A stretch of 64,000 nucleotides of DNA from Eledone cirrhosa. Its lineage: Eukaryota. The notes under the pieces were generated by a model. The model did not search any database. It worked only from the letters and a program-made list of their open reading frames with translations, and had not been told where the DNA came from. The position numbers were made by a program, and so were the translations under genes. The stretch covers positions 35,030,001 to 35,094,000 of the forward strand of contig OZ024747.1 of NCBI GenBank assembly GCA_964016885.1, written 5' to 3'. Positions within the stretch are counted from its first letter, which is position 1; each line of letters opens with the position of its first letter. This document shows, one piece after another, positions 1 through 64,000 of the stretch.

Positions 1-386
1 GTCAGGCATACCGAAAACGATAAGTTGAAAAAAATGAAAACGAAATTTCATTTCTCACTCTTAGTATGGCACTTACTTAAATGTAAGTATGTATGTATAC
101 GTACATACATATATGTATACAGACGTACAGTAGCATGCATATATATATATATATATGGCAGATGGGTAAACGGTGCTGATGATAGCTAACAAGCTTGAAA
201 CTAGTACATCGTTCCTGTGTCAGTGTTGAACAAAAAGGTGACGTGGTTGCCTTAACACCGTATGGCATAAATTCAGGCTGTTCGCTTTGTTGACAAACAA
301 ACGAACAAAGCGGCCGGCGTTATAATAAACGCCGGCTAAACTGATGCGTGCATATATGTATGTGTACCTGTATGCATGTGTGTATA

Positions 387-454
<68 letters not shown>

Positions 455-502
455 TGCTACTGTACGTCTGTATACATATATGTATGTACGTATACATACA
501 TA

Positions 503-596
<94 letters not shown>

Positions 597-679
597 GGTT
601 ATATTTAATTTGTTGGGATACAACAAGCTAAAATATTTTCATAACTATATATAAAGCACTCAACAAATTATTGGAGTAA

Positions 680-1046
680 ATATACAATATATTAAAAAAA
701 TGGAAACTATATTTATAAAACCATATTTATTTCATTATAGATATTTCAATGGCCACCAATGTAGATTATGGTGCGCTTTCATCAGATAAAATATAATACA
801 GATTAGTTTTATAAATAAATATTGATATATCCTGAAAAAATGCAACCTTACCGGTTGGAGCTTCCTGGATGCTCCAACCGGTAAGGTTGCATTTTTTCAG
901 GATATATCAATATTTATTTATAAAACTAATTTGTATTATATTTTATCTGATGAAAGCGCACCATAATCTACATTGGTGGCCATTGAAATATCTATAATGA
1001 AATAAATATGGTTTTAAGAATATAGTTTCCATTTGTTAATATATTG

Positions 1047-1050
<4 letters not shown>
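680..1050. mobile_element. Fold-back (palindromic) non-coding PLE-terminus-like element between (TA)n tracts
   Basis: ~180-bp arms are near-perfect reverse complements around ccggttggagc-ttcctggat-gctccaaccgg (centre ~866). Each arm holds an HHR. A tail fragment recurs at ~54380-54430. Confidence 0.8.
939..1004 (+). ncRNA. Type I hammerhead ribozyme motif (mirror copy 728-793, minus strand)
   Basis: tattttat-CTGATGA-(helix II with cacca/tggtg)-GAAA-tatcta-TA-atgaaata; helix I is 8 bp. Confidence 0.7.
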
Positions 1051-1119
<69 letters not shown>

Positions 1120-1127
1120 GCGAATGA

Positions 1128-1254
1128 AGGTGTGTAGGTGAGTGGTTAGAGAATTGGATTCGCAATCGTGAGGTTGGGAGTTCGAATCCTGGACCGGACG
1201 ATGCGTTATGTCCTTGAGCAAGACACTTTATTTCACGTTGCTCCTTCTACCTGG
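1128..1254 (+). mobile_element. tRNA-derived SINE with CORE-like body
   Basis: A box (TGGTTAGAG), B box (GTTCGAATCC), then tgtccttgagcaagacactt. Confidence 0.75.
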
Positions 1255-1355
1255 AGTTGCGACCGATATATAGTATTAATAGCTGCAAATACCAATGGAA
1301 ACATTGTTTCCTCGGTCCGTTTTGACGATAAACGTTCGAAAAAAAAATATATATA

Positions 1356-1407
<52 letters not shown>

Positions 1408-2444
1408 AACTATAAAGTAAACAATTTTAAATGAAGTTTCTAAGAATATGTAGGGATGGTGAAACCAAAACTATCAAAAAATCCTAATTGTTTAAAAAGA
1501 AATAAAATGTAGATATCTAAATTGGTTACATCTTATCCTCATTCATGCGATACCTTTCATGTGTCATCACAGGACTCTATACAACGTTAAACCATTTTGC
1601 TATGTTGCTGTTGTTTAGTTTTGCAGTTATCAGTTCAAGTTGCCACGAAATATACGTGTAAAGGGTGTAAATCTATTTTTGCTATACAAAATATAGTGAA
1701 CACAATTTAGATGACCTGATATTGATCTTAGATAAATAAAAATTAGATTTTTCGAATTCAATTTATATTATTTGGATAGAATTCATACCCAAACAGGGCA
1801 CACCTATGAATATGTTTCGGTTTCTTCAGACCACATATTCTTCATCTAGGTGCCCTACGTTTGTTTGGATACATTGACAAGGTTTTTTTATACCGCACAA
1901 ACATACGGATCATTAAAGAAGATTATCACCAGTCCACAGAAAATAATATTTGGAGCAATAGGGATAGATAAACATAATTTTGAATAAAACACATGGAAAC
2001 AAAGAAAGTACAGATGATATAACTATAACGATAGAATGCACCAGGCTTTCTTTGATCCATATCGAAATCTTATATTCAATAATGCATAAGCCTTTTCAAC
2101 AACGATTTACTGAAAACTATCAGCAATATAAATGCCACCGGGATAATAGAAATAATATATGTCGCAGCTACTGAACTTGCAAGAGAATATTTTTTCACCT
2201 TCATATCTACTGATAAAGAAATATGAAAACCCAAACAAATTTGCGGCAGAATAGAAAATAAGTAATCTTTAAATGTTTAATGTAACCTGTAACATCACGA
2301 CACAGTTGAAAATACTTACTACATAAATATAATCAGAAAAATAAATATATGAAATCGAAGAAGGCTTGAACCAAGCAGTCTTTCTCAAATTTACAGGAAT
2401 GTGAAACGTCGAAGGAGTTCTCAGAAGGACTGAAATATGTAATA

Positions 2445-2472
2445 CTAGCTGCACTACCCGGTAATACCCGGG
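2445..2472 (-). mobile_element. Helitron 3' terminus
   Basis: Minus strand reads cccgggtattaccgggtagtgcagCTAG-t, i.e. a GC hairpin followed by CTAG. Confidence 0.6.
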
Positions 2473-2592
2473 AAAGGTGGGGTTATTTGCAGTTCGCAGA
2501 GTGCGCCTGAAAATGCTAGCGACTCTGGGTACCCATACTGGATTTTCAATTGCAACGGATTCACGGCTAAGCACAGAATTAATGGCCAAGCG

Positions 2593-2975
2593 ATGGAGAA
2601 TGACAAGAGGTGGATCGTGCCCTACATCCCATTGCTGTCTAAAACATTCAACGCCCATGTGAATTTTGAGTCATGCAACTCGATAAAGAGTATCAAAAAT
2701 GCATGGAAATACGTCAATAAGTGTTTTGACATTGCAGTATTTGGTGTTGAACACGCGGCTGAAATCAAGCAATATCAGTTGGGCAGATATATGTCACCCA
2801 ACGTGGCGCATCCTTGGCTTAGAAATCCATGAGCAGCATCCAACAGCGGTGAATATGTCTGTTCATCTGGAAAATGACCAGTGCGTGGAATTTACAGAAG
2901 AAACAGCCCGCAACGTTATTGAGGACCCACCAGAAACCACATCTGTGGATTGAGGTTCCTGTGTATTACACCGGG
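2593..2975 (+). pseudogene. Helitron RepHel fragment (end of Rep domain)
   Basis: RWIVPYIPLLSKTFNAHVNFESCNSIKSIK..KYVNK, QYQLGRYMS, WRILGLEIHEQHPTAVNMSVHLENDQ; frameshifted. Confidence 0.9.
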
Positions 2976-3820
2976 TTGCAACAAAAAAAAAAACGGAACG
3001 TGCACAAACTGATGAGCTGTGTCGCTAAGCAAATAATCAGCGAAACCGTTAATCGTTAATGACTATGTTAGTTTTCTATATCCTGAGAGTGTACGTGTAA
3101 GCACGCGCTACATGTGCGTTAGTCTGTTCAAAACTTGGAGTTTGAGTGTTAAGAAATGGAATTGCTTAGATATAGTACTCTAACATAAAGGCATTAAACA
3201 TGGGTTTTATTGAAAATCCAATGTGGGTTTGCCGAGTAGTGTTAAGGTTGCAAGCAAAAAAACCTTTGTTTAAGTGAAAATGTATGGAGTTGCTGACGTT
3301 TAAAAGGACCATTCGTGTAATGTAAATTCAATAGGGAACGCACGCGTTTATATACCAAGAATAATCTTCCCATGATCCGGCACCTCGAAATATCGTCAAA
3401 ATAATCTAATTTCTAATAGGTTGTTGACTCGTTTTGGAGGACTGAGTTGTGGCAGGAGGAAGGGGAATAGTGCGAGTGAGAGTTTAACATACAGTAGTAG
3501 TATCTCCTCTTCACCTCTCTCAAAGAAAATACTTCTCTTTCCTCCCCCATTGTAAAGATTCTACCACGGGTTCCATTATTGAAATCCAATTAGGCAGTCC
3601 TGTTTGTGTGTAAAGGTTCATTAGGATCGGATCACTGGTGTAGGTGCCAACTTGTTATACACAGATACAGACAGAAATTGCCATTTATATATTAGATTAA
3701 CATAGAAAGCATTTGTGCAATAGAAATAGAATATTGTGGGGAATATTGAATTATAGTTACTAAATTAAAAATAATTACTAAACTAAGTCTATTGAAACAA
3801 TAAATCGTTCGTGGTCTTTA

Positions 3821-5314
3821 TCTCCTTATAATATATAACCAGCAATTTCTCTGTCTGTCTGTCCGACGCGTAGAGAGAGAGTGAGAGTGAAAGAAAGAGA
3901 CATACTACAAGAGGGGGATAGAGGGAGGGAGAGAGAGAGACGCTGGAAGAGGGGAAGGAAAGCTATGTCTTGCTGTCTGCATTACGATACATATATATAT
4001 GCACATACACACTGAGCGCGTCATAATGACGTAATGCAGACAGCCAGCCATACAGACAGATATTAAAAGGGCGCAAAGTTATATCTATGTATCTATCTAA
4101 AAAGAAAGACTAAGAATTATATAGAGAGAACGCTAAATCGCCTAATGCGGTCCCTAGGGCATTGACAATTTCAAATACTTTTTGCTCAAAACCCTCACAG
4201 GACCATAAGTATTACATGTCTAAAGTTTGAAAACAATCGGTTAGATGGTTCTCAAGTTTTAGTGAGCTGACAGACAGACATTCTATGTTTTAGATATATA
4301 GACGAGCAGGAAACCACACGCGGGCGGTTTTCTGCTAGTCTATATATCTAAAACAGAGAATGTCTGTCTGTCAGCTCACTAAAACTTGAGAACCATCTAA
4401 CCGATTGTTTTCAAACGTTAGACATGTAATACTTATGGTCCTGTGAGTGTTTTGAGCAAAAATTATTTAAAATTTTCAATGCCCTAGGGACCGCATTAGG
4501 CGATTTAGCGTTCTCTCTATATCATTCTTAGTCTTTCTTTTTGATAGATACATAGATATAACGTTGCGCCCTTATAATATCTGTCTGTATGTCTGGCTGT
4601 CTGCATTACGTCATTATGCCGCGCTCGGCGCGATTCCCTCGGCCTCAGTGACCAAAGTCAGTGGAGAGGGGAAGGTAATGTTTCTGTAGCACGTGTTTTA
4701 GCGTCTATTCACTTTCTCTCTCTCTCCCTCTCTCCTTCCCGCTATCCTCCTCTCGTAGTATGTCTCTTTCTTTCACTCTCACTCTCTCTCTACGCACGTG
4801 TTTCCACTGTCGGACAGACAGACAGAGAAATTGCTGGTTATATATATATATATAAGTAGACTAGCAGAAAACCGCCCCTCGTGTGGTTTTCTGCTAGTCT
4901 ATATATCTAAAACAGAGAATGTCTGTTTGTCTGTCTGACTCCATAAACTTCGAGAACCACCCAACTGATTGTTTTCAAACTTTACACATAAAATACGTAT
5001 GGTCCTGTGAGTGTTTTGAGCAAAGAAAATGCTATATGTTCAATTCCCTAGGGACTTCATTAGGCGATTTAGGGATCTCTCTCTATAATTCTTAGTCTTT
5101 CTTTTTAGATAGATACATAGCTACGACCTCGGGCCCTTATAATATCTGTCTGTATGGCTGTGTCTGCATTACGACCTTATGGCACTATATGTATATATAT
5201 AGTGTGTAACGTTTTTCGAAATATTTACTTCTGCGTTCACAGATTGATTTTTTTTAGTTTCAGAAGATCCAGTTAAGGGTGAAAGCAGCGATTCTTTGCT
5301 TAAACTGTAATCTG

Positions 5315-5378
<64 letters not shown>

Positions 5379-5631
5379 TTTCGAAACTTATTTGGATTTT
5401 AAGGTTTAAACCAGTCTACGGAACAGGTTTGATTTTGAAATTTAAATTTGTCCAAGCACCACGGCCATTTGGCAATATACTTTGTTTTTATTGATTTATT
5501 ATTTTAAATCGAGACAGGCAAACTGTATTATTATAATTAGTATTTTTCAATCCAGCTAACTTAGTCCTTTACAATACAAACATGGATATGTTGGTATTTG
5601 TGTTTATCAAATATATTAATTTATATTAACT

Positions 5632-5676
<45 letters not shown>

Positions 5677-5822
5677 TATATTCGTGTACAGATATTTTTG
5701 GATACACAATAACAAAATATAAACAAACGTATTTATTTCACGAGGCTCGATATGGATAAATATATATCAAATATATAAGAACCCTAGAGTAAATCCCGAG
5801 CAACGCCGGGTCATTCTGCTAG
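3821..5822 (+). mobile_element. Non-autonomous Helitron with internal inverted duplication and a nested PLE-terminus fragment (~5200-5795)
   Basis: Starts a|TC with (ctgt)n near the start. Ends cccgagcaacgccggg-tcattctgCTAG|t. 3825-4856 is palindromic. Confidence 0.7.
5256..5306 (+). ncRNA. Hammerhead-like motif, U4A core variant (second copy 40353-40403, minus strand)
   Basis: agttt-CAGAAGA-tcc(a/c)gttaagggt-GAAA-gca..tgc-TT-aaact. Confidence 0.6.
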
Positions 5823-6859
5823 TATGACCTAAAATGCCATAATTTCAGTTATATATCAGAGAATATAAACATTTGAAAGACAATTCAAACTGTTACCAGA
5901 AAAGTGAGACATGTGTTGCTAAAGCTGATATGGCTGTAAACATGAAATAGTAAGTAATAGTTACATTTGAAGACTTTCCACCAGTCTTCAAATGCTTGGC
6001 GCTGGTGGACCTAGTTGGCTCTACGCACGACGATCCTTTGGGATTGGTGATTTATAATGACTCCGGCTTCGTTGAGCAAGAGCCAAAACATTTGAAGACT
6101 GAAGTCAGAATGAATTGTGGAAAGATGGACTGGATTCACAAATAAAAGGATTTGACAGTGTTTCTCACACTTAAATTCTAAAAATATTAAACATAAGTCA
6201 TGTACCAATAAGGCACATAAAAATCTAAATAGCCATGAGTAAAATTTACAAGCGCCTTCAGATACGGATAAATTAGTGGATGTTTTTAAAAGTTACCTAA
6301 TCTACATTTGAAGAATTCTAAATTTGATGCCTCGCCAAATTCCATCTTTCCTGGTGCTAATATTTTAAAATAATATGTCACATAAAGCTGTGCTCAATAC
6401 ATGCCTCAGAAGGTTAATAATGGTTTGTATGAAGACAAACTTCAATTGTATCATGCCGGTGAGGAACTACTAGAAACACAAATATTACACATGTATAATA
6501 AAGCACTTGGTCTCAGATTTGGTTTTAAATTGCCCCAAAATATTGGTGAAAGAGAAATTTAATATATAAACTAATAAAGTTCTTGACAAAGAAACATATA
6601 ACAATTACCCTGATTTCAAATGCTCTGAAAAGAATGAATGAGGCATATTATAATAAATGCACAGGAAATAAAAATATATTTCACTGCAAAATATTTTTGA
6701 TGCATTAGGTTAATATTGGATGGATGGCCCGCGTAGGGGCGTTTTGATGAGATATGGCGTTTCTATTAACAAACATGGTTGAACCCAACTCCTTTCCAGA
6801 TTTCTTTCAGAGAAGGATAGAGACTGAGAGAATGAAAGTGAGAAAGAGATATAGAGGAA

Positions 6860-6988
6860 GAATCGACCTCAAATGGATGAAAGGCAAAGTTGATCTCAGT
6901 GGGATTTAAACACAGATAGTAGAGAGCTGAAGCGAATAATGCAGAGTATTTTCTCCGACGTTCTAACGATTCTGCCAATTCAACGCCT
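6860..6988 (-). mobile_element. tRNA-derived SINE, degenerate
   Basis: Reverse complement of the family body aactttgcctttcatcc..ggtcga. Confidence 0.65.
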
Positions 6989-7271
6989 AGGCTAATATGA
7001 TAACAGAACTAACCAACAACTGCACCCTCCCCAAAACAAAAGATAATGTCTGAAATAAATTTATTCTTAGCTACCATAGAAGGGTGTTAAAGCTACATAT
7101 TTCGTAAATAACATTAAAATGATATTTGAAAATCTATGGAAAAACAAGTAGTATAGCTAAAAACAAATCTGACATAAAATCTGGTATTTAGATCTCCAGG
7201 AAATCAGTTGCTAAACCAATTAGGGACCTATTGTCCAATAACATCTTTTAGGCTACAGTATATGTAAAGCA

Positions 7272-7430
7272 GGCGACGAATTGGTTGAGTGGTAAAAAAA
7301 TCAGATAGTAATGCATTGCGGTATTTGTTTCGGTTCTCTGCTGTCTGAGTTCAAATCCCGCCGAGGTTAACTTTGCCTTTCATCCATACAAGGTCAAAGA
7401 AAGAAAGTACTTGTCTAATACAAGCATTGA
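7272..7430 (+). mobile_element. tRNA-derived SINE
   Basis: ctgagttcaaatcccgccgaggttaactttgcctttcatcc. Confidence 0.8.
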
Positions 7431-9224
7431 TTTATCATCTATATCTTTCTCATTTCTATTCTCTAACTCACTATCCTTCCTTCTCTGGAAGAAATATGCT
7501 CCATTCAGATGTGAAGAAGATATGGGCACCGCCAAATTTTAAAATGTCTTAATACATTTTTATTACCGCCTACGACCCCACTAATGTTTACGAGTCCATG
7601 CATGCATATGTAAAACATAGTGGAAAAGTAATAGAAATAACTACAAAAGAAGTAAGACTCATAAAGCACAGACTTCCGTGTTCAGGAAAGTTAGCACATA
7701 AAACAGAACAGTGTAGATCACAGACAGCTATCAGTAGAAAAGGAAAACTAACAGAGAGGAAAGAAAATATATCAAGAAAACCATCCTCACGACTAATATA
7801 GAAACAATGCGAATGAGAAGAAACAATACCTAACAGGCTTTCTGTCTAGTTTAATCAAGAATGAAGACATCTAAAAGCTTGACATATTATTTTCATACTC
7901 GAGAATTACACTAGTCCTATGAATTACCAATAATAAAGCCATGGTAAAAATTATAAACCGGAAATAATATTAAATAATGGCAAATTCTTCATACTTGCTA
8001 ACATTCCGATCAACGCATAATGAGGCCTCAAATATTATTATGCGCGTATACAATATATCAAGACTGAGCGAAATGTATTTTTTTCCTAATCGCAGTATCA
8101 TTTCTAAACGAAAATAATGTTTCGCTAAATGAAATATAGACTTTTCCCTCCAATAATAAATTCGTAGCGAATAACTAATGTAAACGTCAAGCAGCACAGC
8201 ACTCAGAAAATAAATATTCTATAAAATGCAGCAACAATACGTAGAAAACTGTCAACACAAGAGAAACTGGGGAAACAACACACACATGTGATATTATGAA
8301 AACAGTGAATAATAATTCCACGGCAAACTTTTCATACTATAATGGTAAATTTAAGTGCTCTAAACGAGTTTATATTGTTTCAAATTAGAATCAATATTCT
8401 ATGCAGTGTATCATAAAAATACGCCCCTTACTGCTGTTTTCATTACACCATCAAAAGTAGCCACTTTAAAAATAAATAGTTCTGAAAGGCTACGATGAAA
8501 TACATATTGCAGAACACTGTGGAATTCTACAATTGTATTAGCCAACTTACAGATTGTGTATACCTATAAGGAATGTAATGGAAAGCAGTATGACTTGGAT
8601 CTGGTCAAAACGCTTCATGGTGATAGGTTACGATTTGCTAAACACCGGCTCATTGTGAAGGAAACTATTAAATCAACAGACTGAAGCGATTTGTGATAAT
8701 GATTTGGAATGCAGCAGAGAGGTTGATATGATCGAACATATTACGTTATTTAATTTTGTTTGAGTAGATATTACCAAGGGAATGTAATCAGTGATATTTC
8801 TACTGGTGAAGATCGATAACCTAAGCAGCTGTTGCATATTGGAATCCATTGAATTTACTCTAATATCACCTAACAACATGAGATTTAATATTACTAGAGT
8901 TGAGTGTGCCTATATATCTAAATTGAATATTAACAAACTATTTGACTTTCAGGATTTATTTGCTAACCGAAATATAGTTCTGCTTTCAAATTTCACTGAA
9001 GTTCTATATATTTTTCTTCCATCAGAAAGACACAATCTCAATCTATGTATAAAATAGATAAATAAATGCACACATAAAAATATTCTATAAGTAGATGTAA
9101 ACATGTTTAATCAAAATTACATATATTATATCATACCTGAACTTTATTTTCATTGAATATTTAAAATGCTTAAATGACCGGTGGATAATTAATCTCCTTT
9201 TAGAATTTACAATTAAAATATTCA

Positions 9225-9372
9225 TTTCGGATTCTGATTTAGGAACAAGACCAACAATTTCGGGGAAGGGTAAATCCGATTAAATTGATCCCAGAGCGTT
9301 ACTGATACTTTGATATAACGACCCATTCAGGATGAAAGGGAAAGTTAGCTAAGACAGGTTTGAAATCAGAAA
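9225..9372 (-). mobile_element. tRNA-derived SINE, degenerate
   Basis: ggatgaaagggaaagttagct matches the reverse complement of the family body. Confidence 0.6.
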
Positions 9373-9556
9373 ATTACGCTATTCATAATGGTAATATATT
9401 TCGGAGTTTATGATCGCCCAGTATGTAATTATTTAAAAAAGCATTGTACAACTTTCTCTCGCTTGCCTAAGAGAACAGACGGGAATACGATATCATTAAA
9501 TGAGAGACATAATCAGAATGCTGTATATAATGCTACAGACATGAAGTCTGTAGCAT

Positions 9557-9596
<40 letters not shown>

Positions 9597-10044
9597 TGTG
9601 GGCTTCTGTGTGTGTGTATGTGTGTGTGAGTATGTGCGTGTATATATATGGGTGTATATAGATAGATAAATAGATTAACATATATATACAGGCGCATCCG
9701 TTTTCTTCTTCTGATTGTCGACCAAATTTGACGTCCTGCGGTCCCTATCCTTGCTACACCTCTCAACATCTCTCAAAGATCCTTGCCCTCCTGAACCAGT
9801 TGTTTTGACCATATCACAGGTATATAATGCGTATTCGCGGAGCTTGACACACAATGTTATTGCATATCAATACGCCAACTTATCCTCACGTCCCGATTGC
9901 ATTGGGCAACGATCCAAGAATGTATTAGAGTGAAACATAGGTAGATAATTGAAAATTGCTTCGAAAGTAAAACGTCAACAAACTGGACCTCGTATATATA
10001 TATATATATATATATATATTGATGTATTAGTTCACCATCCTGTT

Positions 10045-10082
10045 CGAGCCGAAAATCCGCTAAGGTGAAACAATTGTTCTCG
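10045..10082 (+). ncRNA. Degenerate minimal HHR in a solo PLE terminal fragment
   Basis: cgag-CCGAAAA-tccgctaaggt-GAAA-caattg-TT-ctcg; homologous to 11907-11944. Confidence 0.5.
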
Positions 10083-10111
10083 GTATGGTGGACTAACTGT
10101 TGTGTTACCAC

Positions 10112-10151
<40 letters not shown>

Positions 10152-10153
<2 letters not shown>

Positions 10154-10406
10154 CAACCAGGTTTGATGGTCTTTATTCTCCCGTTCACGATTTCACCGAA
10201 CTTAAATTCATAGAAATCTGGGACTTGTCTCCTTCTTCCTCACTTTCTGTTGCTTCACCATTTTGTTTGTTTACCCTCGCGTCTCCTTTATTTACGTGTC
10301 CCAACGACATTTTTTAGCCGTTGCTCGCACCAACCGGAGGTATATGGTCTTTAAAGCGATGAACTGCCTATGATAGTTGGAAGATCACTGATGAAGGACA
10401 AACTTC

Positions 10407-10412
<6 letters not shown>
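10152..10412 (+). mobile_element. Family A non-coding unit (partial) with rearranged HHR at 10330-10412
   Basis: Near-identical to the reverse complement of 57296-57556. Flanked by (TA)n. GAAA is mutated to GAAC. Confidence 0.75.
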
Positions 10413-10456
<44 letters not shown>

Positions 10457-11028
10457 TATATATATGGAGGCTTGATTAAGAGTGTGTGTACACACGTCAC
10501 CCCTATTCAGCGGTTGCGTGTGTCTTTTTCTGAGTCGTAGTTTTGTAATTGATAGCTAAACAAGAAAAGTATATATAAGTAAGAATATAGAAAATAATAC
10601 CTTCCTTGTATACATATATATATAATTATATAAAATATATATTTTATTTTCTGCGTATTATACTTCTCACTTCATTATCCAACATAAAGTTTGTTTCGCT
10701 GTGGACCAGAAAATAAAATGACCATGAGCAATTTAATGTTTAAAATAGAATGGTGAATGAGAAAACGACTATATTCCTCGGTTTCATAGCCATCGATGTC
10801 GTTGTCATTCTCCTTATATTGGCCACTGTAACAATCATGTATGTTGTTGACATTGTAAAGGATTGAGAATTATTTGTTAGAGCGATTAATGAAATGCTAG
10901 CTACGTGGTTAGACAAATATACCTCATAGTGTAGTAATGTGTCTTGCTATATGCATATGTTTGAATGAATTAATAAACTTTGAGCGTGTTTATGCATCAA
11001 AATATATTCGTATGCGTTTATGAATGTT

Positions 11029-11076
<48 letters not shown>

Positions 11077-11245
11077 AGAGAAGTAAGCGCAACAATAGGC
11101 AAACAATCTGGTTCTTTCCTCCCTTCTCACTCAATGTTAAAACCATTGTAGGAAAAAAAATGTCTAGCCCTCTTAGATAGACACTTTCCCATGTCATATC
11201 TTTAACCGACATAAAGTTAAACTAGGATAATCCAGCGCTAAGAAC

Positions 11246-11743
11246 ATGAAGGCCCACATAACCAGCACCCATAGGAGCAACACCCCACCAGGGTGCTCTT
11301 GCCGTAAGCCCGAAGCTTTCCCCCTTCAACAGCAATGCAACACACCAGCTGTAATTTATGAAGCTGTGGTCACTTCCAACCAACCAAACGAACCACAGGA
11401 GGTCAAATCCTATGTGGGCATGGCGGAGGGCCGATTTAAGGAACGTTTCCTGAATCATCAGTCTACCTTCAGGTACCCGGACAGACGTTCAGCCACGAAA
11501 ATCGCGAGCCACGTATGGTCCCTCAAGGACTCAAGTATAGACTACTCCATTCAATGGAAACCTATCACTAAGTCCAAGCCATACGCAAGGAGAAATCCGA
11601 CGTGTGGCTTATGTATTGACGAACAAATAACTATACTAAAGAGATTACGCAATAGTGATTGCCTAAAGACGAGAAATGAATTTTTCACACGTTGTCCACA
11701 CGTCGCCAAAGACCTATTGCATAACTACAAGGCTCCGGACTGA
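11246..11743 (+). CDS. GIY-YIG endonuclease C-terminus of a PLE (fragment)
   Basis: CSC..AVIY..YVGMAEGRFKERFLNH..CGLCIDE..RNEFFTRCPH. Confidence 0.85.
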   Translation: MKAHITSTHRSNTPPGCSCRKPEAFPLQQQCNTPAVIYEAVVTSNQPNEPQEVKSYVGMAEGRFKERFLNHQSTFRYPDRRSATKIASHVWSLKDSSIDYSIQWKPITKSKPYARRNPTCGLCIDEQITILKRLRNSDCLKTRNEFFTRCPHVAKDLLHNYKAPD

Positions 11744-11906
11744 TTCCTTGTAATTTTATTTCCAACTAAAAACTTTTTCGGACTTTCGCAGTTATCTCCT
11801 TTACACCTCTCGCACGCATTCTAGTATTGCCTGTGTGAAATGACCGGGTTTCTGCGCATGCACATTTGTACGGTTGTATTTCCTGTTCCTATAACCATGC
11901 CCATTA

Positions 11907-11944
11907 CGAGCTGAGGATCCGCTAAGTTGAAATAATTGTTCTTG
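11907..11944 (+). ncRNA. Minimal type I HHR in PLE 3' region
   Basis: cgag-CTGAGGA-tccgctaagtt-GAAA-taattg-TT-cttg. Confidence 0.65.
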
Positions 11945-11968
11945 GTATGGTGAAGTAACTGTGTAACC

Positions 11969-12087
<119 letters not shown>

Positions 12088-14015
12088 CATTCAAAGTGAA
12101 TTGCATTACGTCGAGTGCTCTCCATAATATTACATCGAGGTTGACCATATGGAATGACCAGTTCTATCCAGTGGTGAACCAACAAACCTAAATAAATATT
12201 GCTCCAGGAAATGTCGAGCGCTTTCATATGTAATAATGAACAGGGGCCCTGATACCACTGTACAGCTATCGCCAGCATGGGACTAACAACACACCATTCT
12301 GATTTTGGCTGCAATAAGCGTTGTCTACCGCTCACCCGGAACATGGATTGCTGCCTCCCTGTCGTGAATATTCAGACTCCGTCAGACCTCATATGTTCTT
12401 CAAAAAATCAACACATTCTCCTACATCCTGTATTGTATTGACTGAATTCTCTATCCTATATTTCAGGGCTTTTGGGATTCACATTGAAAATTAAGAGTCG
12501 AACATACACTAGGTATCACCTGATACCACTCCAACTCTTCCATCCTCTATATCTATATGTATAACCTTGTATTCTCCAACCGTGCTATATATTGTCCATT
12601 TAATGCACCTTCATCTGTATTTTATTACTTCCGTATTTTGATTCCTTCGATATGTTCTTATATACTTCCATTTTACTCCCTCCATTACCACCCTAGGTAT
12701 GACTGCATTTTATTTATGTATTTTACTTGTTTTTATTTATGTATTTATTTGTTCGCTTTACTCTCCTTATATACGTATCCTTGTATTCATTAACACACGA
12801 CCCTATAATACTACTCTCTGTACTCTTTACATCTGTTTATCTTTATTCACTCCCCCTACCCACCCAAGATTCACACTACATATAACCTGGACTAACTGGG
12901 GACTAAATGTAGTCTATTTGCACATTTCATCATATTTTGCCACTTTCAACTCCACATCACGGGTGTGAATAACTAATAATCGTTTGGTACACGTGATGAT
13001 CCAACGCATGTGGCGGCTTTCCCGACTGCACGCCAGGCGCTCGGGTCGATCAGCCTTCCCAGAGTGCTTGGAAAACTAAATTTCCCCTTCTTTCGTTAAA
13101 CGAAAATACTCGGAACGGGTGTTTCGCCCTCGGGCTCTGTCAGCTGTCAGACTTGGATGGAACCCACAGCGCTACCCGTTATTGGCCGCCAAACAGTGCG
13201 TATAAATTCTAGGCTTAATCATAACTTTTAATATTCATGCCTCCTTCCCTCCTTCTACTAGCACCTAACTAAATCCCACACCAGTGTGAATAGTTAGTAA
13301 TCGTTTGGTACATACGATGGCAAGCCGACGGTGGCGGACTTCTCGCTAACACACTCGACGCGTAAGACAGTTAACATTCTTGGAGTGCTCGGAAAATAAA
13401 TTTCCATTTCTTTCGCTAGTCGATAATACTCGGAATGGCTAACAGGCCGTTGGGTCCCAGGTTGGCCGGGGGTCCGCTATGTCTCTGGTTATTGACCGCT
13501 AAGCATGGGCTTAATCTTTACTCTATATTCTACAATGCCTCCTTCTGTAAATTCTTTAGCTAAATCTCCCAACTATAATCCTAAACCTTATTTTTAATTT
13601 CATCTTAAATGGCATCTTCTGACTCTAAACATGAATTTAACGTGTCTAATTGTTAATTGTAATTTCTCTCCATACATTATATCATGCAGACGCCCACTAT
13701 ATATTACTATATATAGCTTTGTTAACGATATATGTTCTTTGAAAAAATATTTTTCGCGGCACTTTCTAGCACGCATGACCAGCTTGATTGTAATCTGATC
13801 TCACCACTTGCCTATGTCTGTGACGGGGTGGTAGTAGTACACTGTAAGCCTACGCTCCTTCACGAGATGGACATAGATAGGATTAATTATCACCACTAGA
13901 GGGCGGACGACCAGGGTAGAAGCTGCTAAATATTCGGTCGCCCTCATGTCTCTGATTTTCAAGCCCATGGATTTTGTCTATTATATTCCTTTGTTATATT
14001 TCGAATACCTGATGA
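12088..14015 (+). mobile_element. Family C non-coding ~2 kb element with two tandem structured motifs, ending in an interrupted HHR
   Basis: Colinear homology with 42341-44035. Its start matches 30710-30787. Ends atacCTGATGA (14009-14015). Confidence 0.7.
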
Positions 14016-14337
14016 TTTCTATACTTTAATTTATATTTATACTCGGAAGGATTCTAGAGTGCTTAACATTATTTGTGACTAATCCCGGTCTTTTTAAAAA
14101 AGAAAACCGCGATAATATTGCTATTTTGCTGAACTCCTTACACTTGTAGAGTTTTTTTCGGAATGTTTTTTTACTGTTGTTTCATGCAAACAGACATTCG
14201 TCTATTCCATTCTGACGTCACCAGCCATGTCTCTCCATGTGCCTTTATTTTTCATAATTACGTACGAGGTGAACTAGCCTGTCTTTAAATTCCCTTTTTG
14301 GCATATTCTACAGTGGTTTTAGCGTTATCGTGTTTGA

Positions 14338-14417
14338 GCTCTGCTGATGAACGGTTCCAACCGTGACCATCCCCACCGAAAGTTTCGCGAAATAGTCTTT
14401 TTAAGACTATAGAGAGC
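14338..14417 (+). ncRNA. HHR-like motif with long helix III
   Basis: gctctg-CTGATGA-acggttccaaccgt..-GAAA-tagtctt ttt aagacta-TA-gagagc. Confidence 0.55.
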
Positions 14418-14671
14418 ATTTGTAGTTTTTCCAATTTGAGGGATGAGTATTAAACTTTATTTTATTCTGAGTTAAGGCTCTATTGATTTTTCCCTGGATT
14501 TCACAAAATTCTATGGATTAATATACACGTATGTCTTGATTTTCTTTGAATTGAGTTTGAATTATTTTCCCACATCGTACGTTAACTATTTTTCCATTTT
14601 GACGTTATAGTCACTTATATATTATGAAATAATGTTGGTTTCAAGTTCACAACAATTTCTATACTTTAATT

Positions 14672-15114
14672 TCTATATATATATAATTACTTGTCTCTTT
14701 GCCTGTCTGTCTGTCTGTTTCTTTAAAATCATTAAATTTAACAAGGTAATAGTATTAGACCCCGGGAAACACAAAATGTAGTTTTAATTTTCATTTGGAT
14801 TAAAACAATACAACATTGTATCTCAAATAATCTATCTATAGTCAACTATAATAAAAATCATTGTATAACACGACGACGTCACATTTTGTATATGAGTGTT
14901 TATGTGTCTGTGAATGTGTGTGTATTGGCACTCGTTACATACGCATTATCTTCACGTAAATATTTAATCAGATACGCAGAGAAGTAAATACACATACATC
15001 TGCACACATATATATATGTGTGAGTGTATGTGAGTGTGTATGTGTGTGTGAGTATACATGCATTTCTGTTGCGACTGACATAACAAACACACACACACGC
15101 ACACACACACATCT

Positions 15115-15187
<73 letters not shown>

Positions 15188-15830
15188 GAGAGAGACATGC
15201 CGTTATACAGAGAAAGATACAATTAAAGTGTTAGATATTCAGAGAGAGTGAGATAGAGAGACAGAAAGAGGGAGATAGGAAGAGAGAGAGAGAGAGAGAG
15301 ACGTCCGCCAAAACTCTAGAATCAGCTTAAAATATAGATCAAAGTATCAGCTGGTTGTTTAACAATATTACGTTAGCTTATATAAAGTCGTTTTACAGAA
15401 CACAGAAAAAATTGATACAATTTGAAATTAATCTACGGTGTATATTAATTTATCTTTTTGAGGATAGTGTCATGTTATCACTGACCTAATTCAGAATATG
15501 AGACAGGAAACAAGAAGGTGAAGGCAAGAATAAAAATTACCGCAATAAACAAGGGTTCAATATGAAAATTACCAAGACAGGTGCGATGCAAACTCGACGA
15601 CCCCCAACCTCTCTTCAAGGCGGAATAAACTGGCAAAGAGCTGCGTACTCACATGATCCATTGAAGAATTATAGAAATGATCCTAATGTCGCGATTGATA
15701 GCATGAATATTACACTTGGCATGTTTTGCTTAGGAAGAAAGATCAGACTTCCACGGATAGAGGATCTTCCATCTTTTATTAATATACTGCTTACAGAACA
15801 TACTAACGAAGTTAAACACTTCACTGCGCT
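14672..15830 (+). mobile_element. Helitron 5' portion with RepHel N-terminal remnant (15562-15830)
   Basis: TCTATATAT..(ctgt)n start; AAYSHDPLKNYRNDPNVAIDSMN..GMFCLGRKIRLPRIEDLP..KHF. Confidence 0.7.
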
Positions 15831-15849
15831 ATATTGCTGGGGTATGTTT

Positions 15850-16752
15850 TGCTGATCAGCTAAACATACCCCTTTAAGAAAACCAACTGTACGAATAAGA
15901 AATGTTTTATATGTAGAATGAACACTCAAATAAATTGTAAAACTAGAAATGTAGTCTCTAGCATAAGATGTACAGGGGGAACTTGCAGAAACATGATAAA
16001 GACATACATAGGTAAGACAGCTCGAAGCATAGACCAACACTGGAGGGAACTAAAAGGACAAAAAGAAGATTCAGTACTATATGAATACGCCAGACAAAGA
16101 CATGAGGGTAATATAGACAACATAGAAAATAAAATAATATCTAAACATAGAAATGACCCAACAGGTAGGCAAATCAGAGAAGCAACTGAAATAGAACTAA
16201 GAAAACCAAAGTTGAATAGAAGAAAACGATGGAATAACAACAACAACCATACCCAAACACACAATACTGACCTAAGGTAAATATAAATAATTAAATACAG
16301 AAGTAATATAACAAACACACATAAACACACACTAGTGAACAAAGATAGACTACAAAACACACACACGCCAAACAGAAAACACACACGCAAACCCATGCGC
16401 AAGCAGAGGCAAGAATAAATTAATAAATAAACTAAAAATGGTGTAGACATTGCTATACAATGGGAGGAAACATGATAGTACCACTGACGAGGTCACAGAT
16501 GTGGGACAAAACCCATTGATAGAATATATATATATTTAAATCTGTATTTGTAACCATTGGTCAATCAATGATAAACATTGATTGGCAAATATATTAACTA
16601 TGGAGATATAAGAGATACAGAAGCGAAAACCAATCCAAACCAGACAGTGAGTGTGTTCTGCTATAATTTCTGTCAATATTATAACAATAATAACCGCACC
16701 GAATATAACAATAATTGTTTCAACACACGATTTCATATAAAAACCTTGCTAA
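15850..16752 (+). mobile_element. PLE 3' fragment (GIY-YIG plus terminal region), older relative of 26590-30156
   Basis: CKTRNVVSSIRC..YIGKTARS..RQIREATEI. Confidence 0.85.
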
Positions 16753-16814
16753 ACACACACACACACACACACACACACGTCCCCCCCCCTATATATATAT
16801 ATATATATATATAA

Positions 16815-17793
16815 AATGGCGAGCTGTGTGGTTGCAATTAAGTATAATGAAAAATAAAAGTTACGGGCGAAAGAGGGGAATATTCATCATCAGTTGTCTC
16901 TCGCCAACACTGCTACAGTGAAGACGTGTCTTTTTTCTCTCGTCAAACCCGCCAGTTCTTACGTTCGAAATGAGTTGTTGACTTGATATTTTTCCTATTT
17001 TTCCTATTTTTCCGCTCTTTACGTTGCTTCACCCTTCGTGTCTGTTTATATGTCCACCCCGCCCCTTTTTATCCCAATAACTTATTTTAGTTGTTGTTCG
17101 TCCTAGGCTGAGGTATCTTGTCTCTAACGCGAAGAAATACCTATGATTCCTAACAGACAACTGACGATGGATATTCCCCTCTTTCGCCCGTAACTTTTAT
17201 TTTTCATTATACTTAATTGCAAACACCCAGCTTGCCATTCATATAAGCTTCCTTCTCCGCTGTGACACGTCTGTTTTCTCTCCCCTTGTTGCTATCCTCT
17301 CTCTCCCCCTTATCTCTCCTTCTCCCTCTTACTTTCGCTCACCCCTTCTGCTAGTCACATTCTCTCGGCAACCTGCCACTATAACTCTCTCTTTCTTGCT
17401 TCCTCTTACTTTCTCTCACTCCCTCTCTGCTAGTAACCCTCTCTCCGCTAGCTCACTACCTCCCTCGTACACCACATTAAGCAGTCTCTTCTCTCGTTAA
17501 CACGGCTACAGTGAAGACGTCTCTTTTTTCTCTCATCAAACTCGCCCATTCTTACTTTCGAAATGAATTCTTGACTTGATATTTTTCTTATTTTTCCTCT
17601 CTTTACGTTGCTTCACCCTTCGTGTCTGTTTACATGTTTTTCTACCCCAGCCCTTTTTTTATCCCAATAACTTATTTTAGTTATTGTTCGCCCTAGGCTG
17701 AGGTATCTTATCACTAACGCGAAGAAATACCTATGATTCCTAGCAGACAACTGGCGATGGATATTCCCCTTTCGCCCGTAACTTTTATTTTTC

Positions 17794-17797
<4 letters not shown>
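16815..17797 (+). mobile_element. Family B non-coding partial tandem (period 590) with 83-bp inverted 5' arm; rearranged HHRs at 17103-17187 and 17693-17776
   Basis: 16897-17210 is repeated at 17488-17797. 16817-16899 is the reverse complement of 17155-17238. Flanked by (TA)n. Confidence 0.8.
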
Positions 17798-17850
<53 letters not shown>

Positions 17851-18513
17851 CTGCCCACTGAGAAATATCAGATATGTTTACATATATTTACTCTCTCTTG
17901 TCTGGCATATGATTAAACACAAAATGCTAGTACACCTACTCTAAAACTTTAAAGTCCGTCATATACATTTCGTTAAGGACTGTCTATCGGTTATGACAGC
18001 CTGAGTTTCTCAAACGATAAACATAAAAAACAATGAAATATTATTTTTAAAAGCCTTTTCAATTGGAAAAGGTTTATTTGTGTTGATGTAAGGGTCGCCG
18101 GACGAGTGATGTTATTTCCTCAACGGTCGGCCCCTGAGTGACCCTAAGTAGTCTGGCGAAATTTTTGGTCAGTTCTGGTTCCCTGTTTGTATCGATAGAT
18201 GCTTATCACAGGAAATACTGAAATCTGTTAGTCCCCCTCTATCGCCTCCTCCCTTTACACACAGACTGTCATATTAGTTGACAACTATCCCTCATCCCAA
18301 GCCAACACTATACTAGGGGTGACTGCTGAGCTTAGCAGTGGTGAACTGTTATATTCTCCCAGTACCACTTGTCGAGAAGCCTACGTCCCATTCAATATCT
18401 AACCATCAATTGGATACTTAAAAATATATATATATTGACTACTTAAGAAATATTTTTCAGCCAATAATTAATATATTAAAAAGTTAATTATTTAACTAAA
18501 TATAAAAAAAAAA

Positions 18514-18703
18514 AATTGTTTCTACGTTAGGCACAAGGCCAGCAATTATCCAGTGTATTACTGGTACTTTATTTTATCGACCCCGTAAGGATGAAAGGCA
18601 AAGTTAACCTCGGCGGGATTTGAACTCAGAATGGCAAGGGCTGTAACTCTATGCGTCAAAGCATGGCATCCGACCCTCTACCAATACTGCCAATCCACCG
18701 CCC
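18514..18703 (-). mobile_element. tRNA-derived SINE, full length
   Basis: Minus strand: ggcggtggattggcagtattggtagag..ctgagttcaaatcccgccgagg..gtagaaacaatt. Confidence 0.9.
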
Positions 18704-19074
18704 TTATATAAAAAAAAATAATAAAGTGAAATGTTGCACAAAAGGGGATGGGTACATGGGAAAGAGATTATAAAGAAAGTATTATTATAGTAGTTTTAGG
18801 TCTAATGTTTAAACTATATTTTTCTATAACTGTTCGCCACTGCTAAACCTAGCAGTCACACCTACTATAGCCTTGGCTTGTATATATTCATATTATCATC
18901 GACATGGCAAATTTCGTTTATGTCTATATGAATGATAATTGTTTCTAATTCAGGCACAGGCCCTGGGGAACGGAAAATCGAAGGCATAGTCAGGGTGGGG
19001 TATCTGTAGTTTTCTCATTAGTTCTGCATAGATATACTCCTTTTCACTAATCTTTGATATTATATTAGCAACTA

Positions 19075-19254
19075 GAATTGGCAGTATCGGTAGAGGGTCG
19101 GGCATGCTTTCCAGCATAGTTACGTCCTTTTACGATCTGAGTTCAAATCCCGCCGTGCTTAACGTTGCCTTTCATCCTTACAGGGTCGATAAAATAAAGT
19201 ACCGGTAATGTACTGGATTAATTGCTTGCCTTGTGCCAAAAGTAGGAACAATTA
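19075..19254 (+). mobile_element. tRNA-derived SINE, near full length
   Basis: Same family as 18514-18703. Confidence 0.9.
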
Positions 19255-19255
19255 T

Positions 19256-20290
19256 ATTAGCATCTACTGGGCAGCTAACTTCCACTACTATGCATACCAC
19301 TTTTTCCTATCCAATATCATTATATATGGTTTGTTATGCCTGCATTTTATTGTTTCTTTTTTTACTGGAACATTCCACCAGTACTCTTTTATATGTATAT
19401 GCACGTCTTCCACATTGCTGTAGGTTTTAATGTGTTTATTGTCGGGGCTATCCGTTCTACGGATTGCATTGTACAGTGTTTTGGCCACTACATCATGCCT
19501 CATAAGTAGTCCAATGATGGCATATTTAGACAGCTGCTTATGATATGGGTGACATCTTCAATGTTAATTCTGCAGAGTCTGCATTTGTTGTCACATCTAG
19601 GTGTTTTGCCTGCATCCCTATCTCTTTTGTGAATCAGGTATTTCATGTTGATTTTCTTTTCTTGGATTGCGAAAGCGTATGCTTCAAAGTGGGAGCCAAT
19701 ATAGCGATTGTTACTCCACTATAGACTACTTTGTTTTATCTATATTACTCTCACTCTGAACCTATCCATGTATGATTTTTTGCTGATAAGCATGCAGTTT
19801 TTCATTCATGTTTTCACTGCAGTACTGCAGGGCAATTTCCCTGGGTGTGAATTTTTGATTATCATGCAGGGAGTATCTTTCAAGGAGTTCCTTCCCAACT
19901 CTCATGAACGTATCTGTCTCATGCAGATATACTTGCTCAATAGATGGGTTCCTACGCTTCGAGATTCGTAGATGTTGTTGGAGGCATATGATGCGACACT
20001 CAGATCCCTCTGGACTGATGTTAGGCTTCTGCCTCCCTGGTTACATTTCAAGAAGAGGCAGTCTATTTCACTGTTGATGTGACAGTTTCCGGTGTTGTTT
20101 AGAATTTTTCGAGTTTTAACATCAATTGCTTGGATTTCATATAACGTCCAATCAAGTATTCCAAACGTTCGTATTAGGATAGACACAGCAAACCCATTGT
20201 GAGCCATTATATTATTGTGTGCAGAGTTCCGATGACCATAATATTCATAATCGGGTGTAATATTCCGTGGTTACGCATTCCTTATTACAA
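19256..20290 (-). pseudogene. R4/Dong-like non-LTR retrotransposon C-terminal fragment (post-RT region, CCHC finger, restriction-like endonuclease)
   Basis: FGILDWT..IDVKTRKIL..GGRSL, CRLC..EDVTHIISSC, RHDVVAK, WWNVPV..HNKP. Confidence 0.85.
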
Positions 20291-20674
20291 ATATCATTTG
20301 TAAGCATGGGAGGTCTTAACAGACACATGAGAACGCGCAGTCGGAACCAAGCAGTGGAAAGTCCTAGGGGAGTCTAAAGTTGCCATGTATGTGCCAGAGG
20401 GTGCAAGTCTTTGGCTGATTTAAAGAGCCACATTCGTACCTCACATTTCTGAGCATTTTATCAGGCTCGAACACGCGTTTGTGGCCATCATATGTTTGTG
20501 TATGTGTGTGTATTGTAAGGAGTTACTGGCGAACGGCTGAAATCTCACCGTTTCGGCTCATTACAATACATAAACCACATTCATATGTATCAACAACTAA
20601 GCTGAACAATTATCTCACTAGTCTAAACTCGTAAATATCAATCTCTCTCTCTCTCTCTCTCTCTCTATCCTTCT

Positions 20675-20710
<36 letters not shown>

Positions 20711-21241
20711 TTCTTATTATATCTCTAATATAAATACTGGTTTCCGTCTAAGACTACAGATGATTGTACGTATGTAATTTGTATGTTTATGCCCGTAGTC
20801 AATGTTTCCCTATGCGTCAACACAGATTATAACAATCATTTAATCATTGTATGTAAATGTTTTATGCACATATGTTTATGTACAAATATAAAAATAACGT
20901 AGGATGCTGTTTGTGCACGCTTTTTGTGTGCCTAATGGATATATCTATATGCGTATGTATCTTCAAAAGAATACTATAATATATAACGCATATATTGATA
21001 TGTTTTGAGGAAAGAAAATACAATCGGACTGTACGATAATTGGTGCCTCAGTGAGATATTCAGTGTGTGAATATATTTAATAATTATTTTACTTTTACAA
21101 TAACAGCTAATGGCGCCGGCCTAGAGGAAAACTAAATTCTAGCTAATGGCAGACAGGAGTTCACGAAAGCTGAACAAAAGGGAAAATGATTTACACATAC
21201 GCACAACACAGGCAGCATTCACAGCTACAGTTATCCACTCA

Positions 21242-21310
<69 letters not shown>

Positions 21311-21765
21311 GAAGGCGTGGTGGTAAGGAACCAGATGGACCACAACGCACCAGATTACTCTACTTAGCGGAGTAGAGTAGGTAATAGGTAAAGGTATGAG
21401 GATATACCTTTTCCTATATATATATATATAATTTATATTATATACACATATATATATATGTATATTTGCATTCTTACTCATATATACATGCATTGCATAT
21501 ATATATTTACAGATACATATGTGTGTGAGCCTACGCAGCTGTCAATTAGAAGTACCTCTAAAGAACCTATTTCTCACCATAAATTCATCATTTTTCAAAG
21601 ATTTTCAATCGTATGTATCATTAAAACCATATCTAATACGAACGATTATATTACATGAAACTTATAAAATGTAATATACTGTAAATGTAAAACATGCTTC
21701 AAAAACTGCCTTTAAAAACTGGTTGACACAAACATGTGTTGTTCATTTTTGTATATATATAAATG

Positions 21766-22280
21766 CAGCGAGAATCTTATTTTGGCTGGTAGAAAAAGCG
21801 AAACGAAACGCAAAATCGTTGACAGGCTGGCAAGCGCTCCAATAGTTAAGAAAGCTAGAGCTAAACAATATGTTAAAACGCCATACAAACTGAAAAATGG
21901 GTCAGGAAGGCATTAACCACCTAAGCCAAAAAACAAATCAAGCTAAACAAATCAAACAAAATAAATGATAAAAACCGACCTGGACCCAAAATGAATTGAT
22001 GGTAAAATCCAAATGCAGGGTTTCTATGACACCTAAATCAATAATACTGTCTGCTTAAAACTATACACTGTTAGCATAATGATCGAACAAGGAATATCAC
22101 GTTATCAACAGGTAATTTTGCTTTGCATTAACTTTGTGAATGACGTAGAACTTTGTAAAAGCACATGTGTAACTCACAATGGGAAAAAACCCAAGATTTT
22201 GGCAAATGAATTCAGTATGTGTATATCAAACAAAAAATTGCATAGATAGCACAAATCGAATAAGCACCAGGTATTTTTTT
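21766..22280. repeat. Unclassified dispersed repeat (diverged second copy ~58099-58600)
   Basis: Shared blocks agcgagaatc, ggtaaaa(a)tcca..gggtttct..cctaaatcaa, gaacaaggaa..tcac and atgaattcagtatgtgtatat. Confidence 0.65.
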
Positions 22281-22336
22281 AAAAATAAACTTATGCAATA
22301 ATCTGTCAATATATATATATATATGACCCTCCCCAA

Positions 22337-22368
<32 letters not shown>

Positions 22369-22447
22369 TTGGGGAGGGTCTGCCAGAATTAATAACATAA
22401 CACACTGACTGTTTGGTTAGTTTTTGCCTTTCGCTTCTATGTCGCCG

Positions 22448-22506
<59 letters not shown>

Positions 22507-22594
22507 GAAGCTATATTTAATTTGTTGGGATTCCACAAGCTTAAACATTTATATATATATATATATATATAAATATTTTTATATATATATATAA

Positions 22595-22630
<36 letters not shown>

Positions 22631-23483
22631 GGAGCTAAAATTAATAAATATCCTCGCATACATGCAAATTTACACATATATAAACGCATTAAAATATTTC
22701 ACTGCAAATACACAGTGGAAGAAGAACAAGGTTTTGACATTTTAATTACAAATGTATTATTCAGTTGAAATACAAAGTTCGTTATATATCGATTTACTTT
22801 ACTGGCAAACTACCATACATTTGTAGACAAGAGATATAAGTGAACAAACCAAGAAAGGCACCTCCAGACAGTTGTTCATTTTGCTACAAATAATAACTAC
22901 ATTTCTTCTCAAATCGTTTTAATGATACACTAGATTATTTATGTCTGCCAGTATACTACAATTTATATCAGCCTCTTCTCTTTTTTTGTCTTTATAAAAT
23001 ACAATATAAATTTTATATGGTCTACTTCCAATAAATATTTTTTTCCATCCGTGATTATTTTTGCGTAGTTTCATATCATGGTAATTTGATACTAATTTTC
23101 AATGCAAATTTCTATCAACATCATACAAGACACCTATAATTAGTGACTTTTACGAGGTGTTGGCATGATATATTGGATTTTAAGGTTTTAAAATGTGTAT
23201 ATTGTTGCTAACGGTTCTTTGAAAAAATATTACCATATTCAATCGAGGATTTTCCTGTTGAATATTTAAAGGATTCTATTAGATGACGTTGTAAAGGTGC
23301 CATGTCAATTAACCTGAAATGGTAATTGAATTTAGGCTTATTGTCATTAATGGAGACTGTGTCCATTGCAATTTAACTATTACCCTCTCTGTTGTATTTA
23401 AATGCATATTCATTTCGAATGTAAACACATGTGTTTCTTTATAAAAAAAAAATATATAATGCTATATTTTGCGCTAATAAAAC

Positions 23484-23660
23484 TTTCTGGTTTAGGCACA
23501 AGGCTAACAACCTTTGGGACGGGGAAAACTAAATTGACCCCAGTGCGTTACTGGTATTTATCATATCGACCCCGAAAGGATGAAAGTCAAAGCTAACCAT
23601 AGCGGGATTTGATCTCGAACATTAAAGAACGTAATTATATGCTGCAAAGCATGTCTCCAA
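23484..23660 (-). mobile_element. tRNA-derived SINE, degenerate
   Basis: tcgaccccgaaaggatgaaagtcaaagctaacc..gcgggatttga. Confidence 0.75.
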
Positions 23661-26227
23661 CGCATTATAGGTTTGTGCATTTATTATAACAATCGAAGCT
23701 TTAAGTTACTCAGATATATAATTTTATAAGATTTGTACACCTCTTTTTTTTATATCATTTAATATCGTATTAGTGGTAAAATAAATAGTTCCTAAATGTG
23801 TATCAATTGTACAATTTATCAAGTTTCTTACTTGGATACCTGAAGTTACATGTTTCTTAAATAAATAAAAAAAATACACAATGTATAATTATAACTATTT
23901 TCCTTCCAGAAGTAGAGTTTATCGACAGAAATTACATCACCCTTGTATCTGGTAATGTAAATTGACGTCACATCTTTCAAACAGTTTTCTGATACTGGCA
24001 TCACCGCAAGTTTATATAATGCTAAATTCATAATATATCAATAATCTGCTGATTCTACCGAACATCGTCTGCCGGTTATTTTCTCAGATAATTTCTGATT
24101 AATTGACTGTTGAAATAGCCGAAATTATAGAGCAGTTGCTCTATTACTCTTTTAGTGAATTTCCGTTTACAAATGTCTTAACTGTTTGATTGTATTAACT
24201 ATGGTACTGAGAGTTACATATATTTTACGATGACAACTGCGTCAGGGCGATAGGCGAATGGCGTATATTGACCTGAAACCAAAGGCATGATTCTCCTTTC
24301 ACGCGGTCCACCAACACGCATGTTCGTAACTCACTCACGCACTAAAAAAAACGCATTTCTAGTATTCTATGACTCGCCTGCTTATAGAACGTGCTGTTAG
24401 ATCACATAGCGTAAATAACATAAAAAGGAAACTGAATATAAACATGTTTCCAACAAATAATTAAACAAAGAATCAAGAAAAGAGAATTACACAAAATTAG
24501 CAGAATACACGTACTGATTAACACATTTGAATGGGAGTTGAAACGAAGGGACAATAGTTCTCCTAATTGGCTTGTTAGATATATCTCTGCCTGTTTGACG
24601 TCAAGGAGGTTCTCCCCTCTCTTTAAAGTTGAATTACGATTAAATTAGAGCCAACTTATTTATGATGGAAATGTGAAGTCGGTACTTTGTAGTGCATTAC
24701 TCAATTGTACTGTACTGTTTGTCAAATATCAATCACCTTCTAAGACTTATTCTTGCCAAATCTTATATATGAAGGATTTGAGTTTGACATAGAAAATAGT
24801 TATGAAGAGAACGTTAAGCCATATACGTATATATTCTTTCTTCATTGAGCATCTCTTTTTATCGTATATTCCACAATTAAACCTCTGACGTATTTGGTGT
24901 TCTTTCTTCACCTTTATTCAAGGGAAAGAAACAATATCATGAATACAAGTGCGGTATATGCGTACATTTTATAGATATTTTACAATATAGATTAATAAAC
25001 CCACTTGTATTCGAGGATATCGAAATCTAAAATCACTAAATTTCTAAAAGCTGAATTAAAACCATTAACAATAATTCATTCGTAGCGCATGAACTAATGA
25101 ATGTTGGAGTTAAAAATCATTGCATAGCTCTTAATAACGACAGAACATATGTCCAATTGCCAAATAGCTTATGGAAATAAAATAATACTGGAGCTGTGAA
25201 AATGATGCTTTTGTGTTGTGTCATTCTTATTTCTATCAGACTATTGTGACATGTCGGCAAGAGATTTTTAAATGTTGATTAATGAAGTACTTAGCTAATG
25301 TTTCAGTATATGCTTAGGAAAATTTCAGATCATCACACGAAGCTGATACAACTTTCATCATTATTGAAACTGGAACTGGTTGCCTGCAGTATAATTTTGT
25401 TATAACGTTGTTTTTTCAGAATTGTTAGAGTGCCAGATTTGAGGCATGTTTCCTGCATTTGGCGCCTAGGTACATAGGCTGATTACACTCCTATGCATAC
25501 GCCTCGGTAGGCTGGCTCGGCCTAAACAAGAAATAAAATTCAGGTGTTCGCTCCAGCATAGCTGTATGCATATATGTATGCGTATTCTGTATATTGAATG
25601 ATATAGGGCATGTTTACAAATAAACATAGCCTTGATAACGACCATCAGTCAGGACCTACCACCGCTAATCCGCATTGTTGGAGCGAACACCTTACCTTAA
25701 TTGTATATATATATATGTATCAATATATTAATTTCAAGAACGTCAGTATTCCGTGTGTCATAATTCTCGATTATCATTGGTTCATAGGTTTCAAACGACT
25801 CCGCCCACCTCAACGACGCCAAAGTGAAATTAATATGCATAATGCCAATGATGGAGTGAGAGGGGAGAGTGTGAACGCTATATGTGTCAGTGTAGAGACA
25901 TCTGTGTGTGTGATGTGTGTGGAAATAAGAGGTGAAGGAAAGCAATAACTATTAACATGCGTGCGTGTGTATGTACGTGCGCGTATGTTTATGTGTGTGT
26001 GCGTGCGTGCAGCGTTCCACAGAAAGTAAAAACTATCAACATGTGTGAGTGTGTGCGTGTGTATGTTTGTGTATACGCGATTCCATGCGTCTATGTGTGT
26101 GGCGTTCCACAATCACCACGCTGTTTATCTGTATGTGAGCCTGTCTGTCAGTCTAACATACACATAGTTGGGAAGGGAGTAAATAGGGACCTTTTTTTAC
26201 ATTGACGGACATCTTTTATATTAATTA

Positions 26228-26573
26228 TCTATATCTATATCTACATATAATATAAAAGATTGGAACTTCCATCATCCATTTCAGAAACGTGGAACAACCA
26301 CGTCTATGCAATGATACACGTTTTACAGTCAGGCAGAAGATGAACCATCTCCTAGAGGTCACTATTCTAGGTGGGAGCATATACTATGCACAAACAGTAC
26401 AACGAAGTATCTGGTATATTCGGAATATTTTTTTTCACTGTTTTCTGCATCACACAGACACAACGGACTCGCCTCATACTGTAATCAGACAAACATCCAA
26501 TACAGTCATTTTCTCTTTTACCTGTCTTCTCTTATCATCTGTTTACCCGGGCGAAGGTGGGTACGTCAGCTAG
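26228..26573 (+). mobile_element. Mini-Helitron with helicase C-terminal remnant
   Basis: TC start; RNVEQPRLCNDTRFTVRQKMNHLLEVTILGG (cf. RNLxPPRLCNGTRL); end cccgggcgaaggtggg-tacgtcagCTAG|t. Confidence 0.75.
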
Positions 26574-27187
26574 TATATATGTGTGTATATATAGCGGCGA
26601 TGAATTAGTTTTGCGAGGTTTTTTATATGAAATCGTGTGTCGAAACAGATATTGTTATATTTGGGGAGGGTCATATTTGCGTAATATTGCCAGAATTAAT
26701 AACAGAACACACTCACTGTTTGGTTGGTTTTCGCTTCTCGCTGTCTTTTATATATATATATCTGCGATCTAACTTACTCGGTCCTCAATGTTGCCATTGA
26801 CTGACCGGCGGTCAAAAATAATACAGATACAATATAGACACAAACACATATATGTAGTTTACATAATTTACATAAATCTTTCGTTGCACATCTGCAACAT
26901 CGTCAGTGGTGTTATATTCATTGTTCCTCCTGTTGTGTTGTATGTCTACGCCATTTTTTTTTTTTTGTTCAGTCTGTCTATATATTTATTTATTTATTTG
27001 CTTGTTTGTTTATCTTATTTTATGTTGTCTTCTTTGCGCATGCGTTTGCGTGTGTGTATAGTGTTATGTGTGATGTGTGACTAGTGTGTATAGTGTTGTG
27101 TCTGCTGGGTGACTAGTGTGTGTTTATGTGCTTGTGTATGTATTTATTTATCTTATTTTATTTAATTTTATTTACTTATTTATACTT

Positions 27188-27779
27188 CTCTTAGGTCAGT
27201 GTTGTTTGTTTGGGTGTTGTTGTTGTTCCACTCATTCTTTCTGTTTAGCTTTGGTCTTCTAATTTCTATTTCACTGGCCTCTCTGATTTGCCTATCTGCT
27301 GGGTCATTCCTATGTTTAGATATTATTCTAATTTCTATGTTGTATATGTTACCGTCATGTTGTTGTCTAGCATGTTCGTATAGTACTGACCCGTTTTTTT
27401 CGTCCTTTTAGTTCCCCCCAGTGTTGGTCTATCCTTTCACCTATGCTACGAGCTGTCTCACCTATGTATGTTGTTGTCATGTTTCTGCAAGTACCCTCTG
27501 TACATCTTATGCTATAGACTACGTTTCTAGTTTTACAGTTTATCCGGGGGTTCACCTTACAAATGATACATTTCCTATTGGTACAGTGGGTTTTCTTAAA
27601 AGGGTAGGTTTTGCTGATCAGGGATTTTATGGTGGTTCCTGGCTTTTCTACCACCTTTATTTTTAAGTGGGTCTTTCTCAGGGCCTTTCTACACTGGTTA
27701 GCTAATTTCCCTCCAGGGGTGGCGTCCACAAACATGACACTCTGTTATCTCTGGTTGTCGTACCATGATGTGACCTTCC
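27188..27779 (-). pseudogene. PLE linker and GIY-YIG endonuclease (frameshifted)
   Basis: MFVDATPGGKLA..CTNRKCIIC..NVVYSIRC..YIGETARSIGER. Confidence 0.9.
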
Positions 27780-28973
27780 CTATCTTATTCTAGCCCTATC
27801 TAAGCTATTCCATGATTTGCTCCTGTATAGTGGGCAAATTCCTTTCATGTCCAGTTCTATGAGGGTCTTATACTTTTCCATGGCTCCTTCGTATACTCTG
27901 ACTCTGTCTCTTTGGTTGTAGCCAGAGAACTGTCTGCGGTTGATGAAGTGTTGGATGTGTCCTTCCATTTCTGTTGGGTCGCACATGCTGGACACATTCT
28001 TCATCACTCGTACCAAATCTGCGATCAGAATATTAAACTTAGCACTACTGGACATTGCTGAGTTTTTGAGTATCAGGTATTTGGAGGCCATGGGTTTAGC
28101 ATAGTGTGAGTGGAGAATTTGGGCTCTCTCGTCTATAGTGTTAATCCAGAGTTCTGTGTCTAATACAGGTAGTCTATTGTTAGGGTGTTTGGAAGGGAAG
28201 TCTATAGTTACAGTTATACTCTGGTGTATGGAATTAGCTATCTGCTGGATGCTTTCCATCGTGCTACGTTCTAAATCAAACTTGTTAGTGCTCTCTAGTG
28301 GGGGTGTTCTTATAACTATATTGATATCGTCTACATAACGAGAGTACATGATGAGGTCTATGGAGCTTTCATTAAGGAGATCTTTAAGTCTCCTTTCCCA
28401 CCATACCATGAAAAGTTTGGCAACATCACCAGCTATGCTGACGCCGATGGCTGCTCCCTCATTTTGGGTGTAGATTTTCTCATTGAACTTAAATATGTGG
28501 CCCTTTAGGGTAGTTTTGATACTAGCCCCTATTGCATGTGCGACCATTTTTCTTACCTGATCAGTGTTTTGGGGGGTCCGTATAGCTTTGGTCCACCCAA
28601 TCCACCTTCCTATGGGAGTCTTTTTAGCCATTGAGGTTATGGTGGGGGGTCTACCTCTTATAGGTCTACTAGGGCAGAAACATCTAAGGTCATTGCTGTC
28701 TAGGTAGTCAGTGTCGTAGGTAAGTCTAAGTAGGAGGCCCAGTTCGTCTGTGTCGACGTCGCAGAACTCCACCTCACTCTCAATGATCATCTCCACACAT
28801 CTTTTCACAGCAAAATCAATGTTAATGGATGGGTACAGTGACACCACATCCATGCTGCCTATTATGCAGTTGGATAGGCTCCTGTTTTTGTTGCACTCAC
28901 TGATTCTGCTGAGGAGGTCCTCTGTACTTTCACATACATCTGGGGACATCTTGATTATGGGGCGTATAACCAT
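27780..28973 (-). CDS. PLE reverse transcriptase (397-aa open segment of a disrupted ORF)
   Basis: IGSMDVVSLYPSI, QNEGAAIGVSIAG, YSRYVDD, LPVLDTELW, HYAKPMAS. Confidence 0.92.
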   Translation of the reverse strand: MVIRPIIKMSPDVCESTEDLLSRISECNKNRSLSNCIIGSMDVVSLYPSINIDFAVKRCVEMIIESEVEFCDVDTDELGLLLRLTYDTDYLDSNDLRCFCPSRPIRGRPPTITSMAKKTPIGRWIGWTKAIRTPQNTDQVRKMVAHAIGASIKTTLKGHIFKFNEKIYTQNEGAAIGVSIAGDVAKLFMVWWERRLKDLLNESSIDLIMYSRYVDDINIVIRTPPLESTNKFDLERSTMESIQQIANSIHQSITVTIDFPSKHPNNRLPVLDTELWINTIDERAQILHSHYAKPMASKYLILKNSAMSSSAKFNILIADLVRVMKNVSSMCDPTEMEGHIQHFINRRQFSGYNQRDRVRVYEGAMEKYKTLIELDMKGICPLYRSKSWNSLDRARIR

Positions 28974-30152
28974 TGAGAGGAAGTAGGAGATCCTGTAGTT
29001 GCTAGCTATATTAGCTCCGCATACGGGTCTTGTTGGTGGTCCTGTTGTCGGGTCGTCGACTGTCTTGTGGGCTTTGCGGAGCCCATACAGGGTGGTATGC
29101 CATTGTTAGACGCCTGGAAGTTGTTGGCAGTGCGGCTGCTTGGCTTTAGGATGTCAGTCCACATCATCATGTGAGCGTTGAGGATTTTTTCTCTCCCATC
29201 GTGTGTTAGTTGTGCAACTTCGCTCGTGTTGGTGATGTGGGGTTGCATTGCCTCGATGTAGTTCGGCATGCTATCTATTGACGTACAGAGGGTACTTGCA
29301 GATGTACAGAGGGTACTTGCAGAAACATGACAACAACATACATAGGTGAGACAGCTCGTAGCATAGGTGAAAGGATAGACCAACACTGGGGGGAACTAAA
29401 AGGACGAAAAAACGGGTCAGTACTATACGAACATGCTAGACAACAACATGACGGTAACATAGACAACATAGAAATTAGAATAATATCTAAACATAGGAAT
29501 GACCCAGCAGATAGGCAAATCAGAGAGGCCAGTGAAATAGAAATTAGAAGACCAAAGCTAAACAGAAAGAATGAGTGGAACAACAACAACACCCAAACAA
29601 ACAATACTGACCTAAGAGAAGTATAAATAAGTAAATACAATTAAATAAAATAAGATAAATAAATACATACACAAGCACATAAACACACACTAGTCACTCA
29701 GCAGACACAACACTATACACACTAGTCACACATCACACATAACACTATACACACACGCAAACGCATGCGCAAAGAAGACAAAATAAAATAAGATAAACAA
29801 ACAAGCAAATAAATAAATAAATATATAGACAGACTGAACAAAAAAAAAAAATGGCGTAGACATACAACACAACAGGAGGAACAATGAATATAACACCACT
29901 GACGACGTTGCAGATGTGCAACGAAAGATTTATGTAAATTATGTAAACTACATATATGTGTTTGTGTCTATATTGTATCTGTATTATTTTTGACCGCCGG
30001 TCAGTCAATGGCAACATTGAGGACCGAGTAAGTTAGATCGCAGATATATATATATAAAAGACAGCGAGAAGCGAAAACCAACCAAACAGTGAGTGTGTTC
30101 TGTTATTAATTCTGGCAATATTACGCAAATATGACCCTCCCCAAATATAACA

Positions 30153-30221
<69 letters not shown>

Positions 30222-30253
30222 TGTATGTATGTATGTATGTATGTATGTATGTA

Positions 30254-30324
<71 letters not shown>

Positions 30325-30528
30325 CGAAGAGATTCTTTCGGTAAAAACAGGAGCAAGCAGGAGAAGGCACTCGCTATTCGGAATTTTTAGTTACGATGGA
30401 GATTTTATCGGAGCATACTGTTCTCATAACAACAACAAATTCACGAAAGACTTCTCTATTGCATGGAGCACCGTGGAAATAATTATAATGATTAAACGAT
30501 TTATGTAACACCAGCACTTTTATTCTTG

Positions 30529-30570
<42 letters not shown>

Positions 30571-30574
<4 letters not shown>

Positions 30575-30787
30575 CCCGGTCACTGAAATGTGCATAGTGT
30601 TTGTAATAAACTTTTAAGAGATTTAAGCAGTCCAGCTTCCTGTCATTTTACTCAATAATAATTAACTATGTTCTCGTACGACCAACAAGATTCAACATAA
30701 ACGAAGATGGGTGAGTTGCATTACGTCGGGTGCTTTTCCATGATTACATTACGGTTGACTCTATGGGATGACCAGTTCTATCCAGTG
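30571..30787 (+). mobile_element. Family C fragment joining the HHR 3' half to the unit start
   Basis: gtcactGAAAtgtgcaTAgtgt..cctgtcattt matches 44055-44128, then ttgcattacgtcg..ccagttctatccagtggtgaac matches 12097-12193. Confidence 0.7.
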
Positions 30788-30825
30788 GTGAACAAACAAA
30801 TCTAAATGTGTATACATATATATAT

Positions 30826-31672
30826 ATCCAAAATTAAATTAAGTGTGTCATTTCCGAGAGACATGCGCCATATCCACTGTAGAATATGCTCAAAGATTCC
30901 AATGAATAGATCCGAGCATTTTATATCAACTAGAAATTGATTGACATATATATCTACATGAAACAATCACAGGGAATAATTTGTAAATTGTGTAGGCACA
31001 CACAGCTAGGTAGGTAACTAATTATATTTAACTAGTACTTGAAACATTTAACTCGTACTTGAAATATTTAACTAGTACTTTAAATACTTTTAAAATGATT
31101 AAACTTCCTTGTATATATTTCATTAAATACGTGGATATGGAGCATGTCTCTCCGAGACATGACACCGTTAATTTAATTTGAGGGCAAACACTAAAATATA
31201 TTTGGGAATTATTTATACTTAATTCGACGTTCTCAATTATACGGCCCCTTAATTGTAGAGCTAACTCAGTTGAAAGGACTCGGCTCCTATACCTAGCTGC
31301 CGATAATCCTATTCACGCCACTGGGATGACGCTGGTACGATGTGTATTTTTAAGAAAATGCATCACGTGCTACGGGTTATTCCGAGATTTGCATTTGCTG
31401 TGTAAACACAGATAGTTACATCTTCTCCCTTGTTGACAATTCGGATTCTGATTGCCGTGATTTACCGATTAATGGTGAAATATATTTCTTTAATGAAATA
31501 TATACAAGGAAGATTAATCATTTTAAAAGGTATCTATAATTGAAGTTCTAGTTAAACTTTAATTAGTTACCTACCTACCTGTGTGTGCTTACACATCTTA
31601 CAAGTTAACCGCTGTGATTGTTTCAAGTAAATATATATATATATATATATATATGTAAATTAATTTCTAGTT
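30826..31672. repeat. Overlapping imperfect inverted repeats
   Basis: 30830-30877 vs 31131-31180; 30929-31044 vs 31541-31672; 31085-31126 vs 31490-31532. Confidence 0.7.
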
Positions 31673-31685
31673 TATATATATATAT

Positions 31686-34600
31686 GAAAAAGTATGATCC
31701 CGACGGCAGAGCTCAAGCCGTTTCGAGGGCGATTTCTGGACTAAATTAGAATTGTTAGCCTGGTGAATAAATAGCCGTACTTGTCAAGAGGGTACTTCCT
31801 TATATGGGAAGATTGTAGTTGTCAAGAGGATTGGTTAAAATATGTTGTAAACACAAATAAGTCAATCATGGCATTTTGTTGGGAGGTAGGGGTGGCTGAA
31901 ATTGCCTGTAGAACAATAGGGGTGTGAGTGGAGCGGCCGAGCATTGAAGGTAATGTATATACAGCAGATTCTAAGGATAATGTATCAAGTCGAAGAGGGA
32001 GGTTATAGAATAGGTAAATCGAATGAGAGTAGGAGACAATAAAAGATAATAGAAAGAAATAAAAAAATATATAAAATTAGATAGTGAGAAATGAATAAGA
32101 AAATATCACAATGCTATCTTACAATTACAGGTTAATAAGTTAAGAATAGAAAAACACTTGTAGAATGAGTAGTAACAAAATTGATACAAAATTAAAGGGA
32201 TTTTAACACATCTGCTATAAGTAGTTAGTAAAACGTATTCGGCCAATTCTATATTAAAATTACAGGGATTGGGGAACTGATGCCAGAGAGACCCGATGGG
32301 CTGCATCGTGGTAGGCGAAAGGGGAAAAACAGACGAGGAGGGAGAAAGGGGGTGGAAGGAAGTGATAGGATGAGAGAGAGGGGAAAATAAGACAACCCTA
32401 TGCTCTCACCCTTCGAGAACGACCCTTTTCCACCTGGTCAAGAACATTAAATTCAAACCCAGACACAACAGATTCCTACACCAACTCCCTAACAAAATAA
32501 CAGAGTATGAAAACACCAACAATATCATGGTGCACTCGGACAAAACTGGAAACCTCTACTTCGTCAACCCTGACAGATACCACACACTGATCAGGGGCAG
32601 CCTAATCTCCCCCTATAAAAAGGCTAACCATTCAATTATCGAGGACATAAATCGAGATGGACAACAAATTACATCCAGCCTGGGTGTCGCCGACCGCACT
32701 GAACCTCTAGACCCACGGACCCCTTACTTCACACTGAAGGAGCATAAATCCGACGGACCGTAAACCATCCATGATCCGAAGTCGGACATAGGGAGAATCA
32801 GTAAAAAGATCCTAGACTGAGTTATACCAAAAGTTAAGCAAAACGTGAGTCTTAGCCTCTGGGTCAGCACCCAGGAAGTAATCTTATGGTTCAGGAACAT
32901 GGAGGTCAAACGAGACACACAATTCATCCAGTTTGACATAAAGAGTTGCAATGCATCTATTACCTTTGATTTTGCCGAAACACTCAAACCCATCACTGAG
33001 CAGGAAAGAAATATCATTCTCCACGCCAGGAAGACAGTCCTACTTTTCGACAACTCTAATTCGATAAAGAGAGCTCCCGATTCCCCCTTCGACGTCAGTA
33101 TAGGCGCGACGAATTCGGCCGAGGTCACAGATATTTAGAGGATTATTCCTACTATTTAAACTCACCAAAATGTTTCCTGCATTCGGCGATGGATTGTACC
33201 GGGATGATGAGCTCCTCACCCTCAAAGGGTACAACGCCAGTAATACAGACCGGGTCCGTAAACAACTAATCAACTTCTTCTGGGACTGGAGATTTAAAAT
33301 CACCCTACAAACGCCCCTAACCCGAGTCAATTTCCTGGACGTTACTCTTAACGTCGAAAATGATCTGTACTACCCATACAAGAAAACAAACGTCAACCTG
33401 CACTACATCCACCGCCGCTCTAACCATCCTAGAAACATCACCAATAACCTGGTTAAAAACATCTCCCTCTGCATATCTCGTTTGTCCGCTAATGAGCAGA
33501 TATTCGACGAACATGCGCCTCATTACAACCAGGCCCTCATGCGGAGTGGCTTCCGGGAGGAAATATCCTTTTATCCAGCTTCCATTAGCGGATCCAGCAG
33601 GCGACACCACCGCTCACGCAACGTATCGTGGTTCAATCCTCCCCATAATGCCGAGGTGGCAACACCTATCGGGAACATCTTATTTAGACTCCTCGAAAAA
33701 CACTTCCCACTACAACACCGCTACCACAACATAATCAACAAAAATACCATCAAACTCTCCTACAGCACCACACCTAACTTCGCACAAAACATCGTCTCCT
33801 CAAACAACGAAAAACTTAACCCCTATGGGAGAAATAACCTAGATATCAGTGGAGAGTCGACCAGGAGGTGTAAGTGCCCTGATAGATTTACGTTCCCGCT
33901 CAACACCAAATGCCGAGAACGTAACGTGATCTAGCAGTGCAACGTGAGGACGGACACTTCCAACAAAGCTTATATAGGATTAACCGCGTGTGACTTCAAG
34001 ATCCGGCTCTACCAACACCGACATACTTTTCAAAACCCGGTCCGGCGATATGCCACTACACTTTCGGGCCACATTTGGGACCTCCACGATAATAATATAA
34101 CCTACAATCTCACTCGGAGCTTACTGTCCAGAGCTAACTCTTACACGGGAGGACGCCGTCTGTGTAACCTATGCTCGGAGGAAACATTACAAATGATATT
34201 TTCGAAGGACCAACTCCTAAACAAGAAAGACGAACTGGTAACCGCATGCAAACAGATTTTGTAGGACTTACCTCGCCCTCAAACCCATAACGACCCGGGT
34301 GGGTAGACAAAGGTTGATAACCCCCCACTAGCCGAATAAGTTAGGGGAACCCCAACTTATATAGGTAGATGTATGTCTTTTTTTTCCCTTTGTATTCTTT
34401 TTCCCCCTGTCTCATCCTATCACTTCCTTCCACCCCTTATTTTCCTCCTCGTCTGCTTTCTCCTCTCGCCTTCACCGATGCAGCCCATCGGGTCTCTGTA
34501 GCATCAGTTTCCCCACCCCTGTAATTTTAAGATAGAATTGGCCGAATACGTTTTACTAACTACTTATAGCAGATGTGTTAAAATCCCTTTAATTTTGTAT

Positions 34601-35175
34601 CAGTTTCGTTACTACTCATTCTAGAAGTTTTTTCTATTCTCAACTTATTAACCAGTAATTGTAAAGTAGCATTGTGATTTTTTTTTTCATTTCTCACTAT
34701 CTAATTTTATATATTTTTTATTTCTTTCTATTATCTTTTATTGTCTTTCTACTCTCATTCGATTTACCTATTATATAACCCCCCTCCTCCACTTCATACA
34801 CTATCCTTAGAATCTGCTGTATACATATCACCTTCAACGCTTGACCGGTCCACTCACTCCCCTATTGTTCTACAGGCAAGTTCAGCCACCCCTACTTCCC
34901 AACAAATGCCATGATTGTCTTATTTGTGTTTACAACAAATTTTAACCAATCCTCTTGACAACTACAATCTTCCCATATAAAGAAGTACCCCTTGACAAGT
35001 TCGGCTATTTATTCACCAGGCTAACAATTCTAATTTAGTCCAGAAATCGCCCTCGAAACGGCTTGAGCTCTGCCGTCGGTGTCATACTTTTTCCTATTTC
35101 CCACTCTAATGCCCTAAGTATTGAGTACTCTGGTGCGTTATGTTCCATCTGGTTCCTTACCACAATTCTTTTGTT
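31686..35175 (+). mobile_element. Penelope-like element (Naiad-like) with ~700-bp inverted terminal arms; decayed RT and GIY-YIG at 32398-34300
   Basis: SDKTGNLY, FIQFDI, GLYRDD, VNFLDVTL, SNHP, WFNPP, IKLSYS, YIGLTACDFKIR, CNLCSEE. 31686-32395 is approximately the reverse complement of 34390-35093. Confidence 0.95.
34987..35082 (+). ncRNA. HHR with compensatory C3U/G8A core (mirror copy 31697-31793, minus strand)
   Basis: acccc-TTGACAA-(~56 nt)-GAAA-cggc ttgagctct gccg-TC-ggtgt. Confidence 0.65.
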
Positions 35176-35192
35176 ATATATATATATATATA

Positions 35193-35382
35193 ATAGTTTC
35201 TACTTTTGGAACAAGGCCAGCAATTATTCCAGTGTATTACTGGTACTTTATTTTATTGACCCCTTAAGGATGAAAGGGAAAGTTAAGCTCGGCAGGATTT
35301 GAATTCAGAGCATAAAGGGTCGTAACTCTTTGCTGAAAAGCATGGCGTGCGACCTTCTACTGATACTGCCAATCCATCGCCA
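35193..35382 (-). mobile_element. tRNA-derived SINE, full length
   Basis: Same family as 18514-18703. Confidence 0.85.
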
Positions 35383-36879
35383 TATATATAATGATGGAGA
35401 CTGGGGATAGATAGTGAGAGAGAGACAGAAAGAAAATTGTGAGGAAAACGTTGATAGACAGAGAATTGGATTGATAAATTCACTGATATCAATATAGACA
35501 GAGAACAACATGTGTGTACACACAACGTCAATCCTAACACCATGGAAATGTAATGAAAGGCATTCCAGTTTTCAATTAACTAATACGTATAATCAATTAA
35601 GTGCAGCACTTCACTGAGCATAATTGCTGTACTATTTATGCAGTTATTTAAAAACTCATAAATCTCATGATGTATATTTATTAATAAAGAACTAGCTAGT
35701 GTATATTTGTAATGAAATTACTATAATTTGAGGGCAAACACTAAAATATATTTGAGAATTATTTATACTTAATTCGACGTTCTTAATTATTTATATTTCA
35801 ATACATTTATATTCCTCTATGTCTGTAGACACGCACACAAATGGCACATACATATTTATGTTTTATATATTTCTATGAATTTAAAAAAAAAAAAATATAT
35901 ATATATATATATATGTCTGGCTCCGTACACGCCATCGTTAAAGTCACACACACAACACAATATCTCATATACACACGCGTAAACATAACACGTGTATTAT
36001 ATGTATGGGATATATATATATACATATATATGAGATGATAATTTAAATTTCGTTTGCGTAGATCAAATAAATTATGTTTGAAATGAATGCGCAAACAAGA
36101 TAAATATGGAGGATTGCTTACCAAATATTTATTCTTGTCGTGTTCTTTGCATGGTACGTATCATAGGTATCCACTTAAAAGATCACGGAGTATTTAAAGG
36201 TATAAGTATGGTACAAAAAAAAAACAAGGAAGAACTAGGCAGGAAGAAGTGTTCAGAAGGAGAAATGTACAATTACAATAACCGATAGATGTTTCTATCG
36301 TCAGAGAGTTCATCGGTTCGAGCAGGTCCGCCCCTGCTCCGCCTCCCGTGACATGATTCTCACAACAATATCTTGTCTATAAATAAAAGGACGATCTAAT
36401 TGACATTTAGTAATTTTAAAGTGCCTTAATCTCATGTAAGGATAGTATGCTAGTAAACCTATGCAGGGTATAAATGATCCCCAAACATTAATGGACAAAA
36501 TCTGTGTCGTTTAGACTTGAAATAGTGACTTCTAGTATGTAGTGCATTGTGAGGAACTTCAGAAATGTAGCAAAATTAGGAAACACAAATCATCAGTTTG
36601 AAGAAATACTTCTTAAGATGTGTTAAAAACGTTAGAAGAGATTCTATTGAATGTAGTTCTAATGTATGACATGTATGAATATAATTTATACCTGGATTGT
36701 TTTGATAAATTATTGAATCAATCTATTGCGTGAAATCTAAACGATAAATAAAACCCTAGGAGATTAAGTCGTAATAAAATGAGACATTATATCAGCAACG
36801 AATAATCTATTCTCTTTAATGAACTATGATATCTTGCTCAACTTATAAGAATTTTCCGCACTTTATTTGCACGACAACA

Positions 36880-36945
<66 letters not shown>

Positions 36946-37000
36946 ATATATAAATGCATATATATACATATATATATATATACATATATGTGAGTGTATA

Positions 37001-37035
<35 letters not shown>

Positions 37036-37037
<2 letters not shown>

Positions 37038-37220
37038 CGAAGGAAATGTGGTAAGGAACCAGGTGGACCATAACGCACCAAAGTACTCAATACTTGAGGT
37101 AGTAGAGTGGGTAATAGGAACCAGTAAGACCCCGACAGCTGAGCTCAAGCCGTTTCGACGGCTAATTCTGGGATTAGCCGTCGAAACGGCTTGAGCTCAG
37201 CTGTCGGGGTCTTACTGGTT

Positions 37221-37225
<5 letters not shown>
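37036..37225 (-). mobile_element. Mini fold-back PLE terminus (family of 31686-35175); another tail fragment at ~21310-21395
   Basis: 37114-37166 is the reverse complement of 37173-37225. The tail matches 35055-35175. Confidence 0.85.
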
Positions 37226-37259
<34 letters not shown>

Positions 37260-37314
37260 GCATATATATAAATGCATATATATACATATATATATACATA
37301 TATGTGTGTGCATA

Positions 37315-37349
<35 letters not shown>

Positions 37350-37867
37350 CAGGAAAGAAGGTTTACATGGTTTGCTATACAAAAAAGTTTTTAATCACAT
37401 AGCTTACATTTGTTTCACTGAACTGGTATGTCTAGAGATCGCTATCCGCCTAATTTTGCGTCACTCGATCGCCAATACAGAATTATAACCAGTCAGATCT
37501 TCGGAGCATGCGAGAATGAAGAAAATACACAGGCAAGAAAATAAAAGAAAATATGGAGTAGTTATGGCATTCAATTAGAACAATAAACAACAACAATTAT
37601 TACAACAATGCTATCAATAAACTATTTAAGGAGACCCTGACATTACTTAGGTGGGGGGTATATAATGTATCTAATGTTACGGCGTGAAAACCAGCTGTCA
37701 TAAGGCAAAAAGTATCGTAGTGTGTATCAATTTTAAATTATAAAGATAAGCTAGTTTTTACAGTCTTTCTCTTCATCTTCAACCGTATACATGAGTGGGA
37801 CCACTGTCAAAGCTCAATAGTTGTAGAGTTAATACAGAGGTTAACGAATTAATATACGCATATATCT

Positions 37868-37930
<63 letters not shown>

Positions 37931-38285
37931 AATATAAATACATATACACATATATGTGTACATAGACACATACATACACACTAATATACACTCGTACAAA
38001 AATATACATACATGCAAAGAGGAAAGCGTGCTAATTGTAATATGGCAAAAAGAAGGTAAAGTAACATTGTAGTAGTGAAATGAGAAAAACTAGGATCTAG
38101 GATCAAATGATTGCAGCAGCTGAGAAGGAGTAAGATTGTTGGTAGATGAGGTATTTACAGACTATTGTGTGGTATAGACTTGTGAAGGAAATAGTATACT
38201 TAATGAATATATATATTTTTTTTTTTTTTTTTTTTTTTGTAGGTAGTAGGTATCCTAATTTAAAGCTATGTTATGTTGGTTCGAT

Positions 38286-38735
38286 TCACGGAGGTTTGAA
38301 TCTTATGAATTTAGTGGCTATTCTATGCCTGCAGAAGATAGATCTTTCTAACTTATTATTAAGTAGTCTTTTAACATTTCTAAGGATATACAATAGCTCA
38401 AGATCACACAGCCCGCAATAGGACATACCTGTACTATAGGTTTTAGCAGCCGACAACTTCGACCAGTTGATAGTGTAGCTAGCGTTGCTGTCCTTCAATT
38501 CCCATATTTTTCTGGCGAGGGTGGTGGAACCCATAAGAGCTCGGTTTTTCATCGAGTGCCTGTGCACATACCATCTTTTCTTAAAAGAACCCGCGGTGGA
38601 TCCTATGTAATTCCAAGTGGAGTTACCCGAGATGACAGTGCACATGTACACCAGACTCGAATCGAGACATCTATTCGCCAATGGGCACCTATCTGGTCTG
38701 GTGTACATGTGCACTGTCATCTCGGGTAACTCCAC
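38286..38735 (-). CDS. PLE GIY-YIG endonuclease fragment (left arm)
   Basis: RCPLANRCLDSSLVYMC..NYIGSTAGSFKKRWYVH..CGLCDLE..CRH. Confidence 0.85.
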   Translation of the reverse strand: MELPEMTVHMYTRPDRCPLANRCLDSSLVYMCTVISGNSTWNYIGSTAGSFKKRWYVHRHSMKNRALMGSTTLARKIWELKDSNASYTINWSKLSAAKTYSTGMSYCGLCDLELLYILRNVKRLLNNKLERSIFCRHRIATKFIRFKPP

Positions 38736-39066
38736 TTGGAATTACATAGGATCCACCGCGGGTTCTTTTAAGAAAAGATGGTATGTGCACAGGCACTCGA
38801 TGAAAAACCGAGCTCTTATGGGTTCCACCACCCTCGCCAGAAAAATATGGGAATTGAAGGACAGCAACGCTAGCTACACTATCAACTGGTCGAAGTTGTC
38901 GGCTGCTAAAACCTATAGTACAGGTATGTCCTATTGCGGGCTGTGTGATCTTGAGCTATTGTATATCCTTAGAAATGTTAAAAGACTACTTAATAATAAG
39001 TTAGAAAGATCTATCTTCTGCAGGCATAGAATAGCCACTAAATTCATAAGATTCAAATCTCCGTGA
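38617..39066 (+). CDS. PLE GIY-YIG endonuclease fragment (right arm, mirror ORF)
   Basis: Same peptide from LVYMC onward, differing at one residue near the C-terminus; the N-terminus is antisense-derived. Confidence 0.8.
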   Translation: MELPEMTVHMYTRLESRHLFANGHLSGLVYMCTVISGNSTWNYIGSTAGSFKKRWYVHRHSMKNRALMGSTTLARKIWELKDSNASYTINWSKLSAAKTYSTGMSYCGLCDLELLYILRNVKRLLNNKLERSIFCRHRIATKFIRFKSP

Positions 39067-39113
39067 ATCGAACCAACATAACATAGCTTTAAATTAGGAT
39101 ACCTACTACCTAC

Positions 39114-39145
<32 letters not shown>

Positions 39146-39424
39146 TATTCATTAAGTATACTATTTCCTTCACAAGTCTATACCACACAATAGTCTGTAA
39201 ATACCTCATCTACCAACAATCTTACTCCTTCTCAGCTGCTGCAATCATTTGATCCTAGATCCTAGTTTTTCTCATTTCACTACTACAATGTTACTTTACC
39301 TTCTTTTTGCCATATTACAATTAGCACGCTTTTCTCTTTGCATGTATGTATATTTTTGTACGAGTGTATATTAGTGTGTATGTATGTGTCTATGTACACA
39401 TATATGTGTATATGTATTTATATT

Positions 39425-39491
<67 letters not shown>

Positions 39492-39846
39492 AGATATATG
39501 CGTATATTAATTCGTTAACCTCTGTATTAACTCTACAACTATTGAGCTTTGACAGTGGTCCCACTCATGTATACGGTTGAAGATGAAGAGAAAGACTGTA
39601 AAAACTAGCTTATCTTTATAATTTAAAATTGATACACACTACGATACTTTTTGCCTTATGACAGCTGGTTTTCACGCCGTAACATTAGATACATTATATA
39701 CCCCCCACCTAAGTAATGTCAGGGTCTCCTTAAATAGTTTATTGATAGCATTGTTGTAATAATTGTTGTTGTTTATTGTTCTAATTGAATGCCATAACTA
39801 CTCCATATTTTCTTTTATTTTCTTGCCTGTGTATTTTCTTCATTCT

Positions 39847-39963
39847 CGCATGCTCCGAAGATCTGACTGGTTATAATTCTGTATTGGCGATCGAGTGACG
39901 CAAAATTAGGCGGATAGCGATCTCTAGACATACCAGTTCAGTGAAACAAATGTAAGCTATGTG
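39847..39963 (+). ncRNA. HHR, U4C variant with 81-nt helix II region (mirror copy 37396-37512, minus strand)
   Basis: cgcatgct-CCGAAGA-tctgactggt..accagttcagt-GAAA-caaatg-TA-agctatgtg. Confidence 0.65.
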
Positions 39964-40183
39964 ATTAAAAACTTTTTTGTATAGCAAACCATGTAAACCT
40001 TCTTTCCTGATTTATTATTACTCCAAGGGTTTACAACATAGGAATTACAGCATACCCGCAGCATCACTATGAAAACGCCTTGTTGAGTCAAACCAAGCCA
40101 AGCGTTAATATCATCCACTACCTGGAATACCATAACTGGACTTCACCTAAGTGGACTGCATTTAACTATTATTTGTTAATCCG

Positions 40184-40220
<37 letters not shown>

Positions 40221-40249
40221 TTTTATTTATTTTTTTTTTTTCTAATAAT

Positions 40250-42340
40250 AATAAATTTTGAAGACATAAATCCAAAGAGGGCTCGATAAGGATAAATATA
40301 TATCAAATATATAAGAACCGTAGAGCAAATATTTATTAAAATAACAGATTAAAGTTTAAGCAAAGAATCGCTGCTTTCACCCTTAACGGGATCTTCTGAA
40401 ACTAACAAAGTCAATCTGTAAACGCAGCAGTGGATATTTCAAAAAACGTTGCAACCGGAGGAAGACAGGAAGTCGATACTTTGGTTCGTGGAAACGTTCC
40501 CTGGCAAAGAACGGGAAAAAACGAATATAATACGTCATTAATAGGAGCGGTGAAAAACAATTATGCGCAAAGACAGAACCACGTTTATGGTATAAAAGAG
40601 GTCGTAGACTAATGTTCTCTTAGGTGGTTCATAGAGACGTTCTCTGGCAATGAACGAAAAATACGAAGATAATACGTCATATGTGGAGCGTGGAGAACAA
40701 TTGCACGCAAAGACAAAACCACGTAAAAGGTATAGCAGAAGTCGTAGACTAAAATTCTAACTAGGAGACCGAATGAATCTCTGCTTCAGAGTTAAGAACA
40801 AAGTAAATTAATACAATACAGAAGTAATATAAATTAAATAAATACATACACGCATACAAATACGTACATACACAAGCATACGCGAAAACACTTACCATAG
40901 GTATACAAAACCACGCACATATAAATATGTGTCTGTGTGTATGCGTGTATACAAATAAATAAATAATTAAATAAACGTATATAAATAAATAAATACGTAT
41001 ATAACAAGCGCACACACATACCTACATGTAAATACACAAATGTTCGGAGACGTAAGTCAACCAAAACATGAAGTACACATATACACACACCCTACATACG
41101 TACAAACCTGCACACTCACACAGACGCAAAACTCCCGTATACACATAACCAAACCATATGTACCAGAATGTATAAAATTATACGCAATAACATATACGAT
41201 CAAATATACGTACGAGAAGGTATACGCACCTTCACAAAACATACAGGCAATATATACTTACCTATGCAAATAAGTAATGGTATAAACGAAACATATACTT
41301 AGCTACCACATCAAGACGTAAAATATACACGTATAGATCGTACTATCCGTTAGGGTATAACGTGGGGCTGTAATGCAGGAAATTTTTGTGCAATTTATGT
41401 TTACAAGCCGAAATTGCCTCAGACTTTTTGTTTAAGATGTGGTCTGTGGTGTAGAGTATTTCCAGGGCCTCAGCGGCGCAGAGGTCACATGGTCTTTTAT
41501 TTACGTTATACGATCTAGCCCCAGCTAGGATCTCCCAGTGTTACTTATATTGGGTGTGGTTGTCTTTTAGACTCCAGATATAAGCTGAAAGTGACGTCAT
41601 ATTCCCTCTTAGAGGGTAACGAAAAGAATGGGTATGCATGTAAAGACGCTGCTTGAATCTATTGGTGGTTAACCCTATGTAGGCCCTACGGGACGTGGGT
41701 GTTTCAACCTTACATTTGTAGACAATGTTACTAGAGAGGCATTTCCCGGATAGCGGGCAATCAGCCCGATTCCTACAATTACAGGTAGTACTAACTACAG
41801 GGTTGCACGTGTTCCTACGGCTAGGTAGTTTAGCTAAATTTGAAGCTGTGATGTTATGTGCAAGGTTAGGAGTCGTAGAGTAAGACATTTTAATAGTATT
41901 TCTATTAAAAGTTTTACTATATTTATGTGTAGGGGGAAAATGCTTCGTAATAAGGGAAAGAAAGATCTTAGATAATGGTGTGGCCACCTCCATAGTATAT
42001 GGTGGGTCATACCAACAAATGCGACGGGATCTATTTCTTCTAGGTCTATTTTCGTACTCTGTATATGCTACCTTATCGACAAATCCACTCCGAGCAAGAG
42101 CTTCATTGTAATAAGTGGAATGGTCGTTGAAAATATGCTCGTTAGTAGATAGACGGGAAAGCCTCAACGAAACGTTTCTTACCAGGTTCTTGGTTATACT
42201 GGCAGGATGGTTGGAATGCTTACTTATGTAATTAAGCGTATCATTCGGCTTTCTATACGGGTAATACCACACATTCAATAAATTGAGGGTAACGTCGAGG
42301 TAATTAACGACCGAGAGATTAGCCTCAACCTGTATTCTAC
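40250..42340 (-). mobile_element. 5'-truncated PLE (Naiad-like): RT thumb and GIY-YIG (41345-42340), 3' UTR, HHR at 40353-40403
   Basis: VNYLDVTL, YPYRKPN, SNHP, WYDPP, CNCRNRADCPLSGKC, YIGLTTNRFKQR; CDLCAAE follows the stop. Confidence 0.92.
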
Positions 42341-44128
42341 TTCTATGTATCCATGTATTTCTACTCCTCCTACTGAGACTTTTGCTCACTTCTACCCATT
42401 AGCACACGACACTAGAATGTCTCCCCCTGAGAACAAAAATAAATATTACCCGACTATATCCCTTACTCTACATACCACTAGGATAACTTATAGAACATCT
42501 ACATAATACAATTAACGTTTCTTCATAAAAGACTCTCTTTAACTAAACCCCGCAACCCAAAACCTTAAAACAGTTTTTTAAATGTTTAATTTTCAATTTT
42601 CTATTTGTTCAATTCTCAATCTTCTTACTCTTTAATTTTATGATGTTATTCTGAATTCTTTCAACTTCATCCTATAAATGTAAACAATATTTTAACGTTC
42701 CAACTTTCTGTCAGACTGTTGGATTGGTTTTCATGGCGGCGGGACCGGCCCCCTGGCGCATAGGCCTACCTTGAGTGCTTGGAAAAATAAATTTCCCCTT
42801 CTTTCGGTAAATGAAACTACTCGGAGTGGCTTGATTCACCCCAGGGGCCCGGCATGCAGCCGGTTTTTTAACCGCCATATAGTACCTTTAAATTACAGAT
42901 CAAATCAGAACTATTAGATATATCACGCCTCCCTTTACTTAAGCAAATCCCCCTCCTGGGTAAAGGAATATTACTGGTTTTGTACAAAAATGGCCTAACG
43001 ATGCGGGCTGACTTCCTGCTGGCGCACCTGAAGCCTGTTATACATTCCTAGAGTGCTCGTTAAAATCGATGTCCATATCTTTCGCTAGGCGATATCACTC
43101 GGAGTGATGGGCTGCTCAAGCTTGTAGTCGCCGCATGCTGTTTGACGGCTAAACAAAGACATAATCTTTACTCTATAATAAAATTTAAGTGTCTTCATAA
43201 AAAACTCTTTCTTTGCTTAAACCTCACAACCTTAAACATGTTAAACTATTTAACTTTAAATTTTCTAATTTCTTTAATTTTATAATGTTAATATTAAATA
43301 TTAATTTTTTAACTTCATCCTATAAGTCTAAACAAAAATGTAACGTTCCAATCTTCTGCTCACACATTGACCCCCACTATATTGACCTCTGCTAAGATAC
43401 GGGTCCCTTTGAAAATATTTTGTTCGCGCCATTCCTGGCCTGACTATAGTCTGACATTAATATCGACCTTCCTCCCTCTTTCTTTCTATCTTTCTTCTTG
43501 TAGCCATCAACCCTGACTTTCTGCTTCTTCCTTTTCTGCCTTCTCTTCTCCCTTATTTCTGTTTTTCTCCTTGTGGCATGATATTAACGCTGACTTATCT
43601 TACTTCCCCTTTTTCTTTGCCTATATTTGACCGGTAGTAGTTGTTAAGATACGTGTCCCATAGAATAAAAAGAATTTCGCGACATTCCCGGCCTGACTGT
43701 AATACCGACCTTTCCTCCTCTTTCTTTCTGTCTTTCTTCTTATAGCTGACATTAACCTGGCTTCTCTTCTTCTTCCTTCCCCCTTCTTCTCTCTTCTTTC
43801 TTTCTTTCTTTCTTTTTTTTTTTGTGGCATGATATTAACGCTAACTTATGTTCCTATCCCTTTCTGTTTTCCTTTATTTGACCGGTAGTAGCACACTATA
43901 AGCTTTAGCCACGTCACTCCAGGGCGACCGGCAAATGTAGAAGATGCTGGATGGCGGTCGTCCTCGGGTCTCTGATTTTCAGCCCCATGGATTTTATCTA
44001 TTACATTCGCTTATTATATTTCGGATACCTGATGATATCACCGGATTCATACGTAACCCCGTCATTGAAATGATCATAGTATAATAAACCTTTCAAGGAT
44101 TTACACAAATCCAACCTCCTGTCATTTC
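42341..44128 (+). mobile_element. Family C non-coding element (second copy) ending in a complete HHR
   Basis: Homologous to ~12700-14015. Internal ~250-bp tandem duplication at 43394-43890. Confidence 0.7.
44025..44082 (+). ncRNA. Type I HHR of family C
   Basis: atac-CTGATGA-(31 nt)-GAAA-tgatca-TA-gtat; palindromic helix III. Confidence 0.7.
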
Positions 44129-44130
44129 AT

Positions 44131-44196
<66 letters not shown>

Positions 44197-44199
<3 letters not shown>

Positions 44200-45770
44200 T
44201 AATAAAAACAATGAAATAAAAACAAAGAACAGGTTTCTTATATTGATAAATTCATCATTTTACAATTGTTTCTGGGATATATATGTGTGTGTGTAGGTAT
44301 GCATATCATGTTAAAGATCTATGTAAAAAATTTACAAATTATCCGATGAGATCAACATACCTTCACATATACATGCAATCTTCAGAAATTTTGAATTATG
44401 CTTATTGAAAGTATTAATATAAAAAGTCTGTTTGGGAACAGATTTTGAATTGATCAATAGAAAAGAGTTAGAGGTCAAGTGGAAAGAATGTCAGTCGTAG
44501 AATTTAATGCAAGGAGTGGAGGAATGTAAATTTATGCTTTGAAAGAGAAGAATACAATAGAGATAGGGGTTAAAATGAGATCAAATCAAGAAGATAGTGA
44601 AGGATTCTCAAAAAATTGATGTTATTAAAGAATGCTGTTAAAATCGACGGGAAAACATATTTTTGGGGGCTAAGAGTGTTAATGAGAAATACTAATCCTA
44701 TTTAAAGTTCAATGAAACTAGATACATAAAAGGAAATTATATTAATTGATATGTATACTTACAGAGTTAAAATTATATTAATTCTTATGAATGTGATAAA
44801 TAAAGAAGTAAAATGATTTTAAAATAAAATATATATATAGAAAAACTGAATTAGATCAAATTTTATAAAAAGTAGTGTATCCTTCTAAGTATCCAAATAT
44901 TAAAGATAATAATTATATTTAATAATCCTAGGTGTTAAACGTGATGAATAGGGGATGCGGTAAAAAGAAGTAGTAAGGTTAAATATAACATTAGGTAAAT
45001 AGAGCTGTAAGAGGGAAATAAAATTATGAAATTCTCTGTAGTAAAATTATAATTACAGGTTAATATAATTTTAACTCTGTAATTATACCTATCTATTAAT
45101 TTAATTTCCTTGCATGAATCTAGTTTCATTGAACTTTAAATAGGATTAGTATTTCTCATTAACACTCTTACCCCAAAACATCTTATTTTTCTTTCGATTT
45201 TAACAGCATTCTTTAATAATATCAATTTTTTTAGAATCCTTCACTATCATCTTGATTTGACCTCATTTTAACCCCTATCTCTATTGTAATCTTCTCATTC
45301 AAAGCATAAATTTACATTCCTCCACTCCTTGCATTAAATTCTACTACTGTCATTCATTCCATTTGACCTCTAACTCTTTTCTATTGGTCAATTCAAAACC
45401 TGTTCCCAAACAGACTTTTTATATTAATACTTTCAATAAACCTAATTCATCATTTCTGAAGATGACATGCATATGTGAAGGTATATTTATCTCCTCGGAT
45501 AATTTGTAATTTTCTTACATAGATCTTTAACATGATATACATACCAAGACACACATATATATCCCAGAAACGATCGTAAAATGATGAATCTTTCAATATA
45601 TTGTTTTTATTTCATTGTTTTTATTAATTTATCTTGACTCTGTTTCCCTATGATTTTTATCGTTGATTTTTGAATGCATTTTCTCTTTTCATGATATCTT
45701 CTATATTTGGATTACATTGAGTTCTTCATACGGATTGGACACTACCGTTTTATTTTGCTAGATTTATCTA
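44197..45770 (+). mobile_element. Non-coding fold-back PLE-terminus element (arms 44197-44781 and 45060-45630, tail to ~45770)
   Basis: ~580-bp diverged inverted arms, each with an HHR; flanked by (TA)n. Confidence 0.8.
45446..45588 (+). ncRNA. Type I HHR with 104-nt helix II region (mirror copy 44251-44395, minus strand)
   Basis: ttcatcattt-CTGAAGA-..-GAAA-cgatcg-TA-aaatgatgaa; the mirror copy has caattg. Confidence 0.75.
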
Positions 45771-45784
45771 CACACACACACAGA

Positions 45785-45867
<83 letters not shown>

Positions 45868-46034
45868 TTTATTTTTATTTTTATTTTTATTTTTATCCCT
45901 TAACCTTTATATGTAAATTGGCATGCTATATCATTATGATGGATGTCATCCCAATGTGGGTCAATATATGCATATGTTTTTATATGTCTCTTGTTTTGAA
46001 AAGGAGGCCAAGTATGTTATAGATCACTAAATAG

Positions 46035-46083
46035 TTGCTCCGAAGAATCCAAACCTCGGTTTGGAGGAAACAATTGTAAGCAA
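46035..46083 (+). ncRNA. Minimal HHR, U4C variant
   Basis: ttgct-CCGAAGA-a tccaaacc tc ggtttgga g-GAAA-caattg-TA-agcaa. Confidence 0.7.
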
Positions 46084-46114
46084 ATAAATGATTTAAACTG
46101 AACTTTGATTATTG

Positions 46115-46226
<112 letters not shown>

Positions 46227-46371
46227 GAAGCAAGGAGTGCGGAAAGCGTACGGTTTACTTCTTTTAATCCAGTTAGTAAAATAAGTTGGATTACTTTAAA
46301 TAAATAACGAATGAATATTACATCATTTATCTACTAAATTTCGTAACAGATATTTAAACGTATATTAAAAA

Positions 46372-46466
46372 TAACTTTGCCTTTCATCCTTACGGGGTCG
46401 ACAAAATAAAGTACCAGTAATGCACTGGGATAATTGCTGGCCGTGTGCCAAAAGTAGAAACAATTA
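46372..46466 (+). mobile_element. SINE 3' half
   Basis: aactttgcctttcatccttacggggtcga..gtagaaacaatt. Confidence 0.85.
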
Positions 46467-46759
46467 TTGCATAGTTCAAGATTCACTTCTTTTAAAAGAT
46501 TCAAATTTCAATAATTCCGGTATATCTACACTATATATATATATAGAGAGAGAGAGTGAAAGAGAAACATGAAGCGATTTGGATTTGTTTCAACAAACTG
46601 CTGTGCATATGTGTACGTGTGTGTCTGTTGTTCTTGAATTTTAAACAATTGTTAGAGCGAGAAAGAGAGATGTATGTGTGAGAATATATAAAGAGAGAGA
46701 TCCGTGTAGAATGACTGTGACAGATATATATATATACATTATATGAACATTAATCAGTA

Positions 46760-47070
46760 TACACTGAGGATGAAAAACTCAGAGCTGTATGGGAGCATCC
46801 CAAAAGTCAGCTCAAAAGTGAAACAGAGGAGACTGAGGTTAGCTGGACATGTTCACCGACATCCAGAGTTTACATTGCACTCAGTGCTCCTTTGGGAGCC
46901 CCTACATGGACACACTAGAAGAGAAAGACCAAGGTTAACGTTTATTGATGCCCTAAGGACAGACACTGGTCTGTTGGAGACGCAGGACATGGCAGCGATA
47001 ATGAGGGACAGAGACCGCTGGAGAGAACTCGTCCATGGATCTCGGGAATTTTACCCGCCTTAGATAGATA
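46760..47070 (+). pseudogene. RTE-group LINE 3' end
   Basis: NSELYG..VKQRRLRLAGHVHRH..LLWEP..RPRLTFIDAL..DRDRWR; short (TAGA) tail. Confidence 0.85.
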
Positions 47071-47081
47071 TATATATATAT

Positions 47082-47205
47082 ACGTGTCCCAACGACTTTC
47101 TTTAGGCGTTGCTCACACCAACCGGAGGTATATGGTCTTTAAAGCGAAGAAATACCGATGATGGTTGGAAGATCACTGATGAAGGACCACTTTATTCATA
47201 TGTAT
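47082..47205 (+). mobile_element. Family A fragment with core-intact rearranged HHR at 47118-47199
   Basis: ccaacc gg aggtaTA tggtctt taaagcgaa GAAAtacc gatgat ggttgg aagatca CTGATGA. Confidence 0.75.
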
Positions 47206-47271
47206 ACATACATATACATGGTTTCCAAACGCGTCTTGCTACCAACACTGTTGTTATGACTACCTCATACT

Positions 47272-47402
<131 letters not shown>

Positions 47403-47407
47403 GTATG

Positions 47408-47463
<56 letters not shown>

Positions 47464-47498
47464 AAAGAATGGAGGTGTAACACACGAGTTGTGATATA

Positions 47499-47877
47499 TT
47501 AGTAAAAGGAAAAGAAAATACTAACACAGTTTTCCCAGTGAAAAATAGTTTAATTAGGAATAAGTAAAAATTAGTAATAAGTACTAGTTAGTAATCAGTT
47601 TTAGTTTTAAGTTATTACCGGTTGCGCATTTCTAATGCTTTTCAAAAATAATTGTGAGATAGAGCGCCCGTGATGTTTTCTCTAATCAGATTAGAGCAAA
47701 CATCAGGGGCGCTCTATCTCAAAATTATTTTTGAAAAGCATTAGAAATGCGCAACCGGTAAAAACTTAAACCTAAAACTGATTACTAACTAGTACTTATT
47801 ACTAATTTTTACTTATTCCTAATTAAACTATTTTTCAGTGGGAACAATTAGTCAGCCTTTTCTTTTCCTTTTACTAA
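47499..47877. repeat. 379-bp palindrome (fold-back element)
   Basis: Centre ctctaatc-a-gattagag at 47688; lies between (TA)n tracts. Confidence 0.9.
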
Positions 47878-47883
47878 CATTTA

Positions 47884-47955
<72 letters not shown>

Positions 47956-48419
47956 TATATATCTGGCGTATGAAATAGCAGATTATACATCGTTCTTGCA
48001 TAACGTTCATAATATTTCGCATCTCATTTATTTTAAATATACATTTATTTCAAAGATTTCTTTTCCCCGTTTCTTCGTGCGTCAGCTATATATATATATT
48101 TATATTTTTGGTTTTAACATACTTTTATTTCTGAGATTTCAGGCGCAGAGATAACATATATTTATAGATACATGACAGAAAGTGAGCATGGGACGCTGAA
48201 AACATTTTTCATCTAAATCCCAAAGCATGGCAGCAAACGCACTATGACAAAGAGAGATGAGGGCAAATCAATCAAACAATAGTCGCTCTACAACATCCCA
48301 ACAAATTTCTACAAATGTAATTCAGTTGACAGACCAACAACAACTTGCAACAAATACACCAACGTTTAGAGAGGAACGAACAGGTCAATTGAAGGTCTGG
48401 CAAAGAATCCTACAGATGA

Positions 48420-51268
48420 ACCTTTCCAAGAGCAAATAGTTTTGTCCATAATGCCAAAACAGAATGCAGGGAGACTTTGCTTCTGCTGTCCGCACTGCAA
48501 AGGTTATCGCTGGCCACATTAACCCAAATCTCTGTGCTGCTTCCAGGGTAAAGTGAAACTCCCTCAACTTCCTCCTCTCCACCAAATATACTGAAATATT
48601 TCGATATGACTCAAGCAGGAAATTATTTTATAACAATGTACTTGCCTTAGCATCAATTGGTTGCAAAGAGAATAAAGCACCAGGATTTATTCCCACATTA
48701 ATATTCCGCGTAAGATTTGACATATTATTGGATCACTATTTCCAAGCAATGCTTCACCCAAGATTGCGCAGCTTTACTTCTATGATACAGATCACGAGCT
48801 TCAGAATCGCTTGCATCATGCTAATTTAGATGCTTCTGTCCTGCAGGACCTCCGAGCAGACTTACACTACTGCAACACCTATATAAGAAGCTTCAAGGCA
48901 ATCATTGAAATGCCAGTCTCTGAAAATGTGAATATTGTCCTACATGCTGACAAAGTAAAACCCACTGATTTTCATTGTCGCACATATACTTTTCCCATTG
49001 TATCTGAGATTGCTGTTATTCAACCTGATACAGCATTAGGTTTCTTGAATGTCATCATCCATAAAAGAGATGGTGGTATTCAGAGGATTCATCAGTTGCA
49101 CCATTCATATGATCCACTGCATTATGTGCTACTGTCTCCTTGGGGGAATGATGGGTTTCAGGTTGGTTTGTAAAGGATTGACAACAACCACACACGCACA
49201 CCAATTTATTTCTACTGTTATCGGTTTCAGGTTAGGTAAGGTTACTGTAACATAATCATGAAGAGCAGCGGCTGATTCAGCAATATGCTGTAGATGCCCA
49301 GGCAAAAATAGAACATTGTCGCCTCAAATGGTCCCGCAACAATCAAACCATGATACGAGCTGAACAGTATGAGAGTTTGTATGGTGCTGTGGCTGAAGGA
49401 GATTCAGTAAATGCAGGCCGGAGATTTGTTCTTCCTCCTTCAATCTATGGTTCCCCTCACTTCTACAGTGAGTGCTTTCACAATTCGATGACTGTGGTTC
49501 GACACATGGGAAAGCCCTCTTATTTCATCACAGTAACCACTAAACCTAACTGGGATGACATAAAAACTAGTTTGATGAAGAACCTAGAGACCGTCTCGAT
49601 ATTTATACAAGATCAAGTATGGCAGCCACATGGATGACATACTGAAAAAGAAAATGTCCTAGGAAAGGCTGTGGCTCATCCTGCTACAATAGAGTGGCAG
49701 AAACGAGGCCTCACTCATGCTCATATTCTGCTGATAATGGCTGAAGATAGCAAGCCCAAAACTTCTGATCCCATTGACCCGGTAGTCTACTGTGAGATTC
49801 CTGATAAAGAGACCAATCCAATTCTGCATAAGATCAACACATCCTGCAACATTCATGGCCCCTGCGGACAAGCTAATATGATGTGCTCACGTATGGAAGG
49901 GCTAGGACAACAACGCGATTGCTCAAAAGGTTATCCTAAGGCATTCAGACAAACCACATTTGTTGCCGAAAATTCCTTTCCGGAGTTTAGAAGGAGGGAT
50001 AGACAGTATGGTGGTCACACCCATACAATCCACCTTAAAGGTCAATAATTTACTGTTGATAATCGTTGGATTGTTCCATACAAACCTTTCCTCATATTGA
50101 GACAGCCGATGACTAAGTTGACGGAATATTTTCAACTGAATATTAGAGACCCACCGGCACAAAACATATTGTTTATTCCTTACTATTTCATTTGGACAAA
50201 CACAAATTCGTAAAGAAAAAAAAGAGACATATGGATGGTGATCAACAATTTATGAGTGAATCTCTTGGACGCATTCCAACAGTATCTCTCAGTAGATATC
50301 AATCTGAATTATATTATCCCAGTTTGATCCTATATCACAAGATTGGGTCAACTTCATACAAATATTTGAGGACAATTGAAGGTGTTGAATTTCCAACACT
50401 CCAAGAAGCATGCAGGAAACTTTGTTTGTTGGATGAAGATGGAGAAAAAGACAAAACTATGAAAGAGGACTCATCCATTTAGCTTGGACCTCAGGTGCGA
50501 GAAATCTTCTGCACCATTTTATTGTACAGCATGCCAAATGACCCTCTGAAGTTCTGGGAGAAATGGAAGAATTGCCTTGCAGAGGATATCATGCAATAAC
50601 GTATTGAGCAGGTCATGCAAACCTTGCAGATTGTTCTACAGAAGATCCAACAAAGACTTCAACATGATGGCTTGGACATTCATGCCAACTATGGACTTGC
50701 TCGGCCATATCGAACTATTGTTGCCATACCAGAAATCAACAGGGTTCTTATGGCAGAAACTGATTTCAATAAACACCAACTGCACGCAAACATAAATGAA
50801 CTTCCGACAATATTGAATCCTGAGCAACTAGTTATTTTTCTGAAAGTAATCACCTCTGTAAATGAACATGAAGGCAGAATTTTCTGCTTGAATGCAAGTG
50901 CAGTCGCAGGAAAGACCTATGTCATAAACATCCTATTGGATTACCTCCGATCTAAAAAGAATTGCACTTGCTACTGCCGTATCTGAAATAGCAGCCACTT
51001 TGCTTCACAAAGGTAGAACTCTTCATTCCAAGTGCAAGATTCCTCTCAATGTGACTGCTGAATCAACTTGCTTCTTCACAAAAAGGGATGCCACGTGTAA
51101 ACTTATGCAGCAAGCTGAACTGCTAATCATTGATGAGATAGGTATGGGATATAAGCAAATCTTTGAAAGCCTTGACAGGAGCTTCAAAGATGTTCGAGAT
51201 TGCAAAAGGCTATTTGGTGGTCTAACAGTATTACTATCTGGTGACTGGAAGCAAAATCTTCCAGTTGG
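48420..51268 (+). pseudogene. Helitron RepHel pseudogene (Rep HUH and PIF1-like helicase)
   Basis: AQLYFYD, YDPLHYVLL, YFITVT, IEWQKRGLTHAHILL, DNRWIVPY, AGKTY, LLIIDE, FGGLTVLLSGDWKQNLPV; many stops and frameshifts. Confidence 0.95.
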
Positions 51269-51955
51269 TATGAGTGACACCACTCGCGAGATCGCTGCAT
51301 CTGTTTTTGATTTGCGCGATCTCGTTCGTGATGTATCCTCTTTTGGCACTGTTAGGGAGGGCGGACTTGTAGTGAACGAATAGGTCCCTGCAGGCTGCCT
51401 TTCGGTAGAAGTTGCAGTGGATCCTTCCCTGTTCCGTGATGTTGATTCGGAAGTCGAGGAGGGCAAGTGACCTGTCTTCGTTGGAGTGTTCAACACTGAA
51501 CTCAATGTTCTCGTCCGTGTTGTTGAACGTCTCATAGATTCTGTTCGCCGTGTCTTGGGAAGGTGTGAGGATGAGAATATCGTCCACGTACCTTGAGAAA
51601 AAGGCTACGGCGTTGGGGTGGCAGGCGTTGAGTGCCTTGCGTTCGAGGTTGTCCATGTAAGAGATCGCTAGCACACCTGATAGGCTTGATCCCATGGGCA
51701 ATACCGAGGTTTGTTGGTATATTTGGTCAAGGAATCCGAAGTAGGTGTTGTCGACGACGATGGATAGGAGTTGGTGGATGTCAGTGGTGGTGAGCCCGAA
51801 GCAGTGTAGGTCGGTGGATTGGACGCGTTCCATTAGTATATTGACGGCCGGGAGTGCCGGGACCGAGGTGTAGAGAGCGACTACATCAAGGCTGAAGGCA
51901 TATCTGTTATTCCTTCTGGTGTCGGGATCCATTTGATGCAGGCGCTTCAACACCT
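51269..51955 (-). pseudogene. PLE reverse transcriptase core fragment
   Basis: FSLDVVALYTSV, LPMGSSLSG, FSRYVDDIL, LALLD, FYRK..HYKSALP. Confidence 0.9.
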
Positions 51956-52007
51956 CCTATATATATATATGTATGTGTGTTTGTATGCAAGCACAGACAC
52001 AATCAGC

Positions 52008-52044
<37 letters not shown>

Positions 52045-54440
52045 GCGTATATGTACCTGTATACATGTGTGCAAAATGAGCTCATACGTATGATGTAGCT
52101 TTGAGTGCATTATTTCCAACTGCTCAGCCCTAAATAATGACATTTTAATTGTGCACGTTCTATTGAACACTTTCAAAGCAATTGTAGAAAGCAATACTGT
52201 TTTACCTTAAAATTTCTATGTAAATTTCTAAACATATTCCATCTCTTGATTGAGGTATTTTCTGCTCAACATCAATGTATAGATTCTTACCTATCTACAC
52301 TCTCTTCACGTAAAGGTGTCTCACAACATTGTTTCTTTAAGACCTATCAACTTTTAAATGTTCATTAGTAATTGCCATTCAACCCTTACTGCATGTATCC
52401 TTCTACAAAACATATTTCAAACACAGTAATCGCATGCCAATACAGCACACCATACTTGAGGTATAATGTACAATCGTTCTCCAATTCAAATATGAAAACC
52501 TGGTTGCTATATATATATATATCAAATAAACATTCTCGATTATCACAGTTACCATGTGATCAATAGATTATTGTAATCATTAATGTCGCTACGAATGTTA
52601 AATGTTTTGATTAGAGATGATGCAATTCCATATTAAGTTACTAGAAACCCAGAGGTCAAGCATAATGAAGCGCTAATCACTATCAGACACGTGAAAAGAT
52701 AATAGTAAATCATATTGGGTCGCGCATATTAAATGGTGTTATTACTAACTGAAAGAAAAATCCTTTTAGACTCCATACACACGTAGTAAAAGTGACTAAT
52801 TCCTAATGAAGTATACATCCCTACACTATAAATGTTACCTCCGAAAATACTTTACTATGGCTACTAAAACAAGCTTTGAAATAATATGACATTTTATTTT
52901 ATCCAAACAAGCTTCTCTCTTTATTCGCCACCCACATGTAATTTTTCAATCATACTTATCTCCAAAAGTATCGTCACACATTACTTTTCACCAAAGCTAG
53001 TATTCTCTTGCGCAACCTGCTGCAGAAAAACTAAATGCAAGCCTCGAACTCCAAATATCTGATATACATACAAGTCAGGTTGATAAGTATTGCCGATGAG
53101 TACTACAAACGTTTGATGTACGGACATTATTATATATTCTATTCACAACAGTGCGCAGACATTTTAAAATTGAATGAGGCACCGAAATGCCTTTAAAACG
53201 TCAGCATAATTTTAGATCTGAGTACAAATCTCACCGGGGTCTAATTAGCTTTTCAATATTTCGAAATCAATAACAAAAATACCAATCCAGTACTCGGGTT
53301 GAATTTTAATCTATATCACTTACTGATCATTGTCTTGGCAAAGAAATCTGCTGTCTTCAATATTAGAAAGGTGATGGCATCCGTTAGGTTTACAATGCCC
53401 AACATATTATATTACAAAGGCTGTCTCTACGATTCCCAAATAATTTGCGGCACCATACCTATATGACTCGTTGTTTTATTCTCTGGTTCTAACACAACCC
53501 TCCCATTCAACAGCTTCCATCTCTTTTAACGACCCGTTGTCTGTGTTGTTATTGATTTGTCATTGACCTTTTCTCAACTCATCTCTCTTGGTCACTCCAC
53601 CAGTTTGCCTGTAAATACAAACCCACGCACAGGCACATACACACAAATGAATACGCACACACACACACACACAGACACACAAACAGACAAACACACACAT
53701 ACGCACATATTTATATACATATACATATTTATTTATTTAATTATATAATAAACAACATTAGATAATTATATCATTTACCAGTGGTTTCTTAAAGGCAGGT
53801 GTTATGTCTGACTTCAGTCGTCAGAATGAATAAGTAACATGGTGTTTTTATTAAGTATGGATTTGAAAACAAAATTTAGGAAATATGAATGTGAGGGTGA
53901 AAAAACGGGCAAAAAGGAATTAGGGGAAAACATATATAAATAAATATCCAGAACGTAAACATACACACACTCAACCACGTGCATATACGTAATAGTACGT
54001 AGACTTATACTTTCTCACATAAGCGTATTTGCGTCTACATGGAAATACGAACAGACACATAAAAACATACACACTCATACACACAAATCTATATGCACTC
54101 ATATATGTACACACAAACACACACACATATAAAAAAGAGGGTATATACACACACATACACATACATACATCCAAGCACAAAAACATAAAAACAAAAGACT
54201 CTACACATACGCGCACGTGTATATACACATACACATATATATATATTTTCCTGGATAGTCTGGAAAAACTTGAACCATTAAGCTCTTCTTCCTGGTTTTT
54301 GTCAATATTTATAAAAGAGACTTTGTATTTTATCTGATTATAGCGTGCCAATGTTTTGGTACCCTTGAAATATAACACAATAAATATGGTTTCATAAATA
54401 TAGTTTCCATTTATTTAATATCATTGTATATATATATATA

Positions 54441-57068
54441 CAGGTACTCCTCATTTAACGATCTACCCGTTTAACTATCTCTCGGAGTTACGAACATCTT
54501 CACGAATTACATATATTAGTTTAACAAAAATCTCTCGAAATTACGTCAATAATATATTCGCTCAACGACAATATCTCGCAGTTACGATCCGCAGAGAATA
54601 GTGACAGCACAGTTGTGAGTGAAAGTGAACGCAGTTGTGTACGGTAAGTTGGGCTGAGGCAACCGGCAGTGCTGAGCAGCCTCCAGCTCATCACCTTTCG
54701 CAGCTTCATTCGCGTCTATCCACTGAACACAAGAAGTTACCAAGTATTTTTTCGTTTCGATACCGTTACATCCCTCAAGATGTCAGCAAAAATAACCAGT
54801 ACTACACCAGGACCTTATCACAAGAAGTCAAAGAAATCCATTGATATAGAAACAAAGCTGAAGATCATCAAACAATATGAAGAAGGAGGTTAAAGTGAAC
54901 GCAATTGCTGCTAGAATGAACTTGGTAAGTTCTACTATATCTACCATCCTCAAGGACAAAGAAGTAGTGAAGGAGACGGCCAAGAACACAACGGGATACA
55001 ATGCTTTGATAACAAGACAGCGAAAAGGCCTGATACATGAAATGGTGAAATTGTTGGCCATGTGGTTTGATGACCAAATAGCCAAACGAATGCCAATGAG
55101 TCTTCATATTATTCAAAGCAAGGCGCGCAGCATCTTCGAGAATCTCAAGTCACGTGAGGGAGACGAGTGTACTGAAACGTTTACAGCAAGCCACGGTTGG
55201 TTCCAGCAATTTCGTCGTCGATTTAATTTGCACAACCGTTGTATTACTGGTGAAGCAACAAGTGTTGATACGGAAGCAGCAAAAACATTTCTCGATGTTT
55301 TAGACAAGATTGTCGAGGAAGGAGACTATCGCCCGGAACAAATTTTCAGTGTCGACGAAACTGGTCTCTTTTTGAAAAAAAATGCCTGAAAGAATGTATC
55401 TTCACAAAGAGGCTAAAAATATGCCCGGCTTCAAGGATCGAGTGACGTTGCTTTTAGGCGGAAATGTTGCGGGGCGTAAGATGAAACCATTTTTCATTTA
55501 TCGTTCCCAAACCCCACGTGCATTAAAGAACGTGAACAAACTCACGCTGCTAGTGTTTTATCGGGCAAACAACAAGGCATGGATGACGCAATCTTCGAGG
55601 ACTGATTCATCAACTGCTTTATACCTGCAGCCAGGGAATACTGCCTTGAAAACAACATTCCCTTCAAGATTCTACTTCTCCTGGATAATGCTCCCGGCCA
55701 GCCCCCCAACATATTTATGACCTGCATCCTAATGTTAAAGTAGTGTATCTGCCCCAAAATACGACGTCAATTCTTCAACCAATGGACCAGGGGGTGATAT
55801 CTACTTTCAAGGCGTATTATTTACGAACTACTTTTGCACAGGCAGTAACACCAACGGAGGATGACGTAATGGATCATCGTGAATTTTGGAAAGATTTTAA
55901 TATTGTCAACTGCATCAAGAACATCAACGGAGCCTGGCGGGATGTGAGTGAAAAATGTATGAAAGGTGTATAGAAGAAATGCTTGAAAAGGTTTGTTAAT
56001 AATTTTGAAGGTTTTGATAAAAATTCAGATTTTGAAGTGATAAGTAATAAAATAGTTGTTCTTGCTCAAAAGTTGCGGTTGGAAGTGCATGCGCAAGATG
56101 TGGAAAATTTAGTGAACTTTGTTGAAGGAGAGTTGACTGACGAAAATGTAATAGAGTTGGAAGAGCAGCGACATAGAGAAGAGTTGGAAGAAGCAGCAGA
56201 ACAACCATATGAGGAACAGACAAATTCACTGTTAAGGGCTTGGCGGAAGTATTCACGCATATGAGTAAGACGATGTCAGGATTGGAGGCAATGTATGCTA
56301 ACATTGAACGCTTGGCAACATTTAAAAGACATTTGGAAGATAGACTACGTTGCTATCGTGAAATTTATGATGAGAAAAAAAAGCAAACAAAACAGTCATC
56401 TATGCTGAGCTTTCTGGTGAAAACTCCGACTCCAACCCCACATACATACCAAATATCTGTAGTACTGTAATATGATGTGTATTGTGCAAATAGCATATCA
56501 TACAAGAGAGAAAATAAAAAGATAACATGAAAAATATATTGCCGAGTGTTAAAGAGAGAAGCTATTCGGTGCCAATAAGGTAGCCTAGCCTAGGTTTGAA
56601 AACCTTGAAATCCACAGCTAAAACAAGAAGTAAGGCATTAATATACTTTATAAAGAAAAGCTATAGTGCTATGTATAACATACGATTTAAAGTTAAAGAT
56701 ATCAGTCAAAATAAAGAAACAATATATTCAGAATCATTCTGAACGTATATGACAAATGTTGGCCGAGCGAAAGGTTATTCAGTGTGCATAATATAGCCTA
56801 GCTTAAGTTTGAAAATCTTGAAATCCACAGCTAAAACAAAAAATAAGACTACTGTACAGTAATATACTTTATAAAGAAAAGCTATAATTATGTGTATATG
56901 ATTTTAAGTTAAAAACTATTAATCGAAATAAAGAAACAATATCAAGAATATATACTGTACTGTACAGGCCTATATGCCCAATGTCGGCAGAAAATCACTC
57001 GTTTAACGGTCATTTCGCTTGACAAACGGGTCATTGGAACGTAACCCGTTCGTTAAACGAGGAGTATT

Positions 57069-57070
<2 letters not shown>
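54441..57070 (+). mobile_element. Tigger/pogo DNA transposon, full length, decayed
   Basis: TIRs caggtactcctcatttaacga and the reverse complement of tcgttaaacgaggagtatttg; TA on both sides. Confidence 0.95.
54780..56470 (+). pseudogene. Tigger transposase (HTH/CENP-B-like and DDE domains), frameshifted
   Basis: FTASHGWF, FSVDETGLF, DRVTLLLGGN, LLLDNAPG, LPQNTTSILQPMDQGVI. Confidence 0.95.
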
Positions 57071-57152
<82 letters not shown>

Positions 57153-57155
57153 TAA

Positions 57156-57236
<81 letters not shown>

Positions 57237-57256
57237 TAAATATATATATATATATA

Positions 57257-57981
57257 TGATAATAAGGGCGCTGCGGAGTTGCAAATGGATTACATATGAA
57301 ACAAGTTTGTCCTTCATCAGTGATCTTCCAACTATCATAGGCATTTCATCGCTTTAAAAACCATATACCTCCGGTTGGTGCGAGCAACGGCTAAAAAAAG
57401 TCGTTGGGACACGTAAATAAAGGGGACGCAAGGGTAAACAAACAAAATGGTGAGGCAACAGAAAGTGAGGAAGAAGGAGACAAGTCCCAGATTTCTATGA
57501 ATTTAAGTTCGGTGAAATCGTGAACGAGAGAATAAAGACCATCAAACCTGGTTGAAATGTGAGCAAGGAAGGAATTTCGCACAGGTCTAACGGGAGGAAG
57601 AAGGGGTCTGGTCTGCGAATTCGGTAAACATAAGTTCTGTGAAATCGTAGACGAGAGAGAAAAAATTCCGACCAGCTTGGCCGAGAATGTGAGAGAAAAG
57701 AGTTACTCACAGGTCAAACGGGAAGAAAGAGGAGGAGGAGGATAGGTAGTGACAGAGAATGAGTGAGTGAAGGGTGAGGTGAGGAAGAGGCTAACAGAGA
57801 GAGAGACTGCTAGAAAGGGTAAAGATACATAGAACGAAAAAGACGGTGTAGCAGCAGAGGAAAAAATATGTGTAAATATGATAATAAGGGCGCTGCGGAG
57901 TTGCAAATGGGTTACATATGAAAAAAATTGTCCTTCATCAGTGATCTTCCAACTATCATAGGCATTTCATCGCTTTAAAAA

Positions 57982-57984
<3 letters not shown>
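57257..57984 (-). mobile_element. Family A element: 621-nt unit plus 107-nt terminal redundancy; rearranged HHR at 57296-57378
   Basis: 57257-57363 is repeated at 57878-57984. Non-coding, with (TA)n on both sides. Confidence 0.85.
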
Positions 57985-58044
<60 letters not shown>

Positions 58045-58640
58045 CTTAAACTTTAATCTGTTATTTTAATAAATATATATATATAGATAAATATAAATTA
58101 GCGAGAATCGCATTTCGGCTTTGGAAATTAGCGAAAAACAACTTCCGAGATGTGTGGCAAGCGCTCAATAATTCTAACGAACCAAAGCTACAGCATACGT
58201 TAAAAGGCCAAACACACTGAGACGATGGTTAAACCATTAACCGCACAGCCATAGAAACGACCAAGTAATTCGGGTCACTCAAATAAATAAATGATTCAAA
58301 AATTTACCCGGACCCCTGGATGGTTGGTAAAAATCCAGTATTTGGGTTTCTGCGACTCCTAAATCAAGTAATGTCCGCTTACAAAAATAATATTAGGCTT
58401 CTGGTAAGATGATTGAACAAGGAAGTCACTTTCTCAACAGGCTTTTAGTTCGAGTGCCAGGCCAAGGAATGACCGTTACCAATACCCACGTGGGGCTCGA
58501 CAAGGGAGGCTATCCTTATTTTTGGCGGATGAATTCAGTATGTGTATATTATTGCAACATTGCAAAATATCTCAAAACGTAGTTATTTTTTTACAAAATG
58601 AAAAAATAACCGAGATGTCCTACACGAGTGAAAGTATAAA

Positions 58641-59615
58641 GAAAAAAGATGAAGTCGAAAATGCAACTGGAGTCTTATTTGTTTAAATATATATATTTAT
58701 TTGGTTCCTTTACTGGTTTCGTAGTTCTTCTACTTTTCAAAAGTAGAGTTGAGATTGAGTGTCTGTGGTTTTTCTCACATCTGATTGGTCTTTGAATGAT
58801 ACTTGTTTTATATGGAAAAAGTGGCTCGAAATGCCAGGTTTTTAGAGAAGTAATTTGATTGTTTGGTGAATAAGTATGATACATTTCGCGCCAGTTCGTG
58901 TTACAAAGTTCTTCAAAAAAAGGGGGCGGCCTCAGGTTGTTTTTTCATATATGAGTGAAGTTTTGTTGGTTGATGTAGTCACGTGAATAAGCACATCAGC
59001 TTTCGCGCCATTTTGTGTTTGAATTTCTTTTTACTGAAAAAAAGTGGCTCACGAAGGCTTTTTTTAAAATGTAATTTGATTGGTTATAAATGAAATTATG
59101 ACTCTCACGTGAACAAGTTCATTAAATTCGCGCCCGTATTTGGTAATTTATTTTGTAGCCTTTTAGTGAATGTTGTGCCAAACAAAAGATAATGGTCAAG
59201 AGAAATGGGATGGGGAGAATTGTTCTAATTCAGTGAATATAGCTGGTTCACAGGGGTGTCAGAATTCAGACTTTCTATTGAAATAAAGAAAGTATAGACA
59301 TGTATGTTTATTTGTGTGCTTCTGTGTCTGTGTGTGTATGTATGTAAGAAGATGATTTTATTAGTAAAAATGGGGGAGGGAATTGTGTGTGTGTATGGGT
59401 ATTATGTGTGTGTGTGTGTGTGTGTGGGAGTATGGTTAGCATGTTAAGATGGAGAGAATATATATATATATTTTTTTTTGTAAGAAAATCTATAGACAGA
59501 TCTCAACTGTACTTTTGAAAAGCAGAAGAACTACGAAACCGGTAAAGGTACCACATAAATATATATATTTAAAAGAAAAAAGACTCCCGTTACATGTTCG
59601 ACTTCATCTCTTTTC
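58641..59615. repeat. Inverted arms 58641-58779 and 59479-59615 with an HHR 3' half
   Basis: ~140-bp diverged inverted repeat containing GAAA-ccgg-TA. Confidence 0.7.
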
Positions 59616-59760
59616 CATATATATATATATAAATGAAAATAGAGAAATTAATGTAAGCAAAAGCCGACAATAATTCGGATATATATATACATATACACAC
59701 ACATACAAACACACACATATATATATGTATATATTTATTATAAGAACATATTATTATTAT

Positions 59761-59850
59761 TATTGGCAGTATTGGTAGAGCGTCAGGCATCATACATTGC
59801 AGCAAGGACTTATGGCCCTTTACATTCTGAGTTCAGACTAGGTTAACTTT
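59761..59850 (+). mobile_element. SINE 5' half
   Basis: attggcagtattggtagagcgtc..ctgagttca..ggttaacttt. Confidence 0.75.
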
Positions 59851-61110
59851 GAAAATGACCACATCAACCACAACAATAACAGCGACAACCAAAATACAGA
59901 CATCAGAAATAAAGACAACAAATGCAACAACGAAATTAACACCATTAACAATAAAATAAATAGCGACAACATCAACAGGATCAATACAAACTGTATCGAG
60001 ATCAACAACAACGGGGGCACCAACAACACAACCAACTGCAACAGTGATATCAGCAACGCCACCAACAACACCGTTTGTAGCAGTAGCAACAGCAACAGCA
60101 CCAACAATAAGACCAGTAGTAGAAGTAGCGGCGGCAACAATGATGCCACTGAAAAAGGGAACATCTCTTTTGTTAAGGTAGTTCGTAACCTAGAAACAGT
60201 CCTTGTCACAAAGGAGGAGATGGCGGTCGCAAGACACATGGTAACCAGAACTGAAATTTCAGTGTCATACCGCACGATTGCCACGAAATCGCGTCGGGTG
60301 GAGAGGGCCACTGGAGTCCAAATCCAGAAGGCCTTGGGAACTGTGTGGGCAATGAAAACCCACATCACCAGAGGCAAGAAGTATGCTACCGTGGACGTCA
60401 TTTTGCTACCACCCAGGAAGCAAAATCGCACTCACTGAGGACCCGACGGAGTGATGACATTACATTAGATCCGTTTTACTTCGGAAAAAATATTGCAACG
60501 GTCAGAGTAACCCAGGTGTCGCCCTACGTACCCGTGCCTTGGCTAGTCTTGTCTGAGAATAGAACAACCATTCTGTAGGTACAGAAGTTGGCGAGAGAGG
60601 AATGGTCCGGTATTGGAATGGAGATGGTCATCCAAACCGACCAGGACTGCATCAGCACTATTCCCGACGTAATAGACATCGGGAATGGCTCCTCCCGAGT
60701 TCAGAGAGTAGGAGGACAATGTCTGAGACACCCACACCAACGCCACAGATAACGGAAACAGCAGCGGCGGTGACTGCAGCAACAGAAATATTTGCACTAG
60801 CTGCACCTTGCCAAGAACGGCAGACCAGGCAGCACCATCAACAACAACAGAAACAAAGACAAATGAGAGGGTAGAACTCATAACCCACCCCGACCTCTCA
60901 CAGTTGGACAAGGAGTATGAGGCGGCTGAGGAATGGAAAACGGTTGGCAACAAAAAAAACCCACACAAACAGCAGAGTTTCGCCCTCCAGAAGCGAGGGC
61001 AAAGAAAGAGGGGTAAAGGCTGCAAGGAGACTTGCAGCAACACCACCACCACAAACATCAGCACCAACAAGAAAACAACAACAAACCATCGCCCTCCCCC
61101 CCCCAAAAAA
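59851..61110 (+). pseudogene. Probable LINE ORF1-like remnant (Asn/Thr-rich start)
   Basis: The AAC-rich start is homologous to 62438-62700, which lies upstream of the APE ORF. Later coding-like composition. Family not confidently recognised. Confidence 0.5.
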
Positions 61111-61289
61111 AAATAATAATTACACAGCCATAAACATAGCACACAAAAGATTAATTGAACATATAAAGAAGCACACAGACATTATAAATATAAATTACCA
61201 CACGCCTACAACACCAAGTACATTACCAACAAATATTAACATTGTCTAAATTTAACTGGAAAATTATAAACATTCAAAACAAACATTCA

Positions 61290-61810
61290 CCAACGAAGTT
61301 GACGATTTCAGAGGGTCGCTCTCCAAGTGGATATACACAGATATCATCTTGGAGACACCCATGACCAGGCGAAGGGACGGTTCTAATGTCCCTTCCCCAC
61401 ACGATCAAGTTCGGGATAAAGTCTACAGCCATAGATCTACCGTCAGACGGGCAGGGCGACGAACCGTCCTGTATGCACTCGTCTAGTGTCCGGGCAATGC
61501 TGACATGTGGGTTTATGTCGAACACCAGCTGTCGCTTGTAGGATGGATCCGGCTATCAGCTGAGACCGTCGGGAGGATTGTCTCACCGTCTTCCTTTAAC
61601 CTGTAAGGGCAGGCAGATTTCATCTGTCTGGTGGCCATGGCGAAATATCGTGTGGTGGACGCGTTTGAAAAGCTGAAGACGAGCACTTAGATCTTCGCTG
61701 ATGCCATGATTTACAGTTTCAAATTTAATTTGAAAAGGAAAATCAGGGTAGAACGGGTAGTGCTCTCTTCCCAGCAGTTTGTTGAAAGATGGGTAAGAGA
61801 GGCAAGCACG
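61290..61810 (-). pseudogene. Possible L1/Tx1-type ORF2 C-terminal remnant
   Basis: GC-richer segment reading HHTIFRHGHQTDEIC..EDGETI, resembling the C-terminal Cys/His region. Confidence 0.35.
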
Positions 61811-62299
61811 GCCTGAGGGAATGGGCCTGGTCTGTGTATGCGCCTGTAAATTGAAGGTGGAAAACTGGGAGAGCACACTTGCCCTGGTTGTGTGGGCCAC
61901 CGTGGCATTTTTAATGAGCTTTCTCCACGAATGTCATTCAGTAGACTCCACATTAGGGAGTTTCCCTTTGTTTCTTTTTGGTCATTTTCTGTGCTTTTTA
62001 CTTTACAAACAGAAATGCCAATTCGTACCGTCATGTAACGTCCTGTGCTGTTCTTAATGTTATACATGTCAACCCTCATGGTTAATGGAGAAGACAAAAA
62101 ACATTATTATTTATTATTTTTTGCTCGCTCTCGTAAGTCTCTGTATTTACCTGTCATAATAATTTATTCTTAAATTGTTGTTGTTGTGTAGGGGATGTGA
62201 GCCCTTGGACTTTGCCATGTGAAGGGGAAAGTATAATATTTGAACTTTTTACATTTAAAAATTCTCGATAAAACAATATATACATGGCTGAGCCACGTC

Positions 62300-64000
62300 C
62301 TCCAGCAATATGTCTGCTGGTGGGACAACGTCGGAAAAGTTGAGAGGAGGGTTACGGCGAACACAGAAATTGATACAACAAACAACACCACAAACAACGT
62401 GAACAAAGACAGCAATGACAGCAACACTGAGAACTCTAATTTTGAAAAGAATGACCACACCAAACACAACAATAACAGCGACAACCAAATTACAGACAAC
62501 AGAAAAAAATGACAACAAATGCAACAATATTAACATCATTAACATGAAAAATAGCGACAACACCAACAGCAATAATACAAATTGCACCGAGAACAACAAC
62601 GGTGGCACCAAAGACACAACCAACTGCAACAGTGATAACAACAACACCAACAAGAACAACGACAACAACAACAACACCGCCAACGACAAGAAGAACACTT
62701 TCACTCTGGCAGCAGCCAAAAAGAGGCCATGCTTCAACATGTACCTCTCAAACAAAGATGAAATGTTGGCCCAGGCCTGGAAGCTCATCAAGCAAGAGCA
62801 AACCTGAGCCAACTTAACTGTCCCGATAGAAGCTATTGAGGCAGTGGAGCGCAGAACGGTGCATTATAGATGCATCTCAGCACAAACCAAAAGGACACCT
62901 TTAATTCCACAAGCGGATGTTGATGTCACGCTGAGGTGCATCAGAGAAGACACCCAGTACATAGAGAGGGGCAGACAGTACGGCAATATTTCGGAGCTGT
63001 TCAAGTCAGAAGACCTCGCTATCAAACACGCTATGACTCCTTGCAAAACCAGCAATACTTTTAAAGGGGTTCCCAAAAGAAACCCCATCAACTATGGAGG
63101 TCGAACTTCCAGACCTTCACAAGAGCCCTTGAGGTAAGTAAACCTTCCATTTCTATCTATTAACCTGCAAACATGACCGTACTAAGAGAAGGAAGTTTAA
63201 ATGTTCGATGTCTAGGATCGTCCTAGAAGCAGAGTCACCTGCTCAACGACCTCAGGTCTCTAGAAATGGATGTAATTGCCGTCAGCGAGACCAGGATTCC
63301 CGACACGCGCGCACTAGCCCCCTTTCTCGACGACTATCAGATCTTCGCATCTGTTAGTCGGCCGGGAATGGGAGGCGGGGTGGCAGTGCTGATTAGAAAA
63401 GGCCTAGATATCGAGTTAAGGTCGATCTTCCGGGACCCGGACGGGAAGTTTGTGGTCCTGGATGTGAACATAACGAAGGTGGTGCCATGAAACTTGTAGC
63501 TGTCTACGCCCCTACTGGGGCAGGACGGCCGGACTTCTTTAGACGCCTGGAAGCCTTTCTGTGTACATCTCGCCCTTTACTGTTAGCGGCGGACTGGCAC
63601 GGCATCTTAGACGCTACTGGGACTCTGTGGGAGTACCCAATAGGAGCGGGGAGTGCAAAAGCCTCAAGAACCTGATCAACCAGATCCAACTGTCTGACAG
63701 GTACCGACTAGATTTCCCTAATGAGTCAGTGTAAACCTGGACTAACCGCATAGAATCATCTTGATCGTATATAGACCGGATCTTCATTAGGAAAATAGAC
63801 AGAACTAGTGTAAGCAGTCCACGTTTTAAAATGGGCGCCTATTCAGATCACAAGTTTGTGATCTGTATGGTCGACCTAGATAAGATGCGTATGTTAGGAC
63901 CTGATTACTGGAAATTGAACATGTCAATTCCGACTCGTAAGGCTGACAGGGACCAGGCCAACAACAATTTAGTTAAGAAAAGGTTGACAGGGGGAGTGTT
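62300..64000 (+). mobile_element. L1/Tx1-clade LINE: ORF1 remnant then APE endonuclease of ORF2 (63173 to window end)
   Basis: SLNVR, DVIAVSETR, GGVAVLIRK, DPDGKFVVLD, LVAVYAP, LLAADW, YIDRIF, SDH; contains stops and frameshifts. Confidence 0.88.

Follow-up and report, generated by a model that had tools for sequence, protein, structure and literature searches.

Two copies of a non-coding, hammerhead-bearing element lie in the window

The window (the whole 64,000-nucleotide stretch of Eledone cirrhosa DNA that was analyzed) contains two copies of a non-coding element, A and B, each with two modules that carry a common junction core. A further fragment of the same element and a piece of a Penelope-like element (PLE) of the Hydra clade lie in the same stretch. 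These features, with the evidence for each, are as follows.

12096..14019, plus strand: non-coding PLE-type element copy of subfamily A (unit about 2.15 kb), stopping inside its own hammerhead; aligned over its whole length with complete copies, L010 among them, at 86%
12982..13194, plus strand: module A1 (copy 1), predicted long hairpin capped by the junction; family fold z -4.2, model match 12978-13235 at 172 bits
13056..13115, plus strand: junction core 1, with UUCC/GGAA, GAGUG/UACUC, the GGAAA/UUUCC hairpin and the small hairpin; pattern, family alignment and predicted fold
13303..13504, plus strand: module A2 (copy 2), part of a 300-nt internal duplication; alignment, family fold and model match
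13377..13435, plus strand: junction core 2; the A2 majority sequence prefers an alternative fold (P5 probability 0.09)
14005..14019, plus strand: hammerhead, 5' portion only, with the stem I strand and CUGAUGA, where copy A breaks off; sequence and alignment
30570..30807, plus strand: short fragment comprising 3' end and tail, from another subfamily of the element; 73-75% identity to the A and B ends
41544..42330, minus strand: Hydra-clade PLE RT-thumb/GIY-YIG fragment, neighbor of element B; CxCX5C linker as described in section 11 of PMC8557442
42332..44134, plus strand: 5'-truncated subfamily B copy (unit about 2.6 kb); module order common to 29 other loci, the neighboring ORF in none
42734..42877, plus strand: module B1 (copy 3), short type, closed by UGGCGG/CCGCCA; fold and model match
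42767..42826, plus strand: junction core 3; pattern, family alignment and predicted fold
42977..43154, plus strand: module B2 (copy 4); model match, weakest fold (family z -0.6)
43045..43104, plus strand: junction core 4, whose GGAAA/TTTCC stem carries three private substitutions; relatives and same-species contigs
44025..44082, plus strand: minimal type I hammerhead AUAC-CUGAUGA-stem II-GAAA-UGAUCA-UA^GUAU, with palindromic stem III and putative cleavage at the caret; sequence and genomic pattern

Elements A (motif copies 1 and 2) and B (copies 3 and 4) are approximately 65% alike. Full units range from 2.0 to 2.7 kb, as exemplified by L010 (subfamily A, about 2.15 kb), L058 (subfamily B, about 2.6 kb), and L280 (the old subfamily H, 1.96 kb), and each terminates in a minimal type I hammerhead whose stem III is palindromic. 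The hammerhead pattern matched 5,972 sites in the 3.0-Gb, microsatellite-rich genome and none in the control; the hammerheads of PLEs are described as usually minimal (PMC6155905). No ATG-initiated ORF longer than 88 amino acids was present in any of five units (longest, 59 to 88 amino acids), and tblastn with the PLE proteins of the window gave no match inside the elements. The motif is not a remnant of coding sequence, a possibility that the initial annotation had raised against its own proposal.

Copies of the element are 5' truncated, often with an inverted 5' piece and sometimes in partial tandem (pLTR), and they end in (TA)n. An optional tail gives two end sites 140 to 150 nt apart: for subfamily A, 18 of 35 ends fell at 0 and 11 at +150, and for subfamily B, 20 of 46 fell at 0 and 18 at +140. 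This tail is longer than the 30 to 40 bp given for PLEs, whose hallmarks include the hammerhead, pLTR or tandem copies, 5' truncation, and (TA)n targets (PMC8557442). By this anatomy, the A and B units belong to a long, non-autonomous derivative of PLEs. One PLE studied in vitro has two RT start sites (PMC11167929), and the two end sites seen here match them. The motif itself is internal, approximately 0.7 to 1.2 kb from the insertion ends.

Several other features were observed in the window. A conserved hairpin of the GAGGGCGACCG..CGGTCGCCCTC type, found with different stem sequences in subfamilies A, B, F, H, and I, stands 60 to 110 nt upstream of the hammerhead (43921-43968 and 13899-13944), and an isolated hammerhead-like core, CTGATGA..GAAA, lies outside A and B at 14344-14394 (plus strand). 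A PLE with long inverted ends occupies 26645-30160, with a 441-amino-acid RT frame (27783-29105, minus strand) and hammerhead-like cores at 26906 (minus strand) and 29899 (plus strand). Near-perfect fold-back inverted repeats of 170 to 220 nt, with spacers of 0 to 1 nt, are located at 736-996, 4099-4542, and 47496-47880, the first with a hammerhead-like core in each arm. Fragments at 48700-51400 and 2449-2829 resemble Helitron Rep/helicase, a provisional label. Finally, the palindromic word GAGYRCTY recurs in PLE tails and 5' untranslated regions (UTRs), at 12113 and 35123 in the window and upstream of Hydra ORFs in L018, L067, L091, and L195; it also opens the junction core (GAGTGCTY) and is possibly a shared recognition word.

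The four junction copies and their modules

The initial annotation had reported four diverged copies of a three-way-junction motif, and all four are present, with the GAGTG of the cores starting at 13062, 13383, 42773, and 43051. A 13-mer search allowing up to 2 mismatches returned 5 matches, against 1.58 expected, and 4 of these were the core copies. Each copy forms the tip of a long predicted hairpin of approximately 145 to 215 nt, and the motif sits in a GC-rich island within the AT-rich element. Some details of the earlier description had to be modified. The CATTCC..GGARTG flank applies to copy 4 and to the family of copy 2, but copy 1 reads CCTTCC/GGAACG and copy 3 reads CCTACC/GGAGTG. 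TGGCGG..CCGCCA, described as the enclosing stem, is the outer closing only in short modules of the copy 3 type. In the long modules (copies 1, 2, and 4) the predicted rod instead extends outward, is closed by GTTTGG/CCAAAC and GATGRYC/GGTTATT, and starts approximately 25 to 30 nt upstream of the earlier start. The decay of the GGAAA/TTTCC stem in copy 4 is real but private: relatives mostly have GGAAA..TTTCC, and in contigs of a same-species DNA run positions 43060, 43061, and 43071 carry the family letter at full depth.

The motif occurs as a pair in each of the two window elements, but pairing is optional, since many F loci, and the one full H unit scanned, have a single module. In other subfamily F loci (L158-L186), the module repeats with a 513-nt period, a duplication independent of the 300-nt one in A and B. 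The AAUAAA in the P6 loop was considered as a poly(A) signal, an idea ruled out by its loss in B2, C2, and I2.

The core is a high-copy repeat conserved across subfamilies

A composite core pattern matched exactly at 867 genomic sites, compared with none for the reversed control; the core is therefore a high-copy repeat and not a chance match. A pattern without the common GGAAAA form added 41 matches, with none in its control. DNA searches yielded 1,000 and 1,414 candidates, and the 40 scored from each had 92-96% identity. No single-copy source gene was seen among the pattern matches examined. Metagenome and viral scans gave one match each, neither with a flanking core on inspection and neither scored by the model. 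The core is present in at least nine subfamilies (A, A', B, B', C, D/E, F, G, H, and I), the distant ones being drawn from searches by DNA and by pattern. Subfamilies G, E, and H were found by way of the hammerhead; among the representatives compared, G, E, and one B-like sequence were obtained by hammerhead search and not by core patterns. The lineage is long-lived, with thousands of 3' ends.

Conservation along the element was measured in 30-nt bins of 13 representatives against the A majority sequence, to which H gave no alignment. The two cores averaged 94% and 91% identity and the hammerhead 92-96%, with 83-96% in the terminal 260 nt and 51-89% in the other internal bins. The core is among the best-conserved parts of the element, as conserved as the hammerhead, and sequence comparison indicates that the surrounding arms turn over while the core is kept as tightly as the ribozyme.

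The initial annotation had called the motif unknown, and this description stands: Rfam 15 covariance models gave no match at the gathering threshold in the window, and neither the 14 nor the 30 loose matches included one that overlapped the motif. No description of the motif was found in the openly readable literature, and four motif words were all absent from the PLE supplement of PMC8557442. Repbase or Dfam may already list the repeat as such.

Comparative evidence for a plus-strand RNA structure

The raw window copies fold only modestly (z -2.4, -2.0, -1.1, and -0.5). Majority sequences gave rods capped by the junction in A1 (z -4.2), B1 (-3.1), F1 (-2.6), and D (-3.7), whereas A2 reached z -3.0 with an alternative apex and the B2 module folded no better than shuffles (z -0.6); the values for H1, H2, and I2 were -3.5, -4.1, and -1.8. 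P5 probability was at least 0.8 in 12 of 22 subfamily sequences. The plus strand, which the initial annotation had favored from G-U pairs, had the lower z in 15 of 19 and in 3 of 3 cases. The arms agreed with this, with plus-strand and minus-strand energies of -42.5 and -17.4 kcal/mol in I2, -47.5 and -29.0 in H1, and -51.7 and -30.3 in H2.

Covariation was examined in 15 natural copies. Two-sided change was observed at 18 of the 59 pairs of the rod, amounting to 41 cells versus 21.6 in shuffled alignments, with none of 500 shuffles as high; the structure scored had been derived from these very copies, and kinship among them is not modeled by the shuffle. In the same copies, slid controls were 34-47% paired versus 82% in the drawn structure. 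Two-sided change was absent from all 13 core pairs, P5 and P6 included. Against a tree-aware null, a first set of 10 sequences, which had a misfolded root, reached p<0.05 in 1 of 8 measures, and a second set of 12 families gave p 0.003 to 0.05 in 8 of 8. The excess of G-U over A-C cells was 61 to 43 (p 0.095).

Pairing between the arms was also assessed by energy. The arm-arm duplex beat shuffled arms in 8 of 9 subfamilies (p<=0.022), the B2 arm being the exception (p 0.19), and A-type 5' arms paired equally well with foreign 3' arms. The I2 arms could not be aligned to those of five other subfamilies (p>=0.085 in 10 of 10 tests), yet they form a near-unbroken, G-U-rich helix. The small hairpin occurs in three sequences, UUUCG/CGAAA, UACGG/CCGUA, and UCUC(G)/(U)GAGA, around a near-invariant CG-N-UA. 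By a longest-stem statistic it was unremarkable (null fraction 0.25 to 0.99); an energy null, applied as a second try after that statistic, gave p 0.005 in H1, 0.006 in H2, 0.038 in I2, and 0.12 in B2, with H1 and H2 being kin. Taken together, comparison and folding support a conserved, structured RNA domain on the plus strand of a hammerhead-bearing PLE-type element, and we consider it very probable that the modeled plus-strand structure is real.

Hydra-clade PLEs as the candidate enzyme donor

The minus-strand ORF beside element B belongs to a high-copy Hydra-clade family with 713-amino-acid frames, and its Atlas neighbors are animal PLE-like clusters. None of 29 other B loci holds the ORF and none of 35 other ORF loci holds a motif module; hence, the ORF is not part of B. 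The same counts rule out the motif as the 3' UTR of this ORF, joined to it by a 5' inversion. Identification of the ORF as Naiad was also ruled out, as the EN is C-terminal with Hydra diagnostics, and a Hydra ORF upstream of L109 is incidental (1 of 30 F loci). Members of the neighboring family (window 41100-42330, minus strand, and L081-L096) include many intact 713-amino-acid frames at 93-95% identity, have the hammerhead core CAGAAGA rather than CUGANGA, and carry in the 3' UTR their own tandem pair of approximately 140-nt modules. Directly upstream of element A (11231-11970, plus strand) lies a different Hydra family's GIY-YIG end, which has a compact hammerhead at 11911-11940.

A Hydra family at L283 (811-5080) has an unusually long 3' UTR of about 1.3 kb and an insertion between RT and EN, and its hammerhead and tail resemble those of the non-coding element. 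It has hammerheads at both ends and ends at TA; CTGATGAGGTCA is common to it and subfamily H, and GTTGAGTGCTC, a tail word, to it and subfamily A. Its alignments to the element are short (<200 nt, 59-76%). Neither profile nor unfiltered model search detected a core in the UTR of this family, no motif turned up in the autonomous copies of Hydra-clade PLEs that were examined, and no autonomous parent with a matching 3' end was found among the Hydra families compared. Because the end architecture is common to the element and one Hydra family, the Hydra clade is the likely enzyme donor.

The junction resembles telomerase CR4/5 only in part

The initial annotation had also likened the topology to CR4/5 of telomerase RNA, which consists of P5-P6-P6.1 with a five-base loop whose U and G are invariant, a P6 stem bearing a pyrimidine bulge, and a short linker of purines (PMC3950677). 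The likeness holds for the predicted Y-shaped junction, in which two short hairpins stand on a long stem, and for the U at loop position 2. It does not extend to loop size, the position-4 G or purine, the linker, the P6 bulge, or the template. The small-hairpin loops are GUAAA, CUAGA, UAAA, UAUA, AUA, or GAUAU, that is, 3 to 6 nt in which the U is kept and the G is not; position 4 is A, G, or U across subfamilies. P6 is an unbroken stem of 5 to 6 bp, and the linker is 5 to 7 nt of mostly pyrimidines. In telomerase RNA, CR4/5 has the telomeric template and a pseudoknot upstream of it, and it binds TERT and stimulates its activity. None of seven telomeric template words, which may not represent the host's repeat, matched in four of five units, and unit I has one 8-mer template word, downstream of the motif. 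With no Rfam match in addition, the motif is not a member of CR4/5. Protostome telomerase RNAs are reported to lack canonical CR4/5 (PMC8480181), which would exclude the host's telomerase RNA as the source if the host is a protostome.

Possible roles of the junction

Retention of a 60-nt core in a non-coding lineage suggests that source RNAs need it. We tentatively favor the reading that the motif is the conserved tip of a predicted long hairpin in a protein-free, hammerhead-bearing PLE, where it may dock a host protein that shields the RNA or delivers it to a borrowed RT of the Hydra clade. Source copies would be transcribed through tandem ends, the transcripts would possibly be cut by the hammerhead, and the RNA would be copied in trans from two start sites approximately 140 to 150 nt apart into (TA)n. 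Selection on source copies would maintain the junction, much as the SRP9/14-binding domain is maintained in Alu. Contact points would then be provided by the unpaired bases that never vary (CU following GAGUG, UA of the small loop, and the bulge U), and the rod would be a scaffold of free sequence.

Alternatively, the junction could bind the PLE RT directly, as a CR4/5-like activating or recruiting domain separate from the template. The gross topology is that of P5-P6-P6.1 on a long stem, and telomerase RNA domains work in trans (PMC3950677); PLE RTs are the sister group of TERT (PMC8557442), and the U that stands two bases past the conserved CG never varies (14 of 14 rows). However, loop size and the position-4 G are not kept, and none of the Hydra copies scanned yielded the motif. 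Moreover, the protein-binding region proposed for the PLE studied in vitro lies within 172 nt around the RT start sites (PMC11167929), whereas the motif is at least 0.7 kb from the ends. We regard direct binding as unlikely, and a host-protein dock is preferred to it because the core lies within the element, is doubled only in some units, sits far from the region where the RT starts, and was not seen in the donors examined. A more specific form, in which PLE RTs recognize a separate Y-shaped RNA domain working like CR4/5 and the element owes its survival to bearing such a domain on a long hairpin, is quite doubtful. If true, the element would amount to a parasite constructed on the plan of telomerase RNA, and it would directly model how TERT adopted a stand-alone RNA.

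Capture of an unrecognized host small RNA, such as a single H/ACA-type hairpin kept for assembling a ribonucleoprotein, has precedents in snoRTE and AluACA. H/ACA RNAs have an ACA box immediately following a hairpin that holds a guide pocket. In the element, ACA or AUA, sometimes ANANNA, follows CCGCY in most subfamilies, and the module duplicates as a discrete 300-nt unit. The trinucleotide is nevertheless absent from A2, which has GCA, and from I2, which is without the flank; in the long modules it overlaps the closing stem. As no Rfam match covers the motif at gathering or loose thresholds and no single-copy source gene emerged from the pattern matches examined, we consider this origin distinctly unlikely.

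Conservation of the core in primary sequence, with no two-sided change, and its position in a GC-rich island of an AT-rich element are the marks expected if it acted as DNA, either as an internal promoter or as a factor-binding cluster with inverted GGAAA/TTTCC sites, the hairpin being incidental. The two-sided changes in the rod, the G-U-rich pairing of plus-strand arms, and the wholesale replacement of arms with pairing kept make this improbable. It is more improbable still that the junction has no present function and owes its conservation to chance, ascertainment, or gene conversion among copies: several subfamilies were indeed found with core patterns, and some structure tests were null (the first tree-aware set, G-U versus A-C, and the longest stem), but G, E, and H, reached through the hammerhead, keep the core, and the I2 arms were replaced with pairing kept. 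Least probable is a self-cleaving or ligating ribozyme of an undescribed class, which the invariant unpaired bases around a three-way junction might suggest, for the element already has a hammerhead, copy ends cluster near that hammerhead and not at the motif, and no Rfam ribozyme matches.

The kept internal domain, here read as a candidate dock for a host protein, bears on the question of how protein-free PLE derivatives capture an RT. The 60-nt core, with its natural variants, offers a bait for finding the protein involved, and the same bait could show whether a telomerase-related RT uses a separate RNA domain.

Comparison with known systems

The Alu SRP9/14 domain resembles the junction in being a conserved, sometimes duplicated internal domain that is absent from the enzyme donor. 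The same can be said of SINE bodies, of which conserved examples of unknown origin are described (PMC5786205). The element differs from Alu and SINEs in having no tRNA head, no 7SL match, and PLE-type rather than LINE-type ends. ARAGORN found no tRNA genes in 5 of 5 loci and Rfam no tRNA match, by searches that can miss decayed heads.

With the Hydra-clade PLEs described in section 11 of PMC8557442, the element has in common (TA)n targets, a hammerhead, pLTRs, and a tail; those PLEs encode RT-EN, and no junction was found in those of their copies that were scanned. The non-autonomous Chlamys elements, MRC1 among them, are likewise PLE-type, with pLTRs and head-to-tail copies (PMC8557442). In general, however, they resemble an autonomous family at the 3' end, whereas here only the end architecture resembles one Hydra family.

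Classical animal non-LTR retrozymes are derived from PLE ends (bioRxiv 10.64898/2026.07.22.740005), and the element resembles them in being non-coding, in its type I hammerhead and tandem arrangement, and in its inferred mobilization by PLEs (PMC7229834; bioRxiv 10.64898/2026.07.22.740005). Classical retrozymes are expressed, as monomers in linear and circular form. The conserved internal RNA domain is seen here and is not mentioned for retrozymes in the relevant passages of those two sources. Finally, retrozymes are tandem units of 150 to 450 bp (PMC7229834), whereas the element described here measures 2.0 to 2.7 kb and occurs mostly as 5'-truncated or inverted dispersed copies with a minimal hammerhead.

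What the first reader, a model, noticed from the sequence alone, without database searches (positions are those of the whole stretch)
16815..17797. Sister family B: 590-nt tandem with the same rearranged ribozyme and a PLE-style inverted 5' arm
Seen: two ribozyme copies lie 590 nt apart, and the body looks largely unlike family A outside the motif. An 83-bp inverted arm ends in helix I (reads gagacaaCTGATGA on minus). Inference: conservation concentrated in the motif argues for selection on structure. The inversion links these non-coding units to the same integration mechanism as the coding PLEs in this window.
Basis: partly seen in the sequence, partly recalled or inferred. Interest (0 to 1): 0.7.

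Follow-up and report, generated by a model that had tools for sequence, protein, structure and literature searches.

The report
Scrambled hammerhead in Penelope-type jumping repeat
This is one copy of a protein-less repeat scattered through an animal genome in the pattern that Penelope-like retrotransposons leave, and each unit carries the parts of a hammerhead RNA in a scrambled order that likely folds into a self-cutting ribozyme, which would explain why a group of such transposons was thought to lack one; cutting is untested.

Summary
Confirmed, with corrections. Window 16815-17799 is one insertion of a dispersed non-coding repeat (family B, unit about 590 nt): 1.5 units plus an 85-nt inverted arm in (TA)n. 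Copy 1 has an intact hammerhead core in S-G-C order; copy 2 is mutated in core and helix I. The S-G-C pattern occurs 12,499 times genome-wide (0 reversed). Across 15 copies of several families, 16 of 31 proposed pairs show double changes (0/500 shuffles). The fold differs from published type-SGC: helix II is one covarying pair, clamped by an upstream strand, and helix III continues through a K-turn-like loop. A/B raw identity peaks only weakly (73% vs 65%); covariation, not identity, supports selection. Copies end at two fixed 3' sites; 43 of 46 inverted pairs (A+B) use one of each, the Penelope 'tail' pattern. B 5' ends thin out at the predicted cut (p=3e-4); A does not show this. Three published Naiad tails show the same order by eye, but I found no intact Naiad here, so the mobilising partner is open. 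The scan noted this ribozyme before, in this genome and others.

The parts
16815..17799 (.). Whole family B insertion: inverted arm plus 1.5 tandem units, (TA)n at both outer ends
16815..16899 (-). Inverted 5' arm: unit offsets +38 to +122 from the predicted cut; holds helix I 3' strand, CTGATGA (16893-16887), the first 3' site and the tail to the second 3' site
16897..16899 (.). 3-nt overlap (microhomology) at the head-to-head junction
   Evidence: 15 of 29 B junctions overlap by 1-12 nt
16897..17799 (+). Forward segment, 903 nt, 5'-truncated, ending at the first (proximal) 3' site
17071..17172 (+). Ribozyme-like fold, copy 1, core intact; three departures from the family majority (17093, 17101, 17153), none in the core
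17071..17101 (+). Upstream clamp: Pa 5' strand 17071-74 (pairs 17169-72), hairpin H 17075-96, Pb 5' strand 17098-101 (pairs 17129-32)
   Evidence: Pa and H also in the nested minimum-energy fold
17103..17111 (+). 5' strand of the distal helix III extension (17103-07) and the GA-bearing strand of the K-turn-like loop (17108-11)
17112..17123 (+). Block S: helix III 5' strand, U-C triplet end, predicted cut between 17117 and 17118, helix I 5' strand
   Evidence: cut site inferred from hammerhead rules
17133..17141 (+). Block G: position 11.1 (17133), GAAA (17134-37), helix III 3' strand
17142..17153 (+). 3-nt bulge, GA, two mismatches and 3' strand of the distal extension (K-turn-like)
17155..17168 (+). 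Block C: helix I 3' strand, CTGACGA (17161-67), position 10.1 (17168)
17205..17245 (+). Two preferred 3' end sites of the family (17211; 17239/17245) and the tail between them, inferred start sites of reverse transcription
17246..17660 (+). Pyrimidine-rich non-coding body with an internal 77-nt duplication; longest ATG-started frame in the B unit 27 aa
17661..17762 (+). Ribozyme-like fold, copy 2, likely inactive (changes at 17710, 17713, 17754)
57244..57988 (-). Family A insertion used for comparison; its 5' end joins (TA)n at the predicted cut site (with TA microhomology)
10150..10465 (+). Family A copy, 5'-truncated
47077..47219 (+). Family A-related copy

Best explanation
Family B is a dispersed, protein-less tandem repeat whose copies show the Penelope-type insertion pattern, and each unit carries hammerhead core words in S-G-C order inside a covarying fold that likely acts as a self-cutting ribozyme. 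Shown: two fixed 3' ends in (TA)n, variable 5' ends, up to 1.6 units, head-to-head arms, covariation. Inferred steps: (1) a multi-unit or circular RNA is made; (2) each unit folds with helices I and III, a one-pair helix II held by an upstream clamp in a four-way junction, and a K-turn-like bend that would bring the helix III extension back towards helix I; it would cut after position 17117, incompletely; (3) a PLE enzyme working in trans would cut (TA)n and start reverse transcription at two adjacent sites 94 and 122/128 nt past the cut; (4) when both DNA ends prime, one at each site, the two cDNAs would join head-to-head by microhomology, giving the inverted arm with the tail on one side only, as here. 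The fold is likely of Naiad origin; the enzyme that moved B and A is not identified.
For: S-G-C pattern 12,499 vs 0 reversed; helix I pairs at 5-6 of 6 positions in 30 of 31 position-ordered genomic matches vs 3 of 170 viral and metagenome matches. 16 of 31 pairs with double changes, 96.8% of cells paired, 0/500 shuffles, slid controls 26-46%; 10.1-11.1 pair in 12 of 14 rows, four pair types; other helix III letters in further families (131 vs 1 control). 135 of 159 B segments end at one of two sites, 110 of the 135 into (TA)n; mixed use of the two sites in 26 of 29 B and 17 of 17 A inverted pairs (p 7e-6, 7e-7). The coding PLE structures of the window show the same one-sided tail. Frangieh 2024 (PMC11167929) found two adjacent internal start sites and cutting of both strands for a PLE in vitro. 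B 5' ends: 23 in 2556 nt just 3' of the predicted cut vs 3 in 2071 nt just 5' of it (p=3e-4; best step at -2 to 0). S-G-C order read by eye in 3 of 6 published Naiad 3' ends.
Against: No cleavage assay. Helix II is a single pair, unlike tested type-SGC ribozymes. Covariation counts use related sequences and a structure drawn from them, so the shuffle test is not a probability. The 5'-end step is absent in family A (10/3175 vs 6/2889, p=0.29) and in B comes mostly from inverted arms (17 vs 1; non-inverted 6 vs 2, p=0.20); only 3 B ends fall exactly at -1/0. Many copies run through one or two predicted cut sites, so the template is often uncut or re-joined. The nested minimum-energy fold of both window copies pairs the clamp strand with the CUGANGA block, an inactive alternative. 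No S-G-C tail behind any of 23 Naiad remnants in this genome, and no intact Naiad.
Confidence: 0.76

Rival explanations
1. The fold is real but not catalytic, or nearly so: it serves as the recognition structure for the PLE enzyme next to the start sites, and the hammerhead words are a relic.
For: No step at the cut in family A; many copies pass the site; in Frangieh 2024 ribozyme mutants did not reduce insertion and no RNA ends were found at the cut; one-pair helix II.
Against: CUGANGA, GAAA and U-H stay fixed while helix letters change across families and in published Naiads; the B step lies at the predicted cut, not at the edge of the structure.
Confidence: 0.12
2. Cutting happens only between two units or two RNAs (strand exchange in the tandem), not in the single-unit knot.
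For: Axolotl retrozyme hammerheads cut better as dimers (PMC7229834, passages); the route from helix III back to helix I is geometrically demanding.
Against: Four further helices (Pa, H, Pb, the distal extension) tie all three blocks of one unit together; H and the distal extension covary strongly, Pa and Pb weakly (1 of 4 pairs each); no palindromic helix III loop is present.
Confidence: 0.09
3. The tandem and the inverted arm arose by local DNA duplication or repair, not by reverse transcription.
For: Units within one locus are somewhat more alike than between loci (6.5-6.7 vs 9.3 differences per 100 nt in B), which conversion could also give.
Against: Dispersed copies with two fixed 3' ends, ragged 5' ends, (TA)n targets and one-of-each site use in 43 of 46 inverted pairs.
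Confidence: 0.03

Closest known systems
Type-SGC hammerhead ribozymes (HRIMA-1 and variant; Eckert et al. 2023, PMC10085705)
   Same: Block order S-G-C; full core CUGANGA, GAAA, U-H; crossing helices I, II, III.
   Different: Helix II is one pair plus a clamped junction instead of a continuous stem; helix III has a K-turn-like or bulged extension; no stem like the paper's I-II interaction; found in an animal retroelement, while in the parts read the paper reports metatranscriptome-associated examples; cleavage untested here.
Non-LTR retrozymes of animals (Cervera and de la Pena 2020, PMC7229834; Li, Clavereau, Pollet 2026, 10.64898/2026.07.22.740005)
   Same: Non-coding tandem units with one hammerhead each; proposed non-autonomous partners of PLEs; unit length within the 51-972 bp reported.
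   Different: Those carry type I hammerheads; here S-G-C. Mostly 1-2 units with inversions and tails rather than long arrays; circular RNA not shown.
Naiad PLEs (Craig et al. 2021, PMC8557442)
   Same: (TA)n targets, partial tandems, inverted 5' copy, 30-40-bp tail at one end; 3 of 6 published 3' ends seen have S-G-C order, and Naiad_Ovul has the same hairpin loop and K-turn-like loop.
   Different: No ORF; no sequence link to a coding Naiad in this genome, whose Naiads are old remnants while family A is about 1.4% diverged.
Poseidon PAc mechanism (Frangieh et al. 2024, PMC11167929)
   Same: Two adjacent internal start sites, AT-rich targets, both strands cut and extended.
   Different: PAc is autonomous with a canonical-order hammerhead; one-of-each site use in inverted arms is not described in the parts read.

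Membership tests
Hammerhead ribozyme | Core CUGANGA, GAAA, U-H | tested here: met
   Copy 1 intact; 48 of 68 whole B cores and 80 of 87 A cores intact (part of the A core was fixed by the search pattern)
Hammerhead ribozyme | Helices I and III flanking the core | tested here: met
   Helix I 5 of 6 pairs with double change; helix III 100% paired, other letters in other families
Hammerhead ribozyme | Helix II stem | tested here: inconclusive
   One covarying pair (12 of 14 rows) followed by a clamped junction
Hammerhead ribozyme | Self-cleavage after U-H | not testable with these tools
   No assay; indirect 5'-end step in B only
Type-SGC hammerhead (Eckert 2023) | 5'-3' block order S, G, C | tested here: met
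Type-SGC hammerhead (Eckert 2023) | Continuous multi-pair stem II and a stem joining the far sides of stems I and II | tested here: not met
   After 10.1-11.1 the two strands pair with an upstream strand, not with each other; the paper's figures were not seen
Non-LTR retrozyme | Non-coding tandem units, one hammerhead per unit | tested here: met
Non-LTR retrozyme | Type I (C-G-S) hammerhead | tested here: not met
   Order is S-G-C; six-order scan of the window gave no C-G-S fold in the unit
Non-LTR retrozyme | Linear and circular monomer RNA in cells | not testable with these tools
   No RNA run available
PLE-type insertion (Craig 2021) | 5' truncation, partial tandem, inverted 5' copy, tail at one end, microsatellite target | tested here: met
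Autonomous PLE / Naiad | RT and GIY-YIG ORF | tested here: not met
   Longest stop-free frame in the B unit 89 aa, longest from ATG 27 aa
Non-autonomous Naiad derivative | 3' end shared with a coding Naiad of the same genome | tested here: inconclusive
   0 of 23 remnants with the fold or with A/B similarity; remnants about 70-80% alike; same layout in 3 of 6 published tails by eye
K-turn | 3-nt bulge followed by G.A and A.G pairs between two helices (PMC4382518) | tested here: met
   GA after a 3-nt bulge in 15 of 15 rows, GA on the other strand in 14 of 15; flanking helices paired; absent in two other families
K-turn | Kinked geometry, L7Ae/15.5K binding | not testable with these tools
   sequence only

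The most novel reading that the evidence does not exclude
An active, knotted hammerhead of a new build (S-G-C order, one-pair helix II clamped in a four-way junction, K-turn bend that could be switched on by the host 15.5K/SNU13 protein) is the unrecognised ribozyme of Naiads. It has outlived its Naiad parent in this genome on more than 12,000 non-coding copies that were moved by other PLE enzymes, and these enzymes prime the two DNA ends at two different fixed sites, one each.
Probability: 0.3. Interest if true: 0.88.

Novelty: new variant of a known kind. Interest (0 to 1): 0.72.

Why it matters
Non-circularly permuted hammerheads were reported as rare environmental RNAs; here the order is in more than 12,000 places in one animal genome, in a build that standard descriptors miss. 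If it cuts, the statement that Naiads lack hammerheads needs revising, and retrozyme counts based on type I descriptors are too low. The one-of-each use of two start sites in 43 of 46 inverted pairs gives a testable account of why PLE insertions have inverted arms with a tail on one side. Family B matters as the divergent sister that supplies many of the compensatory changes.

Tried and rejected
Rfam scan of the window: no ribozyme family among 97 matches to E=1, nearly all microsatellite noise. Standard hammerhead order inside the unit: not found. A continuous helix II between the strands after CUGANGA and before GAAA: rejected, only the first pair holds. Pairing of 11.1 with the upstream strand instead of 10.1 ('opened core'): 2 of 15 rows by column, 4 if two gapped rows are shifted by eye, vs 12 of 14 for 10.1-11.1; by eye it fits Naiad_Ovul better and both fit family G. 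Sequencing runs: no RNA holder listed; contigs of one sample, possibly the source, hold an exact 290-nt piece 17329-17618, not independent support. Circle vs linear multimer: within-locus sharing of variants is modestly raised (B 1.6 and 0.9 vs 0.5 per 100 nt; A 0.5 and 0.4 vs 0.3), not decisive; short-short arm pairs are not enriched (p=1.0). Pairs of motifs 2.6-3.3 kb apart were not coding elements. Partner search: Naiad RT motif patterns gave 3 and 0 matches; protein searches gave 78 and 52 matches, none with an open frame above 321 aa (123 of 123 and 148 of 4753 candidates scored). No Naiad RT lay upstream of 21 loci of families H and I and related motifs. A strict descriptor found no fold in 11 PLE end regions of the window; it also missed the visible C-then-G core at 29899, so it is weak. 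Viral and metagenome pattern matches look like chance. No Pol III B-box in either unit.

Full report
Observation. The window holds at 16815-17799 a forward segment of 903 nt (16897-17799, 1.5 units) and an inverted arm of 85 nt (16815-16899), overlapping by 3 nt, with (TA)n outside both ends. The motif repeats at 590 nt. Copy 1 keeps the whole core. Copy 2 has two helix I changes and one core change, and the arm holds only the CUGANGA block. Rfam gives no ribozyme match. The genome is about 3.0 billion bases.

The motif. A scan for all six block orders finds three S-G-C matches in the window, at 17116-17167 and in two family A copies, and one C-G-S match elsewhere without helix II. S-G-C is the non-circular order named type SGC by Eckert et al. 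2023 (PMC10085705; I read the outline, parts 3-4 of 8, sections 4 and 13, part 1 of section 18, and five supplement passages; no figures). A pattern for this order matches 12,499 times in the genome and 0 times read backwards. A version demanding G or C at 10.1 and 11.1 matches 1,011 times, and one with other helix III letters 131 times against 1. Helix I, which the pattern leaves free, pairs at 5-6 of 6 positions in 30 of 31 position-ordered genomic matches, and in 3 of 170 viral and metagenome matches. Family B is a minor member: a B-specific 19-mer occurs 184 times.

The fold. I aligned 15 natural copies chosen by hand to span the families and named a structure. From 5' to 3': Pa, hairpin H, Pb, distal extension, GA strand, helix III, U-H, helix I, linker, Pb partner, 11.1, GAAA, helix III partner, 3-nt bulge, GA, extension partner, helix I partner, CUGANGA, 10.1, Pa partner. 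Of 31 pairs, 16 show changes on both sides; 96.8% of cells pair; none of 500 shuffles reaches this; slid controls pair 26-46%. The evidence is strongest for helix I (5 of 6 pairs), H (5 of 7) and the extension (4 of 5), weak for Pa and Pb (1 of 4 each); helix III is nearly invariant in this set. The sequences are related and the structure was drawn from them, so these are not probabilities. Helix II is one pair, formed in 12 of 14 rows in four types. Its two strands then pair with the upstream strand, which makes a four-way junction with H. The loop in the helix III extension fits the K-turn definition of McPhee et al. 2014 (PMC4382518, part 1 of 4 read): GA after a 3-nt bulge in 15 of 15 rows and GA opposite in 14 of 15. 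Other families replace it with a plain bulge or lack H. Energy minimisation without pseudoknots recovers Pa, H, helix III and the extension, but in both window copies it also pairs the clamp strand with the core.

Majority units of A and B are 78/107 identical in the fold and about 65% in the body. The body figure is near what composition gives (11 and 20 of 200 shuffles reach it), and fold vs body is not significant (p=0.14). Across 9 units of A-like families, 56 of 107 fold columns match B, against 31 of 180 and 37 of 233 in the body. Among B copies picked by the 3' end, core letters differ at 3.7%, the rest of the fold at 4.4%, the body at 7.1%; 4 of 107 fold columns and 38 of 411 body columns vary as subfamilies. 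So lineages keep the fold, and single copies decay.

How copies are built. I mapped 118 B loci (30 ranked by identity, 88 taken from the first 100 of 184 listed places) and 100 A loci. Of 159 B segments, 135 end at offset +94 or +122/128 from the predicted cut, 110 of them in (TA)n; 32 exceed one unit, the longest 955 nt. Of 114 A segments (3 cut by a locus edge were dropped), 107 end at +73 or +120; the longest is 1,378 nt. 73 of 135 B and 41 of 107 A segments touch a head-to-head partner. Where both outer ends lie at a site, one arm uses the near site and the other the far site in 26 of 29 B and 17 of 17 A pairs; the window's insertion is of this kind. Four other inverted structures of the window, three of them around PLE reading frames, show one arm with a tail and one without. 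Craig et al. 2021 (PMC8557442; 12 passages and supplement parts 1, 24, 25 read) list these features for PLEs. Frangieh et al. 2024 (PMC11167929; parts 1-2 of 4) showed two adjacent internal start sites and extension of both strands. The simplest reading, inferred, is that both DNA ends prime, one at each site, and the cDNAs join by microhomology.

A footprint of cutting? Six segments that continue after an indel were censored. The best step among 40 positions tried lies at -2 to 0. Against this, the signal comes mostly from inverted arms (17 vs 1), only 3 ends sit exactly at -1/0, and A shows no step (10 vs 6, p=0.29); three A ends at -4 cannot be told from 0 because of TA overlap. This is suggestive only.

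The partner. Earlier notes of the scan pointed to Naiads, which Craig et al. report as lacking canonical hammerheads. Of 6 published 3' ends that I read, 3 (Naiad_Ovul, the record before it, Naiad_Esco) show S-G-C order with paired helices I and III, by eye. Naiad_Ovul also shows the clamp, the same hairpin loop and the K-turn-like loop; there 10.1-11.1 does not pair. In this genome Naiad-type RT occurs only as remnants with stops, none above 321 aa of open frame. Their relatives have an N-terminal GIY-YIG (2 of 5 tested). None of 23 remnant loci has the fold. Family A is about 1.4% and B 4-7% from its majority, similar to arm divergences of 1-11% in the window's other inverted PLE-type structures. 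So the fold is likely of Naiad origin, while the enzyme that moved these copies is either an undetected Naiad or another PLE; I put these about even.

Comparison and novelty. It works like a non-LTR retrozyme (PMC7229834, 12 passages; preprint 10.64898/2026.07.22.740005, parts 1-3 of 5, supplements not seen) but fails the type I criterion. It has type-SGC order but not that family's continuous helix II, so I do not file it under either. Searches listed no paper describing an S-G-C or K-turn-bearing hammerhead in animal retroelements; 'type-SGC' returned only Eckert 2023; the library lacks most subscription papers. Hammerhead position numbers and the Kt naming of loop positions are from recall where no call gives them. 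The scan has noted this ribozyme many times in this genome and others; those notes are not independent evidence. One look-up found no note on the paired use of start sites.

Verdict. A real, abundant, new variant: probability about 0.76 for the mechanism as stated, interest 0.72.

Noticed in passing
window 15852-16754: Decayed PLE end just left of the finding, 71-76% like the PLE at 26608-30160; family B sits in the microsatellite at its 3' end. It carries CTGACGA at 16484 followed by a hairpin.
   Followed up: partly
window 26645-30160: Young PLE with 863-nt inverted arms (99%), RT frame 27780-29105 on minus, core in C-then-G order at 29899 and 26906; the helix I partner seems to lie upstream, so the order may be S-C-G.
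   Followed up: no
window 37344-40015: Almost perfect 2.7-kb palindrome (98%) of a PLE 3' part with GIY-YIG-like frames at 38286-38741 and 38611-39066; tail on one arm only.
   Followed up: partly
window 31682-35097: PLE with 715-nt inverted arms (91%), about the age of family B; no hammerhead core word found in its arms.
   Followed up: partly
window 677-1054; 43915-44100; 10045-10115 and 11907-11974: Other hammerhead-like cores in C-then-G order in PLE ends, some with a palindromic helix III loop.
   Followed up: no
L159-L176 (family G), L557-L571 (family H), L574-L576 (family I): Older non-coding families with S-G-C order and different helix III letters; G and I have a plain bulge instead of the K-turn-like loop, H lacks hairpin H.
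   Followed up: partly
L229 and L233: Two B copies share a deletion that joins the two strands of helix Pb and removes the cut site, which looks like a template jump across the folded helix.
   Followed up: no
L070, L087 (family D): The K-turn-like loop has U instead of G at the 2n position, as I recall for the non-standard Kt-23.
   Followed up: no
window 18486-18711, 19077-19257 and other places: A short interspersed repeat in several copies, here as an inverted pair 469 nt apart.
   Followed up: no
window 48721-49173 and 50928-51383: Helitron-like helicase fragments (by recall of motifs), with a PLE RT frame on the opposite strand at 51234-51956.
   Followed up: no

What the first reader, a model, noticed from the sequence alone, without database searches (positions are those of the whole stretch)
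47118..47199. Hammerhead with reversed (non-circularly permuted) strand order, supported by cross-family covariation
Seen: family A (10330, 47118, and 57378 on minus) reads ccaac-cgg-aggtaTA|tggtctt-taaagcga(a/t)-GAAAt(a/g)cct-atgat-a-gttgg-aagatca-CTGATGA. Family B (17103, 17693) aligns without gaps: ctagg-ctg-aggtaTC|ttgtctc-taacgcgaa-GAAAtacct-atgat-t-cctag-cagacaa-CTGACGA. Three helices are kept. Helix III is aggtaT/Atacct. Helix I is tggtctt/aagatca versus ttgtct/agacaa (compensatory). An extra helix is ccaac/gttgg versus ctagg/cctag (four of five pairs changed, all compensatory). The cleavage triplet stays NUH (AUA vs AUC). Established: types I-III all keep the cyclic order CUGANGA -> GAAA -> NUH. 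Here the order is NUH -> GAAA -> CUGANGA, which requires a multi-pseudoknot fold or multimer assembly. Inference: helix II is weak (gcgaa/ttcgc in B, after a 13-15 nt insert). From memory, natural non-circularly permuted HHRs have been reported, so novelty of this family must be checked.
Basis: partly seen in the sequence, partly recalled or inferred. Interest (0 to 1): 0.93.

Follow-up and report, generated by a model that had tools for sequence, protein, structure and literature searches.

The report
Scrambled hammerhead ribozyme in animal retroelements
A self-cutting "hammerhead" RNA motif whose parts come in a scrambled order, so far known only from environmental RNA, sits in many thousands of copies of a jumping repeat in this animal genome and, by eye, in published Naiad retrotransposons that were thought to lack one, but cutting has not yet been shown.

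Summary
The motif is real: cut site, then GAAA, then CUGANGA, the "type-SGC" order of Eckert et al. 2023, who found it only in metatranscriptomes. Here it has about 17,000 genomic copies (36 for the reversed pattern) in non-coding 470-790-nt partial tandems inserted in (TA)n like Penelope-type elements. Stems I and III and the extra helix covary. The stem III extension carries a kink-turn consensus. Over 21 copies, 92% of cells pair and 19 of 35 pairs change on both sides. Read by eye, 9 of 54 published Naiad consensus 3' UTRs (four phyla), reported to lack canonical hammerheads, show the same fold. Not shown: cleavage, expression, the mobilising element. The 47118 copy itself has a mismatch in one helix and may be weak. 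Verdict: new variant of a known kind, high interest.

The parts
47077..47204 (+). 5'-truncated insertion holding little more than the ribozyme, preceded by (TA)n
   Evidence: boundaries -56 and about +72 from the cut
47086..47089 (+). Helix P0, 5' strand (GUCC); pairs with 47184-47187
   Evidence: helix 1: 95% of cells paired, one pair G-C 16 / A-U 4; helix 1
47090..47111 (+). Hairpin Ph, second arm of the four-way junction
   Evidence: helix 2: 94% paired, 4 of 7 pairs change on both sides
47113..47116 (+). Helix Px, 5' strand (UCGC in the subfamily, UCAC in this copy); structural stem II; pairs with 47144-47147
   Evidence: helix 3 (87% paired, 2 double changes), helix 3 (98% paired)
47118..47123 (+).
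   Evidence: helix 4: 5 of 6 pairs change on both sides
47124..47126 (+). Non-bulged strand of the predicted kink-turn (3n, G2n, A1n)
   Evidence: (GA in 20 of 21)
47127..47132 (+). Block S: stem III 5' strand, U16.1 and H17; predicted cut after 47132
   Evidence: helix 5
47133..47139 (+). Stem I, 5' strand; pairs with 47169-47175
   Evidence: helix 6: 5 of 7 pairs change on both sides
47140..47148 (+). UAA linker, Px 3' strand (47144-47147) and position 11.1 (47148)
47149..47156 (+). Block G: G12 A13 A14 A15.1 and stem III 3' strand
47157..47168 (+). Three-nucleotide bulge, G1b A2b, then 3' strand of the stem III extension
   Evidence: (bulge plus GA in 21 of 21)
47169..47182 (+). Stem I 3' strand and CUGAUGA (47176-47182)
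47183..47187 (+). Nucleotide after A9 (47183) and P0 3' strand (GGAC)
10150..10417 (+). Related copy, H17 at 10344; A15.1 changed to C, probably dead
16897..17799 (+). Family B partial tandem (590-nt spacing), H17 at 17117 and 17707; second copy has core and stem I lesions
16815..16899 (-). Inverted fragment of the family B 3' end, joined to the 5' end of the tandem
57291..57988 (-). Partial tandem (about 621-nt spacing): intact copy with H17 at 57364, and an upstream copy that begins within 4 nt of the predicted cut, after (TA)n

Best explanation
A type-SGC hammerhead ribozyme with a split stem II, carried by non-autonomous Penelope-type (retrozyme-like) repeats and probably inherited from the 3' UTR of Naiad elements. 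Fold (supported by covariation): the standard core sits between stem I, stem III and helix Px; the strand after CUGANGA does not pair with the strand before GAAA but with a separate upstream strand (P0), and P0, hairpin Ph, Px and the core meet in a four-way junction. Stem III continues through a bend (kink-turn consensus in the window's clade, a plain bulge in others) so that its far end can reach the far ends of stem I and Px (inferred geometry). Function (inferred): tandem or read-through transcripts are cut after H17 into unit-length RNAs whose two ends stay paired through four helices, which would favour circularisation; a Penelope-type reverse transcriptase/GIY-YIG protein acting in trans copies them into (TA)n, leaving 5'-truncated, tandem and inverted copies. 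Shown: sequence, copy number, covariation, insertion anatomy. Inferred: cleavage, the kink, circles, the helper, Naiad ancestry. My odds: fold 0.9; cleavage by intact subfamilies 0.8; efficient cleavage by the 47118 copy itself 0.4.
For: Copy number against reversed controls: 16,939 vs 36, 14,513 vs 0, second clade 987 vs 0. Clade 1, 21 copies at 59-97% identity: 92.4% of 735 cells paired, 19 of 35 pairs with double changes, 0 of 500 shuffles as high on three of four change/pairing measures plus the covariation score (further pair types not significant, 249/500), slid controls 28-46% paired. Clade 2, 11 copies with different helix sequences and a unit that BLAST barely links to clade 1: 88.8% paired, slid controls 43-49%. 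Ten of 11 core columns invariant against 25 of 102 other columns; N7 and H17 vary only within allowed letters (partly circular, see against). With the core left free, about 90 of the 100 listed matches keep it and the lesions are scattered (counted by eye). Same fold read by eye in Naiad-3_Chem, _Amil, _Aacu, _Anas, -2_Movir, _Plae, _EuTe, _Obim, _Ovul (PMC8557442 File S5). Type-SGC RNAs cleave in vitro at 0.007-0.19 per min (PMC10085705). Insertion anatomy: (TA)n within 110 nt of the core in 119 of 155 copies and 470-791-nt spacing in 28 of 37 same-strand pairs; two fixed 3' ends about 50 nt apart in 44 of 46 alignments and scattered 5' ends; these match the PLE features in PMC8557442. Weak hint of cutting in vivo: 8 of 225 copies have their 5' end within 4 nt of the cut, about three times the density nearby.
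Against: No cleavage or expression data. Clade 1 lacks the canonical G10.1-C11.1 pair (11.1 is A or U in 20 of 21), and the 47118 subfamily has A opposite A there. The 47118 copy has a mismatch in Px (duplex -0.7 against -6.1 kcal/mol in L005). The nested minimum-energy fold is no better than shuffles (z -0.68) and contains a competing 5-bp hairpin that would hide G12. Px and P0 vary little within each clade (2 and 1 double changes; 0 and 2), so their support rests on comparison between clades and with Naiads. Most aligned copies were collected with patterns that fix the core, so core invariance is partly circular; copies are related, so shuffles overstate significance. The Naiad readings are by eye, not computed. 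No ORF is attached to the repeats; Naiad-like RT in G000 was found only as 4 broken remnants with no SGC motif beside them, while the repeats are young. Of the 8 ends near the cut, 3 adjoin (TA)n where microhomology could explain them.
Confidence: 0.75

Rival explanations
1. The fold is real but kept as a binding site for the helper reverse transcriptase or a host protein (for example Snu13/15.5K at the kink-turn); clade 1 no longer cuts, and the inserted copies come from uncut tandem transcripts.
For: Insertions run through the cut site at both ends, which uncut precursors would explain directly; clade 1 lost G10.1-C11.1; 8 of 9 Xenopus retrozymes did not cut in vitro (bioRxiv 10.64898/2026.07.22.740005); PLE hammerheads are often slow (PMC4209133).
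Against: Catalytic letters are kept across subfamilies and clades while helices turn over; circular templates also give insertions that span the cut; slight excess of 5' ends at the cut.
Confidence: 0.15
2. An ordinary SGC core with a one-pair stem II (post-A9 nucleotide or the following G with 11.1); P0, Ph and Px are peripheral or alternative helices, not a four-way junction at the core.
For: In clade 1 the post-A9 nucleotide and 11.1 form a standard pair in 16 of 21 copies with four pair types (helix 7); PLE hammerheads usually have an extra nucleotide before G10.1 (PMC4209133), a register that clade 2 also allows.
Against: In Naiad_EuTe, _Plae and _Amil no G follows CUGANGA, and both strands pair with upstream partners right up to the core (by eye); in clade 2 the post-A9 nucleotide covaries with an upstream base (11 of 11 paired).
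Confidence: 0.07
3. The core assembles in trans between two repeat units, as dimeric type I PLE hammerheads do.
For: Units occur in partial tandems; dimer activity is established for metazoan type I motifs (PMC4209133).
Against: Stem III is a stable 5-bp helix with an extension, not a short palindrome; all partners are within 105 nt; monomeric SGC RNAs cleave (PMC10085705).
Confidence: 0.03

Closest known systems
Type-SGC hammerhead ribozymes (HRIMA-1 and variant), Eckert et al. 2023, PMC10085705 (main text parts 1-6 of 8, supplement parts 1 and 8 and one search read; figures and the HRIMA-1 alignment not seen)
   Same: Block order S-G-C, complete core, short linker from stem I to the stem II strand, a fourth helix that ties the arms together.
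   Different: Found there only in metatranscriptomes (583 sequences; none in genomes of known organisms); stem II there is one helix whose 3' strand follows CUGANGA, and the extra helix joins the strands beyond stems I and II. Here stem II is split into a four-way junction by an upstream strand, which breaks their assumption that block C cannot be interrupted; their descriptor (CUGAUGA(U)G, CGAAA, contiguous stem II) would miss it.
Naiad Penelope-like elements, Craig et al. 2021, PMC8557442 (passages; supplement parts 1, 9, 12, 19 and six searches read)
   Same: (TA)n targets, 5' truncation, partial tandems, inverted 5' copies, 3' tail; by eye the same ribozyme fold in 9 of 54 Naiad consensus 3' UTRs, the two octopus ones with the kink-turn and the same hairpin loop as clade 1.
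   Different: The paper reports no canonical hammerhead in Naiads (only 'core' or 'half core' flags). The repeats here encode no protein and no intact Naiad was found in G000.
Animal non-LTR retrozymes, Cervera and de la Pena 2020, PMC7229834 (passages); Li, Clavereau and Pollet 2026, bioRxiv 10.64898/2026.07.22.740005 (parts 1-3 of 5; supplements not seen)
   Same: Non-coding tandem units under 50% GC with one hammerhead per unit, thousands of copies, co-occurring with PLEs.
   Different: All described ones carry type I hammerheads; these carry an SGC motif, in longer units (470-790 nt), mostly as truncated monomers and dimers.
Kink-turn (PMC5061560 search listing; PMC4382518 abstract)
   Same: [quoted passage not shown]
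   Different: Inside a hammerhead stem III, for which my searches found no report; 3b.3n varies (U.G, C.U, U.U, A.A, C.A), so some subfamilies may need a protein to kink; clade 2 uses plain bulges instead.

Membership tests
Hammerhead ribozyme | Core letters CUGANGA, GAAA and NUH | tested here: met
   47118, 57378 and 17103 copies intact, 10330 and 17693 copies not
Hammerhead ribozyme | Stems I and III flanking the cut | tested here: met
   helices 5 and 6; helices 4 and 5
Hammerhead ribozyme | Stem II as one helix opened by G10.1-C11.1 directly after A9 | tested here: not met
   0-1 direct pairs in all 34 cluster representatives; replaced by Px and P0; in clade 2 C11.1 can pair with an upstream G (11 of 11)
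Hammerhead ribozyme | Site-specific self-cleavage | not testable with these tools
   needs in vitro assay; only a weak hint from 5' ends
Type-SGC (HRIMA-1) | Block order S, G, C | tested here: met
Type-SGC (HRIMA-1) | About 3-nt linker from stem I to the stem II strand | tested here: met
   UAA invariant in 21 of 21
Type-SGC (HRIMA-1) | Uninterrupted block C and an extra helix between the strands beyond stems I and II | tested here: not met
Non-LTR retrozyme | Non-coding tandem unit, under 50% GC, one ribozyme per unit | tested here: met
   41-46% GC in four units
Non-LTR retrozyme | Type I hammerhead | tested here: not met
   SGC order; an ordinary type I family also exists in G000 (L141-L159)
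Non-LTR retrozyme | Expressed as linear and circular monomer RNA | not testable with these tools
   no RNA holder listed
Non-autonomous Penelope-like element | (TA)n target, 5' truncation, partial tandems, inverted 5' copies, 3' tail | tested here: met
Non-autonomous Naiad derivative | 3' sequence shared with an autonomous Naiad in the same genome | tested here: inconclusive
   only broken Naiad-like RT remnants, no link; resemblance to published cephalopod Naiad UTRs is by eye
Kink-turn | 3-nt bulge then G.A and A.G between two helices | tested here: met
   20 of 21; about 92 of 100 listed matches with these positions left free (by eye); one subfamily has U at 2n
Kink-turn | Kinked conformation or L7Ae-family binding | not testable with these tools
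   needs FRET, gel or binding assay

The most novel reading that the evidence does not exclude
The hammerhead reported missing from Naiad retrotransposons is there in a form no descriptor could see: a non-circular permutation whose stem II is broken into a four-way junction, with G10.1 supplied by a distant strand, a rearrangement outside the six published block orders. It is old (cnidarians, an acanthocephalan, a crustacean, cephalopods), active, and has spawned SGC retrozymes with at least 17,000 copies in one animal genome, some using a kink-turn to close the fold.
Probability: 0.65. Interest if true: 0.92.

Novelty: new variant of a known kind. Interest (0 to 1): 0.86.

Why it matters
Non-circular permutations of RNA were known from a few hundred environmental sequences and were thought rare; this would make them an abundant part of animal genomes with a defined biological setting. 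It offers a direct answer to the open point in PMC8557442 that Naiads thrive without hammerheads, and removes the argument drawn from it that hammerheads may merely parasitise Penelope-like elements. The split stem II shows that the hammerhead core tolerates a fourth break, and the bend in stem III suggests how the topology closes, a question left open in PMC10085705. Each claim can be tested with 110-nt transcripts, and a new descriptor should uncover ribozymes in repeats now annotated as having none.

Tried and rejected
Rfam: no ribozyme among 146 matches at E up to 5, nearly all microsatellite noise. A clade 1 pattern in metagenome contigs: 0 matches. A loose G-block/C-block pattern in viral contigs, used as a false-positive control: 1 weak fit among the 80 loci examined of 121. 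Expression: no RNA holder listed; three runs of unknown kind from one sample, contigs only, were uninformative. Autonomous carrier: none of 30 GIY-YIG loci or 20 long-ORF PLE loci has an SGC motif as its own 3' end; several have type I motifs, and the SGC copies seen there lie kilobases from the ORF or belong to the known repeat subfamilies. Naiad RT motif patterns: 0 hits twice, 4 hits with mismatches, all broken. An apparent link between a Naiad remnant and family G was an unrelated short inverted-repeat element. The family first seen as TCCTCGC... is an ordinary type I hammerhead. One search was one base short and sampled mainly one subfamily. Naiads where I did not see the fold: Naiad-1 and -2_Chem, _Ppla (read in full or at the 3' end), nematode entries (CUGANGA before GAAA), bivalve and Darwinula entries (no fit among the places listed; not read in full); four more show S-G-C order with a different or degenerate periphery (two entries in the spider part of the file, names not confirmed; _Esco; _Bfor). 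The supplement searches miss motifs split across lines and I saw only places 5-18 for CTGAGGA and CTGAAGA. A larger test of 5' ends at the cut in clade 2 could not be run, so that point stays a hint. Literature: no report of genomic or retroelement SGC motifs, of a four-way junction at stem II or of a kink-turn in a PLE hammerhead or in term searches of PMC13725137, PMC10162972, PMC7936874 and PMC6765202; subscription journals are not covered.

Full report
Observation. The window holds five full copies of the motif and one truncated one. Each reads cut site (NUH), GAAA, CUGANGA in that order. A descriptor for this order with stems I and III gave 4 hits in the window and 0-1 in each of 30 shuffles. 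The window lies in a 3.0-Gb animal-type genome, G000. An exact pattern matched 8409+8530 places against 20+16 for the reversed pattern; one that leaves the internal-loop letters free matched 14,513 against 0.

What is known. Eckert et al. 2023 (PMC10085705) named this order type SGC, showed cleavage at the predicted site with mutant controls, and found all 583 examples in metatranscriptomes, none in genomes of known organisms. So the order is known; the setting and the rest of the fold are not in what I could search.

The fold. Comparing subfamilies showed that the strand before GAAA pairs with a strand just upstream of the ccaac helix (Px), and the strand after CUGANGA pairs with a strand about 45 nt upstream of the cut (P0); a hairpin (Ph) lies between them. 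I aligned 21 clade 1 copies, picked by hand from the clusters of 132 distinct hits plus window copies, and counted seven helices: 92.4% of 735 cells pair, 19 of 35 pairs change on both sides, no shuffle of 500 reaches these values, and slid structures give 28-46%. The count of further pair types was not above shuffles (249/500), and relatedness inflates such tests. A second clade (987 matches against 0, some overlapping) has different sequences in every helix and the same arrangement: 88.8% paired over 11 copies, slid 43-49%, though only 4 pairs with double changes (38/500). The type I hammerheads of ordinary PLEs in G000 also often show a mismatch at this place, and a U.U there is described in an axolotl retrozyme (PMC7229834), so it need not be lethal.

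The bend. The internal loop between stem III and the ccaac/gttgg helix fits the kink-turn consensus (three-nucleotide bulge, then G.A and A.G; definition from the listing of PMC5061560): 20 of 21 aligned copies and about 92 of 100 listed matches when those letters were free (by eye). The 47118 subfamily has G at 3n, the type that folds in metal ions alone (PMC4382518 abstract). Clade 2 has plain bulges instead, one family with a 6-nt linker. Stem III stacks on stem II and points away from stem I (PMC4209133), yet here its far end joins stem I with no linker; a sharp bend would allow that. This geometry is inference, not a model.

The carrier. The motif lies near the 3' end of non-coding, pyrimidine-rich units. 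Spacing is 470-791 nt in 28 of 37 same-strand pairs (overlapping loci included), and 119 of 155 copies have (TA)n within 110 nt downstream. In the 47118 subfamily 3' ends fall at about +70 or +110 to +126 from the cut in 44 of 46 alignments (ten of these are tandem copies where the reference ended), 5' ends are scattered, and inverted 5' pieces are common. These are the marks of Penelope-like insertion. Top copies are 95-99% identical, so spread is recent. G000 is rich in PLEs (10,596 GIY-YIG candidates, 150 scored); some of the 20 long-ORF loci examined have RT followed by GIY-YIG and carry type I hammerheads.

The Naiad link. Craig et al. 2021 (PMC8557442) report that Naiads target (TA)n and lack canonical hammerheads, with some 'half cores'. 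Reading their consensus file by eye, I found the S-G-C order with stems I and III, P0, Ph, Px and a bulged stem III extension in 9 of 54 entries: Naiad-3_Chem, _Amil, _Aacu, _Anas, -2_Movir (Cnidaria), _Plae (Acanthocephala), _EuTe (Crustacea), _Obim and _Ovul (Cephalopoda). The three Acropora and the two octopus entries are near-identical, so this is six independent sequences. In Naiad_EuTe the junction is perfect: GGGG/CCCC, an 8-bp hairpin, GACGCC/GGCGUC. In all nine the Px strand offers a G opposite C11.1, and in _EuTe, _Plae and _Amil no G follows CUGANGA, so G10.1 must come from upstream. The octopus motifs have the kink-turn and the same 8-nt hairpin loop as clade 1, and a small old G000 family (18 matches against 0) resembles them closely. 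I did not read the whole file; misses are listed under Tried and rejected. These sequences were not run through any tool. In G000 itself Naiad-like RT was found only as four broken remnants with no ribozyme beside them, so the present helper is unknown: either a Naiad my patterns missed or another (TA)n-targeting PLE.

Mechanism. Most likely the ribozyme cuts tandem transcripts into monomers. After the cut the 3' end of a monomer (P0, Ph, Px, extension and stem III 5' strands) stays paired to its 5' end through four helices, a good substrate for ligation; RtcB circularises animal retrozyme monomers in vitro (PMC7229834). Copying round a circle, or from an uncut precursor, gives insertions that span the cut at both ends, as seen. 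Eight of 225 copies begin within 4 nt of the cut against 26 over the 54 neighbouring positions (some of the latter are gap artefacts, three of the eight adjoin (TA)n); this is only a hint. No RNA data were available.

Against. No activity data; weak nested folding energy and a competing hairpin; a Px mismatch in the focal copy; partial circularity of the core test, eased but not removed; low variation in P0 and Px within clades.

Verdict. Works like a hammerhead; shares the order of type SGC but fails its stem II feature; fits retrozymes except for the ribozyme type. New variant of a known kind, interest 0.86.

Noticed in passing
L141-L159 (G000:C1, e.g. 22658255): A separate high-copy non-coding tandem family (about 540-nt unit) with an ordinary type I hammerhead: long stem II, C.A at its base, palindromic stem III.
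   Followed up: partly
window 176, 947, and minus strand 785: Type I hammerhead motifs of PLE type; the 785/947 pair lies in a 171-nt inverted repeat.
   Followed up: no
window 27367-29105, 32374-33934, 38286-39066, 41541-42398, 51234-51956: Fragments of Penelope-like RT and GIY-YIG reading frames, several inside long inverted repeats.
   Followed up: no
window 48721-51383: Broken reading frames that look like a Helitron Rep/helicase (recalled resemblance, no family search run).
   Followed up: no
window 54862-55389: 175-aa frame resembling a pogo/Tigger CENP-B-type transposase piece (recalled resemblance).
   Followed up: no
L191-L208: Old family G: SGC motif with kink-turn and P0/Px but apparently no hairpin Ph, CUGAGGA core, resembling cephalopod Naiad UTRs.
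   Followed up: partly
L384-L387: Four broken Naiad-like RT remnants, 73-84% identical to each other.
   Followed up: partly
PMC8557442 File S5, parts 16-17: Two entries in the spider part show S-G-C order with long stems I and III but a different periphery: possibly a further SGC architecture (by eye).
   Followed up: no
PMC8557442 File S5, nematode Naiads: These have CUGANGA before GAAAC with long inserts, so ribozyme topology appears to differ among Naiad subclades.
   Followed up: no
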